DNA of 64,000 nt from a virus. Lineage: Duplodnaviria > Caudoviricetes. Under the pieces are notes generated by a model. That model was not told where the DNA came from. It searched no databases and was given only the letters and a program-made list of their open reading frames with translations. Below, in pieces: positions 1 to 64,000 of this stretch. Location of the stretch: positions 1-64,000 of the IMG/VR virus record IMGVR_UViG_3300021400_000143; one strand, 5' to 3'. The position numbers and the translations under genes are program-made. The stretch's first letter is position 1, and every line of letters starts with the position of its first letter.

Positions 1-266
1 ACATCAACACCAGTAGGAATATCATCGCTAATTCCTCGCCTTAAACGATTGATATTGCAATTATAAAGACCTTTACTGCAATCCATTTCATCTACCATTA
101 GATAATAGCGCAAGAGATTAAGGAGTGTGGTTTTACCACAACCATTCTCACCTACAATAATGTTTACACCATTGATAAAATCAATAGACAGACCATCTTG
201 AAATAAATCTGCTGCGTAGTGTAAAGGAGTGTCAGACTTATCTTTAATTGTAATTTTTGTTATCAT
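1..266 (-). CDS. ABC/SMC-type P-loop ATPase, N-terminal part (runs off window edge)
   Basis: Manual translation from ATG at 266: MITKITIKDKSDTPLHY...DFINGVNIIVGENGCGKTTLLNLL; Walker A in the ABC-ATPase context. Not in the ORF track. Confidence 0.75.
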   Translation of the reverse strand, partial: MITKITIKDKSDTPLHYAADLFQDGLSIDFINGVNIIVGENGCGKTTLLNLLRYYLMVDEMDCSKGLYNCNINRLRRGISDDIPTGVD

Positions 267-268
267 AA

Positions 269-553
269 CTATTCTCCTTTCATTGCTGTACGGAAATCAT
301 TAACCATATATTCTATTCCAAGGGCATTAGTGGAATAATACTTGATATTATTTACAAGCCATTCGCAAGCCTTCTTGATTAAAGCATTTGTCTCTTTATC
401 AATAGCAATAATGGCTACTTCATATTCTACGAGTTCTCCATCATCACTATATTCAGTACCACCGCCAATAGGCTCTGTTGTCTGTCTTAATTGATTTAGA
501 AATTCAATAGGGTCTGAACACTTGTCAGACAAGTATTTTGCTTTTAAATCCAT
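269..553 (-). CDS. Hypothetical phage protein (C-terminal 'ACEWL...F..AM' motif family)
   Basis: ORF tightly packed in operon; C-terminus resembles that of 977-1249. Confidence 0.7.
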   Translation of the reverse strand: MDLKAKYLSDKCSDPIEFLNQLRQTTEPIGGGTEYSDDGELVEYEVAIIAIDKETNALIKKACEWLVNNIKYYSTNALGIEYMVNDFRTAMKGE

Positions 554-554
554 A

Positions 555-974
555 CTACTTCTTTAACTTTTCGATGATAACTTTTTCTGCTACTTCACAA
601 ATATCTTTTTCAATATCATACTCTTCAAGTTTTTTGAGTATTTCACTTCTCCAAGACCTAATAGCATTGTTTATCTCCTTAGAACACTCTTTTAACTCTT
701 CACTTACAAGATGATTGAGTTCCGATTTAGCTTGTTCCTTTATAAGTTTCTTATATTCAATCGTAAAGACATTGCCCCAACTACTACCAAAGAACTCAGT
801 TTTGATTTCTCTCTTTGCAGAATTGACAATATCATTCGTGATGTTTAATAATTTTGCACTACGCTTTCCAATTCCATCAATGATAGAATCTTTAATGCGA
901 ATTTGTACTTCTGGGTCAGCAGCCAATTTCTCGATAGTCTGCTTGTCTTGTAATACAATAATAATTTTGTCCAT
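555..974 (-). CDS. Hypothetical protein
   Basis: 139-aa ORF with 1-2 nt gaps to both neighbours. Confidence 0.7.
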   Translation of the reverse strand: MDKIIIVLQDKQTIEKLAADPEVQIRIKDSIIDGIGKRSAKLLNITNDIVNSAKREIKTEFFGSSWGNVFTIEYKKLIKEQAKSELNHLVSEELKECSKEINNAIRSWRSEILKKLEEYDIEKDICEVAEKVIIEKLKK

Positions 975-976
975 AA

Positions 977-1249
977 CTATTCCTCCATTGCTTGTTTAAA
1001 TCTTTCTATTGTAGTATCTGCAAGAATAGTTGACCTTCTCAACCATTCGCAAGCTCTGTCAATCATTTGTTTCTTCGCTTGCTCTGCGCTGACTAAAGAA
1101 ATGCAAGCAAATGTATTTCTAACTGGGTGCTCGTCTGACCATTCAGCACCATGAATAAACCCATGTTCAATAGCAACTTCTGGATATGCAAGCCTATTAG
1201 CTTTTGCATATGCTTTTGCTTGTTGTAGTATTTCTTCTTCTCTTATCAT
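977..1249 (-). CDS. Hypothetical phage protein (GFIHGAEW motif family)
   Basis: Start chosen at ATGA overlap with upstream stop (1246-1249); GAEWSDEHP and IDRACEWL motifs. Confidence 0.7.
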   Translation of the reverse strand: MIREEEILQQAKAYAKANRLAYPEVAIEHGFIHGAEWSDEHPVRNTFACISLVSAEQAKKQMIDRACEWLRRSTILADTTIERFKQAMEE

Positions 1250-2793
1250 TGCATTCTTTGTTTTAGTGATTTGAGCCAAAACAGAAACCTATCATAAGTC
1301 GCAAGGTCATAATCTGGAGCATTATTTTTGTTTGTCTCAATCTCGTCAATTATCCCTTTAAGATTTCTTTCATCCTCCTCACTCCAATCTTGGTCACTTA
1401 TCTTAGTCACTTTTAATTGACTAAGTTCCTTTGTCTCTCGGTTCCAAACCCAACCATTCTCTTTCATCTTTGAGAATAGTAAATCCTGTTGTTCTTTAGT
1501 TGCTGGATAGCATTTTTCATTTGTCAAACAACTTAAACTACTCACATGAAAGACACCATTAATTAAACCGCAATATGCAGTAGGCTTTCCTGCCATGTAT
1601 TCTTCTTTAAAGATGAATATGCTTCCATTACATGCAAGAATATCACCGTTCTTGGCATCATTTATTGACCAAAGATGGTAATCATTATCTACTTCAACAA
1701 TTCTTAAATATCCCATTATTTTACCATCAAGAGGCCAAAGACAATATTCATCATCTCTAATTTCAGTAATTTGGTAAACACCTCCACTATTGTTATTAAC
1801 AACCCAATCTCCAATTTTAAACTTTAATTCAACTTTATTTGCATTATCAACTTTTACCTCATGATTTGCTTCAATTGCAGATTTAGGTGCAAAATCCTTC
1901 TGTTGAATATTGACATTTTCATAATCAAAAAGCTTCTGCCCACCTTTATTTCCTGCATCATAAAGAAACAACATACAATTTTTTGATACATTAAAATCTG
2001 GCAGTCCTGTAGTGCCATTAGAATAAAAAGATACTGTATCTTCTTGTTCTAATATTGCTCTTGTGCAGCCTTTATTTAAAGGTTGCTTGTAACACGTGAT
2101 TATTCCATTTTTTTCATCAACTTCTGCAAGCCAAAGTTTACCATATAATGGAGAATACAGTTCAGTTTCATTCGGATAATGTTTTAATATCTCAACAAGG
2201 TTTATTTCTTTTTGCTCACCTTGTTTTTGAAGAATTTGTAAATCCGTCAATAAAGAATAAAGCAACTTTGTATTTTGGTCATATGGAGAAGCATAGCCAC
2301 TTTCTCCAACACTTCTGATAAAATGAGTAAGAGCATTTATTTGCTCTATAGTTGGTTTCCAAGTAGTCTTGTATTCAACTTGATTTTCAAGCCAAGCAAT
2401 GTTTTTATCAATATCTGCTTTGCCATATTGATTATAGGTATCAAGACTTCTTGCATATTCAAGTACCTGTATTGTACTTCTACGTCTTACATCATCCATC
2501 ATTTTAGTGAAACAATAGTCTGTTTCGTCTTTAGATGGTTCCCCACTTGTTTCTTTGCCTTGCTTTTCAAGCCAAGCAATACATTCTTTCACTTTGACAC
2601 CTTCCCACCACACATACTCAGGCTCTCCGTAGTCTTTAAACCCTTGAAGCATTCCCTTTCTTATTCTCTCATTCTCCGACTCTTTAAGTTCGGGAAATAC
2701 TTCTTCCACATCATTTCGGATAAATCCACATTCTCCGTTTATTACTTGTCTTGCCCATTCAAGGGCATTTTCATATTTTTTCTTGTAGTCCAT
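1246..2793 (-). CDS. Modular hypothetical protein (ELKESE.ERIRK / IAWLEKQ / KFKIGDW / WSEEDE modules)
   Basis: 515-aa ORF with internally repeated modules; paralogous to 14276-14806. Confidence 0.8.
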   Translation of the reverse strand: MDYKKKYENALEWARQVINGECGFIRNDVEEVFPELKESENERIRKGMLQGFKDYGEPEYVWWEGVKVKECIAWLEKQGKETSGEPSKDETDYCFTKMMDDVRRRSTIQVLEYARSLDTYNQYGKADIDKNIAWLENQVEYKTTWKPTIEQINALTHFIRSVGESGYASPYDQNTKLLYSLLTDLQILQKQGEQKEINLVEILKHYPNETELYSPLYGKLWLAEVDEKNGIITCYKQPLNKGCTRAILEQEDTVSFYSNGTTGLPDFNVSKNCMLFLYDAGNKGGQKLFDYENVNIQQKDFAPKSAIEANHEVKVDNANKVELKFKIGDWVVNNNSGGVYQITEIRDDEYCLWPLDGKIMGYLRIVEVDNDYHLWSINDAKNGDILACNGSIFIFKEEYMAGKPTAYCGLINGVFHVSSLSCLTNEKCYPATKEQQDLLFSKMKENGWVWNRETKELSQLKVTKISDQDWSEEDERNLKGIIDEIETNKNNAPDYDLATYDRFLFWLKSLKQRMQ

Positions 2794-2805
2794 AGTTATT
2801 CTTCA

Positions 2806-3078
2806 TTATAATAATGGTTTGATTTCAGTTATATATATTTGATAGTTGTTCTCGTCTTGATTGAACTTATTGCAGTATTTTTCTGCTTTTGCTTTATCAA
2901 AGAATACTTCTTCAACATAGTCGGAGTGTTCATCACATCGAGTGACTACATACACAATAGATGTAAGTTCATCTATCTCTTTGTCTTTCTTCTTGATTAT
3001 TCTGCCCTGCTTGTAGATAACCACAACAAGCAAGACGATAAAAAAACCTAAAATGATTACTGCTATTCCCATCATCAT
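2806..3078 (-). CDS. Small membrane-anchored hypothetical protein
   Basis: N-terminal hydrophobic helix followed by KQGRIIKKK. Confidence 0.65.
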   Translation of the reverse strand: MMMGIAVIILGFFIVLLVVVIYKQGRIIKKKDKEIDELTSIVYVVTRCDEHSDYVEEVFFDKAKAEKYCNKFNQDENNYQIYITEIKPLL

Positions 3079-3281
3079 TTTCTATTTTCAAAGTTATAAA
3101 CTATCTTTTCTAAAACCGTAATCCTTGCGCTCTCATGGAGTTTTAGCAGCTCCTTTGCAAGTTCATACTCTGCAAGTGCAACCGCCTTATGTGCGTTTGA
3201 TATTGAGAGCATAGGTGTTGTTGTTCCATTGTTGTAATCAACGGCTACTTTGTGTTCTGCAATAAATTCTTTTGGTTTCAT
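3075..3281 (-). CDS. Hypothetical protein
   Basis: 4-nt overlap coupling with downstream ORF. Confidence 0.6.
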   Translation of the reverse strand: MKPKEFIAEHKVAVDYNNGTTTPMLSISNAHKAVALAEYELAKELLKLHESARITVLEKIVYNFENRK

Positions 3282-3282
3282 A

Positions 3283-3627
3283 TTACTTTACGAATGATGT
3301 GCCTTGCGCTTCATCGAAGTTTGGGCAGTTGGTTTCACTTATTTTACAAATTCCTTCCACTCTCTTGGCTTTAAGACCAAGTTCAAAGAAATATTCTGCA
3401 ATGCGAAATAACTCATCCTCAGATAGATGCCCATTATCCTTGCCAATAAGAGTGTCAAGGAAATCGTAAAATTCTTTTTCTAAATCAACTTCTTTCACTT
3501 CAAGAGTATCAAGGAAATCACGTAAACCTACAAGAGCGTATCTACCACTTGTAATTTGGTTTGGGTCATAAGAGTTCAAAACTCTATTTATCTCCGCTAT
3601 AACTGCGGTTTTGTCTATTAGTTCCAT
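3283..3627 (-). CDS. Hypothetical phage protein (MELIDK.A..AEI family)
   Basis: Operon packing; common Bacteroidetes-phage N-terminus. Confidence 0.65.
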   Translation of the reverse strand: MELIDKTAVIAEINRVLNSYDPNQITSGRYALVGLRDFLDTLEVKEVDLEKEFYDFLDTLIGKDNGHLSEDELFRIAEYFFELGLKAKRVEGICKISETNCPNFDEAQGTSFVK

Positions 3628-3628
3628 A

Positions 3629-3847
3629 TCATTTTAGTTTTTCGATTTTGTCTTTAAGTTTACCATATTCCTTTTCAATATACTCTGCCATCATTGCGCT
3701 GGAGTAATCGCATACCTTGCCCGTCTTGATATATGCAATACCTACTACAAGTGGGTAGATGATAAACCCAAAAAGAAAGGCAATACATTCCAACAAGAAA
3801 AAAGGAATGTAGAATAATGCGTAAAGTGTTCTGTAAAAGTAAATCAT
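3629..3847 (-). CDS. Small membrane protein
   Basis: Long hydrophobic N-terminal half; ATGA-type overlap. Confidence 0.6.
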   Translation of the reverse strand: MIYFYRTLYALFYIPFFLLECIAFLFGFIIYPLVVGIAYIKTGKVCDYSSAMMAEYIEKEYGKLKDKIEKLK

Positions 3848-4254
3848 AATTCAATCTCTTTTTTAATTCTGCACACCTTTAATGCGTGCTGGAGTTCGTG
3901 AACAAAACTACAATCGTAATTAAGCCAACAATCTTTAGAGTCAATTTCAATACATGTTGCAATGTTTTTATCATTAACAAATACTCTTACTCTACACTCT
4001 TCTTTGCTGACATACTGATAGGTAAGTCCATTAAAAACGGTGATTATACTTTCAAACCCATTCTTTTCCAAGATTTCGGGAGTGAGCGGAATTGGCTCTA
4101 ATTCTTCAAGAAAAAACGGACCAACTCGTGAACCATCAGCGGTTATACCATAGAAGTATTTCTCGTTATCATTTATGCGGGTTAGCTTAAATGGGTTTTC
4201 TCTCCATTTTTTACCTGTAACCCAATCTCCAAGCATTAAATCTGTTGCTTTCAT
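3844..4254 (-). CDS. Conserved phage protein (MKATDLMLGDWV...PIPLTPEILEKNGF...HELQH)
   Basis: Start trimmed to ATG 4254; recognisable Bacteroidetes-phage family motifs. Confidence 0.75.
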   Translation of the reverse strand: MKATDLMLGDWVTGKKWRENPFKLTRINDNEKYFYGITADGSRVGPFFLEELEPIPLTPEILEKNGFESIITVFNGLTYQYVSKEECRVRVFVNDKNIATCIEIDSKDCWLNYDCSFVHELQHALKVCRIKKEIEL

Positions 4255-4255
4255 A

Positions 4256-4459
4256 TTATTCCCCTTTCGTTGATTTGTATAAATCTTTATTGTCTGTATC
4301 TTGCAATTCGCACTTGCCAGCAATTAAGACAGGGCAGTATTCATCACAACCACCCACCATACCATAAGCCTCACAGTCAGTAAGAATACCATTTGGCATA
4401 CCATCATCAATTTCTGCAAGTGCGTGCCCTAAATCGAGTTTTAATGTATTACCATTCAT
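4256..4459 (-). CDS. Small Cys-rich hypothetical protein
   Basis: C-x7-C-x2-C-x7-C pattern; operon packing. Confidence 0.6.
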   Translation of the reverse strand: MNGNTLKLDLGHALAEIDDGMPNGILTDCEAYGMVGGCDEYCPVLIAGKCELQDTDNKDLYKSTKGE

Positions 4460-4461
4460 AC

Positions 4462-4689
4462 TTATTCTCCTTTCAGTTCCTTAATAAGTTCCTCCACATT
4501 TCTTAAAAATCTTGTCTTTGTCGATGAATCAGAGTAAAAATATGCGCCCTTGGCTAAATCCTCAATTTTGTTCAGCACCATTTCAGCACCATCTACATAG
4601 CCAGCATATCTGTCATACACGCATACAGTTTCATCCTTGACTGAATCAAGGTAAGTGTCACTTAATTGTTTGATACTTTTTGCTTCCAT
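4462..4689 (-). CDS. Hypothetical protein (GYVDGAE motif)
   Basis: Motif related to 977-1249; operon packing. Confidence 0.65.
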   Translation of the reverse strand: MEAKSIKQLSDTYLDSVKDETVCVYDRYAGYVDGAEMVLNKIEDLAKGAYFYSDSSTKTRFLRNVEELIKELKGE

Positions 4690-4691
4690 AA

Positions 4692-4862
4692 CTATCCTTT
4701 TGTTTCCAAGATTTTAATTTGTGCCTTTAATTCTGTGATGTTATTCAGAAGGCTCTTTGTCAAACTGCGTTCCTCCAGTAACTTATCATAGAGCCTTGCA
4801 GCAATGAATGCCGCTGCGAGGAATAATGCAAAGGTGATACCAAGTGTTATATAAAGTCCCAT
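4692..4862 (-). CDS. 56-aa membrane-anchored coiled-coil peptide
   Basis: Manual translation MGLYITLGITFALFLAAAFIAARLYDKLLEERSLTKSLL...; fills the gap exactly. Confidence 0.65.
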   Translation of the reverse strand: MGLYITLGITFALFLAAAFIAARLYDKLLEERSLTKSLLNNITELKAQIKILETKG

Positions 4863-4879
4863 AACAATGTATTTTTAAG

Positions 4880-5296
4880 TTAAACCATTTCTGCGTATTC
4901 ATCTTCCTGTTCCCATCCCTCACAAGCCTTTGCGAGAACAGCCCAATAGTCCTTTCGGCTATTTCGTGGTCGTGTAGGTGTTTCGCCTTTCGCCAATGTG
5001 AGTGCAATCTCCTTCAACTTCCCTATTAGGTCGGCTGGAGTGTATTCTTGATTCTTCCATTCAGAAACCCAATCTGTGTTGCTAAAGTCGGGTTCTTCGG
5101 TAACGGCAATGTATCTGCCATCATCCCATTCGGGATATGTAGAGCCTGCAATGTAGTCGGTTGTGCTAACTTCGGCAACTCTCTTCAAGATGCAAGAAAA
5201 CTCGACTTCTCGCACTTCTTCTTCGGGGTCGCTTTGGTTCCAAGGCGCACGGGCATCGTGTTCCGCCCCTGCTGGATACCATCCTGATTCACTCAT
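4880..5296 (-). CDS. Acidic hypothetical protein (YPAGAEHD..APWN N-terminus)
   Basis: Recognisable phage N-terminal motif. Confidence 0.7.
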   Translation of the reverse strand: MSESGWYPAGAEHDARAPWNQSDPEEEVREVEFSCILKRVAEVSTTDYIAGSTYPEWDDGRYIAVTEEPDFSNTDWVSEWKNQEYTPADLIGKLKEIALTLAKGETPTRPRNSRKDYWAVLAKACEGWEQEDEYAEMV

Positions 5297-5320
5297 ATTT
5301 AAATATTATTTTTTTGGTTA

Positions 5321-6277
5321 TTATTCTTTGATGACTTCCGTAAATTCACCATTAACTAACTTATACCATGTATCTTCCTTGATGCGCTCGCCATCAACGT
5401 ATTCAGTCTTGACGCATTTTGGTTTCCAACGTCCGTCAGTGTCTATGTGCCATTCAGCAAGTGTTATCCATGAGCCTTTCTTTGCTTTTGCTATCGAATC
5501 ATTCCCAGCGCACATGATAACAGAATCATTTCCAGTGCTATTTATCTGTGCATAGTCACCGCTGCTGCCAATCTTTGCAGAGTAACCGCTGCTGCCAATC
5601 TGTGCATAGTCACCGCTGCTGCCAATCTTTGCAGAGTAACCGCTGCTGCCAATCTGTGCAAAGTCACCGCTGCTGCCAATCTTTGCATAGTCACCGCTGC
5701 TGCCAATCTTTGCAAAGTCACCGCTGCTGCCAATCTGTGCATAGTAACCGCTGCTGCCAATCTTTGCATAGTAACCGCTGCTGCCAATCTTTGCAAAGTA
5801 ACCGCTGCTGCCAATCTGTGCATAGTAACCGCTGCTGCCAATCTTTGCAGAGTCACCGCTGCTGCCAATCTTTGCATTTCTTTTGTCTTTGTCGCTAAGA
5901 TTATCTTCGTTGACATTCTTTTGTGAAGTCTTTTCTTTTATCCACTCAATACCAAGTTTGATAAAGTCGGAAAACTTTAATTCAGCATTAATCTTGATTT
6001 TGGATGAAACATTTTTTCTGCAATCATTCTCTTTCTTGATTATTCCGCTTTGCTCGACTTCGCAAAAACGTGCAAGTTCCGCGTTATCATCAAGAAAATA
6101 ATAGTCAAATACATTAAAAGGTGAGTCGCAAGCGTGAAATCCTTGCTCACACAATTTGGGTTCTACTCCTTTTGCCAATTCATATTCCTTGCCAACTTCG
6201 TACTGAAATCCTCTACATTTGAGGTCTTTGTCAAAGCCTTTGTAGGCGATGATTTTTGTTCCTTCTTCTTTAGCCAT
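5321..6277 (-). CDS. Repeat-containing phage protein (IIAYKGFDKDLKCRGFQYEVG N-domain + 9-aa repeats + conserved C-terminus)
   Basis: Widespread phage family architecture; 12 x A[KQ]IGSSG[DY][SYF]. Confidence 0.85.
   Translation of the reverse strand: MAKEEGTKIIAYKGFDKDLKCRGFQYEVGKEYELAKGVEPKLCEQGFHACDSPFNVFDYYFLDDNAELARFCEVEQSGIIKKENDCRKNVSSKIKINAELKFSDFIKLGIEWIKEKTSQKNVNEDNLSDKDKRNAKIGSSGDSAKIGSSGYYAQIGSSGYFAKIGSSGYYAKIGSSGYYAQIGSSGDFAKIGSSGDYAKIGSSGDFAQIGSSGYSAKIGSSGDYAQIGSSGYSAKIGSSGDYAQINSTGNDSVIMCAGNDSIAKAKKGSWITLAEWHIDTDGRWKPKCVKTEYVDGERIKEDTWYKLVNGEFTEVIKE
5553..5876 (-). repeat. 12 tandem 27-bp repeats within the CDS
   Basis: Invariant core ccgctgctgccaatct on the plus strand, repeating every 27 nt. 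Confidence 0.95.
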
Positions 6278-6291
6278 GATTTAATTTGAAT

Positions 6292-6465
6292 TTAGTCGTT
6301 ATGATTGTATGCTTCCTCACGATGGTAATTGCTCACCATAATGCGATGAATTATTTCTCTCGCTTCTTCGCTTTCGCATTGCTCTTTCAGATTGGAAATC
6401 AAATCCCATTGATAGAATGGCATTGTCTGCGCTTTTGCAATTAGTTGCTTGTCTTTTTCACTCAT
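6292..6465 (-). CDS. 57-aa hypothetical protein
   Basis: Manual translation MSEKDKQLIAKAQTMPFYQWDLISNLKEQCESEEAREII...HREE. Confidence 0.65.
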   Translation of the reverse strand: MSEKDKQLIAKAQTMPFYQWDLISNLKEQCESEEAREIIHRIMVSNYHREEAYNHND

Positions 6466-6507
6466 AATGATTTAGTTTTTAGTTGTTAGTTAATTCTTGA
6501 TACATAG

Positions 6508-6699
6508 TCATAATTCGTCGTCTTTATCAAGTAAGTCGCCAAGTTCTTTTTTCACTTTCGGAGTAATATACAAAGCCCATACTACAAACGGAATTGTAAG
6601 TATAGACCCTGCAAATACCAGTGATAAACATATTGCTGCACTGAAACAAAATGCAAGAACTTTCTGCTTTGTATTCATCTTTTTAAGTAAATCGTTCAT
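6508..6699 (-). CDS. Small two-TM membrane protein
   Basis: Hydrophobic core with charged ends. Confidence 0.6.
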   Translation of the reverse strand: MNDLLKKMNTKQKVLAFCFSAAICLSLVFAGSILTIPFVVWALYITPKVKKELGDLLDKDDEL

Positions 6700-6715
6700 A
6701 TTATTAAAGCTTTTA

Positions 6716-6747
6716 CAAAGTTATTATTAAATTTTGAATACACCAAA
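6716..6747 (-). promoter_or_regulatory. Bacteroidetes sigma70-type promoter
   Basis: Minus strand TTTG (6747-6744), 20-nt spacer, TAACTTTG (6723-6716). Confidence 0.7.
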
Positions 6748-6771
6748 TTTTTAAAGAACAAAAAAATGCTT

Positions 6772-6972
6772 TTATTCAATTCTCTCAAGCTTATACCATT
6801 CAACATCATCTTCTTCTAAACCCCAAAACTTTATCAAAAAATTCTGCATTTCTTGTTCACGCTGGCTTTTGTTCGATATATTGCTAAACATACCACCATT
6901 AGGAAACGAATAAGTTGGGGTAAGTAAATGCACGTTACCAACCTCTTTAATTGTTGCTTGCCAAGTTATCAT
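6772..6972 (-). CDS. Hypothetical protein
   Basis: ORF coupled by 4-nt overlap. Confidence 0.6.
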   Translation of the reverse strand: MITWQATIKEVGNVHLLTPTYSFPNGGMFSNISNKSQREQEMQNFLIKFWGLEEDDVEWYKLERIE

Positions 6973-7391
6973 AATCCATCAACAAAATCCAATGTGTTAA
7001 TAAATAATTGAGCCATCGCACAATGTTTACCATTCATCACTTCATCAATATTCCAACCAAAATCTCTTTTTAAAGCGTCTTTATATTTCTGTTCTTGTTT
7101 TGGGGTTAAGCACCTTTCTTTCAAGTTTGACATAAAATTGCAACAAATAATAGAACGGCAGAACGTGCTGTCGATAACATCAGAACCACACTCTCTGCTG
7201 ATTTCATCGCACGCACTCGCCCAACGATAATAAACCGCTTTAATATCCTTACATGTTGTTAAACCTTTAAGGTCGTCAAAAACACCGCTGAATAATCCTG
7301 TATAATCTTCTTTGGCAGCACTTTTAATAATAAAATCTTTGATTTCTTTACTTGTTCTCATTTTTCTTTTTTCTTTTAAATTGGTTTTCAA
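6969..7391 (-). CDS. Hypothetical protein
   Basis: 140-aa ORF; true start may be the internal ATG (MRTSKE). Confidence 0.65.
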   Translation of the reverse strand: MKTNLKEKRKMRTSKEIKDFIIKSAAKEDYTGLFSGVFDDLKGLTTCKDIKAVYYRWASACDEISRECGSDVIDSTFCRSIICCNFMSNLKERCLTPKQEQKYKDALKRDFGWNIDEVMNGKHCAMAQLFINTLDFVDGL

Positions 7392-7536
7392 TCAAACGGA
7401 ACGAATCAAACACCATCATCTTTGTCAACATATCACAGTCTTTCAATTCGTCCGTCTTAAATTCTTTCTCTTTGTTATTATAATGCTCAATCGTACATTG
7501 TGCAGTCGAGCCGTTGTAGTCTATTACTATTCTCAT
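7348..7536 (-). CDS. Hypothetical protein
   Basis: Start trimmed to MRIVIDYNG at 7536. Confidence 0.55.
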   Translation of the reverse strand: MRIVIDYNGSTAQCTIEHYNNKEKEFKTDELKDCDMLTKMMVFDSFRLIENQFKRKKKNENK

Positions 7537-7537
7537 T

Positions 7538-7708
7538 TCACTCGTCGTTTGAAGCCCATTTTCCAAAAGCATACGCAAGCACAAAAGGAATGAAAACAGC
7601 ATGAAATATACTACATACAATCTTTTCCAACCAGCTTGCTTCCATGTTAGAATTTAAACCAAGTGTAAACGCAAATGATAATGCGTAAATTAAAATCAAT
7701 GTTTCCAT
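7538..7708 (-). CDS. 56-aa two-TM membrane peptide
   Basis: Manual translation METLILIYALSFAFTLGL...IFHAVFIPFVLAYAFGKW; fills the gap exactly. Confidence 0.6.
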   Translation of the reverse strand: METLILIYALSFAFTLGLNSNMEASWLEKIVCSIFHAVFIPFVLAYAFGKWASNDE

Positions 7709-7709
7709 A

Positions 7710-7904
7710 TTACTTATTTTTGTTTTGCTCTCTTAAATAATCAACTATTGCAGCCATTGTGTCAAAAGAAATGTCAACATTGTAAAAAGAATCAATCTTG
7801 TAGCTGATTTCATCTTCCCAAACCGTAACTTGTCCGTCGCAACTTTCTTTTTCCGCGAGCGATTTAATATAATCTTGTTGTTCCTTAGTTTTTGCTTGTA
7901 ACAT
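7710..7904 (-). CDS. Hypothetical protein
   Basis: Operon packing. Confidence 0.6.
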   Translation of the reverse strand: MLQAKTKEQQDYIKSLAEKESCDGQVTVWEDEISYKIDSFYNVDISFDTMAAIVDYLREQNKNK

Positions 7905-8508
7905 AGTTATTTATTTTTTTGTTTATGATATTATGTACTTTTTCGTGGCAACATTTGCATAACACAATTACCTCATTGCATGTGTATTCCCATGCTTTGC
8001 GACCAGATTTGTATTTAGGATGATGTACTTGCAGAAAATTAGTGCTACCACATTGCTCACATTTCTTTCCACGCACAACAAAAACGAATTTCCGAAAAGC
8101 CAACCATTTCTCATCAGTCAGTTGTTCACTATAAGGTGTAAACTTTGTCTTTTTTTGAGGATTGGTTTCTTGCTTCTCTTTAACGATTAAATCGTTTATT
8201 GTCTTTCCATTTTGTAGTAAAGATTTTCGTATTAAGCGTTTTGCTTTTTTCTTATCTTTTTTATCAAGTTTGGTGTAACCAAGTTTCTTTGCATTTTTTT
8301 TCATATCTCTTTGTACGAGAATGGTATTGTAAACATTAACTGCATTTTCCAATGTCTGAACTTCTGTCCCTTTCCTTGTTTTCCATCTTTTGTTTTCCCA
8401 ATAATCATAACATTCTTGTGGGTCGCAATACAAACCTTTTTCTGCAATGTATATTTCCAACAATTCCAACTTTGGTTTACCGAATATTGTATCTCCTTGA
8501 AATGTCAT
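7885..8508 (-). CDS. HNH endonuclease with replisome-organiser-like N-terminal domain
   Basis: C-terminal CEQCG..LQVHH..LCKCCHEKVH; N-terminal DPQECYDYWENKRWK...LENAVNVYN. Confidence 0.8.
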   Translation of the reverse strand: MTFQGDTIFGKPKLELLEIYIAEKGLYCDPQECYDYWENKRWKTRKGTEVQTLENAVNVYNTILVQRDMKKNAKKLGYTKLDKKDKKKAKRLIRKSLLQNGKTINDLIVKEKQETNPQKKTKFTPYSEQLTDEKWLAFRKFVFVVRGKKCEQCGSTNFLQVHHPKYKSGRKAWEYTCNEVIVLCKCCHEKVHNIINKKINNYVTSKN

Positions 8509-8526
8509 AATTATACCCTTTATTTT

Positions 8527-9288
8527 TTACCATCTAATATTACCAGCAGATATGTCAATAGCCACGCTTGCATTTAATTCGTAAGTATTAGCACATATTT
8601 TGTATATGTTGTTTCTTGTAGAGAATGTAAAACCATCTATATCTCTATAACAAACATTTTTTGCCAAGATTTGAATAGCGTTTTTGTGTTTACGTACCCA
8701 ATTATTATCAATGGCAAACTTCATAATACGTTGTGCTGTTCTTACGCAATTACCTGTTTCTTTGGCTATGCGCTTAAATCCCAAACCAAATTCTTTATAT
8801 CTTTCATACATACCATTCAAAACACCTTGTTTAACGAGACGTTTCACTAACTTTCTTGCAGCCAAATAGTCTTGACCTTTTTGAGGGTTGGTTGCAATCT
8901 GAATCGTGCGTTTAATAAAGTCTTTATGTGATTGTATGATAAGAGCCAAGAATGAGCGGAGAGAGTAATACACACTTTTAAAAGAGTCAAATACAAACTT
9001 GTCAATGCAAATGTTTCTATCTTTTGTGTGTGATGAAATATTGCATACAATTAAGTGCTGGTTATTATTTCCGTCAAATCTCACCAATCCACTCTTGACA
9101 AGAATGGGTAAGTATTTCTTAATTGTGCTTGCTGAAATATTCGTGGCATTATGCAGTTTATTGATGGTATAGTCACGCATCATAGAAGAACGCCCAAGTT
9201 TGAATTTCATGTAAATAGCGATAGCCACAGCTTTTTGTAGTTGTGGATTGCCTTTACACTCGTTTATTATTTTTCTTCTAATCTGCAT
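8527..9288 (-). CDS. Putative replication initiator / winged-helix DNA-binding protein
   Basis: Very basic; two HTH-like segments (INKLHNATNISASTIKKYL; FKRIAKETGNCVRTAQRIM); start at ATG 9288 just after the structured leader. Confidence 0.5.
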   Translation of the reverse strand: MQIRRKIINECKGNPQLQKAVAIAIYMKFKLGRSSMMRDYTINKLHNATNISASTIKKYLPILVKSGLVRFDGNNNQHLIVCNISSHTKDRNICIDKFVFDSFKSVYYSLRSFLALIIQSHKDFIKRTIQIATNPQKGQDYLAARKLVKRLVKQGVLNGMYERYKEFGLGFKRIAKETGNCVRTAQRIMKFAIDNNWVRKHKNAIQILAKNVCYRDIDGFTFSTRNNIYKICANTYELNASVAIDISAGNIRW

Positions 9289-9291
9289 AAA

Positions 9292-16635: not shown

Positions 16636-18003
16636 ATTCTTCATGATTTCGATGCAAGCCTTCATCGCCTTTGCCCAGCGATTCTGCTTGTGTTCAAGGT
16701 GAGTGTAAAGGATGTTTGTTTCATCCACCTCCTTCTCCTGCAATACAGAGCCACGGAGCAAGTGAGCGTCATTGTTCTTGACACATTCCTGCAACTGAGC
16801 AAGGTCTGCAATCTGACGATAGCTGCAAAGCTGTAAGATTTGTGTTTCACGTGCCGCCTTGCGCAAATCGTGTGCGAACTCAACGATTTCCTTGTCACCG
16901 TTAGCGAGCTGCAACTCGATACGCTCGTCATACGTACACAACTCGAAGAAGAATCTATTCTTGAAACTGGTGTCCTGCATCTGACGTGCGGTGTACGCCA
17001 AGGTCGCACCTGTCATTCTGGTGTTACCTGCTGCCACAACCCTAAAATTAGGGTGTGCCTCGACATTGCCAATTACTGGGAAATCGAATCTCTTATTAGC
17101 GACCGCATTGTTCATAACCACGAGTGCTTCTGGCGCACTTGCATCCACTTCATCCAAGAAGAACAAACCACCATAGAAGAAAGCCTTATAAAATGCTGTT
17201 GGCACGAACTTGCCAGCCGCGTCGCCATAGCCTTTCAGCTCATGTGCGAACATGGCTTGGCTTGTTTCGTAATAGTCAAGACCGAGAGCTTCTGCAATCT
17301 GCTTTGCTTCATAGCTCTTGCCGCAACCAGCAGGACCATAGAGATACAACGGCTTGCCTGCGTTGACAAGGTTGCAATGTACCTCGAAATCCTTGCTTAC
17401 AGTGCCCTTGATTACGTTTGCAGCAGTTGGTGTCTTCACAACGAACTCGATGCGGTGCACCTTGTCCGCGATACGTTCAACTTCTTTCTGAATGAGTTTA
17501 TTCAACTCTTCACGGTCGATAGGCTGCGCTGGTGCGTTGACCTGCAAACCCTTCAATGCGTTTGCAATAGCTTGCGCTGTTGCATCAATGTTCGTGGATG
17601 GCTCAGCTACCTTTGCGCTCTTCTTCGTTGGTGCTGCCGTTGGTGTTGGTTCGCTCACGATTGGCTCTGGCTCTACTGTTGCCGTTGCAGGCTCGATAGG
17701 CTCGCTTACAGGCTCTGTAACAGGCTCGATTGGCTCTGCTGGTGTTGGTGTAGGTTCTGACAACTTTGCTGTGCGTGGTGTGCGTGGCTTGCGAGAAGTG
17801 TCAAGCACCCAACCATCACGGAGGCAGTGGGTGTCCCTGCCATCCTCCGACTTGCCAAGTGGCAAAACCATAGGATATGAATTATAAAACCTCGTACCCT
17901 TGTTTGGGCGACGTGCTTCGCTCACGATTGTGCCGTTTTCTACTGTTACATTGAGTACGTTGATAATCTCGTTCGTCTGAATGTTTCTAACCTTAATAGC
18001 CAT
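16621..18003 (-). CDS. MoxR/CbbQ-NirQ-like AAA+ ATPase with long Pro/Glu/Thr-rich N-terminal linker
   Basis: Walker A LYGPAGCGKS, Walker B FFLDEVD, HPNFRVVAAGNT, Arg-finger D.SFKNRF. Confidence 0.9.
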   Translation of the reverse strand: MAIKVRNIQTNEIINVLNVTVENGTIVSEARRPNKGTRFYNSYPMVLPLGKSEDGRDTHCLRDGWVLDTSRKPRTPRTAKLSEPTPTPAEPIEPVTEPVSEPIEPATATVEPEPIVSEPTPTAAPTKKSAKVAEPSTNIDATAQAIANALKGLQVNAPAQPIDREELNKLIQKEVERIADKVHRIEFVVKTPTAANVIKGTVSKDFEVHCNLVNAGKPLYLYGPAGCGKSYEAKQIAEALGLDYYETSQAMFAHELKGYGDAAGKFVPTAFYKAFFYGGLFFLDEVDASAPEALVVMNNAVANKRFDFPVIGNVEAHPNFRVVAAGNTRMTGATLAYTARQMQDTSFKNRFFFELCTYDERIELQLANGDKEIVEFAHDLRKAARETQILQLCSYRQIADLAQLQECVKNNDAHLLRGSVLQEKEVDETNILYTHLEHKQNRWAKAMKACIEIMKNEEVW

Positions 18004-18081
18004 AATTCTTTTTGTTTTTGTTGTTGTTAATGTTGTGAATTGTTTCTTGTTGGCTGCTTTGTGTAACGCGCAGTCGTGCGT

Positions 18082-18252
18082 TTACACCATTCTATCAAAA
18101 TTGATGTCTTCAATATCGTCCTCTGGAAATTCACCAGATGCTGCCAAATGCTCGCAAGCATCCATGAGCGCGGAGTCCATATTGTAACCGCACCCTTCTT
18201 GCGAGAATGTAACACCAGTAATGAGTGTCACAATGAATACGTATTTTTTCAT
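18082..18252 (-). CDS. 56-aa hypothetical protein
   Basis: Manual translation MKKYVFIVTLITGVTFSQEGCGYNMDSALMDACEHL...; more plausible than the track ORF 18027-18215. Confidence 0.55.
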   Translation of the reverse strand: MKKYVFIVTLITGVTFSQEGCGYNMDSALMDACEHLAASGEFPEDDIEDINFDRMV

Positions 18253-18336
18253 TTTTCAGTCCTCCATAAATAAGCGATGCACAAAAGCTGCGCACCGCAC
18301 AAAGTTAATCCTACTAACATATACGACCCTCCTGCT

Positions 18337-18555
18337 TTAGTATTCAAGGATGCACTGCTTCGTGCGCTCGTTGATGAAACGCACCTTCTTAATCTGGTCA
18401 TAATTGATTACACGACCTGCATAGCTATCCCAAGACTCGATGCCGCACTTGACAGCTTTGCGAAACTCGCTCACGAAATGAGCCATCTCTCGGTCGTTGA
18501 TGCGCAAAATCTTTGTTGCGCCAGACTTCATTGTTGCGATTGTTTTGATTGTCAT
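18337..18555 (-). CDS. Hypothetical protein
   Basis: Start trimmed to MTIKTIATMKSG after an A-rich leader. Confidence 0.65.
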   Translation of the reverse strand: MTIKTIATMKSGATKILRINDREMAHFVSEFRKAVKCGIESWDSYAGRVINYDQIKKVRFINERTKQCILEY

Positions 18556-18979
18556 TGTTGTTGAATTGTTATTGTTAATACTTATGTTTCGAGGGTTGGC
18601 GGCGTGTTGATAGTGTTTGCACACCTGCCCTGCTTAAAAGTTAATTTGTTGCGTGTGCCGTGCCCGACACCTATTTCAACTGGTTGCATCCCTTTGCCTC
18701 CTCAACGGTACATTTCGAGAAGTATTTTCATAACTTTGCAGCCAGAACACACGCAAAATATATGGATGGTCGACAAATGCCGACCGCGTTTCGTTTCGTT
18801 TGAGCTAACGTGTATTTGCTTTTTATGTGCAGATGCTTTGTGCATGTGCTTTATTAAGCAAATGACCCTGTGTATCTTTTTCCCCACATCTCACGGAACA
18901 CTTTGCAAAATTCATTTGCTTTGTGTTTGAATTTGAAATATCAGCTATTATTTGCCACAAAGATAGTCAACCAGCAAAT

Positions 18980-19445
18980 AATTACGCCGACCGTGTTTTC
19001 CTCACGCCCTGTTTACACCTTTGCGGCTGCATCCCTTATCATTAAAATACTCGCATGTGTGAAATCTTCACTTACAACTTACAATGCACGCCCTTATTGT
19101 CGTTTGCTTTCTTATTGCCGCAAAAACGTAAATTTACGCCCTGTTTGTTTTGTTCCAACATGCCAAACAAAACCGAAGTTTTGCGAGTGTTTCACTCTAA
19201 ATTTACGCCGTTTGCGTACTAAATAAAGAATTTAAGGTCGCGCGCCCTTTGCGCCTTATTGCTACCTTATTTTCGCGCCCTTTGCGCTATCCTTACCTTT
19301 CCGCGCCCTTTGTGCCCTATTTGGGCAAAGGTACATTTTAACGCCTTAAAACGCCCTTTGTTAGTGGGTGCAAAAGTTTTTGCAACCTATGCCAGCCGCG
19401 CGTTATTCACATAATAACGGCTACATTTTGCACCCTTTGCGCGTG
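18980..19445. repeat. Non-coding cluster of ACGCC / CGCGCCCTTTG repeats
   Basis: cgcgccctttg at 19241, 19274, 19302; cgccctttg at 19352; caccctttg at 19431; further (t/c)acgcc copies 18980-19210. Confidence 0.7.
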
Positions 19446-19453
19446 TTACTCGC

Positions 19454-20107
19454 TTACTTTGTGCCCTTAATTAGCGCATACTTTGCGAGTACTTCGTTAC
19501 GTGTGAATGTGTTTGCAAATTCACCAAATACGGCACTAACTGCTGCAAAAGCTTTGTTATAAATCTTTTCATCCTTAGCAGCTTTCTTTTCATCCTTTGC
19601 AGCCTGTTTTTCCGCTTTTTCACTTGCAACCAGTGTCACCTTTGCAACCTTTGCGAAAGCTGCAAAATATGCGCTAATAGTGCAGGCAATAGGTGTGAAA
19701 ATTACATTGTTTCCGTTTTCATCTTTGCACACTTCGCGCCCTTTGTTATCAACTGCAACGGCAGCAGATACGCCGCAAATATCCATGTAGTCGGTGTGTG
19801 TGACACACTCATTTTTAAGTGTTTGCATAGTGCAAAATCTACCAGCATAGTCCTTCACGAACAAATCCAAGTTAAAAGCATAGCGACCAGTGTGCAAGGA
19901 CTTCACTACCTTTGCAACCGCTGCAATGTTTTCACGCAGTAAGTTGTCGCAGTTTTCAATCTTCGAAAAGTCACCCTTTGCAGCTTTATTCAGCTGATTT
20001 ACGATAACAAACGGACTGGTGAAAATACCCTTAACTTCGTTTTTTGCATTCTTGAAAGTGGTGTTAAATTCTTTTGCACTCACTTTTGAAAAATTCTTTG
20101 TTGCCAT
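19454..20107 (-). CDS. First gene of the leftward early operon, Ala/Lys-rich hypothetical
   Basis: 217-aa ORF directly downstream of promoter 20197-20204. Confidence 0.75.
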   Translation of the reverse strand: MATKNFSKVSAKEFNTTFKNAKNEVKGIFTSPFVIVNQLNKAAKGDFSKIENCDNLLRENIAAVAKVVKSLHTGRYAFNLDLFVKDYAGRFCTMQTLKNECVTHTDYMDICGVSAAVAVDNKGREVCKDENGNNVIFTPIACTISAYFAAFAKVAKVTLVASEKAEKQAAKDEKKAAKDEKIYNKAFAAVSAVFGEFANTFTRNEVLAKYALIKGTK

Positions 20108-20196
20108 AATGTTTGAATGTTTTTAAATTGTTAATACTATATTTTATTAAATGTTTTAATAAGTTAATCAATCAGCACATTTTCAAAATCACGATG

Positions 20197-20204
20197 CAAA
20201 GGTA
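20197..20204 (-). promoter_or_regulatory. -7 promoter box for early operon
   Basis: TACCTTTG on minus strand; no clear -33 TTTG. Confidence 0.5.
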
Positions 20205-20209
20205 GTGAA

Positions 20210-20995
20210 AATTTAGTTATTATATGATATATTTAAAAAAAAGTGAGTTTTTTTTGAAATATATTTGTTTTTAGTGACAAAATACCCTATTTTGTAAAGT
20301 AGAGATTGCAATTTAACATTTTTATACATTTTTCTATGTTATTTATTTCTTATTTTGTGTATTAAATTACATATTTTTACACAAATTGCACAGTTTTGCT
20401 CTTTTTGTGCAGATTTTAAATAACATCTATTTATTTAGTGTTTTATTTACACTATCTTTTATTATATATAAGGTATATTATAAAAGTTATAACTATAAAT
20501 AAAAATAGTTATAACATAATATATATATTTTATTACTTAATTACTTAATTAGTTATATTATTATCTATTATTGTCTATATTGTAATATTAGTTATATATA
20601 TTTTTTATATGCTTATAACTTAATAATATTTAGTTATTAGTTATATGTGCAAATATACGTATAAATCAAAAAGTAGTGTAAAGATGAAAAATGAATAAAA
20701 GAGTCGTTTTTGTTAGTACGTGAAAAGATGAATAAACAAGCTATAAATAAATGTGTTTTTTTTGTTATTTTTTGGGCTGTTTTTGTTATGTATTTTTAGA
20801 TGTTCATTTGTGAAAATATAAAACGCATAAAAGCGACCCAAAAAGCGCAAAACGCTGGAGGCGGGGGGGGAGTAAAGCCCGAAAGCGGTTATATGGTGCA
20901 AACGACTCATTTTTAAAAAAATAAAATTTAAAAAAACGAAATTTTCAAAAAAGAGAAAATTTAAAAATCAAAAAAAAATAAAAAATCGAAAAAAG
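20210..20995. other. Extremely AT-rich divergent intergenic region (candidate origin / packaging site)
   Basis: About 800 nt almost free of G/C, one GGAGGCGGGGGGGG island at 20857-20870, then A-tracts. Confidence 0.6.
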
Positions 20996-21026
20996 TTTGT
21001 AGATGGTAAAAAAGTTTTTATATTTG
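20996..21026 (+). promoter_or_regulatory. Bacteroidetes promoter
   Basis: TTTG, 19-nt spacer, TATATTTG. Confidence 0.8.
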
Positions 21027-21056
21027 CATAGAATTTGAAACGTTATTAAATCAGTT

Positions 21057-21446
21057 ATGGAAATAGTATTAAGTTTAGAGCGTCTGTTGCAAGACGAGAG
21101 TTTTAGGACTAAGTCGGGTGATGTAAAGGTACGTCATTCGTTTGTTGGTAAGACGCAGGGTCAGTATCCTCGTTTAGTCAAGGTAGATATATTCAATGAT
21201 ACTGTATGGCAGGGTGTGTCTTGGAAAGTTGGTGAAACTTACGATGTCAGTTTAGATGCTGATAGTAGGGAGTACAATGGTCGTTGGTACACGTCTTTGA
21301 CTGCTTGGAGGGTTGGTTTGCATAATAGCCAGAATAGTCAGAGTGGTGGTTATGCTAATAATGGCAATAATAGTCAGCAATCTTCCGCACAGGTGTCTCA
21401 ACCTTCTTCTGGTGGTGGTAGTAGTGATGAAAATGTACCGTTTTGA
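21057..21446 (+). CDS. DUF3127-family OB-fold protein (SSB-like)
   Basis: Y.R.V..D.F...KVGE..DVSLDADSREYNGRWYTSL.AW; flexible S/G/Q tail ending DENVPF. Confidence 0.85.
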   Translation: MEIVLSLERLLQDESFRTKSGDVKVRHSFVGKTQGQYPRLVKVDIFNDTVWQGVSWKVGETYDVSLDADSREYNGRWYTSLTAWRVGLHNSQNSQSGGYANNGNNSQQSSAQVSQPSSGGGSSDENVPF

Positions 21447-21550
21447 TTGAATTGTTAAATTTGCGTTTTAAGGTGTGTTTAATCTTTGGGTGGTACAAGT
21501 TACCACAAATGCAGTTAAATTGCCTTAGAAACGCTAAAAAGTGGCAAATT

Positions 21551-21952
21551 ATGGCTGATTTCACTTTAGTGGGGTTTATAAGGGCTATAAAATACATGGA
21601 TGATTCGGTTTTGGTGTTCATAGATGAATACAAAAACGGTTATAAGAAGTCGAATGGTGAGTATGTTCAAGACAGGTATATTTCTTGGAGATGTATATTT
21701 AAGTCATATTTCAAGGGTTATATAAGCAAGCATTTTGGTAACAGGATGCTGGTTCAAGTCAAGGGAGAGGTATTTCCTTATGCGATAGAGCATGACAAGA
21801 TGGTTGAGGGTGTTTCTGTTATAGGTCAGACGATAAATGTTTTCTCTTATCCGAGGGCGTCTGCGAGCAGGGAGTTAAAAGCCATAAGAGATAGTCAGTT
21901 TCATGTTGATGGAACTCCAGATTTAGATGATTTTAAAGAAGAGGATTTTTAG
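21551..21952 (+). CDS. OB-fold/SSB-like protein
   Basis: Start trimmed to MADFTLVGFI; beta-rich; acidic tail DLDDFKEEDF. Confidence 0.55.
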   Translation: MADFTLVGFIRAIKYMDDSVLVFIDEYKNGYKKSNGEYVQDRYISWRCIFKSYFKGYISKHFGNRMLVQVKGEVFPYAIEHDKMVEGVSVIGQTINVFSYPRASASRELKAIRDSQFHVDGTPDLDDFKEEDF

Positions 21953-22018
21953 TAATTTACGTTTCATTTCATGTTGATTTAGTTAAAAGTTAGTTAGTTG
22001 GTTAGTATTTATTGACTA

Positions 22019-22063
22019 AAAAGCGGTATCGAATCTGTGATAGACTTGATACCGCGATTTTTT
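22019..22063. terminator. Bidirectional intrinsic terminator between convergent operons
   Basis: AAAA-GCGGTATC...GATACCGC-GATTTTTTT. Confidence 0.8.
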
Positions 22064-22088
22064 TGTGTTTGATGTGTTTGTGTTGTGG

Positions 22089-22574
22089 CTATTCCACTGG
22101 TCTAAGTGTATGCAAAGTTGCTGTTGCGAGGATATACGAGTTTATTCCTCTGTGTAGGTCTTCTGTTGTTGGTTCAAATCCTTTCAGACAAGTAACGTAT
22201 GCAGATTTGTTTGTGTAAGCTGATTTGATATAGAATCCTCCGTTGTTGCATATAAATGCTTTGAAAGCGTCGTATGCTTCTTGTGTGTCTATGTTATTAT
22301 TGGCTGAATAGCGAGTGCCAGCGATGAACGTGAGAGACAAGTCAACGTTTTGTCTTATCACAACATCGTTGTTTTGGTTGTCTTGTGTTGTAACCATCAT
22401 GTCTTCCACGTTGCTGTCAATCCACTGTTGTGTAAAGATGTTCACAGCGTCTCCTACGGCGTTCATACCGCTTACTTTGAGTATTTTGATACCGTCGAAC
22501 TTTGTCGTCACATCTTCCCACTGTGCTTCTTCGCTTAGTCTCACGAAGTATTTGTTTTTTAGCTCTGTGTTCAT
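22089..22574 (-). CDS. Putative distal tail protein
   Basis: Second gene after tape measure; beta-rich. Confidence 0.5.
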   Translation of the reverse strand: MNTELKNKYFVRLSEEAQWEDVTTKFDGIKILKVSGMNAVGDAVNIFTQQWIDSNVEDMMVTTQDNQNNDVVIRQNVDLSLTFIAGTRYSANNNIDTQEAYDAFKAFICNNGGFYIKSAYTNKSAYVTCLKGFEPTTEDLHRGINSYILATATLHTLRPVE

Positions 22575-23158
22575 AGTTTGAGTTGTTTGTCGAATGATTT
22601 GATATTATTGCTTAGGCAGAATTTGCCGAGATTTACAATAGATTCCTTGCTATATCTGAATACGATAGCGGAACTCTCTGTGTCAACATCTTCAAATACA
22701 ACCTTTGATTTGTCAAAGAGGTAGATGTGTGGATGATTATAACCTTCGCAAACGATATGCACTTGACTGTTGTTGCTGATATAGATAACAGGTGACTTTG
22801 TTTGTGGTATGATGATTCTAAGATTATCGCACCACATAACATGAATAACATCTTTGTCAAGTATTATGTCGTTGTCGTAGTTATAACCAGCATACAAGCC
22901 GTATGTGTAGCCATTCACGTTGTCTGCATCACGTATTGTATAACCGTTGATATAATAACCAAACGTGCTGATGATATAGTCTTTTGTAAGTCCTCTACCT
23001 TCGTATGCGTATGTAGCCACGTGCGGTATTGACTGTTGTTTCATTGCGAGTTTAACAAGCTTTTCCTTGTCGTTCTTTGAAGCCTGCCAATAGCCTTTGT
23101 ATTCATCGCAAAGACCATTGAGCAGGGATTCTTTATAGTATCTATTTAATGCGTCCAT
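22571..23158 (-). CDS. Conserved hypothetical protein following tape measure
   Basis: GLCDEY..YW N-terminus; C-terminal beta-helix-like repeats. Confidence 0.65.
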   Translation of the reverse strand: MDALNRYYKESLLNGLCDEYKGYWQASKNDKEKLVKLAMKQQSIPHVATYAYEGRGLTKDYIISTFGYYINGYTIRDADNVNGYTYGLYAGYNYDNDIILDKDVIHVMWCDNLRIIIPQTKSPVIYISNNSQVHIVCEGYNHPHIYLFDKSKVVFEDVDTESSAIVFRYSKESIVNLGKFCLSNNIKSFDKQLKL

Positions 23159-23162
23159 ATCT

Positions 23163-26100
23163 TTAAATCATTTCTACTTTAACTGCCATGCCACTTGGGT
23201 TAGACCACCCTAATAAGATATTCTGAATAGCCATCTGAACGGCATAGGATTGCTGGAGTTGCAATAACATCTGCGCTTGAATACCCATTTGTATGTCGTT
23301 ATCCATAGAAACCACAGCGTTGCGGATTTCAGTCAATAATTGGCTGTGCAAGTACACTTGCTGGCTTACTCCGTTCATATAAGCCTCCAATGCTCCTGCT
23401 GTGTCCTCGGTTATGCCCTGAATCCCTTGTTGCAAGGCAGAGAGCTGCTTGTTTGCTTCACTTGATTGCGAGATAATGTCGAGCGCGTCGAGATTACCAT
23501 AGAACTCGCCAAGTGCCGTATTGATTTGTTCTGCGGTAACACCAGCCATTTGAGCAAGTTGTCGAAGTTCGTTTATTGTTAAGGCATCACCCATTTCGCT
23601 TTCAGCACTTGTCATTCTGTCCACTTCTTTGTAGAATGGATTCAACAAGGTTTCAACTATCTTACTCGTCATAGACTTCTTGATTAAGTTGAAGATTACC
23701 TCGTCCATCTTGTCTTGTATAGCATCAAGCGTTGTTTCTCCAGCTCTCCATGCTTCAACCCATGTGTCAACAAATTCCTCGGCGGCACTCTTTACGTCGC
23801 TACCAAGCAAGTTGTTTACGATTTCTTCTTTTGCGTCTTGGATTTCTTGCTTCAAGCTTTCAATGCTATCAAGATAGTCCTGTATGCGCTCTTTCTGCTC
23901 ACGCTTATCAGAATTCTTCTTGTAGTCTTTCTGTTGTTCAAGTGCGAGCTGTCTTTCAAGTTCGGCAAGCTCTTGCTCTTTTACAGCAATAGACTCACGT
24001 TTGGCAACCGTTTCTTCCGTTCCAAGTGCTTTCTTTGCAGCGTATTCGAGTTTCTTGTAAGCCAATTCAAGTTCTTGCACTTTGAACTTGCTTTTCTCGA
24101 TTTGTCTGTCAATTTTCTTGTTGTCGTTATCAAACCAAGTGCTAATTGCTTGCCATGCACCCTTGATTACGTTCACTGTGCCACCGATATAGTCACCAGA
24201 AGCAATCTGCGACACACCTTGTCCTGCCGTTGCAATACCCTCCATCGAAGTAGCAACATCGTTGAGTATTTCAGTCGTATCTTCATCACCACCGAGAGCG
24301 TCGAAGATTTCAGCAACGGTGCGTACACCATCCGCTGCCTTTCGTGCTTCTTCGGCAATCAATTCAAGACCTTTCGCCCAATCTTTTTGTGTGTTCGTTC
24401 CTTTGTCACCAGTAAACGCATTTTTGATTTTGGCAAATGCTGATTCAGACTTCCGTATCTCTTTGAAAACATTCTTGTATTCTTTGTTTAATCGCTCTGG
24501 TGTGAGTTCTACGGTAACATCACCCTCTGTAAGCGTGTACTTACCGTTGTTGTTCAAACCTCGCTTTTTCGCTTCATCAAGAACTCTTTTGTAGTTCTTT
24601 GCAAGACGATTAACAACACCGTTACTATAATCGGTAATACTTTCAAACAACGCCTTGTAAGCAGGTAGTTCAGACAAGATTTGTTCTTTCAACTTAGAGA
24701 TTGCTTGCTCTTGGTCTTGTATTTCAAGTTCAAGTAACGCTTTTTTTTCAGCGTTCTTTTCCTTTTCGGCTTGAATTTGCAAGTTTGTAAGCTTCTTTGT
24801 TTCAATGGCAATCTTTTCGTTAATATCGCCAAGCTTGTATTGTAGTTCTTGTGTTCTTTTAAGCGTGTCTTCTCTATCTTTCTTGCGGAGATTACGGATT
24901 TCTTTTGTTTGCTTTTCGATTTCCTTATAGTCTGCTTCCGTAATTAGACCTTTTGGTTTCTCTGATTCGGCTTTGTATGCTTTCAAATCATCGTCAGTAA
25001 GTTCGATTGTAGGAAGTCTAAAGTTTTTCTTTTGCTTCTCAAATGACTTGTTAAGCGCATCGGTAACTCTTGCAGCATATTCGTCAAGGTTTTGTGGTAG
25101 TTCGTTTGGGTCGATGTCGAATATATCTGTAAAGATATTACCTAACTCTGGATTTGCATCGAGTTCTACAGCGAGTTCGTATTCATCTTTGATTTTAGAA
25201 AGTTCGTTATTTAAGCCGTCCGTAATACGCTTGTAGTCTATCTTTGTAATCTCGGTATTAAGGTTTGCAATGGCTTTTTCAAGAGCTTCTACGCCATTTG
25301 TGCTTGCTGATGCACCACTTAATTGCTCTTTATAGAAATCACGGATTTTTTGAATTGGCATTGACGCGAGTTGAGAAGACGACAGCGTTTTAATACCATA
25401 CTTTTGTAGAATGGCATTATTACGAACAATACTTTTACCGTATTCGTTTGTAGCAAGTGTAAGTGCTTCTTGTGCGTCAACACCTGCTTGCTTGTATTCC
25501 TTGAATCTCTTTTGAATATCGTTGATGTATTGAACCTCCTTGGAAATAGCTTCACCAAGTACATCTTTCTTTGATGTTTTTTCTTTGGTTTTCTTATTTA
25601 AAGACTCTAAGTCTGCACCAGCTTCTTTGGCAACTATTTGCGCTTTCTTAGCGGCTTCAATAGCTTTATCTAAGTCTTCTTTTAATCCAGTGCCTACATT
25701 TAGCTTTCTTCTTTGAACTTCAACCTCTTCAAGTTTATCTTTATAATCCTGTAGAGTTCGTTTTGCATACGACAATTCTGTGTCGTTTGTTTGAAAATCA
25801 AGTTTTACATCAATCTTGTTATTGTTAAACCAATCTTTCTGCCTTTTCTGCCATGCTTGCAAATCTTCCTCTGCACTTTGTTTTGACTCTTCTGATATTT
25901 CTATCGTTGTGCCAAATTTTCTATTTAAAATTTGTCGAGCAAACTCTTTTTCAAACTGATTCCAGTTGTGCAAAGACGCTTCTTCGTTGATTGCAGCATT
26001 TAATTTAATAGTTCGTTGTTCAACAGGTATGTTGTTTATATCTACCTCTTTTGCAACACGCATTACTTGCTGTTCAAACTTTTTTGCAGCCACACCAGAT

Positions 26101-29100
26101 GTATAGTAATAGTCTTGCACATCGGTAAGCATACTCGCGAATACCTCTTTGTTCTTAATGCTAAGTCTGTTAAGTGCTGCTTCTTGGTCTTTTTGTAAAA
26201 GAATAAAATTGTCGATTGATTGAGTTCCACCAACAGGGACAACACTTTCTTTTTTTCCTATAAGTCCAAGCTCTTCATAAAGACTAACCATTCTCTGAAG
26301 ATACTCTATGCGAGATTCTCCGTCTTTTGGCTTTGCATCAAGTTCTTTTAGTATTTCAATATCTCGTGCGCTTGCTTTTCCTGTAGAGGCAAGCTCTTCC
26401 AACCCAACCTTGACTGCGTTAATGGATTCTGTTATTCTTGTGTATGTGTTTCTTGCTTCAGAACCAAACTCATTCATCCTTTCATTTAAGTCTGTTCCGA
26501 TTGCTTTTTCAGAAAATAATTGAGAAAAATTAACGTAGTCTTCTATAAGCTGTTTCGTTTCTTTTAGCTTTTGCTTAACATTGCTCTCATTTACATCTTC
26601 AAGGTTTATAGGAATGGTAACTCCAAGCTCTGTTTGTGCAAGCTCAAGCATGTCACGTAGCTTCGTGAGTTGTGTTCCCAAATTGTCTGTTGATATAGCA
26701 TTTGCGTATAGGTCTTCTACTTCTTTTCTTACTCCGCTATAAGCATTTGTAATTTCACCAAGTTTTTGCTTTGTTTCTTCACTTGTTTGGTTGAAAAGTA
26801 CAAAATACGATGCAATGGTAGCAATTGCTGTAACCCATGTGGTAAAAGGTATGCTTCTCATTGTTAGACCGAGAAGAGCTATGTTGCCTTGGGTTGTTCT
26901 AACTGTATTTGCAAGCCTAAGCCACGCAGGAATTGTGCTACTAACGGCTCTGCTTGCAGAAATACCAGCAACCATAGACGCTGTTTTGTAAGTGCCAATT
27001 GCAACAATTACAGTAGAAATAATCCTACTAAGTTCACGCCAATGCTTAAATAATACCGTAAGTCCTTTCAATCCAGTCGTCGTTACACCTTGACTATCTT
27101 TACCTATATCATTAAGCATGTTATTCCACGCAAGAGTTAGGTTTGCAAGACGGACTTTTAGTGTGTCAGCCATTTTTGCTTGGAAATCATAGAACTTGCC
27201 CCCTTCATCAGTCATCTTGTTTACAACCTTCATCACATCGGCATAGTCGATTGCTTTCTTTTTCATGCGGTCGTAAACGTCGGCAGTACTTACCATCTTT
27301 CCTTCAAGTTCTGAATAGTAATCTGCAAGCTGCTTTACAAGTGGTATGCCAGCGTTGGCAAACATACGTGCGTCGCGGCTATTAAGATAACCGTATGCTT
27401 TAATTTGTCCTAACGCATAAGTAAGACGTTCAACAGGAACACCAACCGCACTTGCCATATCAGCAAGCCTTCTTGTTGTATCTACAACATCTTTTGCAGC
27501 AATGTCGTATGCGGTAAGCTGTTTTGCTGCATTGGAAAGCTCAATAAGTGTGTATGGAGAAACCAACGACATTTGTGATAACTCGTTAAAGATACGAGTA
27601 CCACGTGAAGCACTATCCAAAAGAATACCTAATGCCTTTTCGTTCATTTCGTATTGCGAGCGTACTTCAATCAAATTCCTTACAAACTGCGTAGAAGCAC
27701 CAACGGTAAAGTAAAAAGCAAGACGGTTTTTCATATAGTTCCATGAACGTGTAAGGGCATTATTGAGTTCAGAAGCTTTCTTTGTAGTACCCATGTACTT
27801 GTTCAAATCTGTGTTCAAACGATTGATTTCTGCATCAATCGTTTTTATTTCTGCGACTTGCTTCGGGTCGGTAAGGTTTATTCCACGTTTATAAGATTGC
27901 AACCTCTGTATTTTATACGCTATATCATCAAGCGTCTTTTCAGGACCTTTTAATGCCGCGTCTAAGTTTATAGGTGTTGATAAATCCTTTCTTAATTGTT
28001 GAACATATCTTGACGTGGTTTGGAACTCTTCTTTCAACATCCTACCAAAATTGCTGTTTTGCATAGTAGGGGTAAGTCTATTCCACGTTTGTTGTAGCTG
28101 ATTTAAATAGACATTTAGTCTTTGGATTTCTTGCGAAGAAGTTTTTACATCAGATACTCCAATGTTAAGCGTATTTGCCACCATTTTTTCAAATGGAGTG
28201 CCTATTGACGGTGTTTTGTATTGCTTACGCTTGATTTGCTCTTCTGTTATTTGACGCTCTATATTAAGCTGTTGCTGTGCTACACTTACAGTTCCTTGTG
28301 TTTCTATTTTAATTTTCTCTTCGTTCTCTCTTTGAACATCTTGTAAACGTGCAAGTTCTTTTTGATTTCTTAATAATTGTTCTTCGATACTAAATTTGCT
28401 ATCATTATAAATAGCAAATGTTTTGTTTCCAACATCATAAGAAAAGATACCAGTTTTTCTAAATTCTTCGTTTTTACGTATAGCATCTGCCTGCCGACGA
28501 ATTTCATCAGTATATTTTTGTGCTGACGACGTCGCTGCTTCGTAACTTGTCGTTTGTTGTTGTAGTAATGATTTGCCAGATTTAAATTGCTCATTAAGTA
28601 GAGCGAGTTGAGGATTGGTTTTTTGCAAGCTGTTCACGTAATTTTGCATGGTATGACCTTGTGGTGCGATAACATCACCCATCTGCTTGATACCTGTCTG
28701 TAAATTACGTATTTGTGGAATAAGATTGTGAACTTCCTGCTCGTATCTATGCACACCCTCTGTTGCAAATTGAAACAAACCTTTATCACCCGTGGTAGTT
28801 GCGTGTGCAGCCAAAGCAACGAATGATGAATATTGCTGTCTTGCCTCTCTCAATCTTTCTCTAAGCAAGTCGAGTTGAACATTCATCGTTTGCAACACAT
28901 CAGCATTACGAATAGAACTTGAATCTCCGCTACGGACTGCAACTTGTTGCACTTTTGCAAGTTGGTCGTAAGCCATTGCAGTGTCTTTTACCGCTTTTGC
29001 TTCTTCTGTTTGCGCTTTCGCTCTCCTTGACGAACCACCATTGGCAGACCCACCCATATCTACCTTAATTTCACCAAGCTTGTTAAGTGTTTGTGTTATT

Positions 29101-29237
29101 TCTTGAACAGCACTTGTTGAATCTTTTTTCATTTTCTCCAACTGTGAGTTGAAGTGAGTAACAAGTGAATCTATTGAAGCTCTTAACTTATCATCGTCAA
29201 GTTGAGCTATAACAACTGTTGGATTGAGATTTGACAT
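23163..29237 (-). CDS. Tail tape measure protein
   Basis: 2024 aa, helical; TMP core ELSQMSLVSPYTLIEL..AAKQL.AY...RL.DMASAVG...ALGQI.A.G.L...D. Confidence 0.95.
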   Translation of the reverse strand: MSNLNPTVVIAQLDDDKLRASIDSLVTHFNSQLEKMKKDSTSAVQEITQTLNKLGEIKVDMGGSANGGSSRRAKAQTEEAKAVKDTAMAYDQLAKVQQVAVRSGDSSSIRNADVLQTMNVQLDLLRERLREARQQYSSFVALAAHATTTGDKGLFQFATEGVHRYEQEVHNLIPQIRNLQTGIKQMGDVIAPQGHTMQNYVNSLQKTNPQLALLNEQFKSGKSLLQQQTTSYEAATSSAQKYTDEIRRQADAIRKNEEFRKTGIFSYDVGNKTFAIYNDSKFSIEEQLLRNQKELARLQDVQRENEEKIKIETQGTVSVAQQQLNIERQITEEQIKRKQYKTPSIGTPFEKMVANTLNIGVSDVKTSSQEIQRLNVYLNQLQQTWNRLTPTMQNSNFGRMLKEEFQTTSRYVQQLRKDLSTPINLDAALKGPEKTLDDIAYKIQRLQSYKRGINLTDPKQVAEIKTIDAEINRLNTDLNKYMGTTKKASELNNALTRSWNYMKNRLAFYFTVGASTQFVRNLIEVRSQYEMNEKALGILLDSASRGTRIFNELSQMSLVSPYTLIELSNAAKQLTAYDIAAKDVVDTTRRLADMASAVGVPVERLTYALGQIKAYGYLNSRDARMFANAGIPLVKQLADYYSELEGKMVSTADVYDRMKKKAIDYADVMKVVNKMTDEGGKFYDFQAKMADTLKVRLANLTLAWNNMLNDIGKDSQGVTTTGLKGLTVLFKHWRELSRIISTVIVAIGTYKTASMVAGISASRAVSSTIPAWLRLANTVRTTQGNIALLGLTMRSIPFTTWVTAIATIASYFVLFNQTSEETKQKLGEITNAYSGVRKEVEDLYANAISTDNLGTQLTKLRDMLELAQTELGVTIPINLEDVNESNVKQKLKETKQLIEDYVNFSQLFSEKAIGTDLNERMNEFGSEARNTYTRITESINAVKVGLEELASTGKASARDIEILKELDAKPKDGESRIEYLQRMVSLYEELGLIGKKESVVPVGGTQSIDNFILLQKDQEAALNRLSIKNKEVFASMLTDVQDYYYTSGVAAKKFEQQVMRVAKEVDINNIPVEQRTIKLNAAINEEASLHNWNQFEKEFARQILNRKFGTTIEISEESKQSAEEDLQAWQKRQKDWFNNNKIDVKLDFQTNDTELSYAKRTLQDYKDKLEEVEVQRRKLNVGTGLKEDLDKAIEAAKKAQIVAKEAGADLESLNKKTKEKTSKKDVLGEAISKEVQYINDIQKRFKEYKQAGVDAQEALTLATNEYGKSIVRNNAILQKYGIKTLSSSQLASMPIQKIRDFYKEQLSGASASTNGVEALEKAIANLNTEITKIDYKRITDGLNNELSKIKDEYELAVELDANPELGNIFTDIFDIDPNELPQNLDEYAARVTDALNKSFEKQKKNFRLPTIELTDDDLKAYKAESEKPKGLITEADYKEIEKQTKEIRNLRKKDREDTLKRTQELQYKLGDINEKIAIETKKLTNLQIQAEKEKNAEKKALLELEIQDQEQAISKLKEQILSELPAYKALFESITDYSNGVVNRLAKNYKRVLDEAKKRGLNNNGKYTLTEGDVTVELTPERLNKEYKNVFKEIRKSESAFAKIKNAFTGDKGTNTQKDWAKGLELIAEEARKAADGVRTVAEIFDALGGDEDTTEILNDVATSMEGIATAGQGVSQIASGDYIGGTVNVIKGAWQAISTWFDNDNKKIDRQIEKSKFKVQELELAYKKLEYAAKKALGTEETVAKRESIAVKEQELAELERQLALEQQKDYKKNSDKREQKERIQDYLDSIESLKQEIQDAKEEIVNNLLGSDVKSAAEEFVDTWVEAWRAGETTLDAIQDKMDEVIFNLIKKSMTSKIVETLLNPFYKEVDRMTSAESEMGDALTINELRQLAQMAGVTAEQINTALGEFYGNLDALDIISQSSEANKQLSALQQGIQGITEDTAGALEAYMNGVSQQVYLHSQLLTEIRNAVVSMDNDIQMGIQAQMLLQLQQSYAVQMAIQNILLGWSNPSGMAVKVEMI

Positions 29238-29259
29238 TATATATGGGTGTTTTATGTGG

Positions 29260-29640
29260 TTACTTTTTCTTTTTGTTGTTTTTCCTTACTGGTACTTCGT
29301 ATTCCTCACCTTCTTTTAGGGTTGGAACTTTTAAGCCACCAAAGAAATTATCGAGTTTGGTCTGCGCTTTAAGTGCTTCGGAATAATTATTCCATGCTTT
29401 TTTGTCAGAACCTTTTAAGTATTTTGTGTGTGTGTTGTCAACAGCCATAAACTGTATTTGCGCACAACTTAATTTATAGAGATAATCATCAAGAGTATAT
29501 TGCGTGAATACTTTTATGAAGTCTGAGGCGTCTGCAATGATAGTGCTTCCATAAACTGTGATGCTGTCTCCACTGATTTCTTCTTCCGCATCAGCAGAGA
29601 ATCCGTAGCCATACTCACCGATTTTTTGAGTAAAAAAAAA
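29260..29640 (-). CDS. Tail assembly chaperone -1 frameshift extension (gpT-like)
   Basis: -1 frame open from the T9 run at 29640 through the track ORF 29260-29448; stop codon only 4 codons upstream of the run. Confidence 0.75.
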   Translation of the reverse strand, partial: FFFTQKIGEYGYGFSADAEEEISGDSITVYGSTIIADASDFIKVFTQYTLDDYLYKLSCAQIQFMAVDNTHTKYLKGSDKKAWNNYSEALKAQTKLDNFFGGLKVPTLKEGEEYEVPVRKNNKKKK

Positions 29641-30080
29641 CCAGATAGGTCAACCGACTTAATCGCACCAAGTATGATAGCCGCCCATTGGTTGATTTCA
29701 AAGGTGCTATTCATTACCTTCATCTTCATGGTGCTAATCAACCTATCGTTACGAGATACCGCATCTTCATAATCCCTTACATTGTCTGGTGTAAACAAGT
29801 GGTTGCAAAGAATAATTGCCATGATTTCAGCCATAGCATCCAAGTCGGTGCATAAAGCCGTTATAATTGCGTTGTCGTCGCTTAAAGTTTCATCAGCCTT
29901 ACGCATATCCATACAAAGCCTTGCAATGCGATATACGCTATAAAAACGCATGTTTTTAACCGTGTATTCTTTATCACCAAGCTGCACCAAAGACGGTGTA
30001 TCGTTAATGATGTCGATTATATCCCTTTTGATGTCTATTGGGAAATCCTGCAATTCCTCCTTCTCTTCTTGTTTTTTCAT
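29514..30080 (-). CDS. Tail assembly chaperone (gpG-like)
   Basis: Between tail tube and TMP; contains slippery GGT TTT TTT TTA. Confidence 0.85.
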   Translation of the reverse strand: MKKQEEKEELQDFPIDIKRDIIDIINDTPSLVQLGDKEYTVKNMRFYSVYRIARLCMDMRKADETLSDDNAIITALCTDLDAMAEIMAIILCNHLFTPDNVRDYEDAVSRNDRLISTMKMKVMNSTFEINQWAAIILGAIKSVDLSGFFLLKKSVSMATDSLLMRKKKSVETASQFMEALSLQTPQTS

Positions 30081-30102
30081 GTTTTAATGGTTGTTTGGTA
30101 AG

Positions 30103-30143
30103 AAAAAAGGGAACGTTACAGGGAACACCCCTAATAACGCCCC
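30103..30143 (-). terminator. Terminator after tail tube gene
   Basis: GGGCGTTA...TAACGTTCCC followed by TTTTTT. Confidence 0.65.
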
Positions 30144-30184
30144 CTACGGTTACATAGCACTTTATTCTCTCACATGGTAGATTA

Positions 30185-30694
30185 TTACTCAGATGGCTTT
30201 GTGCCGATAATCTTATACATGTGGTCGGTGGTTACTGCATCAGTACCAGTACCAGTGGTTACTTCGTGGTTGAGTGCCGTGATGGTTACAGAGAAATTCA
30301 AAGCACCATCTTCGTCCTTCTTGATTGTACCAACGGTCAGACCCTTGTAGATGTAAAGAGCGAAGTTACCACGCTGGAACTCCAACTGCCAAGAGTGTTC
30401 TGATGTGAAAGCTGCTGGTGCGCCTTCGTACACATCGCTTGTAACAGAGCCACCAAACAAAGCAGGAAGTTCTGTCAATTCGTAGTTAGCAAGCTCGAAG
30501 TTCAGAGTTATAGGGTTTCCATCGTAGAAGATGTCAAACGGAGTGTCAAAGAACTCGGCTTCAATCTCGGTGCTATCAGGTTCGTCCTGACCTACTGTAA
30601 GACCTTTCAACACACCCATCAATGGGGTAGTTGCGTCACCACCGACTGTACCATATTTCAGTGCAATGGCTTTAACGGTTGTTTTCTTTGCCAT
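30185..30694 (-). CDS. Major tail tube protein
   Basis: Position before chaperone; TEIEAEFFDTP, T.NFEL pattern of siphovirus tubes. Confidence 0.8.
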   Translation of the reverse strand: MAKKTTVKAIALKYGTVGGDATTPLMGVLKGLTVGQDEPDSTEIEAEFFDTPFDIFYDGNPITLNFELANYELTELPALFGGSVTSDVYEGAPAAFTSEHSWQLEFQRGNFALYIYKGLTVGTIKKDEDGALNFSVTITALNHEVTTGTGTDAVTTDHMYKIIGTKPSE

Positions 30695-30732
30695 GATTAT
30701 TTTCCTTTTAAAATTTTGGTTACTAATAAAGT

Positions 30733-31170
30733 TTATTCTTGTTCTTCAATTTGTACGATGAATGATTTGATAAAGGTGAAATACACGTTGTTCGCGTTGC
30801 TTGTTTCTTCTGCATCCATAGAAAGAATATCTTCACTTTCAATATGATATGTACCAGTATTGTCTTCAGATGCCAACTTGATAACTTCGTTAATACTATC
30901 TTCAAACGCTTTGTACTTATCATAATCAAGACGACCTCTGCTTATTGGTGGAACAAACGCTTCAATGTAGCATCTTACTCTACCATAAGTATGCAAGTCA
31001 AACTCGCTTTCATCAAGAATACTACCAACACGAATAACAATAAACCCGTCAGCGGTATCAGATGCGGTAAGTTCTTGCGGTTCTTGCATCGAATACACAT
31101 TTCTCGTTACAACCCCATAAAAGAGATTGTAAAGATAATCGTATATGTCAATTCTTGATTCGTTATACAT
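30733..31170 (-). CDS. Tail terminator protein
   Basis: Synteny and size; acidic. Confidence 0.6.
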   Translation of the reverse strand: MYNESRIDIYDYLYNLFYGVVTRNVYSMQEPQELTASDTADGFIVIRVGSILDESEFDLHTYGRVRCYIEAFVPPISRGRLDYDKYKAFEDSINEVIKLASEDNTGTYHIESEDILSMDAEETSNANNVYFTFIKSFIVQIEEQE

Positions 31171-31179
31171 ATTCTATTC

Positions 31180-31827
31180 CTATTCGTAAGCCTTTTCAAG
31201 CAATTTCTCGTATGGGATATTTGGTGGCAAAGATACGTTGTAGTAATACTTTCTTGCTGGTTTCAACTCTTTGCGCACTTGGTCGTAAACCTCTGCCATA
31301 ACAGAGAACTTTAAAAAAGTTACTGTACGTGGTATTGGTGATTTTCCACCACCTCGTTTCAAAGTAAAACCTTTTTCCCAATAACCCCAATAAGGCGCGA
31401 GGATGCCGAATACGATTTTCCAACCTCTTGTGCCTGTTGACGCAGCCTTTTGTATATATTCTTCTGCGAACTTTCGTCCGTTGACTGGAAACATCGAGTA
31501 TATTTGCGAGCCATAGAACTCATGCAAGTGTGATTCGCTTGTTGCTTCTTCACCCCACAACTTTCGTCCTTTCTTTAATGGTGCTTTCTCATAAAATCCA
31601 TATCCTACGACATTTCCTTTATAAGAAACACTCCAGCAAAGACTTTGCAATAAATGACCTGTTCTATACAAGTTGTTTTTGCTATCGAAAGTCTGGATTT
31701 TGTCTCCAATGCTGTCAAGCTTCTCTTTAGCGTATTCAACAAGCCTTGCGTTGTTCAATTCAATGGCTTTGTTTAACAATACGTTGTGGAAATAATTTTT
31801 ATCCCAGATTAGCTTTGACTCTTTCAT
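31180..31827 (-). CDS. Tail completion / neck protein (HK97 gp10-like)
   Basis: RTGHL.QS motif; basic; synteny. Confidence 0.65.
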   Translation of the reverse strand: MKESKLIWDKNYFHNVLLNKAIELNNARLVEYAKEKLDSIGDKIQTFDSKNNLYRTGHLLQSLCWSVSYKGNVVGYGFYEKAPLKKGRKLWGEEATSESHLHEFYGSQIYSMFPVNGRKFAEEYIQKAASTGTRGWKIVFGILAPYWGYWEKGFTLKRGGGKSPIPRTVTFLKFSVMAEVYDQVRKELKPARKYYYNVSLPPNIPYEKLLEKAYE

Positions 31828-31828
31828 G

Positions 31829-32164
31829 TCACCAACTATTACGTGAAGAATAAATGCTTACACCACCTAATTGCGATGGTTCAGCGTTATCTACGGTTAG
31901 ACTGAATGTTTCGCCATAACGAGTGATTGAAATCTTGTCACCTTTCTTTGGTATTCTCCAAGTACCATCGACATCTTGTGTAAGTGGAATAGAAACAATA
32001 TAACTCGAAGTTTGTAGTGTTCTACCTTCCTCGTCTGTTACCATGTGTTCATCCATAACACCTTCGTAAACAGTAATGGTTGTATCTGATTCACGACCAC
32101 TGCCCTCAATAACTCTTGTAATGATACCAGTGTAAGGATATTCAAGTATTTCACCACGCATCAT
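31829..32164 (-). CDS. Head closure (stopper) protein
   Basis: Synteny, 111 aa, beta-rich. Confidence 0.65.
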   Translation of the reverse strand: MMRGEILEYPYTGIITRVIEGSGRESDTTITVYEGVMDEHMVTDEEGRTLQTSSYIVSIPLTQDVDGTWRIPKKGDKISITRYGETFSLTVDNAEPSQLGGVSIYSSRNSW

Positions 32165-32550
32165 AAGTGTTCAACATCAACGATTGGTACAAATCTGATT
32201 TTTCTCTTGTTTGACAATTCCTCTAACGTGTCACCTCTATCATCATCGTACTTATTGTAAATACGAATCGCGTATTTGATTTTATCATCTTGGTAAAAGT
32301 CTTGTTCTTGCCCAATGGATTTTTGATAACCATTGTGCGATTGAGACAAAGACGCAGTATTAGATGGACTTAAAAGTACGGCGGTGAAAATGATGTCCGC
32401 AGTCATAAGTTCCCTTTGCCGCTTAGACACCAACATTTCGTCGTACACATCGTCGTCTGGGTTGCACTGTCTATCCAATGCAATCTTAATGAAGTTTTGC
32501 TCTTCAAAAGAGTAACGTGTGGATGCTTTAAGCCATTCTAATACTGTCAT
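32161..32550 (-). CDS. Head-tail adaptor (DUF6706-like)
   Basis: REL..ADI, S.SQSHNGYQKS, A.RIY.KY. Confidence 0.7.
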   Translation of the reverse strand: MTVLEWLKASTRYSFEEQNFIKIALDRQCNPDDDVYDEMLVSKRQRELMTADIIFTAVLLSPSNTASLSQSHNGYQKSIGQEQDFYQDDKIKYAIRIYNKYDDDRGDTLEELSNKRKIRFVPIVDVEHL

Positions 32551-32617
32551 CTTCTACAACCATTTAATAAACATAAACAATTAACAACGATGAAAAACAA
32601 AATGCGAGAATTACGTG

Positions 32618-33895
32618 TTAGTCTGCCTGAGAAATGTCAACCACAACGTGATATTGGCTTTCGTTCAGCACGGTAGCGTAACGACCAATAACATCGGTGT
32701 GATAAGACTTCAACATTCCGTTTGGTGTAATCTTGTTGATAACATACAGCATGTTCTGCACCTTTGCAAGAGAGAACTGAATACCGTTGTTTACCTCGCC
32801 AGACTGCATCAACTGAACGTCTGCTGGCTTTGCATGAACAACAACACCAGCGTAACCAAGAGGACGAAGAACAACGACGTTTTCTTTCCAACCTCTAACG
32901 GTGTGGTATGTTGTAATACCCTGTACTTGCTGCTGCTCGCGAACAATGCGGATAGGTGAAATCTTGCTGATTGGTGAGCGAGAATACTGAACAAGCTGCT
33001 CCCAAGTAATGCTGTCAACAGAAGTGTTAGCATTACCATTGTTGATAACGATAACCTTGTCTGGAGCGTAGAGCTGGATGTAACGATTTACCTGCTCGAT
33101 GAACTTAGCGTTCTTCAAGAGTACATTAACTACGGTGTCCCAAGGAATATCCCACTCAAATGGTGTATCGTCAGGAATGTAGTTTGCTTCCTTGAAATCC
33201 TGCTCAATCTTACGCATCTGTTCAGGAATATCCGCGTTAGCATTAGACCAAGCAAGTGTGCCTGCCGTCTTGTAGTTTGCAAGTGGAATGTAAGGCTCTT
33301 GGTATGTAACAACACCGCTAAAGCCGCGTGTAGTTGCTGTACCACCACCAATCTTTGTAAGGCTGATATTGTTACCATATTCACCACCACGAGAGAGTGT
33401 CATGGCTGCCATGTTGGAAAGACGGAGGTTGTGTGTCTTAACAAGGTCGGCAACACCACGAACGAAACCAACAACGAGATTCTGGTCTGTTCCAAGTTCC
33501 TGCAAACGTGCAGCGAGTTCGAGCTTAGACATGGAAGTTTCAAACAAGCCTTTACCATACTGGTAGATAGAGCCAGTCTTTTCTCCAAAGCCCTCAGCAT
33601 CAAGCTGCATAGTTTCTGACAGAGGTGCCATTGCATCAGCCATAGGAACTGTGCGATTGATTTTCTGACGAACAGTCCAAGCTGGGTTCTTCTTCAAGTC
33701 GGAAATGTCAATATCGTACTCGTTACCCTCTACGGTAAAATGCTCCTGCCAAAAGAACGAGTTCTCTTCAATCTCGATTGTGTTGTCAATCAACGACTGC
33801 AAAAATCCTTGATTAGTGCCGTCAAGGAATCCTTTCTGATACAGCTTTTCAACCGCTTCTTCAGGAGTCCACTGATATTTAAGTGCATTAGCCAT
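32618..33895 (-). CDS. Major capsid protein
   Basis: 425 aa, after scaffold/cement and before adaptor; preceded by AAGGAG. Confidence 0.85.
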   Translation of the reverse strand: MANALKYQWTPEEAVEKLYQKGFLDGTNQGFLQSLIDNTIEIEENSFFWQEHFTVEGNEYDIDISDLKKNPAWTVRQKINRTVPMADAMAPLSETMQLDAEGFGEKTGSIYQYGKGLFETSMSKLELAARLQELGTDQNLVVGFVRGVADLVKTHNLRLSNMAAMTLSRGGEYGNNISLTKIGGGTATTRGFSGVVTYQEPYIPLANYKTAGTLAWSNANADIPEQMRKIEQDFKEANYIPDDTPFEWDIPWDTVVNVLLKNAKFIEQVNRYIQLYAPDKVIVINNGNANTSVDSITWEQLVQYSRSPISKISPIRIVREQQQVQGITTYHTVRGWKENVVVLRPLGYAGVVVHAKPADVQLMQSGEVNNGIQFSLAKVQNMLYVINKITPNGMLKSYHTDVIGRYATVLNESQYHVVVDISQAD

Positions 33896-33914
33896 AATTC
33901 AAATCTCCTTTCTT

Positions 33915-34610
33915 TTAAATCCAGAAAATACCGTCGATGTAGGAACGATTCTTAGCGAGAACGTAGTTTGGCAGTGGCTGCATACGAGCAATCCAAGCCT
34001 CCTTGTCGTGTACGGTGCTAATAGAGTAGTTGGCATTTTCGATACCATAACCCTCTGTTGGCATCAAGTCACGGTCTGCTTCAATGAACGTGTTAGGGTT
34101 TGGAACAAGCACGTTTACAGAATTTGTTGGAGTGTCAAGTGCTGCGTCAGCGGCTGCATCAGCCTCAACAAGAATGTCACCTGCTGACAATGCAGAACCA
34201 AGAGCTGCTGCAACTGTTACTGAAAATTCCTGTGTGTCTGTGTCGTAAGTAACACCAGTTACTTTAACATAAGCACCCTTTGTTGTAGCGGTAGTAGGTG
34301 CTTTCATAAGGTACATTCCTACCTCAGGAGCATCGCTATAACCGTCACCCTTAATCTTAATCGTTGTTGCAGAGCTAATTGCGCTTGCGCTTACCTCAAA
34401 CGAACGGAAGATAAGGCATCCCTCTGCTGGTGTGTACTGAACCAACTGTGCAGCCCACAAGTGTCCGAAACCCTTGTTAGGGTTAAGGATTGTGCCGCCA
34501 AGCAACACATTCTTGCGAGATTCACCGTTGCTGTCTTTTACCCACACCCACTTACCACCACGTACCTTGCGTGATGTTTCGTAGAAATAAGATAAATTAG
34601 TTACTTGCAT
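33915..34610 (-). CDS. Capsid cement/decoration protein
   Basis: Between scaffold and MCP; beta-tulip-like size with inserted domain. Confidence 0.65.
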   Translation of the reverse strand: MQVTNLSYFYETSRKVRGGKWVWVKDSNGESRKNVLLGGTILNPNKGFGHLWAAQLVQYTPAEGCLIFRSFEVSASAISSATTIKIKGDGYSDAPEVGMYLMKAPTTATTKGAYVKVTGVTYDTDTQEFSVTVAAALGSALSAGDILVEADAAADAALDTPTNSVNVLVPNPNTFIEADRDLMPTEGYGIENANYSISTVHDKEAWIARMQPLPNYVLAKNRSYIDGIFWI

Positions 34611-34624
34611 AATAATCTCTAAAA

Positions 34625-35248
34625 TTAAATTTTAATCTTTGGTAATGAACCGATGAACTCTTCATCTTGTTTCCTTGTCTGTCGTGGTGCAAGTGGCTTT
34701 ATTTCACCAATGCTATCACGGAAAATGTCTTGGAAACGATTTGACAATCTCTTTGCTTGTTCTTCAGTTGTTTCGTCCAAGTTGACTGCGAAATCGGCTG
34801 CGTAAACCTCAAACGACTTATGCAAATCTTCTCGAACACTCTTTTTTGCCAAATCCACAACCTCCTTGTACTTTTCCCTTTTCTTTGCATCATCCTTGAA
34901 TTTTTCAAGTTCTTGCAACTGCTTTTTCACATCTTCGGGAAGTTCAGTAGGTGTTGGTGGTTCTTCCTTTGGCTTTGTCAACTCTGCAATTTGTTTCTTG
35001 TAGTCGTTCTCTTTGGTTTCAAATGCTTTGTTTGCAAAGGAAATTCCTCGCAAAGCTGCACTTCGTGCCGTGTCGATATTAAACTTCAAGTCAGACAAAA
35101 TGGCTTCATCATTGATGTCACCTTCTGGATTTCTTTTTGCAAAAAAATCAGCGAACTTGTCTTTAAACTCTGCTGTTAGTGTTGACTCGTCGTAACTTCT
35201 CTCGTTACAATAATCGTTTGCTCTCTGCAAAACTTCTTCTTTTGTCAT
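34625..35248 (-). CDS. Capsid scaffolding protein
   Basis: Charged helical protein, Pro-rich linker, first gene of head operon. Confidence 0.7.
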   Translation of the reverse strand: MTKEEVLQRANDYCNERSYDESTLTAEFKDKFADFFAKRNPEGDINDEAILSDLKFNIDTARSAALRGISFANKAFETKENDYKKQIAELTKPKEEPPTPTELPEDVKKQLQELEKFKDDAKKREKYKEVVDLAKKSVREDLHKSFEVYAADFAVNLDETTEEQAKRLSNRFQDIFRDSIGEIKPLAPRQTRKQDEEFIGSLPKIKI

Positions 35249-35274
35249 AGTTCTCTCCTAAATTTTTGTTTCAA

Positions 35275-35306
35275 CAAAGTTATGTTTATAATAAAATTAG
35301 CGCAAA
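35275..35306 (-). promoter_or_regulatory. Promoter of head/tail operon
   Basis: TTTG, 20-nt spacer, TAACTTTG. Confidence 0.75.
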
Positions 35307-35391
35307 GCAATTTATTCTTAAAGTTGTTTGTATCTTGCGTCTTGTGAAAACTTTAATAATATTTGTATGTTCGTGCGTGTGTTGTATTATG

Positions 35392-35399
35392 TAACTTTG
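35392..35399 (+). promoter_or_regulatory. -7 box of terminase operon (divergent)
   Basis: TAACTTTG 33 nt upstream of TerL ATG. Confidence 0.55.
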
Positions 35400-35431
35400 T
35401 GCGAAATTTAAATAAAGCAAACATTTACGAT

Positions 35432-37207
35432 ATGGCAAAGCGTAGAAACGACACGGTTTTATCACCTTTGGACGACGGCAACCAAAAGTATGCCATACGT
35501 TCAAATGCTGATATTGTGTGCTTCACTGGTAACACAGGTGGAGGTAAGAGCTATGCTTTGTATTACGCACCTATCGAATACCTTGCAATGAACGATAACG
35601 CAAAGATTGTTTGTTTCATGCGTAACGTATCCGACTTTTGGGGTGCAGGAAAAGTAAACGATACGCTAAAGAAAATGTATCCGCTTGTTGATAGGTCTGT
35701 AAAAAAACAACCACACGACCCAATCGGTGAAATCATACGTCGACAAGAGGATATGGGTATGAAACTTTACAATGGTAGCGAACTAAAGTTTCAGCAACTC
35801 GATAATGAAAGCCCTATTGTTATAGATAAAATCGCAAAAGGTTTGCAAGCAAAGAAACTAATCTTTGACGAGTGTAACAAGTTTCTTTGGAGAACAATAT
35901 CTACATTCTTTCCACGTTTACGTAGTGACTCAAATGGTAAGGCACAAGTGTTTCTTGCGCAAAACCCAGAGCGTGAGTGTTTCATGCGAAAGATGTGCGG
36001 AAAAGGTGAGCATGGTGGTGGATGGATAAACGATGATGGCACTACAGACAAGTCGATGGATGGTGTCGTAATGTATTTCTTTATGCCAAACGGTGATTAC
36101 GAACGTGCTGTTTGGGGTAGAACAAAGAAAGAGGTTTACGATAAAGGGAAAGAGGAAATAGATGCAAGATTGGCTATCGACAAGGATATGTCTTACGAAG
36201 ATTTTATTCTTTCGATGGTTTTCTATACATTTGATGTGCGAGATAACAAGAAAATGCTTGCAAAAAACAAGAGTTATCGTGGTTTGGCTGCAAACTCTGC
36301 TACCGCACAATCATCTTATGCTGCAAATTGGAACTATTCAATAACTGATGAAGAAACAAGTGTTGATGATTTGGTAAATGTGCAACTTAGCACAATGGAT
36401 GTCGAGCGGATGTTTAGACCTATGGAAATGCCGCATAATAGCGAGCTTGTAAAGAGGTTTATGACGGTCGATATGGCAACTACTGGATTTGATAACCTTG
36501 TTATGAAATATTGGGAATTGTATTCACATTATGGTTTTGTATGTAAAGATATTAAATATTCTATAAAGAATAGTAATAGAGAAGCTGTAATGATGATAAC
36601 AGATTTCAGAGATAGACATGGTTTAAATGAAAGAGAAATGATTCTTGATGTGCAAGGGTTTGGATTTCTTCGTGACTGTTATCCCCATGCTTTGTCTTTC
36701 TCTGGTGCTTCACAGCCAAGCAAACGTTCCAAAGCACAATACAAAACGCTAAAAGACGAAGCTGCACATTTGGCTATGGAAATGATTCAAAGCGGTTTGA
36801 TACATTACGAGCCAAGACTTTCAGAAGCGAGATATATGCACCAAAACATGAAACGAGAAGGTGCTACAACTATCTTACGGCACATGAAATTTGAGAGCGT
36901 AATCTTCCAATTCAACAAGACACCAAATGGTCGAATTGCTATGTTGGATAAGGAGAAGCAAAAACCTTTGCTTAAAGGTATGTCGCCCGATTTGTTCGAT
37001 AATGTTATAATGCTTTGTGGTGGTACATATTATGATTGCTATAGAATGTTGTCAACCGATGCAGGTATAATGCGTAAAACGATACAAGCAAGTGATATGC
37101 TATCTATGCTCAATGTTGGCAATATTAGCAATGAGCCAGATACAAGATTAGTTAGAAGAAAGATACATCATTCAGATAAAATACTTAACATATTAAGTAC
37201 AATATGA
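35432..37207 (+). CDS. terL: Terminase large subunit
   Basis: Walker A GNTGGGKS, Walker B LIFDE, AQNP coupling motif, nuclease VDMATTGFD...SPDLFD; start at ATG 35432. Confidence 0.93.
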   Translation: MAKRRNDTVLSPLDDGNQKYAIRSNADIVCFTGNTGGGKSYALYYAPIEYLAMNDNAKIVCFMRNVSDFWGAGKVNDTLKKMYPLVDRSVKKQPHDPIGEIIRRQEDMGMKLYNGSELKFQQLDNESPIVIDKIAKGLQAKKLIFDECNKFLWRTISTFFPRLRSDSNGKAQVFLAQNPERECFMRKMCGKGEHGGGWINDDGTTDKSMDGVVMYFFMPNGDYERAVWGRTKKEVYDKGKEEIDARLAIDKDMSYEDFILSMVFYTFDVRDNKKMLAKNKSYRGLAANSATAQSSYAANWNYSITDEETSVDDLVNVQLSTMDVERMFRPMEMPHNSELVKRFMTVDMATTGFDNLVMKYWELYSHYGFVCKDIKYSIKNSNREAVMMITDFRDRHGLNEREMILDVQGFGFLRDCYPHALSFSGASQPSKRSKAQYKTLKDEAAHLAMEMIQSGLIHYEPRLSEARYMHQNMKREGATTILRHMKFESVIFQFNKTPNGRIAMLDKEKQKPLLKGMSPDLFDNVIMLCGGTYYDCYRMLSTDAGIMRKTIQASDMLSMLNVGNISNEPDTRLVRRKIHHSDKILNILSTI

Positions 37208-38730
37208 TACGAGAACATGACATAAATTGGTTTTTACAAGACCCTACGAGGTTGATGAAGATGAAGCCTTTTACACGTGGCGGCGAGCCTAATTCTCACG
37301 GCTACGAAGGTTCAAGCATACTCAACAACCAGACACTCGAAACGGGTTTTGCAAGCTTAAACTTGCACCCTATTTCACAAGATACTTATATCACAGAGTA
37401 TCGACCAGACTTGCACCATATTATTCTTAATAAAGCAATCCCGAAGATAAAAGTATCAATCAACGGTGTTCGTCTTCCTTTTGATGAAATCACACAAACA
37501 GCTTCGTTCCAAAAGTTGATTCACTCTGCACATGTAAGAAACTTAACAGCCAACCAACTTGAATTTAGTCTTTGTAACGAGAACCCTGATTCAGAAGAGC
37601 AAAAAGCTTTTAGCGAAATCAAACAAGATTGGTTGTGGCGCGGTCTTGAATGGAATAAGTATCAAGCAATCAACACATGTAAGCAAGTAGGTAACTGCGC
37701 TGTACTTTTCTCTTATGACAAAACAACAAGTAAGTACACGGTTACTAACTACTCATACGAAGATGGCTATCAGATTGTACCTAACTATGACGAATATGGC
37801 ATTGAAATAGCACGTTCTCTTGTTTATCAAGTTGAAAATTCTATTATCATTGACACATACGATGCAAGAAAGCATTATAGAACTACACAGGGTGAAACAT
37901 CGTGGACTACACAGGTTGAAGTACATGGCTTTAGCCGTTGTCCTTTGCTACACAAACGTGGTAAGGTAGCGTGGGAATATGCCGAAAGTAGTATTGAAAT
38001 GTGGGAGTTGATGGCTAACATTCAAGCTATTGCTTTAAAACGTTTTGGTACGTTTGCACTCGTATTTATCGGTGAGATGGATACAGATTCGTTTAAGCGC
38101 GACTCCAGCACACTGATTATCAACTTGTCGAGCGACACAACCAATGGCAAGCAAGATGCAAAAGTGTTGGATTTCCCAGAGCCTCAAACGATGGACGGTT
38201 ATCTTAAAACACTCGAAGAAAAAATATCGTTGTTTAGCTCAACATCATTTATCACACCAAAAGATATTACAACATCTAATAGTGGTGGTAATGGTATTGC
38301 GCTTGCAATGTCTAACGATTACTCTCTTGCTACACAGTCTGCTATGGATTGGCAGAAGTTTGTAAACGAGATGGTATATCTGCACCAAGAAGGTCTTGAC
38401 CTTGAAAATGGTGGAACTGCACATTACGCAAAGGTAAAGATTGGTGCAAAGATTGTTCCTTGGTCTCTTGAAACGAACAATACTAAGATTACCAATTTGG
38501 CAATGGAAGCTCCTTATTTGTCAACTCAAACAATCATCGAGCGATGCCCAGATGCTGCGCCAGACGAGGTTGATAGGGTTATCAAAGAAAGGGGTGCGCT
38601 TATAAGCAGAAACGATAAGAGTATTGAGGATAATGCTGAAAAAGCGCACAACATTGCTGTTAATCGTAGCGATGAAATTCGTGATAATGAAGAAAAAATA
38701 GAAATCCAAAACGCGGAAATAAATCCGTAG
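37204..38730 (+). CDS. Portal protein
   Basis: 508 aa directly after TerL, SPP1-like size and motifs (SGGNGIAL). Confidence 0.88.
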   Translation: MIREHDINWFLQDPTRLMKMKPFTRGGEPNSHGYEGSSILNNQTLETGFASLNLHPISQDTYITEYRPDLHHIILNKAIPKIKVSINGVRLPFDEITQTASFQKLIHSAHVRNLTANQLEFSLCNENPDSEEQKAFSEIKQDWLWRGLEWNKYQAINTCKQVGNCAVLFSYDKTTSKYTVTNYSYEDGYQIVPNYDEYGIEIARSLVYQVENSIIIDTYDARKHYRTTQGETSWTTQVEVHGFSRCPLLHKRGKVAWEYAESSIEMWELMANIQAIALKRFGTFALVFIGEMDTDSFKRDSSTLIINLSSDTTNGKQDAKVLDFPEPQTMDGYLKTLEEKISLFSSTSFITPKDITTSNSGGNGIALAMSNDYSLATQSAMDWQKFVNEMVYLHQEGLDLENGGTAHYAKVKIGAKIVPWSLETNNTKITNLAMEAPYLSTQTIIERCPDAAPDEVDRVIKERGALISRNDKSIEDNAEKAHNIAVNRSDEIRDNEEKIEIQNAEINP

Positions 38731-38737
38731 TAAGAAA

Positions 38738-39175
38738 ATGGGAATTGTATTTGAAATAATTGCGCCTATTCTAACGCTCATTGCTGGAGGTGGTTGGTTT
38801 ATAACCTATCGCGCATACAAGCGTGGTGCTAATGGTGAAGCAACGCAGAAAGAAGCTGAAGGGTGGAAATCTATTCAAGATTTGTATCAACAAGCTATTG
38901 AAGATTTCAAAACTCACAGCCATGATATGCGTCAAGAGCGTGCTGTATTAAAGCAAGAGAATAAGGAAATGCGAGATAAGTACAACCAGATTGTCGAGGA
39001 AATTCTTATATTAAAAAAGCAGTTATCACGACAGGGTAGGAAAATAGAAGCTCTAACACCTTTCTTATGTAGTATCATAGGTTGCAAAAAAAGACGAAGG
39101 GACAACCTCGATGCTTTTGCATCTGATAATAGTCAAGAAAGCGATGATGAAGACACCACTGAACAAGAAAACTAA
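38738..39175 (+). CDS. Holin/antiholin-like protein (N-terminal TM + coiled coil)
   Basis: IIAPILTLIAGGGWFITY then heptads; precedes lysin. Confidence 0.65.
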   Translation: MGIVFEIIAPILTLIAGGGWFITYRAYKRGANGEATQKEAEGWKSIQDLYQQAIEDFKTHSHDMRQERAVLKQENKEMRDKYNQIVEEILILKKQLSRQGRKIEALTPFLCSIIGCKKRRRDNLDAFASDNSQESDDEDTTEQEN

Positions 39176-39180
39176 AAGAT

Positions 39181-39624
39181 ATGGAACTTATATTAAAACG
39201 AATAGCAAGAAAGCCAACATACACGATTGGTAAACTATATGTAAACAAAAAGTATGTCTGCGACACGCTTGAAGATTACGATAGGATTTACTTTGGTGGC
39301 TCAAAGGTGGCTGGGAAAACAGCTATCCCATGCGGTCGGTATCAGGTTATTTTAAATAGCTATTCGCCTCGTTTTGGTGCGAAAGAACCATATAAATCGG
39401 TGTGTGGTGGTTGTGTGCCGTTGATTGCAAATGTACCTAAGTTTAGCGGTATCAGAATACACATCGGAAACACAGAAGCCGACACGGATGGATGCCCTCT
39501 CGTTGGGAAAAACAAACAAGTTGGTCGCTTGGCTGATTCGAGAGTTACTTTCGTGTCTCTTATGAACGAATATCTTACACCAGCAAGAAAGCGTAATGAA
39601 AAAGTCTATATCACAATCTATTAA
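39181..39624 (+). CDS. DUF5675-family putative endolysin
   Basis: L.LKR....YTIGKLY..CDTLED...TAIP.G.Y...PKFSGIRIH.GNT..DTDGCPLVG. Confidence 0.85.
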   Translation: MELILKRIARKPTYTIGKLYVNKKYVCDTLEDYDRIYFGGSKVAGKTAIPCGRYQVILNSYSPRFGAKEPYKSVCGGCVPLIANVPKFSGIRIHIGNTEADTDGCPLVGKNKQVGRLADSRVTFVSLMNEYLTPARKRNEKVYITIY

Positions 39625-39628
39625 TGGT

Positions 39629-40051
39629 ATGAACGATTATCAGCATAACATAAAGAAACATTTCAAGTATTGCTTATTATTTTTTGCAATAATGATAGGA
39701 CTTTGTGCGCTATGCTCGTGTTCACACAAGTCTATTGAATACGTGGATAGAGAAGTCGTAAAGTACAACACAAAAGAAGTGCATGATACAACGTATATAG
39801 ATAGACATGATAGTATATACCACACTATCTTTCAAAAAGGAGATACAATCTATGACACGAAGTATGTAGAGAAAGTAAGGTACAAAGACAGGATGGTGTA
39901 TAAGTGCGACACGCTTACAAGAGACTCTATACAAATACAAGAAAAAACGATAGAAAAAGAAGTTACACCAAAATGGTGTTACTATTCTTTGGTTAGTTGG
40001 TTGATTATTATTATATTTGCAACATTAAAAGTTAGGAAATGGCTACATTAG
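39629..40051 (+). CDS. Putative unimolecular spanin (lipoprotein with C-terminal TM)
   Basis: Lipobox LCSC after hydrophobic signal; C-terminal TM YYSLVSWLIIIIFATL; follows lysin. Confidence 0.7.
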   Translation: MNDYQHNIKKHFKYCLLFFAIMIGLCALCSCSHKSIEYVDREVVKYNTKEVHDTTYIDRHDSIYHTIFQKGDTIYDTKYVEKVRYKDRMVYKCDTLTRDSIQIQEKTIEKEVTPKWCYYSLVSWLIIIIFATLKVRKWLH

Positions 40052-43000
40052 GCAGAAACATATCATTCCCTATCAAGAACGCAGACGATACACCGTTTGA
40101 GAATCTTGTTTTACACAAAGCAACATACGAAAGTGTTGTTATGTCTCTTGCTGACAAAATCACAGGAGATGTGTACTACAAGAATAATCAGTTAGTGTGT
40201 ACTATGCAGGAGTATATTAAATACGAAGATGTTAAATATTATCTCGTAAATCCTCCAACGATAGTACGTGAAGGTATTGTTTCTGATAACAGTGAGCTTA
40301 AAGGAATGACAAAATACTCGTTTGAGTTTTATCATCCTATGTATAAGCTCAATAATATTCCATTTAGCGATGTTGCTGTTAGCAATGATGAAAAGCGTTA
40401 TCTTTCTGAAAACAAGTCTTTCTATTGGGTTGGAAAGCCAGATGATTTCATTGCTAAACTAAACAAGAATCTTGATAACACAGAATGGGTTGTAATTAAG
40501 AGCGACTATTTCCCAAAAGACAAAGTTGATATGTTAAGTGAAGTTCTCCAATTCGACAACAATACGATTGGAGATGCTTTGCAAAAACTTTACGAAACTT
40601 GGGGTGTTGCTTTTGTTATTAGTCAACTAAAAGAAAACGAATACTATAATGATGTAGATTATTATGGTGCAGGAAAACGTTTTGTTATCATAGTTGGCAA
40701 TCCGTCTAACGAAGTCGTTGACAAAAACGCTGTAAATGGTATTGTTGTAAATGCAAGCACACTTGCCACACAATACGGAAATATACACTATTATCCTACA
40801 CCAATAACCGTTCCTGCTGGAGTAAAAATACTTGTTACTTCACTTGAAGAAGGACTTGCTCCTTTAATTCTTAACTCGACTCACGATGGTGTTATAGGTA
40901 GCACAAATAGAACGTTTGACACAGAAACAACGGTTTACGTTGCTCTTTCTGGCGAAGGTCGTGTGATGTACTCTTTTGATGGAAGCGTAAACAATATTTA
41001 TGTTTTCAAATTCGGTCAAGGTGTTGGCTTAAAGAACAACTCTCGTACACCACGAAACAACAAGATTGTAACACGTATTGCAGGTTATGGTAGCGAAAAT
41101 AATATTCCTTATGGTTATCCACAAATAAGATGGTATGGAAACCCTAATTGGGAATACACAAGTTACGAAACAAACCCTACGATAACAAACGTAGATACAA
41201 CATCGTATAGCACGTTTGAAAGTTCACTCGATGCAATTATCCAACGTTCACCTAATTCAGCGGAGACAAGAGCCGCTGTGAACGATTTTGCTTCGACTGT
41301 TTATAATGGACTTAAAATCAAAAGTGCTGGAACAACATCAAAGCAAAGCACAAGTGGAAGCGTTTATACGTATAATTGGAACGTTGTAACACACTCTAAT
41401 TATGTGGCTGCGACATACCACGATGATTACGGCGATTGGCCTTATTTGGTTAGTTTGCAGGGTGGAAACGTAACAGAAGTAAGTAGTGCTACACCAAGTG
41501 TAAATAGTTATCCGTTATACAAAGGTATTGTTGGTGGTGAATACGTTATGCTTGTCAAGCATCCATTCACACGAACACACTTAATGCCGTCTGTTTATTC
41601 TGAGGCTGTATTCAACAAAGTAAGTCCATACCTCTCAAACGGAAATGCAAATCCAAATTACAATCCAGACATTGAGCTTGTAGATTACTACGACGCAATT
41701 TCTGATAGCACATACACTTATCCAAACGAAATAAACCCACAAGCTCCTTCTTACGACATACATGAATTTGATGTTAAGCCAGAGCTTGAAGATGGCGAGC
41801 CTAAAAGCATTGTAAATGCAATTGCAATCAATGACAAAGATTCAACTCCTGCAAGTGGTTGGGATGATACAATGAACGACAACGCGGAGTATAATCAAGG
41901 TTATTTCCGTATAACATTGCCTGTTCTCGACTTTGATGTTTACGCATGTGCGGCTATTACGCAAGAAATGCAAATCAACATGCGTAGTGGTGCATGTATT
42001 GGGTGTACCTTTACAGTTCAAGTTGATTGGGAAGATTACAAGAAGAGTTTTTGGGATGAAAACGGTAATTTTGTTCCAAATGGCACACAAAGAGATTACG
42101 TAAAATATCCAAAGTCAAATCAACAGCAAATAGATGTTATCGTACAAAAAGAAACATCTACATTTGGCACATTGATGCCTAACGTGTACCAAAATCCAAA
42201 AGCTGGAGATTCGTTTGTTATATTAGGTATATCGTTACCTCTTACGTATATTAGCAATGCTGAAAGACGATTAGATGATGAAATGAAGGCTTATATGCTT
42301 TCAAATAACATCTATTATTACGATTATCCATTAAAGTTCGATTCGTATTTTTTTGCAAAGCACACCGATATTCTTAGTCAAATAAGAACAAATACGATTA
42401 TAAGATTCTTGTTTGGTGAAGAGCAATTACATCTATACGTAAAGCAGCTTGTTATCAAATATGGTGAAAGTCCACTACCACAATACGATATTACTCTTAC
42501 AGACAATATAGAGGTTGTCCTTAACCAAATAGGTCAGGTTGCAAAAGACATCGAAAGATTAGGTGCTTTGATAAGCAACACCAAACAAGCATCCACATCT
42601 GTTTCGCAACAAGAACTTAATAAAAAACTATCTAAGGTATCAGACGATGAAACACCATACACATTAACAATGGGTGGTGCGCATATTACTGGTGAATTAG
42701 AAGTTGAAGGGCAGTCAACACAACACGGCGACGAAGTCCATTTAGGTGTAGAAAATCATTTTGGTAGAGAAACACATCAAGGAACAGAAGTACACTACGG
42801 CAACGAAACACACAATGGTGAGGAAAGCCATACGAACTATGAAACCCATACAGGCGATGAAGAACATGGTGGTAATGTGAACATCACCAAGAACTTGTCG
42901 ATTGACGAGGGTGCTATTGCCGAGATATTGGGGACGATGTTCTTTGGTAGGGGTGATGGTTTCGTGAGTGGACTGAATGGCAATGGTGGAAAGATTGATT

Positions 43001-46000
43001 CAGAAGCATCCGCAGAACTGAAAGACTTGTTTGTTAGGGAACTGACTACAATAGTTAGAGGTATCTTTAACGAGTTGGTTTCAAGTCACCCAACAAGCAA
43101 GGTAGGAGAGTGGTTTCAGCAAGGTTTCAACGGTCACGGCACAAAGATTTGGTACGACCAAGATACAGGCTGGAACATGGAACTTGATACATTGACTGTT
43201 AGGCGTATCATGTATATCTTCGAGCTTGTCATTCAGAAGATACGTTCAGTTGGTGGTATCTTGATTGTCAGTGCTGCAAACGGCAAAATCAAGGAAGTTC
43301 AGAAAGTTTGCCGATACGCGAATGGTGCTTATCAGTATTACTATAAAATCAAGTTCGAGGACACGAATACTTTTGTGCGCCACGACTTGATGCGCTGCCA
43401 GCGTTGGAATAATGGCAGATATGATGATGTAACGAAAGAAGATGATGCAGAATTGCCTGACGCAAGAGCAATGCAGTATTATTGGGTGGAAGTTGCTTAC
43501 CCAGATTCCGCTGCCTTCAACTACCCACCTCTTGACACTCCCGAAGATTTCATAGTATGCGATGATAGTTGGACTCCTATTCAAGAAGGTGGAAATCTTG
43601 TTGACGCAGAGGTGTCAAACGCATACGATATACTCGTGCCACGAAGTGAGTTCGGTAAGACCGTAGAAGTGATTGACCCAACAACACAAGAAACGATTAT
43701 ACTTCCTGCCGATACCGAACCACAAGTGGGCGACGATTGCGTGTTGATGGGAAATACCCAATACACCAAGCGTCAGAACTACATCTATATCAGTGCTACT
43801 GAGGATGGTGTGCCACGAATAGATGTGATGGACGGCTGTAGCACAAAGGGTGACGGTGGAAATCTGCGTTGTAGGTTAGGCTGTTTGGATGGTATCAACG
43901 ACTCCTATTGGGGATTGGAACAACCAAGCGGCTATGGCCTGTATTCAGATAACGCATGGCTTAAAGGAAAGTTCATCGTTAGAATTGGCGACAGGGATAG
44001 AGACGTAAGCACGATGTTTGAGGTGCTTGACGGCATGATACGTTCTTCCGTTTCCTCTCTGCGTGAAGATACGATAGGTGGAGAGGGTTGTATCAGTAAT
44101 AACGTGTTTACCGATGGACTTGACAAGTGGGGTATCTACGGTGAAGGTCAGTTATTAACTGATGGGACGAAAGCACTCCACGATGGAATAAACCTTCTTG
44201 CTTTGTTTGGGTTTACCGAATATGCAAAACTCGTCGAGGATAACGGAACGTTTGCGGTGGAAATAAAAGGCTCTGCGAACACCCCTCATGGCATCATCCA
44301 GCTGAACGCCAACATGCACGATGTACCAACATTTGAAACAAATAACGGTGCCATCGTTCCTCGTACTTTTGCTGTATCGTTCTATGCAAGGTCGGCAGAA
44401 GTAGGCGGAACTAACGTGGTTGTCGAAATTGGCGATGCGCCTCCATTCACTATTGCCGTTGCGCAAAGCGAGAAATTCAGAAAGTACGTCCATACGCTCG
44501 ATTTAACGTCTGTAGGCGACTTTTCCATCTATACCTATGGCGGCGCAGTTCAAGTGCGTGGTATCGTTGTGAGCGTCAATATTGACGAAGCAATGATTGA
44601 CAGGCTTGTGTCAAGGATTGAGCAAATTCCAGACTCAATTACTGGCATTGTAGAGGCATTTACGCTAAATCAGACAACATGCAAATATGAACTATCTGCG
44701 TTTACATCTTTCAAGGCAGCGTATGGTAAATGGCAAACGTCTGTTACTGATAATTTCAGAAACACTAACTCGAAGATAGACCAACTATCCGATTCGATTA
44801 CAAGCAGCGTCAAAGCACTCGTTCCTATCAACGAGAACGACTACATCGTTGACCCTGCGTTCAGTCGTGAGACATCTACACCACAAGACCCAAACAACCC
44901 GTTCGTGCATATATCGAAGTGGAATATCACAGAGAACGATTCAAGCAAGCATTTGACTATTAACACTTCTGGAGGTGAGAACTATGTCGATATTCTGAAT
45001 AACGATGCGTCAAATCCAGTCGGTTTCTATCCTGCATTAAAGAATATTCCAAGTGCCCAAGGGCGACCAAATAGCAAAGCCGTTGATGTAAGCATCGCCG
45101 TGCGCTGTGTAAGCAATGGAACGCTCGTTGTCTATCAGGACAATGGAAGTGGAGGAACGACTGAAATCTATCGCAAAAGCCTTGCTGCATCCACCACTTA
45201 CGAGTATGTGCGTTTCAGTCCAGCGTGGCGATACGGAAACATCTACATCGGTGTGTTAGGTGTTAATGCACAAATGTATATCAGCAGCGTTTGCATGGCT
45301 GACAACGGGAAGGCTGTGATGGCTGAAATGAGTTCGAGAATCACGCAGACACAAGAAAAAATTACATTAGCCGTACAAACCGAAGTCCAGAACGCAACTG
45401 GAGGATTCAACACTCGCATTTCCACGTTAGAGCAAACAGACAGTTCCTTCACGTTCAAGATTGATAGTCTGATGAACACTATTTTCTCGAACATTAACGC
45501 TCCATTCGATTATTCAGCATCATCCGATGAATTGACGCAGCAAGATTTGGCTATTTGTGTTAGGAAGATTTCTGATTCATCGGGCGATTACTTGCATATC
45601 GACGATTCTGATGAAAACGGCATTACGGTTTCATTCGGTCTTTCTGATTTGGCGAATGATTCAGATATGGAGCCTGTAAAAGTCCGTATTCGCGGAAAAG
45701 CTGATGATGTAACCACTCTTCGTATTTACTACGGCTCTGGAAGTAACGACTACATAGATATTGCTTCTGACTTTGCTGGCGATGCCATTACAGAACATGA
45801 ATATACCATCAACTTTGTAATAGATTACGGAGTGGAGATTTTCATATACGGTGGTGTTTTCGACATCTATGGTATTTACGGTAAACCAAATACAATCACT
45901 TCTCCTGTGTCGGTTTTAAAACTGACGCAAAAGTATTTTGAAGCGTATGTAAGTGAGCATTACATTGATAGCGACACATTAACAGAAACATTGAGGGGCT

Positions 46001-47109
46001 ATGCTCCAAAAAACTACGTTGACAACGCAGTCGGTGGCGTGTTTAGTTCCACTCAGTTTAGTTCGATATTCCAAGGCTACATTGAAAATGGTCGCTTTAC
46101 AATCGCTTCACAGATTAAAACGTTTGTTAGTTATAAGACAGACCAACAAGGCAATGTTATTCGGGATGCAAACGGAAAGGCTGAACTTGAAGGTGGTGTT
46201 CTAATCAAAGCAGATGTAATCAATCTTGAAGGCTATACAACCATCAACGGAAATTTCAAGGTTGATGAATATGGCAATGCCGAAATGAACAACTGCACTA
46301 TTGCTGGTGTGTTGAATAACTTAATACAACAGAAGAAATTCGCATCCAACGAAAGCGTTTGGAACTTGAATCCTCTACAATGGGGTAGTATCATTGAATA
46401 CACTCCTTTCTACGGCGGTTCTACAACAACATACGAAATACGCTTACCTTCCCTCTATTCTGACTCGCAAGGGGCACACATAGAATATGCCAAAGTCAAT
46501 GGGGAATTTAGTGGAATGACGAGCGATGATATGCGCCAGTGCATCGGAAAGAAACTCTACTTGTTCTGTAACATATCTGGTGTTGGCTACACTATGACTA
46601 TCAAGAGTAGATTCCTTGTTCAAGTATTTGATGGCAGTATGACATTCGATGATTCAAACGGAGAGATAGCAGACAACTCTGTGATACCATATCAGCCAAC
46701 TTACACCAAGGTATCTTCTACACAGATACAAGCAACACAAGTAATACTGTTGGAGTGCTGTTTAGGACAATTCAACGGAAAGGAATGTATTTATTGGAAA
46801 GTGGAAGGTTCTATGCAGCGAAGTGATACAGAAATCTATGTCTATGGTAGGCTCATTAATGGCTCAAATGTCGGGCTTTCAAACGTGACTATTCAATTCG
46901 AAGATAACGACGACGAGAACATTATTTTCCAGTGTCAAACCGATAGTAATGGATATTACGCTTGTCGAGTTACGGCTTTAAAAGAGTATTCTGTTATCGC
47001 ATTTGATAGTTCCACGATTTCAATAGAAGGTGAGGCTGGGCAGAATTTGGCAGCGTTTGAGGTGGAGTCTAATAGTGTGGCATTGAATTTAATAACGACA
47101 AATAACTGA
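40039..47109 (+). CDS. Large tail tip / central fibre protein
   Basis: 2356 aa; N-terminal tail-hub region, ELVIQKIRSVGG motif, repeated 'RI.Q..DSIT..V' coiled segments alternating with beta-sandwich domains. Confidence 0.85.
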   Translation: MATLGRNISFPIKNADDTPFENLVLHKATYESVVMSLADKITGDVYYKNNQLVCTMQEYIKYEDVKYYLVNPPTIVREGIVSDNSELKGMTKYSFEFYHPMYKLNNIPFSDVAVSNDEKRYLSENKSFYWVGKPDDFIAKLNKNLDNTEWVVIKSDYFPKDKVDMLSEVLQFDNNTIGDALQKLYETWGVAFVISQLKENEYYNDVDYYGAGKRFVIIVGNPSNEVVDKNAVNGIVVNASTLATQYGNIHYYPTPITVPAGVKILVTSLEEGLAPLILNSTHDGVIGSTNRTFDTETTVYVALSGEGRVMYSFDGSVNNIYVFKFGQGVGLKNNSRTPRNNKIVTRIAGYGSENNIPYGYPQIRWYGNPNWEYTSYETNPTITNVDTTSYSTFESSLDAIIQRSPNSAETRAAVNDFASTVYNGLKIKSAGTTSKQSTSGSVYTYNWNVVTHSNYVAATYHDDYGDWPYLVSLQGGNVTEVSSATPSVNSYPLYKGIVGGEYVMLVKHPFTRTHLMPSVYSEAVFNKVSPYLSNGNANPNYNPDIELVDYYDAISDSTYTYPNEINPQAPSYDIHEFDVKPELEDGEPKSIVNAIAINDKDSTPASGWDDTMNDNAEYNQGYFRITLPVLDFDVYACAAITQEMQINMRSGACIGCTFTVQVDWEDYKKSFWDENGNFVPNGTQRDYVKYPKSNQQQIDVIVQKETSTFGTLMPNVYQNPKAGDSFVILGISLPLTYISNAERRLDDEMKAYMLSNNIYYYDYPLKFDSYFFAKHTDILSQIRTNTIIRFLFGEEQLHLYVKQLVIKYGESPLPQYDITLTDNIEVVLNQIGQVAKDIERLGALISNTKQASTSVSQQELNKKLSKVSDDETPYTLTMGGAHITGELEVEGQSTQHGDEVHLGVENHFGRETHQGTEVHYGNETHNGEESHTNYETHTGDEEHGGNVNITKNLSIDEGAIAEILGTMFFGRGDGFVSGLNGNGGKIDSEASAELKDLFVRELTTIVRGIFNELVSSHPTSKVGEWFQQGFNGHGTKIWYDQDTGWNMELDTLTVRRIMYIFELVIQKIRSVGGILIVSAANGKIKEVQKVCRYANGAYQYYYKIKFEDTNTFVRHDLMRCQRWNNGRYDDVTKEDDAELPDARAMQYYWVEVAYPDSAAFNYPPLDTPEDFIVCDDSWTPIQEGGNLVDAEVSNAYDILVPRSEFGKTVEVIDPTTQETIILPADTEPQVGDDCVLMGNTQYTKRQNYIYISATEDGVPRIDVMDGCSTKGDGGNLRCRLGCLDGINDSYWGLEQPSGYGLYSDNAWLKGKFIVRIGDRDRDVSTMFEVLDGMIRSSVSSLREDTIGGEGCISNNVFTDGLDKWGIYGEGQLLTDGTKALHDGINLLALFGFTEYAKLVEDNGTFAVEIKGSANTPHGIIQLNANMHDVPTFETNNGAIVPRTFAVSFYARSAEVGGTNVVVEIGDAPPFTIAVAQSEKFRKYVHTLDLTSVGDFSIYTYGGAVQVRGIVVSVNIDEAMIDRLVSRIEQIPDSITGIVEAFTLNQTTCKYELSAFTSFKAAYGKWQTSVTDNFRNTNSKIDQLSDSITSSVKALVPINENDYIVDPAFSRETSTPQDPNNPFVHISKWNITENDSSKHLTINTSGGENYVDILNNDASNPVGFYPALKNIPSAQGRPNSKAVDVSIAVRCVSNGTLVVYQDNGSGGTTEIYRKSLAASTTYEYVRFSPAWRYGNIYIGVLGVNAQMYISSVCMADNGKAVMAEMSSRITQTQEKITLAVQTEVQNATGGFNTRISTLEQTDSSFTFKIDSLMNTIFSNINAPFDYSASSDELTQQDLAICVRKISDSSGDYLHIDDSDENGITVSFGLSDLANDSDMEPVKVRIRGKADDVTTLRIYYGSGSNDYIDIASDFAGDAITEHEYTINFVIDYGVEIFIYGGVFDIYGIYGKPNTITSPVSVLKLTQKYFEAYVSEHYIDSDTLTETLRGYAPKNYVDNAVGGVFSSTQFSSIFQGYIENGRFTIASQIKTFVSYKTDQQGNVIRDANGKAELEGGVLIKADVINLEGYTTINGNFKVDEYGNAEMNNCTIAGVLNNLIQQKKFASNESVWNLNPLQWGSIIEYTPFYGGSTTTYEIRLPSLYSDSQGAHIEYAKVNGEFSGMTSDDMRQCIGKKLYLFCNISGVGYTMTIKSRFLVQVFDGSMTFDDSNGEIADNSVIPYQPTYTKVSSTQIQATQVILLECCLGQFNGKECIYWKVEGSMQRSDTEIYVYGRLINGSNVGLSNVTIQFEDNDDENIIFQCQTDSNGYYACRVTALKEYSVIAFDSSTISIEGEAGQNLAAFEVESNSVALNLITTNN

Positions 47110-47115
47110 TAAGAT

Positions 47116-48234
47116 ATGACACCAGAAGAGAAACAAGAAATAATAACCGCTGCAACGACCGCAGTTCTACAGCAACTGTTTGGAGCGAAGGGCATTGACA
47201 TCACGGGACTTAGTTCAGTGCAGTCTCTTGATGGTATCTCCACGTTCCCTGCAATACAGTCTGTCAATGGAGATTTGGCACTCGTAAGCGTTCCCATCTC
47301 GCTCTTGACACAAGCTGTTCAGACTGTGATTGGTCATGCAGAACAAGCAACCGCTAACGCTCAAAGTGCTGCGGCTGGATGGGCTGCGGCGGCACACAAA
47401 ACGAATGGTGAGATAACTATTATCAATGGAAATATAACCACACTCCAGAACGCCGACAAATCGCTCTCTACGCTTACTTCTTACGCGGAGTGTTCTACTG
47501 GTGCAGACACTGCTTCAAAAGCCGTTACGATTCAAGATTTTGCATTACCTATACGTGGTGGTTGCTTGCATATCAAAATGGCAAATGCGAACACGGCTGC
47601 ATCGAATGTAACACTTAATATCAACGCAACAGGAGCAAAGCCTTTGTACTACAACGGTAGTGCTGTTAGCGCAACAAACACATGGGAAGCAAACGAAGTT
47701 ATCGAGGTGTACTACGATGGCAATAATTACCAAGCCAGCAATGCGCGAGGTGGTGGAGGTCGCGCTGATAAAATCTCGTTTGATAACACCGTTAAAGACA
47801 AGTACGAATCTGATGATGTGCAAGGAGTAATTGATGAAATGTCTGACGAGATTGACGATGTAGTAAGTGGTGTAGAAAGTAATACAAGTGCTATTACAAC
47901 GCTGAACAACACGACTCTTCCTACTTTACAAAGCACATTGCAAGGTAATGTTGATGCAATCGCATCGGTGTATAACGTCACAAAGAATCATCCTCTCCAA
48001 AGCGGTTCCTACGATATAGCCAGCGCATCTGCTGCCGTCCCTTCTGCAAAAAGAAGTGTCGGTTTAATTATAACTTACCAAACAGGTGCAAGTACATGGG
48101 AAGCCAAGCAATTCATCGGTAGCAACGTATCTGGATGGGCTACCGAATCCAACTGGACTGACTTTGGTGGTGGAGGTAGTGATTTCGTAGAGGTAACGAG
48201 TGCGCAGGTCGCTACAATGGAAGACCCGACATAA
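47116..48234 (+). CDS. Tail fibre-associated protein
   Basis: Coiled-coil plus conserved phage fibre modules (LNIN.TGAKPLYYNG; KRSVGLIITY...WE..QFIG). Confidence 0.75.
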   Translation: MTPEEKQEIITAATTAVLQQLFGAKGIDITGLSSVQSLDGISTFPAIQSVNGDLALVSVPISLLTQAVQTVIGHAEQATANAQSAAAGWAAAAHKTNGEITIINGNITTLQNADKSLSTLTSYAECSTGADTASKAVTIQDFALPIRGGCLHIKMANANTAASNVTLNINATGAKPLYYNGSAVSATNTWEANEVIEVYYDGNNYQASNARGGGGRADKISFDNTVKDKYESDDVQGVIDEMSDEIDDVVSGVESNTSAITTLNNTTLPTLQSTLQGNVDAIASVYNVTKNHPLQSGSYDIASASAAVPSAKRSVGLIITYQTGASTWEAKQFIGSNVSGWATESNWTDFGGGGSDFVEVTSAQVATMEDPT

Positions 48235-48258
48235 ATTAACAAATAAAGATATGAGAAA

Positions 48259-49353
48259 ATGAAAGCAAGTTATCCAATCAAAAGAGTAAAAGGCAACTGG
48301 TTTGCTATAGTGCAACCTCTCTCAAAAATCACATGGGAGGGTGTGACAAAGCAGAAAGTTGACTATATCCCAGATATTGGTGACAAAATCACAGTTACTT
48401 TTGTTGGCAACTACAACAAATACGACGTGGTGAATGTGACTATTGATGGGAGTCGTTTGTTATATACATGCAATGGAGTTTTAAGTATTGGTACATACGG
48501 GATTGAAATCAAAGTAACTTGTGCTGATGGCAAAAAGCTCCGTTCTTTCCAAAGAGATAGAATACAGATTGTCGAGTCAAACGAAGAAGCTGGCATTCCA
48601 AGTGGTGACGAGTTCGATATTGACACCATTGAGCTTGATAGTGCTGTGTTCCTTTACGAAAAAGGCGACAGAGGCTATTCCGCATACGAGATTGCTGTTC
48701 AGCAAGGCTTTGAAGGTGATGTTGATGAATGGCTTGAATCACTAAAGGGAGCTGATGGCACGATGGTGTTTGAGGATTTAACTCCAGCACAGAAAGCATC
48801 ATTGAAGGGCGATAAAGGTGACACAGGTGTAGGTATCGCAAGCATCGAGCAAACAACTACTTCTGACGAAAGCAGAGGTACGAATGTGGTGACTGTCACG
48901 ATGAATGACGAGAACCACACGGAATACACCTTCGAGGTGAAGAACGGTGCGCAGGGAACGAAAGGTGACGATGGCAAGTCGGCATATCAAGTGTACCTTG
49001 ATACCATTCCCGAAGGTGAGACTCCAATGACAGAACAAGAGTGGTTTGATTCATTGCAAGGACCGAAAGGCGATGATGGCGATGCAGGAAAATCCGCTTA
49101 CCAAGTCTATCTCGACAATGTTCCAAGTGGAGAAACACCATTGACAGAAACGCAATGGTTGGCATCGTTGAAAGGCGAGAAAGGAGACAAGGGTGTGAAA
49201 GGTGATACATTGGTCGTTGACGGGCAAAACACTTACAAACTCTATTATGAGTTAGGTCAGAACACAGATGGAGCTGTTTCCCAAAAGACGCTGACGGATT
49301 TGTTTGTTCCCGTAACAAGTTCCGCTGTTGCTGATATGCTCGACCCAAGTTAA
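48259..49353 (+). CDS. Collagen-like tail fibre protein with BppU-like N-terminus
   Basis: GxKGD triplets; 3 x G.SAY....W..SL.G; LGQNTDGAVSQK. Confidence 0.8.
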   Translation: MKASYPIKRVKGNWFAIVQPLSKITWEGVTKQKVDYIPDIGDKITVTFVGNYNKYDVVNVTIDGSRLLYTCNGVLSIGTYGIEIKVTCADGKKLRSFQRDRIQIVESNEEAGIPSGDEFDIDTIELDSAVFLYEKGDRGYSAYEIAVQQGFEGDVDEWLESLKGADGTMVFEDLTPAQKASLKGDKGDTGVGIASIEQTTTSDESRGTNVVTVTMNDENHTEYTFEVKNGAQGTKGDDGKSAYQVYLDTIPEGETPMTEQEWFDSLQGPKGDDGDAGKSAYQVYLDNVPSGETPLTETQWLASLKGEKGDKGVKGDTLVVDGQNTYKLYYELGQNTDGAVSQKTLTDLFVPVTSSAVADMLDPS

Positions 49354-49384
49354 ATGAATGTTGAACGATAAATAATTAGATATT

Positions 49385-52279
49385 ATGGCTATAAAAGTTT
49401 TACAAGGCACAGAATATGCGGTAAGCCACTCGGATGTTGTCAAGATGCGTGGCGAGAGAAAGACGCTGACGCAGAAGATGACAAAGGTGGATGATACACT
49501 TATCGGTATCACCTTTGTTGATGAAAATAAAAATGTAATTGATGGAAATCGGTATATCCATCAAGATGGAAACTATTCTTCATCAGGTACTGGTTCTTGG
49601 AGAATTTCTCCTGGTTTTGAACTTGAGAATTACAGAGGTTGTACGATACATTTTTATCGTATCTTCATGTTGAGTAACGTGATGTTAAGTTATGCCCTGT
49701 ATAGTGGAAACTCCATGAACGATTTCATTGCAAACTCTGGTTACATCACCTCACAGACTGATAGCCTAAGTTGGGGAGAGGTTGACGTAGATACCCTTCT
49801 GCAACAATTTCCTACTGCAAAATGGATTCGGTTTACATTGCATACAGAGAATCTTCATTACCCTTATTTAACGAAGACTGGAATTGGACTTGAATTGAAA
49901 GCCACACATGAAGCTGTGGAACAGATTAAAGGGCAAATGCCAACAAAACAAGATTATTCTTTTGCTGTCCAGCCTTTGGTAAGAGAACGTGAATTAACAA
50001 ACTATCAGTTGACCAGTGACTTCCATTGGAAATACTATAGCAATGGTAGCAATCAGAGGAAAAGTGAGTGTTTTTATGTTCAGGAAGGTGATGTTATTCA
50101 CTTGGAGTCCCCCAACAGTGACACAGAGTATGCTTTTCTTGATGGAATCGGAACTCCAAACAACGCAAGTACAGGAACAGCTACTGCTGTGAGCGAATTG
50201 TTTGGACTTGAAATGGGCAATAGTGTTGATATTGTTGCACCCAAGAATGCTCATTATCTGTATGTGGCATCAGAAAAAGCTGGTACTTCGCAACTACCTC
50301 TCATGGCTAAATATGCTCCAGTTGTCAATGTGTTACCTAATATAAGTTTTACAACAAATCTTGTCGGCAAAGATGACGATGCGTTTGTATCAAGAACTTT
50401 TTTGAAAGGTGGAAAAACGTATATTGCGACGCTTGATAAGACAAGCTGGAATACAAGTTCAAGCACTTCTTCTTCTTCTCCTATTTTTGCACTGGTAGTC
50501 AATAATGAAATAATAGCAAATGTGCGTAAATCGGATGGTGTAGCAGAAAAGACTTATCAATTTGATGTACCTGAAAATGTATCGTCTGTCGAAATGCACT
50601 TTGTATTTCGAGGTAGTGTAGGTGAGACGGTTGGTGTGACCATTGCAGATAACGATTCAAATCAGAATACGACATCTCAAAATTCAGCAGTTTCACTCAT
50701 TGGAGCTGGGATGACTTCATCATATAACTATTTCAATGTTCTTGGAGGTCATACTTATATGGTGTCTCTTACAAAAAATGATTGGGGACAGACAAGTATA
50801 AGTAACGGCTATTCAGTGTTTATTTTAAACTTAGGTGGTAATGTTATAAGAGATGTCAAGAAGGGCTCTAAACCGAAAAAAAATTATTATTTTCATGTAG
50901 AAGAAGATGCACGATTGACTATTGGATATAGAGCAGACGTTGGTTGTGACAATGTTGTTAGCATAAAAGACGTCAGCACGAAGTTCAATAAGCTGATATA
51001 CGACGTTCATTTTGTGGTGAATAGTGGTGTTGCTACCTCTATGCTGGTGAAATTAAGCGAGGGAGACCTTGTAAGGTATCGTGTCAATGCAAATGCCAAC
51101 AGTACGCCAATCAAGATGTATAGCAGAGCTGTTCGTAATGGTTCTTATCTTGTAGAACAGATAGATGCGGAGAGTGGCGGAGTGCTGGAAGGAATATATA
51201 TACCGACGAGTGATGTGTATATGGTGATGGAAAGTGTGGTCGCTTCTGGATTTACACCGAAGTTTGAGGTGTATAACTACGGTGAATACGAGAAAGGCAA
51301 GTGCATCACTCCATATCAGTTGGTGTTTGACACTGACAATCAATTTACGATATTATCTCCACTGGATGAAGATGCAGATGCTGTCTATGAAGAGAATATA
51401 TTTTATGGACAGATAATAGGATATAAGAACTATTTCTGCATGCTCTATTATGCAACAGGTACTGCGTCTGGTAACAATATATTGATGGCTTATTCCGAGG
51501 ATGGAACCACATGGCATAGGGGATTCCCAAGTGGAATTGAAGCTCCATACACAGGCACAAACGTGATTTTCAAAAAAGGTTCTACACATCTTGAGCATGA
51601 TAAAGAAGTGATTAACGAGTTTGCTGTTTGCAAAGTTAATGACAGTGAATACCCGTACCGAATGTTTGCCAATGCTCGTGGTAGCAGTATTGTAGGTGAG
51701 AAGGCATGGTTGTTAAAGAGTTCTGACCTTGCGCATTGGGTTCCAGTCAGGAGAATAACGGAACACGCGCATGACACATTCCCTTCTTTGATTTCATACG
51801 GAGACTACATTAAAGTATATCTCAGAATGTGGGACTATGGTCAAAGTGTTGCACGCCAGAGGATGATAGGTGAGATGTTCATAGACTTGTGTGGTAACGT
51901 CATTGTTCCTCCAAGCGGAATAGGTGGATATGGATGGTATCAGCCAAGTGCAACTCGTATAGGGAATGACAAAGAGCTATTGATAACTACTAACTTCATT
52001 GCATCTTCCACAATGAAAGGAGACAACACTTTTGAGGCTTACATCAAAAATGGTGATGAAATCAGATGGTGTCCTTGCTATGGAATTGACAATCTGAAAA
52101 AACCAACGGACAACGATGGTTGGGGCTATGGTCAAGGTCTCGTCGGCATAGGACTTAACCAGTATTTCCTTTATGGGCAACGTAACGCCAAACACGATAT
52201 TTCATTTGATAACTCAGAGCTTCGGCTTTGTCCTGTCAGATGGATTACTTACGATTCGTATAATACTGATGGTGAATAA
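49385..52279 (+). CDS. Putative receptor-binding protein / depolymerase (tandem beta-sandwiches + C-terminal beta-propeller glycosidase-like domain)
   Basis: Asp-box-like YSEDGTTW and KSSDLAHW; repeated 100-aa jelly-roll-like units. Confidence 0.6.
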   Translation: MAIKVLQGTEYAVSHSDVVKMRGERKTLTQKMTKVDDTLIGITFVDENKNVIDGNRYIHQDGNYSSSGTGSWRISPGFELENYRGCTIHFYRIFMLSNVMLSYALYSGNSMNDFIANSGYITSQTDSLSWGEVDVDTLLQQFPTAKWIRFTLHTENLHYPYLTKTGIGLELKATHEAVEQIKGQMPTKQDYSFAVQPLVRERELTNYQLTSDFHWKYYSNGSNQRKSECFYVQEGDVIHLESPNSDTEYAFLDGIGTPNNASTGTATAVSELFGLEMGNSVDIVAPKNAHYLYVASEKAGTSQLPLMAKYAPVVNVLPNISFTTNLVGKDDDAFVSRTFLKGGKTYIATLDKTSWNTSSSTSSSSPIFALVVNNEIIANVRKSDGVAEKTYQFDVPENVSSVEMHFVFRGSVGETVGVTIADNDSNQNTTSQNSAVSLIGAGMTSSYNYFNVLGGHTYMVSLTKNDWGQTSISNGYSVFILNLGGNVIRDVKKGSKPKKNYYFHVEEDARLTIGYRADVGCDNVVSIKDVSTKFNKLIYDVHFVVNSGVATSMLVKLSEGDLVRYRVNANANSTPIKMYSRAVRNGSYLVEQIDAESGGVLEGIYIPTSDVYMVMESVVASGFTPKFEVYNYGEYEKGKCITPYQLVFDTDNQFTILSPLDEDADAVYEENIFYGQIIGYKNYFCMLYYATGTASGNNILMAYSEDGTTWHRGFPSGIEAPYTGTNVIFKKGSTHLEHDKEVINEFAVCKVNDSEYPYRMFANARGSSIVGEKAWLLKSSDLAHWVPVRRITEHAHDTFPSLISYGDYIKVYLRMWDYGQSVARQRMIGEMFIDLCGNVIVPPSGIGGYGWYQPSATRIGNDKELLITTNFIASSTMKGDNTFEAYIKNGDEIRWCPCYGIDNLKKPTDNDGWGYGQGLVGIGLNQYFLYGQRNAKHDISFDNSELRLCPVRWITYDSYNTDGE

Positions 52280-52337
52280 AGAATGTTGACTAAAAAGGCA
52301 GGAATGGTGAGTCTCTGTTCATAAAACATAAAACGAT

Positions 52338-52652
52338 ATGAAAAAGATTATTGATTTCTTAAAGAAAATCGAAGCATGGATTTTTCGATTGTTTGATAAG
52401 ATTGCCGACACAGCGGTAGGTAAGTGGCTTAGTGAAGGTACACGATGGGCTTGGATGCTGATTGGCTTGGTAGTAGGTCTTAGTTCTTGCAACTGGTACA
52501 ACGCTTGTCATTCGGGAATTATCATAGCCATATTTTATGTGGTGTATGACAGAATCGAATATAAACGTGACCATAGTTGGTGGACGTTTATTTTGACGTT
52601 CCTATGCTCGGTTGCAGGTCAAGGAATTATTCAACTTCTTACAGAGCAATGA
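52338..52652 (+). CDS. Membrane protein (holin-like)
   Basis: Three hydrophobic segments. Confidence 0.6.
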   Translation: MKKIIDFLKKIEAWIFRLFDKIADTAVGKWLSEGTRWAWMLIGLVVGLSSCNWYNACHSGIIIAIFYVVYDRIEYKRDHSWWTFILTFLCSVAGQGIIQLLTEQ

Positions 52653-52888
52653 GTGAAACTGAAAAGAAAGAAGTCTTGAAGCAAAAGACACAAGAAAGGT
52701 TATTACAGGCTTGTGAACGGCTTTACAATGCTGAACTTGGTTTGTGCGAATTGGTTGTCCCTCAATCGTGGAAAGATGAACACAGATTTGCTCACGATGA
52801 ATGGGTAAATGCTTTTCAAGATTACGATGAAGCAAGGACTGCGCTATCTTTGGAGGACATGGAATTAAATTTTGATTATGGAGTATAA
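52649..52888 (+). CDS. Hypothetical helical protein
   Basis: Start trimmed to MSETEKK at ATGA overlap. Confidence 0.65.
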   Translation: MSETEKKEVLKQKTQERLLQACERLYNAELGLCELVVPQSWKDEHRFAHDEWVNAFQDYDEARTALSLEDMELNFDYGV

Positions 52889-53108
52889 TGCACATAAACG
52901 GAATATCATCGGCACAATATGCTTCTTTGCTTTGGGCGTGCTGATAGGTGGATTTGCTTCCATGATAGCGGTTATTCGTGAATGGGTGCAATACAAGGCA
53001 AATGGTGTCTTGGAGCAGGGTGACTTGTGGAGATATGTGTTTGCATCTTCCATAGGCGCAGTGATTCAATTCATTGTATTACTAATAATTATACTTACAA
53101 GAATTTAA
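52872..53108 (+). CDS. Small membrane protein (holin-like)
   Basis: Two TM segments around REWVQY...DLW. Confidence 0.6.
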   Translation: MIMEYNAHKRNIIGTICFFALGVLIGGFASMIAVIREWVQYKANGVLEQGDLWRYVFASSIGAVIQFIVLLIIILTRI

Positions 53109-53196
53109 AAAAATATTGTGACAAAAATATTTTTGATTGTAAGTATTTGACACACAATCTTTTAATAAGAGCAATAAGAACTTAATATAGTTTCTT

Positions 53197-53227
53197 ATTG
53201 CTTTTCTTTTTTATTGTTGTAAATTTG
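53197..53227 (+). promoter_or_regulatory. Promoter of the Cys-Cys-Cys operon
   Basis: ATTG, 19-nt spacer, TAAATTTG; 5' UTR of about 50 nt to ATG 53285. Confidence 0.65.
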
Positions 53228-53284
53228 CGCCGTAGTGCTACACAAAATCCTTATTACTTCACTAATTTCTTAAAACTTAAACTT

Positions 53285-54232
53285 ATGGCAGAAATTTATC
53301 AGCTTCCAGAAAATGGAAACAACAATGGAGGGTTTGGTAACATTCCTTTCTCTATTCCTATCGGTGGTTTTGGTGGTGGCGGTCTGTTCGGTAATGGTAA
53401 TTACGGCATGAACGGGATTGCTGACTTGTTTGGACTTGCTATCATTGCTTCAATGTTCGGCTGGAACGGTGGTGGATTTGGCAATGGAGGCTTTGGCGGA
53501 GGCAATTCAGGCGCGGCTTTCTTGGCTAATCAGCTCTCGAACGATTCTGGTCGTGAACTCATTATGAATGCTATTACCAATCAAGGTGAGGCATCTCGTA
53601 CCGCTATCCAGACGTTAAGTACAATGCTCGGGCAAGACTTTAATCTTGTAAATGGTGCTGTGAATAACGTACAGAGCGCACTTAGCAACCTTGCTTTGCA
53701 GCAAGCTGTAAGTGTACCACAGATTATCAACTCCATCCAGTCGGGTGACGCGAGCATTATCAGTGCGTTCCAGAAGTGTTGCTGCGACCAACAGCTTGCT
53801 ACTTGTCAGCAAACGAACACCTTGCAAAATGCAATCAACGGCGTAGGTAATCAAGTACAAGCAAAAGCAGCCGCAGACCAGCTTGCAATGTGTCAGCAAA
53901 CTTACGCTCTCACAGACAACATGAATCGCAATTTCATTGCAATCGACAACAAACTTGATGCAATGGAGTCGAATCGAAAAGACCGTGAGATTACTGCTCT
54001 TACCGCAAAGGTTGCACAGCTCGAATCGCAGAACTTTACTACGGGTGTTGTTCAGCAAGCTGTTTCTCCTATTCTCGGTCAGCTCGCAGGTATCCAGAAT
54101 CAGGTTGACGACATCAAGAACAAACTTCCAAACACCGTTCCTGTTCAGTATCCTAACTTACAGGTAGTGAACTCTACACCTTACATGGGTGGTTTCTATG
54201 GAAATGGTTTTGGTGGTAACATCATATTGTAA
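53285..54232 (+). CDS. Gly-rich, Gln/Asn-rich coiled-coil protein with CCC motif
   Basis: GGFGGGG N-region, FQKCCCDQQLATCQ, RKDREI..L.AKVAQLESQ; start at ATG 53285. Confidence 0.85.
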   Translation: MAEIYQLPENGNNNGGFGNIPFSIPIGGFGGGGLFGNGNYGMNGIADLFGLAIIASMFGWNGGGFGNGGFGGGNSGAAFLANQLSNDSGRELIMNAITNQGEASRTAIQTLSTMLGQDFNLVNGAVNNVQSALSNLALQQAVSVPQIINSIQSGDASIISAFQKCCCDQQLATCQQTNTLQNAINGVGNQVQAKAAADQLAMCQQTYALTDNMNRNFIAIDNKLDAMESNRKDREITALTAKVAQLESQNFTTGVVQQAVSPILGQLAGIQNQVDDIKNKLPNTVPVQYPNLQVVNSTPYMGGFYGNGFGGNIIL

Positions 54233-54255
54233 TTTAAGGCATAGGAGGTAAAAGC

Positions 54256-54591
54256 ATGAATTGTAACGCAAACATAACAATAAATGCAGGAGGTCAGCCT
54301 TACATTGCAAACACACAAGTCGTTGTAGGAACTGACACGGTTAATATTGCGCTCGGATGGAGACGTATTCAGCCGATAGGTTACTTTACTGTTCGTATGG
54401 AAAATGCAATTCCAGCAGATGCAACCGCAACGCTTCCAATCACACTTACTTTGAATGGTGTAACAAGAGCGTTGACTTTGCCAAATGGTGCAGCGGTTAC
54501 GGTTGCTGACTTACTGGCTACGAATGTGTTCCTTGTATTCAACGATAGATTTAACGGGATACTCTCGTTAATGTCAAGAACGATTGTGTAA
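54256..54591 (+). CDS. Small beta-rich hypothetical protein
   Basis: AGGAGG RBS; second gene of operon. Confidence 0.75.
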   Translation: MNCNANITINAGGQPYIANTQVVVGTDTVNIALGWRRIQPIGYFTVRMENAIPADATATLPITLTLNGVTRALTLPNGAAVTVADLLATNVFLVFNDRFNGILSLMSRTIV

Positions 54592-54613
54592 TCAACCAAT
54601 AAAATTTACTAAC

Positions 54614-55150
54614 ATGGATTTCAATTCTTTAGGTAACGGCAATCCGTTTTATGTTCTTCGTAGAGGTGAAAAGCCTTTATTGGAAGTTGGTGTCGTAAAA
54701 GCGAAAAGTCAGCCAAGAGCAAAGTTTCCAACGCAGACGCCCAATATTGCTATGGGTATGCAAGTGCAACAAGTTATTGATGTAACTGCTACTATCAATG
54801 GCAAAGATGAAGTGTTTAACGATATACCAATAAATGTAGAAATTGCCGCAAGAGGTAACGACACGTTCAGTGGTAGTCGTGAAGCAATGTTGCAAGCTGT
54901 TGACGCTATGCTTCAAACGTCAAAGAAAGCCATCGACCAGATTCCTTATCACAAAAGCGTGATTTCAGAAAGCGAAAAGATGCTTGAAGTGCTGAACCCA
55001 CAATATGCAGAGAACAAGAAACAAGCGAGAACGATTCAAAACTTAGAAGAAAAGCAAAAGGCAACTGACGCAAGGATTGCAACGATTGAATCGCAAAACG
55101 CAGAAATGCTTTCTATTCTTCGCTCGTTAAACGGTGGAGCTTCAACCTAA
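54614..55150 (+). CDS. Hypothetical protein, beta N-domain + C-terminal coiled coil
   Basis: Start trimmed to MDFNSLG; EVLNPQYAE...coiled coil. Confidence 0.75.
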   Translation: MDFNSLGNGNPFYVLRRGEKPLLEVGVVKAKSQPRAKFPTQTPNIAMGMQVQQVIDVTATINGKDEVFNDIPINVEIAARGNDTFSGSREAMLQAVDAMLQTSKKAIDQIPYHKSVISESEKMLEVLNPQYAENKKQARTIQNLEEKQKATDARIATIESQNAEMLSILRSLNGGAST

Positions 55151-55185
55151 AGAATTTGAACCCACAAAAAGAAAGGACTTTACAA

Positions 55186-55422
55186 ATGGGTTATATTTTT
55201 GTAGATAAAGACAGCGATGGAGGTCAGTCTTCCATGCGTCAACAGATGCGCAGAAATATGAGAGGTGGTTATCGTTATGGTGGCACAAATCCGATGATGC
55301 GCGGAGATTACAACGAAGGCTATCGTCAGGGCTATAGGCACGGCTGGGAAGATAAAGAAGATGAATGGGAAGATGAAGAGCATTATCGTCGTCAGCGTGA
55401 TAGCAGAGGAAGGTATATTTAA
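55186..55422 (+). CDS. Disordered Arg/Gly/Tyr-rich protein ending RRQRDSRGRYI
   Basis: Start at ATG 55186 after GAAAGGA; low-complexity. Confidence 0.75.
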   Translation: MGYIFVDKDSDGGQSSMRQQMRRNMRGGYRYGGTNPMMRGDYNEGYRQGYRHGWEDKEDEWEDEEHYRRQRDSRGRYI

Positions 55423-55427
55423 AATAA

Positions 55428-55472
55428 AGAAAGGGATTGGATTGGGTAGTCTTGTACTATTCAATCCTTTCT
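55428..55472 (+). terminator. Imperfect hairpin / attenuator inside operon
   Basis: GAAAGGGATTGG...TTCAATCCTTTC. Confidence 0.45.
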
Positions 55473-55497
55473 AATATTAAATAAATTAGAAAGAATT

Positions 55498-55896
55498 ATG
55501 AAACATTATATTTCAGAAGATAGAGCAATCTATGAGGATATGTATCATGGTTTGTTTAGCAAAAGACTTGCAGAGTGGGCTATTTCAAATATGGAAATGA
55601 AAGACCCAGCAACAAAAACCATGAAACGCATTGTTGTTAGAAAGGTAGATGATGTTCAAGAAGTGTTGAAAGAAAATGGTGTTGAGTTACCAAGTGAATT
55701 TGTTTATACAAGTTGGTATTTGTTTAATATGGCTGTTGCTGATTATCAAAAGACTTGCAAGACGGATGAACTACGTGCGACGTTCGTAGAGGAAACGCTT
55801 TGTGACCCTGATGGTATGCCAGAGAACGTGCTGGATTGCTTTGTAACAAAGATGTGTAACGCAGGCATTCCTATCTATTGGGAAAGGTATCTATAA
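55498..55896 (+). CDS. Conserved helical hypothetical protein
   Basis: FSKRLAEWAISNM...YLFNMA.ADY...DPDG...W. Confidence 0.75.
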   Translation: MKHYISEDRAIYEDMYHGLFSKRLAEWAISNMEMKDPATKTMKRIVVRKVDDVQEVLKENGVELPSEFVYTSWYLFNMAVADYQKTCKTDELRATFVEETLCDPDGMPENVLDCFVTKMCNAGIPIYWERYL

Positions 55897-55913
55897 TATA
55901 ATAAGTTTGTCGT

Positions 55914-56306
55914 ATGGAGACCAAGTATATTAACGTACCACCTAACAATAGGTGGGGTGTAATAGTTGTTTATAATTTCGACACAAATAGAGACGCTGTT
56001 GAACTTATAGCAATAATGCGTTCGTTTGGTATGTCGTTGTTTAATGCGAAAAAAGCATTAGATGTATTATCGGACTACAATACAGGTATGGCACTTTCGT
56101 TAGACGATTTACGTATGTCGGCTATATTTATTGGTAAGGCAACAAGTGCTGAACAATTTTGGGATTCCGTGAACCATGAACTTTATCATGTGAATACGTC
56201 TATCATTGATTATTACAATGAGCCTTATAATGAAGAGGGTGCGGCTTATCTCCAAGGATGGCTGATGCAACAAGCGGTTTTGTTACTTGGTGAACCTTGC
56301 TATTAA
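55914..56306 (+). CDS. Putative zinc metallopeptidase
   Basis: HELYH (HExxH) followed 14 residues later by EEGAAYLQG (gluzincin-type third ligand). Confidence 0.65.
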   Translation: METKYINVPPNNRWGVIVVYNFDTNRDAVELIAIMRSFGMSLFNAKKALDVLSDYNTGMALSLDDLRMSAIFIGKATSAEQFWDSVNHELYHVNTSIIDYYNEPYNEEGAAYLQGWLMQQAVLLLGEPCY

Positions 56307-56333
56307 CAACAATAATACATACAAAGAAAGATT

Positions 56334-56657
56334 ATGGAAAGAGAAAAACTTTTGCAAGAATATGAGACTACGCTTAATAGTCTCATAGAAAAAACTCGAT
56401 TTGTGTATTCAGAAGAATTTTACAAACTTGACGAGTTTGAGAAGCAGAAATACACAAAAGACAAGATGGCAACAGAAGGACACCTTAACACATTAAGCAC
56501 TTTGTTATGGGCAAAAGTTCCTCAACTAAGTAGCGTGACCGATTTGTTTGCGCTTGGTATTCTTGGCTCGATGTTTGGTAATAACTGGAGCAATCCATCT
56601 ATGCTTAATGCACCAAAATTAGAAGGGGAAAAACTCGAAGAAGTTAAAATCGAATAA
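56334..56657 (+). CDS. Hypothetical protein
   Basis: Last gene of operon. Confidence 0.65.
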   Translation: MEREKLLQEYETTLNSLIEKTRFVYSEEFYKLDEFEKQKYTKDKMATEGHLNTLSTLLWAKVPQLSSVTDLFALGILGSMFGNNWSNPSMLNAPKLEGEKLEEVKIE

Positions 56658-56709
56658 AATTCGTTTTAAGCACGTTTAAATTCAAAGGTAATAACTTGTA
56701 CTATTCGAT

Positions 56710-56762
56710 AGATAGAAGCCGTTACAACGCACAACAGAGCGCAAATAACGGCTATTTCTATT
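56710..56762. terminator. Hairpin between convergent operons
   Basis: AGCCGTTA (56717-24) / TAACGGCT (56746-53) with extended flanks. Confidence 0.65.
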
Positions 56763-56961
56763 ATTGTATGTGTTCTTTTACGAACCTCCAAATAAAATTC
56801 ATTTTGTGTGTAAGTTCTGTACCACCGAACAAAGGGTATCTTACACACTCTTTTGATTTAGCCATTATAAATATAGCACCAATAAATCCTTTATAAGAAT
56901 CTATCTCCTTTTGCATCTTGGCAATTTCTCTAACTTCGTTGTCGTTGAGTTTCGTTTCCAT
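56761..56961 (-). CDS. Hypothetical protein
   Basis: End of replication operon. Confidence 0.6.
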   Translation of the reverse strand: METKLNDNEVREIAKMQKEIDSYKGFIGAIFIMAKSKECVRYPLFGGTELTHKMNFIWRFVKEHIQ

Positions 56962-56969
56962 AAGCGTTA

Positions 56970-57197
56970 TTATTTTATATCGTTAATATAAGCCCATTTC
57001 TTAATTCTAAAATCATTGCCACCATATTTTTCTCTTAGACGATTTGGAAAGCAATATGAAGTTTTGTAAGCATCTCTCCAAACACCATTTTCAAGCATAT
57101 AGCAAATTCTATAAGGATAATGTTTGGTGTAAGTTTCGACAAGCACATATTCGTATGGTCTTGGTTTCTTTCGTAGGTTATACCATACTGATTCCAT
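56970..57197 (-). CDS. DUF551-like small protein
   Basis: W....KKP..YEYVLV...KKWAY. Confidence 0.6.
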   Translation of the reverse strand: MESVWYNLRKKPRPYEYVLVETYTKHYPYRICYMLENGVWRDAYKTSYCFPNRLREKYGGNDFRIKKWAYINDIK

Positions 57198-57198
57198 G

Positions 57199-57819
57199 TT
57201 ACAAATGATTTAGTTGAGGGAAAAATCTGTGCTGGCTTTCATCCCATTTTGCAACAAGACCACATCGTGTGCAACGGAAATCAAGACCTTCAACAGCATA
57301 ACCCTCTACATTACATTGAGGACAAATAATATCGTATTTCTTTGGTATCGTTATCCAATGTCGTTCAAAACTATCTCCAGAGTCAAGAGTGCCTGTTTCG
57401 TACATTGTTTTCAACAAAGCAAGAATATCTCGGACAGATGCCTCTGATAAATCTGCCGACCTATCGTGTAACAAGTTGTTCAAAAGTTTTTGCACATCAG
57501 CACCAGTAAACTTGTAGTCTTGTAATGTACTCGCTTTGTCTTGTATGTCTGAATTGTATTGTGCTTCAAGTTCTTCTTTTAATTGAATACATGTTTGAGA
57601 GGTAAGAAGATTTTGTGCATTACTTTTATGTTTTGCAAGATATTCTTCTTCATCAACACTTGGAACGTTTCTTTTAAACTCAGCCGTGTCATATACACTT
57701 GCATAAGCAATTTCTATACTTTCGCCAAGAACAACTTGTAAAACAAAAAAGTATTCTTGTGGTGTAAAATTTATCGTTCGTGTATGTAGTGTGTTTTGCG
57801 TACTTAAATAATCAAGCAT
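57199..57819 (-). CDS. Putative terminase small subunit with C-terminal zinc ribbon
   Basis: FTPQEYFF..V.G.....AYA.VY, A..LL...I...EL (TerS-type HTH); CPQC...CTRC. Confidence 0.6.
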   Translation of the reverse strand: MLDYLSTQNTLHTRTINFTPQEYFFVLQVVLGESIEIAYASVYDTAEFKRNVPSVDEEEYLAKHKSNAQNLLTSQTCIQLKEELEAQYNSDIQDKASTLQDYKFTGADVQKLLNNLLHDRSADLSEASVRDILALLKTMYETGTLDSGDSFERHWITIPKKYDIICPQCNVEGYAVEGLDFRCTRCGLVAKWDESQHRFFPQLNHL

Positions 57820-57832
57820 GGTCTTATATTTT

Positions 57833-58393
57833 TTATAATTCTTCTATGATAAAGCGAAACGTGTTTTTGTTTTTCTTTTGCTCTGATTTTGCCCAAGAGA
57901 GGGTTGAAAGCGGTATGTTTAATTTTTTAGAAGCCGCTGTTAATGATGGAAATATCTCATTATACAAACCGTCTCTTGATGAAATCAAAACTTTTAAAGT
58001 GTTTTTACCAACAGTATTCGGGTTGTTTACGTTTTCAAGTCTTGTTGCCCACCTAAGATTAGTAACCAAATTATTTACTTTATCTCCATCTATATGGTCA
58101 ACTTCTTTTTTACCATGAATATTTGGAAGAAAAGCTTCTGCAACCAATCTATGAATATACTTTTCTTTTGATGTTTTTTTATTTCCATTACTTAAACATA
58201 CAAATAAATACTTATTATCCTTTACTCTTGGTTTTAAAATTTTTTCTTCGCACATTACTGTGCAAAAACCACGGGTGACTTTATGTGACAAAACTTTTAC
58301 TCTTCCATAATTGCTAACTTGGTAATAACCTTTATAGCCAGCAATATCTCGCCAAACCTCGTTAGTCATATCAAAAGTTTTTTCTTCTTCCAT
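57833..58393 (-). CDS. NUMOD4-HNH homing endonuclease
   Basis: EVWRDI.GY.G.YQVSNYGRVK; HRLVAEAF; VDHIDGDK.NN...NLRW. Confidence 0.92.
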   Translation of the reverse strand: MEEEKTFDMTNEVWRDIAGYKGYYQVSNYGRVKVLSHKVTRGFCTVMCEEKILKPRVKDNKYLFVCLSNGNKKTSKEKYIHRLVAEAFLPNIHGKKEVDHIDGDKVNNLVTNLRWATRLENVNNPNTVGKNTLKVLISSRDGLYNEIFPSLTAASKKLNIPLSTLSWAKSEQKKNKNTFRFIIEEL

Positions 58394-58901
58394 ATTCGCT
58401 TAACAACATACTATCTACTTTGTTATCGTCAGGTTTTTTAGAACGTGCAGACTTTCTCAAATCAATATTAGGAAATAATCTCTTACAAGCATTGATTGAT
58501 GTTTGCTTTGTGTCAACAACTTTTTTCTGCACTATTTTATCTTTTACACGAATTTCTTTATAAGTAACAACCATATCGGAATGAGTCCAAATTGTTTTTT
58601 GCCATTCCTTTGGTGCAACCAGTGTGTATGGTATCTGATTAGCTGCAAGCAATCCTATGAGATAACCTTTGTTAAAGCCAAAAGCAAACGTAGATTTTGC
58701 ACTGCTACCAAATATGGGTTTAACATCCTCTATCACACACGCAATACTTTCGTTTTCGATTCTTGCTCGAAGCATTATTTCACTTAGCTGGTACAAGTCG
58801 TTATCTTCTATTGAAAAGTGTTCCCATACACCATCTTTTTGCATGGATATAAACCCTTTACTACCAACGTCAATCCCTAAGTATAGCTTATTGTTTTCCA
58901 T
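58371..58901 (-). CDS. ruvC: RuvC-like Holliday junction resolvase
   Basis: LGIDVG, VIEDV, S.FAFG, P..WQK, DSMLL. Confidence 0.85.
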   Translation of the reverse strand: MENNKLYLGIDVGSKGFISMQKDGVWEHFSIEDNDLYQLSEIMLRARIENESIACVIEDVKPIFGSSAKSTFAFGFNKGYLIGLLAANQIPYTLVAPKEWQKTIWTHSDMVVTYKEIRVKDKIVQKKVVDTKQTSINACKRLFPNIDLRKSARSKKPDDNKVDSMLLSEYGRRKNF

Positions 58902-58903
58902 TC

Positions 58904-59335
58904 TTATAGTTTTTTGATTTCAACTTCAATTCCTTCTGGTACAGAAATTATAATTTTGTTCTTCTTTTCAAGCGTTTCATTTTTTATTGTAGAAACAACA
59001 CGTTTAACAGCTCGCCATCGTTTTGCCCATTGTGGATGATAGTCAATCAGCTTTATAACATAGTTTATTCCTTTCCTAACACTATCCGCTGCGTATGTCT
59101 TATTAGGGATAGATGTTTTTGCTATAACAGTGTTGCTATCGTGTGTTAAATACCTTATCGAATACCAATAAAGATAACGAGCATGTGTGTTGTGTATCTT
59201 TCCATTGTCAGATAACATTTCGTCAATATTTACGTCGCAGACAGCGGCAACGGTGTTTGCGAGTAATTGAATCTCTGCTCCATTGTAATCTTTCAATAGC
59301 TCTGTAATCTCTGATAAAATACAAACATCATCCAT
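58904..59335 (-). CDS. DnaA C-terminal-like HTH protein
   Basis: VAAVCDV.IDEML......ARYLYWY..R.L....IA. Confidence 0.55.
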   Translation of the reverse strand: MDDVCILSEITELLKDYNGAEIQLLANTVAAVCDVNIDEMLSDNGKIHNTHARYLYWYSIRYLTHDSNTVIAKTSIPNKTYAADSVRKGINYVIKLIDYHPQWAKRWRAVKRVVSTIKNETLEKKNKIIISVPEGIEVEIKKL

Positions 59336-59753
59336 TGCTTTTTCTTTTTCTATCGTTTATACTATTTATTAGCGTTTGTCTGCTCATTGGCAATCTTTCA
59401 ACAAAGAAGTTTATCTTTTGTTTTTCCATGCCGTAAACCTTATCCCACACACCCATAACAACATACTTGAAATGCAAGAAAGTACACTCGCCTTTATAAG
59501 CCACAACACCATCTTTCTGCTTCTGTAAATAAGATTCCCACCGTGGCTCACTATGTCTTGTCTTGTAAGTCTGGCTTTCCATGTCGTATTCAAGGATAGG
59601 TTTTCTTTTTAGCCATAGATAGGTATGCCCTTCCTCTTGGAAGAACATACCCTCTATTGGTGATAAATCGACTCCATCTATACGCAGATTTCCTTCGTAT
59701 CTACCATTCTTGTTTTGTTCGAGAAAACCATTTGTGTAACTGTAGTCGCTCAT
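59328..59753 (-). CDS. Hypothetical protein
   Basis: 141-aa ORF in replication operon. Confidence 0.7.
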   Translation of the reverse strand: MSDYSYTNGFLEQNKNGRYEGNLRIDGVDLSPIEGMFFQEEGHTYLWLKRKPILEYDMESQTYKTRHSEPRWESYLQKQKDGVVAYKGECTFLHFKYVVMGVWDKVYGMEKQKINFFVERLPMSRQTLINSINDRKRKSNG

Positions 59754-59757
59754 TACT

Positions 59758-60891
59758 CTACGCTATTTGCATTGGCATAAGAAGTGAGATAAAGTCTGTT
59801 TCTGTATTTGCCGTAAAAGAAGTGATTAAAGCAGCCATAGATGAATCTTTCATCATAAACTTTACTTTTTCGTCTTTGATGTTAGAAACCATCTGTGAAA
59901 GATAAGAACCCTTAAAGGCAATCTTAAACTTGTCGCCGTTATAATCACAGAAGATTGTTTCTTTTGCAGATAGAGAGAAGTCTATATTTTCAGCAAATAC
60001 GGTTACTTTACCATCTTGAAACATCAAGACCATTAACTCGCTTGAAGAACTTCCGAAAGGTAGCACACGTTTCATGCTTTCAAGAAGTAAGCTTCTATCT
60101 ATCACAGCAATTACATCGTTGTTTTTTGGTATTACTGCGTTATAGTTAGGAAATCGTCCATCAACAAGTCTTGCGTTAAGTTTGAATTGCTGGTTACTTA
60201 TAGAGATAGAATTGTCGGTAAAAGCAAGCTTTACATCACCGTCGTACTTATCAAGAATTGTTGTGATAGCGTGGCATACTTTTGAAGATATTGTAAAGCC
60301 ACACGCCTCCATATCGTTTAACTTAACCACATTATCCTGATAGCGAGCAAGCTTACAACCATCACTTGCAGCAGTAGTCATTGATTCGTTTGTAAAATCA
60401 AAGTGTACTCCGTTAAGTTGAGGTCTAAGCTCGTCAGATGCAACTGCAAAAACAGTCATATCGACAGCGTTGATAATTCTTGAAACAGGAAGAATGATAG
60501 TCTTTGGCTCTTGATTATTAACTGGTATTTGTGGGTATTTGTCAGCATTTTGTATTGGCAAAGAGAAATCACCATTTTCGTACTCACCCTTAACCATCTG
60601 TTTGCTTTCATCAATATCAAGAGTTACGACACGACCACTAAGGTTACGAAGTGCTTGCAATAAATCCTTTGCATCAACACAGAATTTAAAATCGCTATCG
60701 CTACCGCCAGTAGGTGCTACAACTTGCAACCACATGTCGCCATCACCACTTGTAAGAATGGCTGTATTCTTTTCACTACGTGTTTCAATTTTTATAGTAC
60801 CAAGGATTGGTAAAGCGTTTTTACTATTCACAATACTTGCCACCTGTGTTAGAAATGGCAAGTATGTGTCAACTATGATTGTTACTTTCAT
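59758..60891 (-). CDS. dnaN: DNA polymerase III beta sliding clamp
   Basis: 377 aa; KNALPILG.I, RPQLNGV, ASDG..LA, RLVDGRFPNY..VIP, IAF...YL, LLMPM. Confidence 0.95.
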   Translation of the reverse strand: MKVTIIVDTYLPFLTQVASIVNSKNALPILGTIKIETRSEKNTAILTSGDGDMWLQVVAPTGGSDSDFKFCVDAKDLLQALRNLSGRVVTLDIDESKQMVKGEYENGDFSLPIQNADKYPQIPVNNQEPKTIILPVSRIINAVDMTVFAVASDELRPQLNGVHFDFTNESMTTAASDGCKLARYQDNVVKLNDMEACGFTISSKVCHAITTILDKYDGDVKLAFTDNSISISNQQFKLNARLVDGRFPNYNAVIPKNNDVIAVIDRSLLLESMKRVLPFGSSSSELMVLMFQDGKVTVFAENIDFSLSAKETIFCDYNGDKFKIAFKGSYLSQMVSNIKDEKVKFMMKDSSMAALITSFTANTETDFISLLMPMQIA

Positions 60892-60909
60892 AATGTATTT
60901 GTTTTATTG

Positions 60910-61740
60910 TTATTCGGTAAAGTCTGCAAACTTTTCAGCGGTTTCTTGTGCTTTTTGAGCGTCAATAATTTTCTGCTCTTCGTTGTCAATATACTCGTAG
61001 TTGTTTTCTTCACGCATAACACTTTGGTCGGCACGAATGGCGTCTGCGAGTTCAACAGAAAGAACACCATTCTTGCTAAGATTAAGCTTGATAACGGTTT
61101 TCATTGCCATTGCATCAAAGTCGGTAGTCCACTTACTCTGCTCACGAATGAATGATTCTTTCGACTTGTAAGTCTGTGAATAACGGAGAGCGTGTGCGTT
61201 CATCTCTTCTTTGCTCATATAGAACGTACTTTCAAAACCATTCAATAGTTGAAAATGATTTACATAACCAACGATAGGTGTTTGAAGTCTTTTAGCGTCG
61301 TCGTCAATCCAGTGCCATTCGATTTCGCCAGTAAGACGGTCACGCTTTCCAATCTCACCCTCACGAACTTCTGTTGTGTTAATGCGTTTGTATTGTCCTG
61401 TGCGCAAAGCAAGTTGCTGGAAACCCTTATAACCGATTTGGAATTGAGCTTCCGTAACACCACGTTTCTTATTCTTGTACGGAATAACGTGTGCCATGCC
61501 CAATGAAGGTTCAATAGGGAGATTCAACGCAGTTGCTTTCAATGCAGCAAACATAACCGTGAATGGCTCACATTCTTGTAAGTTTACGTTGTTTGCAACG
61601 AGTGCGGTTACATTGCTTACAAATGCGCCCTTACGCTCTTTAAGCAAGTCAGAGAGGTACTTTTGTGTTGCAGGACTTGTAATTGTTTGGTTGAACGTTT
61701 TTAAGCTGTACGTAACAGCTTTTTTTACTTCGTTTGCCAT
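60910..61740 (-). CDS. recT: RecT/Redbeta-family recombinase
   Basis: A.LNL......G.AH.IPY, AQFQIGYKG..QLALRTGQY, F..MA.KTV. Confidence 0.93.
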   Translation of the reverse strand: MANEVKKAVTYSLKTFNQTITSPATQKYLSDLLKERKGAFVSNVTALVANNVNLQECEPFTVMFAALKATALNLPIEPSLGMAHVIPYKNKKRGVTEAQFQIGYKGFQQLALRTGQYKRINTTEVREGEIGKRDRLTGEIEWHWIDDDAKRLQTPIVGYVNHFQLLNGFESTFYMSKEEMNAHALRYSQTYKSKESFIREQSKWTTDFDAMAMKTVIKLNLSKNGVLSVELADAIRADQSVMREENNYEYIDNEEQKIIDAQKAQETAEKFADFTE

Positions 61741-61767
61741 AATTGTTTTGTTTTAAGAGGTTGTTTT

Positions 61768-62754
61768 TTATTTGACTTTTACTGTAACATAACCGTTACG
61801 CTTTGTTACTTTCTTGTATTTCTCTTTAAATCGTTTTGCTTTTGTTGGATGCTTTGCTTCTATTTCATCAACAAAGAACTTTTTGTAATCAACAGTGCAA
61901 GACTCGGTAGGATTAACCAATGTGAACGAAAAGCTTTCACAAGATATTTTCTTGATACCTTTTTCAAGCATAAAACTATAAAGACGAGTTTTAAATTCCT
62001 CGACTTTTTGCTCGTAATTTTTGATTTCATTCAAGCACGTAACAACGTTATCAAACTGCGACTTTATTCCAGTTGGCAACAACGTAGCGTCAATTTCTTC
62101 ATCTTCTGAATAATAATCGAATTTTTCGAGGAAGCCATCAACCATATTCATTGCGAAGTTGACATCAAGCACTTGTGTGTTGAACTTTACTTTATGCACC
62201 GACATTCTATCAGGAGTAAATTCGTTTGGCTCGTCAAGGTTAAGACCATCTGTAGAGTAATGGACGAGATATAAATTTACTCTCCAACGTCCTTCCATCT
62301 GTGTTGCGTATTCCTTTGCAAGTAGCCATTCAATGTAAAGTTGCGCACTATACATAATACGTGTTTTTCTCGCATCAAGTTTTGTGGCTTTCACTTCGTA
62401 GATGTTTATAGTTTCGTTTGCTTCATCCACATACATAAAGTCTGGGTGGCAGAATAACTTGCAATTCTTTTTGCTATATTTCTTACTAACAATCATCGGA
62501 TTGCTTTTGTAGTCACCATTGTTAGCAAGTAAGTGCTGATAGATTTGGTTTTCAATATAATCGCCAAATCGCATAGCAGGAGTTGTAGCGTGTTCTACGC
62601 TTGGTATAAGTCCTTTGCAAACAGCGAGCCTTTTATACGCATTTTTAGGTACATAGCCAAGGTTTGCTATTTGTGCAAGCATAGTTGCATCAGAGCCACC
62701 TAAACCACCAACTCTCGTGTTGATAATCTCTTCTTTGTGTTGATACTGTTCCAT
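61768..62754 (-). CDS. YqaJ/lambda-exonuclease-family nuclease
   Basis: GLGGSDA, M.FG...E, HPDF, YEVK, Q... Confidence 0.88.
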   Translation of the reverse strand: MEQYQHKEEIINTRVGGLGGSDATMLAQIANLGYVPKNAYKRLAVCKGLIPSVEHATTPAMRFGDYIENQIYQHLLANNGDYKSNPMIVSKKYSKKNCKLFCHPDFMYVDEANETINIYEVKATKLDARKTRIMYSAQLYIEWLLAKEYATQMEGRWRVNLYLVHYSTDGLNLDEPNEFTPDRMSVHKVKFNTQVLDVNFAMNMVDGFLEKFDYYSEDEEIDATLLPTGIKSQFDNVVTCLNEIKNYEQKVEEFKTRLYSFMLEKGIKKISCESFSFTLVNPTESCTVDYKKFFVDEIEAKHPTKAKRFKEKYKKVTKRNGYVTVKVK

Positions 62755-62765
62755 AATTGTTTTGT

Positions 62766-63074
62766 TTATGTTTTTACTACAAGAACTTTTGTTGCGTTAA
62801 GTCCCATTCTATATACTGTTTTACCTTTGACGTCTTCTGGAAAATAATCTGTTCTCGCAACAACAACGACTATGTTTCCCTGTCTAAAATCAACTCGTTT
62901 TAAATAGTCGATAACTTTTTTACTAAAGCAAGAGAAATGTAGAATTGCATAATTTCCACGATACGTTTCTTGCGATGTTTCTTCAATAGAGAAAGACACA
63001 TATTCCACACCGCTTTCGCTTTTGGCATATTTAGGTGGTTTACCAACCCTGCCAGTGTAAAAACAATAATTCAT
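62766..63074 (-). CDS. ssb: Single-stranded DNA-binding protein (OB fold)
   Basis: TGRVGKPP, VSFSI, CFS, ..G..V.V.; next to RecT/YqaJ. Confidence 0.7.
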   Translation of the reverse strand: MNYCFYTGRVGKPPKYAKSESGVEYVSFSIEETSQETYRGNYAILHFSCFSKKVIDYLKRVDFRQGNIVVVVARTDYFPEDVKGKTVYRMGLNATKVLVVKT

Positions 63075-63274
63075 CTTTTGATAATTCTTTGTTCGCTAAA
63101 TTCGAGGGTGTAGTTCTTATTGATTAAAGACGGAAAAGCTTTTAATACTTGTGCGTTTGCATCCTTTTCGTCTATTGGTAAAATTGGCAGATACATATAT
63201 GGTATTTGATTCCAGAAATAACCATCAACCATAATGTCTATATAAATCTTTTTTAATCCTGTTGTCTTTTCCAT
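63071..63274 (-). CDS. Hypothetical protein
   Basis: First CDS after tRNA-like RNA B. Confidence 0.65.
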   Translation of the reverse strand: MEKTTGLKKIYIDIMVDGYFWNQIPYMYLPILPIDEKDANAQVLKAFPSLINKNYTLEFSEQRIIKR

Positions 63275-63303
63275 ATTGTTTTCGTTGTTTTGTTTAAGTG
63301 TGT

Positions 63304-63425
63304 GAGTGGTGTGGGACTCGAACCCTTCTAAATGACAAATCCTTGTTACTTCACTTTAATCAATCATTATGGCAAAAAAGAGTTGAGTGCTTTATTTCCT
63401 GTGACGCGCACAACGTCCACCACTC
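63304..63425 (-). ncRNA. tRNA-like RNA B carrying an antisense insert
   Basis: GAGTGGTG / CACCACTC closing stem, GACG-TTGTGCG-CGTC hairpin, 77-nt insert, GGG-TTCGAGT-CCC T-loop hairpin. Confidence 0.65.
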
Positions 63426-63568
63426 TTAGTTTCTCACGAAACCATTTTATATGTGTAAACTCATTGAGATTCTTTTCAAAAGCGGTAGCGGCTTTCACAA
63501 GTGGCTACCGAAATAATGATAGACTAATAATCAAAATACCCTAATTGTGTATAATCAATAACGTAATG

Positions 63569-63600
63569 CAAATTTAGATATTTTTATTTAAGAATACAAA
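63569..63600 (-). promoter_or_regulatory. Promoter of RNA B and the recombination/replication operon
   Basis: TTTG, 20-nt spacer, TAAATTTG. Confidence 0.8.
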
Positions 63601-63641
63601 TCATTAGTACATTTTATTTTCGATTTTAATTTATTTAACAA

Positions 63642-64000: not shown

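Follow-up and report, generated by a model that had tools for sequence, protein, structure and literature searches.

The systems closest to the locus described here are phage lysis cassettes with their accessory regulators (holin, endolysin and spanin; the lysis-inhibition set t, rI and rIII in T4), morons such as lambda bor and lom, which are autonomous accessory units and usually comprise one or two lineage-specific genes expressed from the prophage, minimal gluzincins and other small zincins (ImmA/IrrE Peptidase_M78, SprT/Wss1-like and MPTase-PolyVal proteins), and the C4-type antisense RNAs of P1 and P7, which act in trans and mask a translation start. We compare with them a gene cassette from the window, that is, the whole 64,000-nucleotide stretch of DNA analysed, which derives from the complete 80.6-kb genome of a siphovirus-type Bacteroidales phage. 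Seven co-oriented open reading frames occupy the plus strand at 53285-56657. The initial annotation described a seven-gene operon; the seven co-oriented genes between hairpins stand, but the last gene is optional, and the cassette is a block, apparently transcribed on its own, in which six genes are conserved and gene 7 is an optional addition.

Two strong hairpins flank the cassette. The upstream one (53167-53205, plus strand; 16-bp stem followed by a T-run, fold z -5.05) is terminator-like and would close the preceding tail-fibre and small-membrane-protein genes, insulating the cassette; two small multi-TM proteins are encoded upstream of the cassette in this phage. The downstream one (56711-56762; 14-bp stem, z -3.68) is terminator-like on both strands, sits in the convergent gap toward the replication and recombination genes, and corresponds to the terminal hairpin previously attributed to the operon. 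Between genes 4 and 5, a third hairpin with a U-rich tract (55439-55467, plus strand; 12-bp stem, z -3.26) is possibly an attenuator. The candidate Bacteroidota-type -7 box TAAATTTG (53220-53227, plus strand) is a plausible cassette promoter; the same motif occurs at the divergent head and terminase promoters (35275 on the minus strand, 35392 on the plus strand) and is common genome-wide (71 found vs 53 expected). The TTG at 53198 lies inside the upstream terminator hairpin; the start of gene 1 was corrected to the conserved ATG at 53285, from which MAEIYQLPEN... is invariant in the alignment, and the aligned start of gene 4 is the ATG at 55186 (MGYIFVD), not the TTG at 55156. All seven genes are under purifying selection when compared to relatives (median dN/dS 0.11-0.36, with dS near saturation). 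Contigs identical to 54020-55389 are present in a metatranscriptome library, a weak sign of transcription given that DNA carry-over is possible.

Genes 1-6 are colinear in all 28 IMG/VR phage loci whose contig reaches far enough and in 17 of 19 loci from Bacteroidales MAGs, some of which are prophages; this co-occurrence across genomes, on which the initial annotation depended, therefore holds. The six genes keep this order in Bacteroides phage C3_41T2LP, the sole cultured carrier recovered by tblastn; gene 7 is found in only about 8 loci. Carriers comprise rumen and gut siphovirus-type phages of ~75-88 kb and prophages in Prevotella, Bacteroidaceae, Paludibacteraceae and Muribaculaceae MAGs. 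Partial cassettes occur in at least three crAss-like families: cr116_1 carries genes 1, 2 and 3, a gene 4-like gene and the zincin; cr272_1 carries genes 1 and 2, a gene 4-like gene, and genes 3 and 5; and cr109_1 carries a gene 5-gene 4 fusion with genes 1, 2 and 3. Taken together, the cassette is kept in the same order by thousands of Bacteroidales phages from gut and rumen, among them crAss-like ones, in agreement with the earlier impression that such cassettes recur in gut phages without an assigned function. With hairpins on both sides and neighbours that differ between phages, the cassette is an autonomous unit, self-contained and conserved, outside the packaging, head-tail and replication modules, in support of the initial annotation.

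Gene 1 (53285-54232, plus strand; 315 aa; phrog_16490 at 2.8e-23) has more than 6500 relatives in a collection of 5.8 billion proteins, with no Pfam family among them; depositors have labelled some relatives 'outer capsid protein/viral fiber' or 'spike protein/glycoprotein'. A conserved N-terminus is followed by Gly/Phe/Asn runs, a hydrophobic helix (residues 45-60), a predicted rod of ~200 helical residues (~77-278) in which CCC is invariant (165-167), and a Gly/aromatic tail. The Gly/aromatic runs, the CCC and the long helix noticed at first reading are thus all seen in alignment and composition, while the monomer model (pLDDT 44.6) is too poor for use. A strongly hydrophobic, Trp/Phe-rich helix is present in every lineage, being Trp/Phe-rich in the crAss-like forms as well, and points to gene 1 being membrane-anchored. 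Its flanks are nearly uncharged and give no clear cue to topology; signal peptides are absent from genes 2-6, and a periplasmic gene 1 rod could therefore not meet their products. The optional gene 7 (56334-56657, plus strand; 107 aa) encodes a charged helical N-domain followed by a hydrophobic helix at the C-terminus, which is homologous to the gene 1 helix (hhalign probability 88%, E 2.8e-6), and both proteins contain low-complexity Gly/Phe/Tyr/Asn runs.

These features had been interpreted as a disulfide-crosslinked, self-assembling matrix or condensate, matured by the zincin and serving virion occlusion or host dormancy. The low-complexity runs of genes 1 and 7 together with the polyampholyte of gene 4 are typical of phase-separating proteins, and the invariant CCC and a conserved zincin within the unit would also suit such a matrix. 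However, a hydrophobic helix in every lineage argues for a membrane anchor rather than a soluble matrix, there is no hint of occlusion bodies in this phage, and disulfide chemistry is doubtful inside the cell of an obligate anaerobe, which probably offers no oxidising compartment for it. Occlusion and coat proteins were unrelated in all searches, and the likeness to baculovirus polyhedron-envelope or spore-coat proteins that had been proposed for testing found no support in them; relation to baculovirus P10 was rejected as coiled-coil noise (Pfam NPV_P10, 14.5 bits vs a cut-off of 29.8, E 0.05). We consider this matrix the least probable of the readings weighed here.

The distal rod of gene 1 is mosaic, with either 25-31% or 67-81% identity to the window copy while the flanks keep 53-93%. 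From this alignment, gene 1 is composed of a conserved, predicted membrane-proximal domain (~80-170, including the CCC) and a distal rod swapped between two allelic types, and would thus evolve like proteins that contact surfaces or partners. Fibres evolve in a similar manner, and in this regard gene 1 could be a fibre-like coiled-coil rod of a virion-associated structure, and genes 2 and 3 could provide its tip or beads; the structure might be a whisker, an accessory fibre or a set of ejected membrane-penetrating proteins, and the zincin would serve in assembly or in cutting the wall. The fibre and spike labels of the deposited relatives favour this possibility, as does the position of the cassette, which in this phage and in most relatives comes after tail-fibre genes and in crAss-like phages is part of the late structural unit, adjoining a scaffold-like gene and the MCP in cr116_1. 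Yet the position varies, the cassette following recombination genes in C3_41T2LP, and the block is shared by podovirus-type crAss-like, siphovirus-type and small temperate phages, which is unusual for a structural part. Moreover, a Trp/Phe-rich hydrophobic helix is atypical for virion proteins, solved phage structural proteins give no match, the profile of gene 2 scores an hhalign probability of only 8% against the fibre-region protein of this phage, and tblastn with this gene 1 and its cr116_1 homologue finds no relative in crAss001 or other cultured crAss-like phages. A virion role is accordingly unlikely, though it keeps some weight.

Gene 2 (54256-54591, plus strand; 111 aa; phrog_31654 at 1.6e-9) encodes a small protein that is predicted from the alignment to be beta-rich, with a Cys near the N-terminus, and has no PDB match in sequence-based search. 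Gene 3 (54614-55150, plus strand; 178 aa) is modelled with high confidence (AF2 pLDDT 94.3) as an SH3-like beta-barrel (residues 11-86) atop a three-helix stalk (89-177). The barrel's best PDB matches are EF-P, eIF5A and Tudor domains (best Z 6.8; rmsd 1.9-2.0 Å over 58-59 residues), a similarity that, at Z below 8, may reflect merely a common arrangement; the protein is stand-alone in every one of its 697 representative clusters. Gene 4 (55186-55422, plus strand; 78 aa) encodes by composition an R/G/Y/D/E polyampholyte peptide with conserved blocks MGYIFVD, GYRxGYKHGWED and a C-terminal RRxRDSRGR[YF], the alignment bearing out the R/G/Y richness and the RRQRDSRGRYI ending reported initially. 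Gene 5 (55498-55896, plus strand; 132 aa) is helical and belongs to Pfam DUF7841 (43.3 bits against a gathering cut-off of 25.2; 148 bits for the cr109_1 homologue, behind which gene 4 is fused). The DUF7841 protein of cr109_1 was deposited as 'RNA polymerase sigma factor/ubiquitin-like'.

These compositions also allow a membrane-tethered condensate to be envisaged, a phase-separated layer at the inner membrane late in infection, which we rate as very improbable. Next to their hydrophobic helices, genes 1 and 7 have Gly/Phe/Tyr/Asn runs reminiscent of cohesive FG or prion-like sequence, and these would form the layer jointly with the gene 4 Arg/Gly/Tyr polyampholyte, which in cr109_1 is fused to DUF7841. 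The SH3-like stalk and the beta protein would act as clients or caps, the mini-zincin would mature or dissolve the layer, and the layer itself would serve assembly, egress or exclusion.

Gene 6 (55914-56306, plus strand; 130 aa) is the minimal zincin-motif protein. HELYH (H88, E89, H92) and E108 are invariant in 22 aligned sequences, which confirms the HExxH...E protein originally noticed in the cassette; E108 lies within E-x-x-A-A-Y-x-x-G, 16 residues past the second His, and is likely the third zinc ligand, as is Glu in gluzincins. The 621 relatives of gene 6 are all unnamed. The window protein reaches no Pfam family at E up to 1, the matches of the 22 members to Peptidase_M78, SprT-like and DUF6782 are all sub-threshold (Peptidase_M78 in 6 of 22, best E 0.0019; SprT-like in 3 of 22), and the best hit of a PDB profile search (lugdulysin, E 0.059) covers only the surroundings of the motif. 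The zincin of C3_41T2LP carries the annotation 'PolyVal metallopeptidase superfamily'; for this protein (L002:10515-10979) MPTase-PolyVal was rejected, Pfam listing just DUF5816 (E 0.19) and no metallopeptidase at E up to 1. The motif could suit a dedicated maturation protease, as was suggested, for which neither substrate nor cleavage site was found.

A zincin distantly similar to ImmA/IrrE or SprT could instead cleave a host or phage regulator within a host-takeover, regulatory or counter-defence module, in which DUF7841 and the R/G/Y tail would bind nucleic acid and the membrane protein would provide sensing or anchoring. The Peptidase_M78 and SprT-like matches, the deposited sigma-factor name and the PolyVal annotation, and the autonomous, moron-like character of the unit, adjacent to integrase in prophages, are in line with this notion. 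Every supporting match, however, falls under curated thresholds, with no Pfam metallopeptidase for the C3_41T2LP zincin, PADLOC gives no meaningful result, and takeover functions are usually early, fitting badly with the late position of the cassette and the recoded stops of crAss-like phages. We therefore regard a takeover module as quite unlikely.

In this phage the fibre/late strand ends with the cassette, and in stop-recoding crAss-like phages in-frame stops occur within genes 1, 3 and 5. Recoded in-frame stops are typical of late structural and lysis genes (review PMC10136315), and these two observations suggest that the cassette is probably expressed late. In 9-10 of ~50 loci, a gene of lysin type (DUF5675) is located no more than 6 kb from the cassette, and holin or endolysin annotations are found near it in cr109_1, cr116_1 and cr272_1; in prophage L043 the order is DUF5675, TM-coiled-coil protein, 4-TM protein, p108, genes 1-6 and integrase. 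This link to lysis is neighbourhood-based and is missing in the present genome and in most IMG/VR loci. Here, a holin/endolysin/spanin-like set is found elsewhere, at 38.7-40.0 kb, and consists of a holin-like TM-coiled-coil protein (38738-39175), DUF5675 (39181-39624; match 3.1e-28) and a spanin-like protein of 151 aa (39596-40051) that combines a lipobox-like signal with a TM helix at its C-terminus. The core lysis machinery of this phage is thus distinct from the cassette.

A core lysis role, with gene 1 as a T4 T-like single-pass holin whose large domain is extracytoplasmic or a spanin-like membrane fuser and the other products as antiholin-like regulators, has to be considered in this context. 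The combination of one hydrophobic helix and a long coiled coil in which Cys is conserved is reminiscent of i-spanins and class III holins, as represented by lambda Rz and T4 T; the Gly-flanked helix resembles, though only in appearance, viral fusion peptides; lysis genes lie near the cassette in several lineages; and an antisense copy of the gene 1 start would suit a lethal, timed protein. Against these points, both this phage and prophage L043 have separate holin-like, DUF5675 and spanin-like genes, no holin or spanin family is matched in Pfam, PHROGs or NCBIfam, and a lipoprotein partner is absent, gene 2 having neither signal peptide nor lipobox in the alignment. Core lysis is very unlikely on this balance. 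Gene 1 was also rejected as an i-spanin on the partner, no outer-membrane lipoprotein gene being embedded or adjacent and the spanin-like lipobox/TM protein lying at 39596-40051.

The antisense copy resides in RNA B, a putative tRNA-shaped element (63304-63425, minus strand) ~10 kb from the gene 1 start, whose insert is the reverse complement of the gene 1 leader and start codon (53245-53296, plus strand): 18 of 19 bases (53245-53263) and the TTATGGCA.AAA start region reappear, in the same order, at 63335-63383. ARAGORN calls no tRNA there. The insert may hold back gene 1 translation in this phage. The initial annotation had proposed that RNA B times the operon; the complementarity stands, yet five complete relatives that carry the cassette yielded no RNA B, so that any such control would be local to this phage and not a general cassette mechanism.

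Our findings allow us to propose, tentatively and somewhat short of even confidence, that the cassette is best read as a late, envelope-acting accessory unit, often beside lysis genes; its most likely product is a membrane-anchored protein assembly, made at a late stage of infection, and not a protective crystal or matrix. As an autonomous late transcription unit, the cassette would move as one block between unrelated Bacteroidales phages. Gene 1 would be held in the membrane through one very hydrophobic helix, with Gly/aromatic runs around it, the products of genes 2-6 would assemble on gene 1 or regulate it, the zincin would trim or switch one partner, and gene 7, where present, would be a second protein anchored via the same helix type. 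Neither virion part nor core lysis machinery, the assembly may work as a lysis accessory at the envelope of the host cell when infection ends, with lysis timing, release efficiency or the guarding of the infected cell against further phage as candidate roles. Gene content, conservation, order, boundaries, motifs, neighbourhoods and the fold of gene 3 are shown by the analysis, whereas we infer the membrane location, assembly, late timing, envelope role and zincin job, as well as the overall function, from architecture and neighbourhood; searches including Pfam, PHROGs, NCBIfam and PDB returned no characterised relative for any cassette protein. A moron with expression from the prophage would likewise account for the integrase proximity and for the unit's own promoter-like box and terminator.

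All six core proteins are currently annotated as hypothetical or with misleading coiled-coil labels. The order kept across such different phages indicates that the cassette must matter for infecting Bacteroidales, and it may be relevant to the ways in which these phages exit or protect the cell, in a field where crAss-like phage lysis and persistence are poorly understood. The cultured carrier C3_41T2LP, on B. uniformis, makes the question directly testable.

With respect to described systems, the cassette resembles lysis cassettes in its inferred late expression, its small soluble partners and its frequent position beside endolysin or holin-type genes. Its membrane protein, likewise predicted to be single-pass, has a large helical domain and conserved Cys and may be subject to a translational brake. 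The cassette differs in being unrelated in sequence or fold to holin, antiholin and spanin families, in its lack of a lipoprotein partner and in occurring in a phage with its own lysis set (38738-40051); known lysis cassettes offer no counterpart to six conserved genes including a zincin. When set against a two-component spanin, gene 1 has the hydrophobic helix (45-60) and the predicted helix (77-278), the near-uncharged flanks leaving its topology ambiguous. As in morons, we find flanking terminator-like hairpins, a candidate -7 box, varied insertion sites with differing neighbours among phages, and integrase beside prophage copies; unlike morons, the cassette comprises six genes, conserved together in strictly lytic crAss-like phages and in thousands of genomes. 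Gene 6 shares HExxH and Glu with small zincins, and its ~130-aa size and predicted helix pattern are suitable, but it reaches no curated family and has no partner repressor or DNA-binding domain. RNA B, like C4 RNAs, carries an inverted copy of a translation start region, that of gene 1, but on a tRNA-shaped scaffold that was not detected in the five complete relatives with the cassette.

The seven open reading frames of the cassette lie in one orientation at 53285-56657, and selection on every one of them is purifying (median dN/dS 0.11-0.36; dS is close to saturation). In IMG/VR, searched with genes 3 and 6, genes 1-6 occur in identical order in the 28 loci recovered, on contigs mostly of about 55-88 kb, whereas gene 7 is present in only 7 of the 28; the seven-gene unit of the initial annotation is thus a colinear core of six with an optional seventh. 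In one locus (L026), a gene-7-like gene lies upstream, not downstream, of gene 1. When species-representative genomes were searched with the gene-1 alignment, a further 19 loci came from Bacteroidales MAGs of rumen and gut (Prevotella, Bacteroidaceae, Paludibacteraceae and Muribaculaceae, together with one Treponema-binned contig), and 17 of these loci carry the cassette. At nucleotide level, blastn of the cassette against the phage collection matched nothing. Of the protein families, that of gene 1 exceeds 6500 relatives at E <= 0.001 and has no Pfam domain, gene 3 forms 697 clusters at 50% identity, every one a stand-alone protein of about 160-190 aa, and gene 6 has 621 unnamed relatives.

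The cassette is found in differing genomic settings. In locus L043 it sits within a prophage on a 539-kb contig, in the order fibre, DUF5675, TM-coiled-coil protein, multi-TM protein, 108-aa protein, genes 1-6, integrase and host lipoprotein genes, and in the cultured Bacteroides phage C3_41T2LP it lies downstream of recombination genes. Recognisable parts of it occur in Crassvirales of three families. In cr116_1 (Steigviridae), a second small HExxH protein is followed by gene 1, a gene-2-like gene, gene 3, a charged peptide and a gene-6-like zincin, immediately upstream of a scaffold-like gene and the MCP; in cr272_1 (Suoliviridae), the order is gene 1, gene 2, a gene-4-like peptide, gene 3 and a DUF7841 protein. 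In cr109_1, DUF7841 (1.7e-43), the family of gene 5, is fused to a gene-4-like R/G/Y tail ahead of genes 1, 2 and 3, a natural fusion that ties genes 4 and 5 functionally.

Several local variations accompany this pattern. Five loci (L021, L022, L024, L030 and L035) have an insert of about 0.7-0.8 kb in the gap between genes 2 and 3; the insert at this place in L046 holds a 220-aa ORF on the opposite (-) strand (9012-9674), with an N-terminal ...WRD..G.EG.Y.VSN.. motif as in the HNH homing endonuclease at 57833-58393 of the window. Small HExxH proteins stand on both sides of the cassette in cr116_1 (5276-5623 and 7856-8251), the upstream one (115 aa, HECLH...E..DAY) being apparently a truncated paralogue of the zincin of gene 6. 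Two proteins directly upstream of the cassette, a multi-TM one of 140 aa and another of 108 aa, are common to the Bacteroidaceae prophage (L043, 7207-7882) and to crAss-like cr116_1 (4653-5274) at 31% identity each, so the portable unit may be larger in some lineages; the cr116_1 counterpart of the 108-aa protein is annotated as 'terminase small subunit/excisionase'. Finally, a lone gene-1 homologue without genes 2-6 (E 1.8e-16 to the gene-1 family profile) is encoded at 5878-6759 of Caudoviricetes sp. vir215, a 37.7-kb temperate virus with the host label Methanomassiliicoccales; its sequence contains two CCC motifs and a TM helix, and the gene lies downstream of a DGR reverse transcriptase.

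With respect to boundaries, a hairpin at 53167-53205 (16-bp stem and T-run, z -5.05) terminates the preceding genes. The TTG at 53198, from which a longer gene 1 had been read, falls inside this hairpin, and the start conserved in the family alignment is the ATG at 53285; the start of gene 4 was likewise corrected to the ATG at 55186. A 14-bp bidirectional hairpin (56711-56762) seals the cassette from the convergent replication genes, as initially annotated. The proposed promoter of its own is less firm: a Bacteroidota-type -7 box, TAAATTTG, lies at 53220-53227, 58 bases upstream of the gene-1 ATG. This motif also marks the divergent head/terminase promoter region, but since it is frequent genome-wide (71 occurrences against 53 expected), we grade the candidate as plausible only. 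Between genes 4 and 5 there is a further hairpin (55439-55467) with a 12-bp stem and a U-rich tail. In a gut metatranscriptome library, four contigs identical to 54020-54325, 54548-54736, 54852-55146 and 55165-55389 span the gene 1/gene 2 and gene 2/gene 3 junctions. Because DNA carry-over is possible, they give a weak hint that the cassette is transcribed; the library contigs cover 53470-55389 only, and the gap over genes 5-7 and the flanks carries no weight.

The tRNA-shaped RNA B (63304-63425, - strand) had been suggested to time the cassette post-transcriptionally. The + strand at 63335-63383 copies the gene-1 leader (18 of the 19 bases of 53245-63) and the start-codon region, TTATGGCA.AAA, with their order kept, a match that by rough estimate would arise by chance well under once in a hundred for a 100-base region against an 80-kb genome. 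Transcribed from the - strand, an RNA here would thus be complementary to the region where ribosomes load on gene 1. ARAGORN called no tRNA at RNA B, a scan of IMG/VR with its scaffold pattern retrieved ordinary tRNAs only, and BLAST in five complete cassette-bearing relatives gave only chance matches of 14-20 bases. Control by RNA B would thus be local to this phage, and the complementarity stands while a general role in cassette timing does not. If real, such control suggests that early expression of gene 1 is harmful, which in turn would fit an envelope-active product.

In gene 1 (315 aa), the N-terminus is invariant (MAEIYQLPE...IPFSIPIGG) and the C-terminal tail is rich in Gly and aromatic residues. 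There are also a hydrophobic helix, IADLFGLAIIASMFGW, and runs in which Gly makes up 32-62% and aromatic residues 12-14%; residues 1-76 contain neither Lys nor Arg. The homologues in crAss-like phages, C3_41T2LP and vir215 have a helix rich in Trp, Phe and Leu and a tail rich in Cys and Gly. The helix, conserved in every lineage, would anchor the protein and points to a role at the envelope. Gene 7 has the hydrophobic helix and Gly flank in common with gene 1 (hhalign 88%, E 2.8e-6), and the homology of its helix with that of this tail-anchored protein suggests an N-in/C-out topology for gene 1; a cytoplasmic rod would be the better fit to genes 2-6, which have no signal peptides. The AF2 monomer is helical throughout 77-278 at low confidence (pLDDT 44.6), as expected of an oligomeric coiled coil, and is unfit for fold search. 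A complex prediction of gene 1 (60-315) with genes 2 and 3 scored 0.00, which bears neither way on binding. Longer fused forms of gene 1 were sought and none was seen, which is weak evidence, and the ESM Atlas returned for genes 3 and 1 unnamed viral clusters only, or no usable match.

Conservation along gene 1 is uneven. The segment at about 80-170 is strongly conserved and ends in the invariant CCC, whereas the helical segment 168-292 is variable and falls into two allelic types, with 25-31% or 67-81% identity to the window copy, between flanks of 53-93%. Such a mosaic distal rod is fibre-like and speaks for a virion-associated fibre or ejection set; the gene-2 profile, however, shows no relation to the fibre-region protein at 47116-48234 of the same phage (hhalign probability 8%), and we consider this explanation rather unlikely.

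The gene-3 model (pLDDT 94.3, from an alignment of 124 sequences) consists of a small barrel with strands in 11-86 and, after it, three helices (89-108, 110-127 and a 49-residue one at 129-177). Its barrel superposes on EF-P/eIF5A domain I and on Tudor/chromo barrels (Z 6.4-6.8, rmsd about 2 Å over some 60 residues). At this level the predicted fold shares an arrangement common among small barrels, from which no function follows. With this model, Foldseek matched nothing in the PDB at E <= 0.001; its BFVD matches were all uncharacterised proteins of crAss-like and other phages, the best from cr109_1. Profile searches of the PDB with genes 2, 3, 5 and 6 gave nothing significant. Gene 2 is unrelated to the gene-3 barrel (hhalign probability 0.9%). 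Gene 4 is indeed R/G/Y-rich, with 19% Arg+Lys, 19% Asp+Glu, 15% Gly and 14% aromatic residues, and its RRQRDSRGRYI end is conserved as RRxRDSRGR[YF].

In gene 6, the HExxH...E motif of the annotated metallopeptidase is confirmed by the invariance of H88, E89, H92 and E108; no curated family was reached in Pfam or PDB profiles, and the 'PolyVal' label of the C3_41T2LP homologue was not reproduced by Pfam. An endolysin role for this zincin was dropped, as the phage has a DUF5675 lysin-type gene; lysins are, to our knowledge, not usually of the HExxH kind. PADLOC and NCBIfam gave no meaningful match on the cassette. That the cassette is a regulatory or counter-defence set with an ImmA/SprT-like zincin at its centre we regard as improbable.

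The phage record is complete (80,615 bp, with terminal overlap) and accounts for the core functions outside the cassette. The large terminase (35432-37207) and portal (37204-38730) genes lie on the + strand. Immediately after the portal gene comes a lysis-type trio (38738-40051): a 145-aa protein (38738-39175) that combines a TM helix at its N-terminus with a coiled coil, a DUF5675 lysin-type protein (39181-39624, 3.1e-28) and a 151-aa protein (39596-40051) in which a lipobox-like signal (..GLCALCSC) and a hydrophobic helix at the C-terminus make up the architecture of a unimolecular spanin. DUF5675 has been placed by structure among C82-type peptidase lysins (2026 preprint 10.64898/2026.04.11.717860). 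The head-tail operon, including a 2024-aa tape-measure-type protein, is on the - strand; outward-facing TAnnTTTG boxes at 35275 (-) and 35392 (+), in the 115 bases separating the head operon from the terminase gene, are likely a divergent promoter pair. A 2356-aa fibre-type protein and other fibre genes end at 52279, and recombination and replication genes follow from 56761 on (- strand). Between the last fibre gene and the cassette, 52338-53108 encodes three small products, two of them multi-TM (104 and 78 aa) and one soluble (79 aa), none conserved upstream of the cassette in relatives. Since head, tail and lysis functions are encoded elsewhere, the cassette is an addition and not a missing core module, in agreement with its initial placement outside the packaging and lysis modules.

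We tentatively favour an accessory unit acting at the cell envelope at the end of infection. This reading draws on the anchor helix, the partners without signal peptides, late position, recoding, the lysis-gene neighbourhood and the fibre-like mosaic distal rod. In this regard, in-frame stops (table 11) in the gene-1, gene-3 and gene-5 homologues of cr109_1 and cr272_1 are in line with stop-codon recoding of late genes there, recoding being typical of late structural and lysis genes (review PMC10136315); together with genomic position, this would point to late expression of the cassette. DUF5675 lies within 6 kb of the cassette in 9-10 of about 50 loci, and holin/endolysin annotations are found near it in cr109_1, cr116_1 and cr272_1. 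Its weak points are that this neighbourhood is missing in the window phage and most of its close relatives, and that the indications on the topology of gene 1 conflict. Searches of the cassette genes gave no link to occlusion, coat, capsid, tail, holin, spanin or defence families. That the cassette itself is a true holin or spanin, as a membrane anchor near lysis genes might suggest, is in our view quite improbable. The matrix or condensate first proposed appears highly improbable: the match to the baculovirus family NPV_P10 is sub-threshold coiled-coil noise.

Thousands of phages carry the cassette, among them members of the phage order most abundant in the human gut, and this breadth together with a cultured carrier makes it a good experimental target. 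Among its components, only a small barrel and a generic zincin motif have known relatives, and we know of no phage system so composed; by its composition, therefore, we would place the cassette outside the known kinds.
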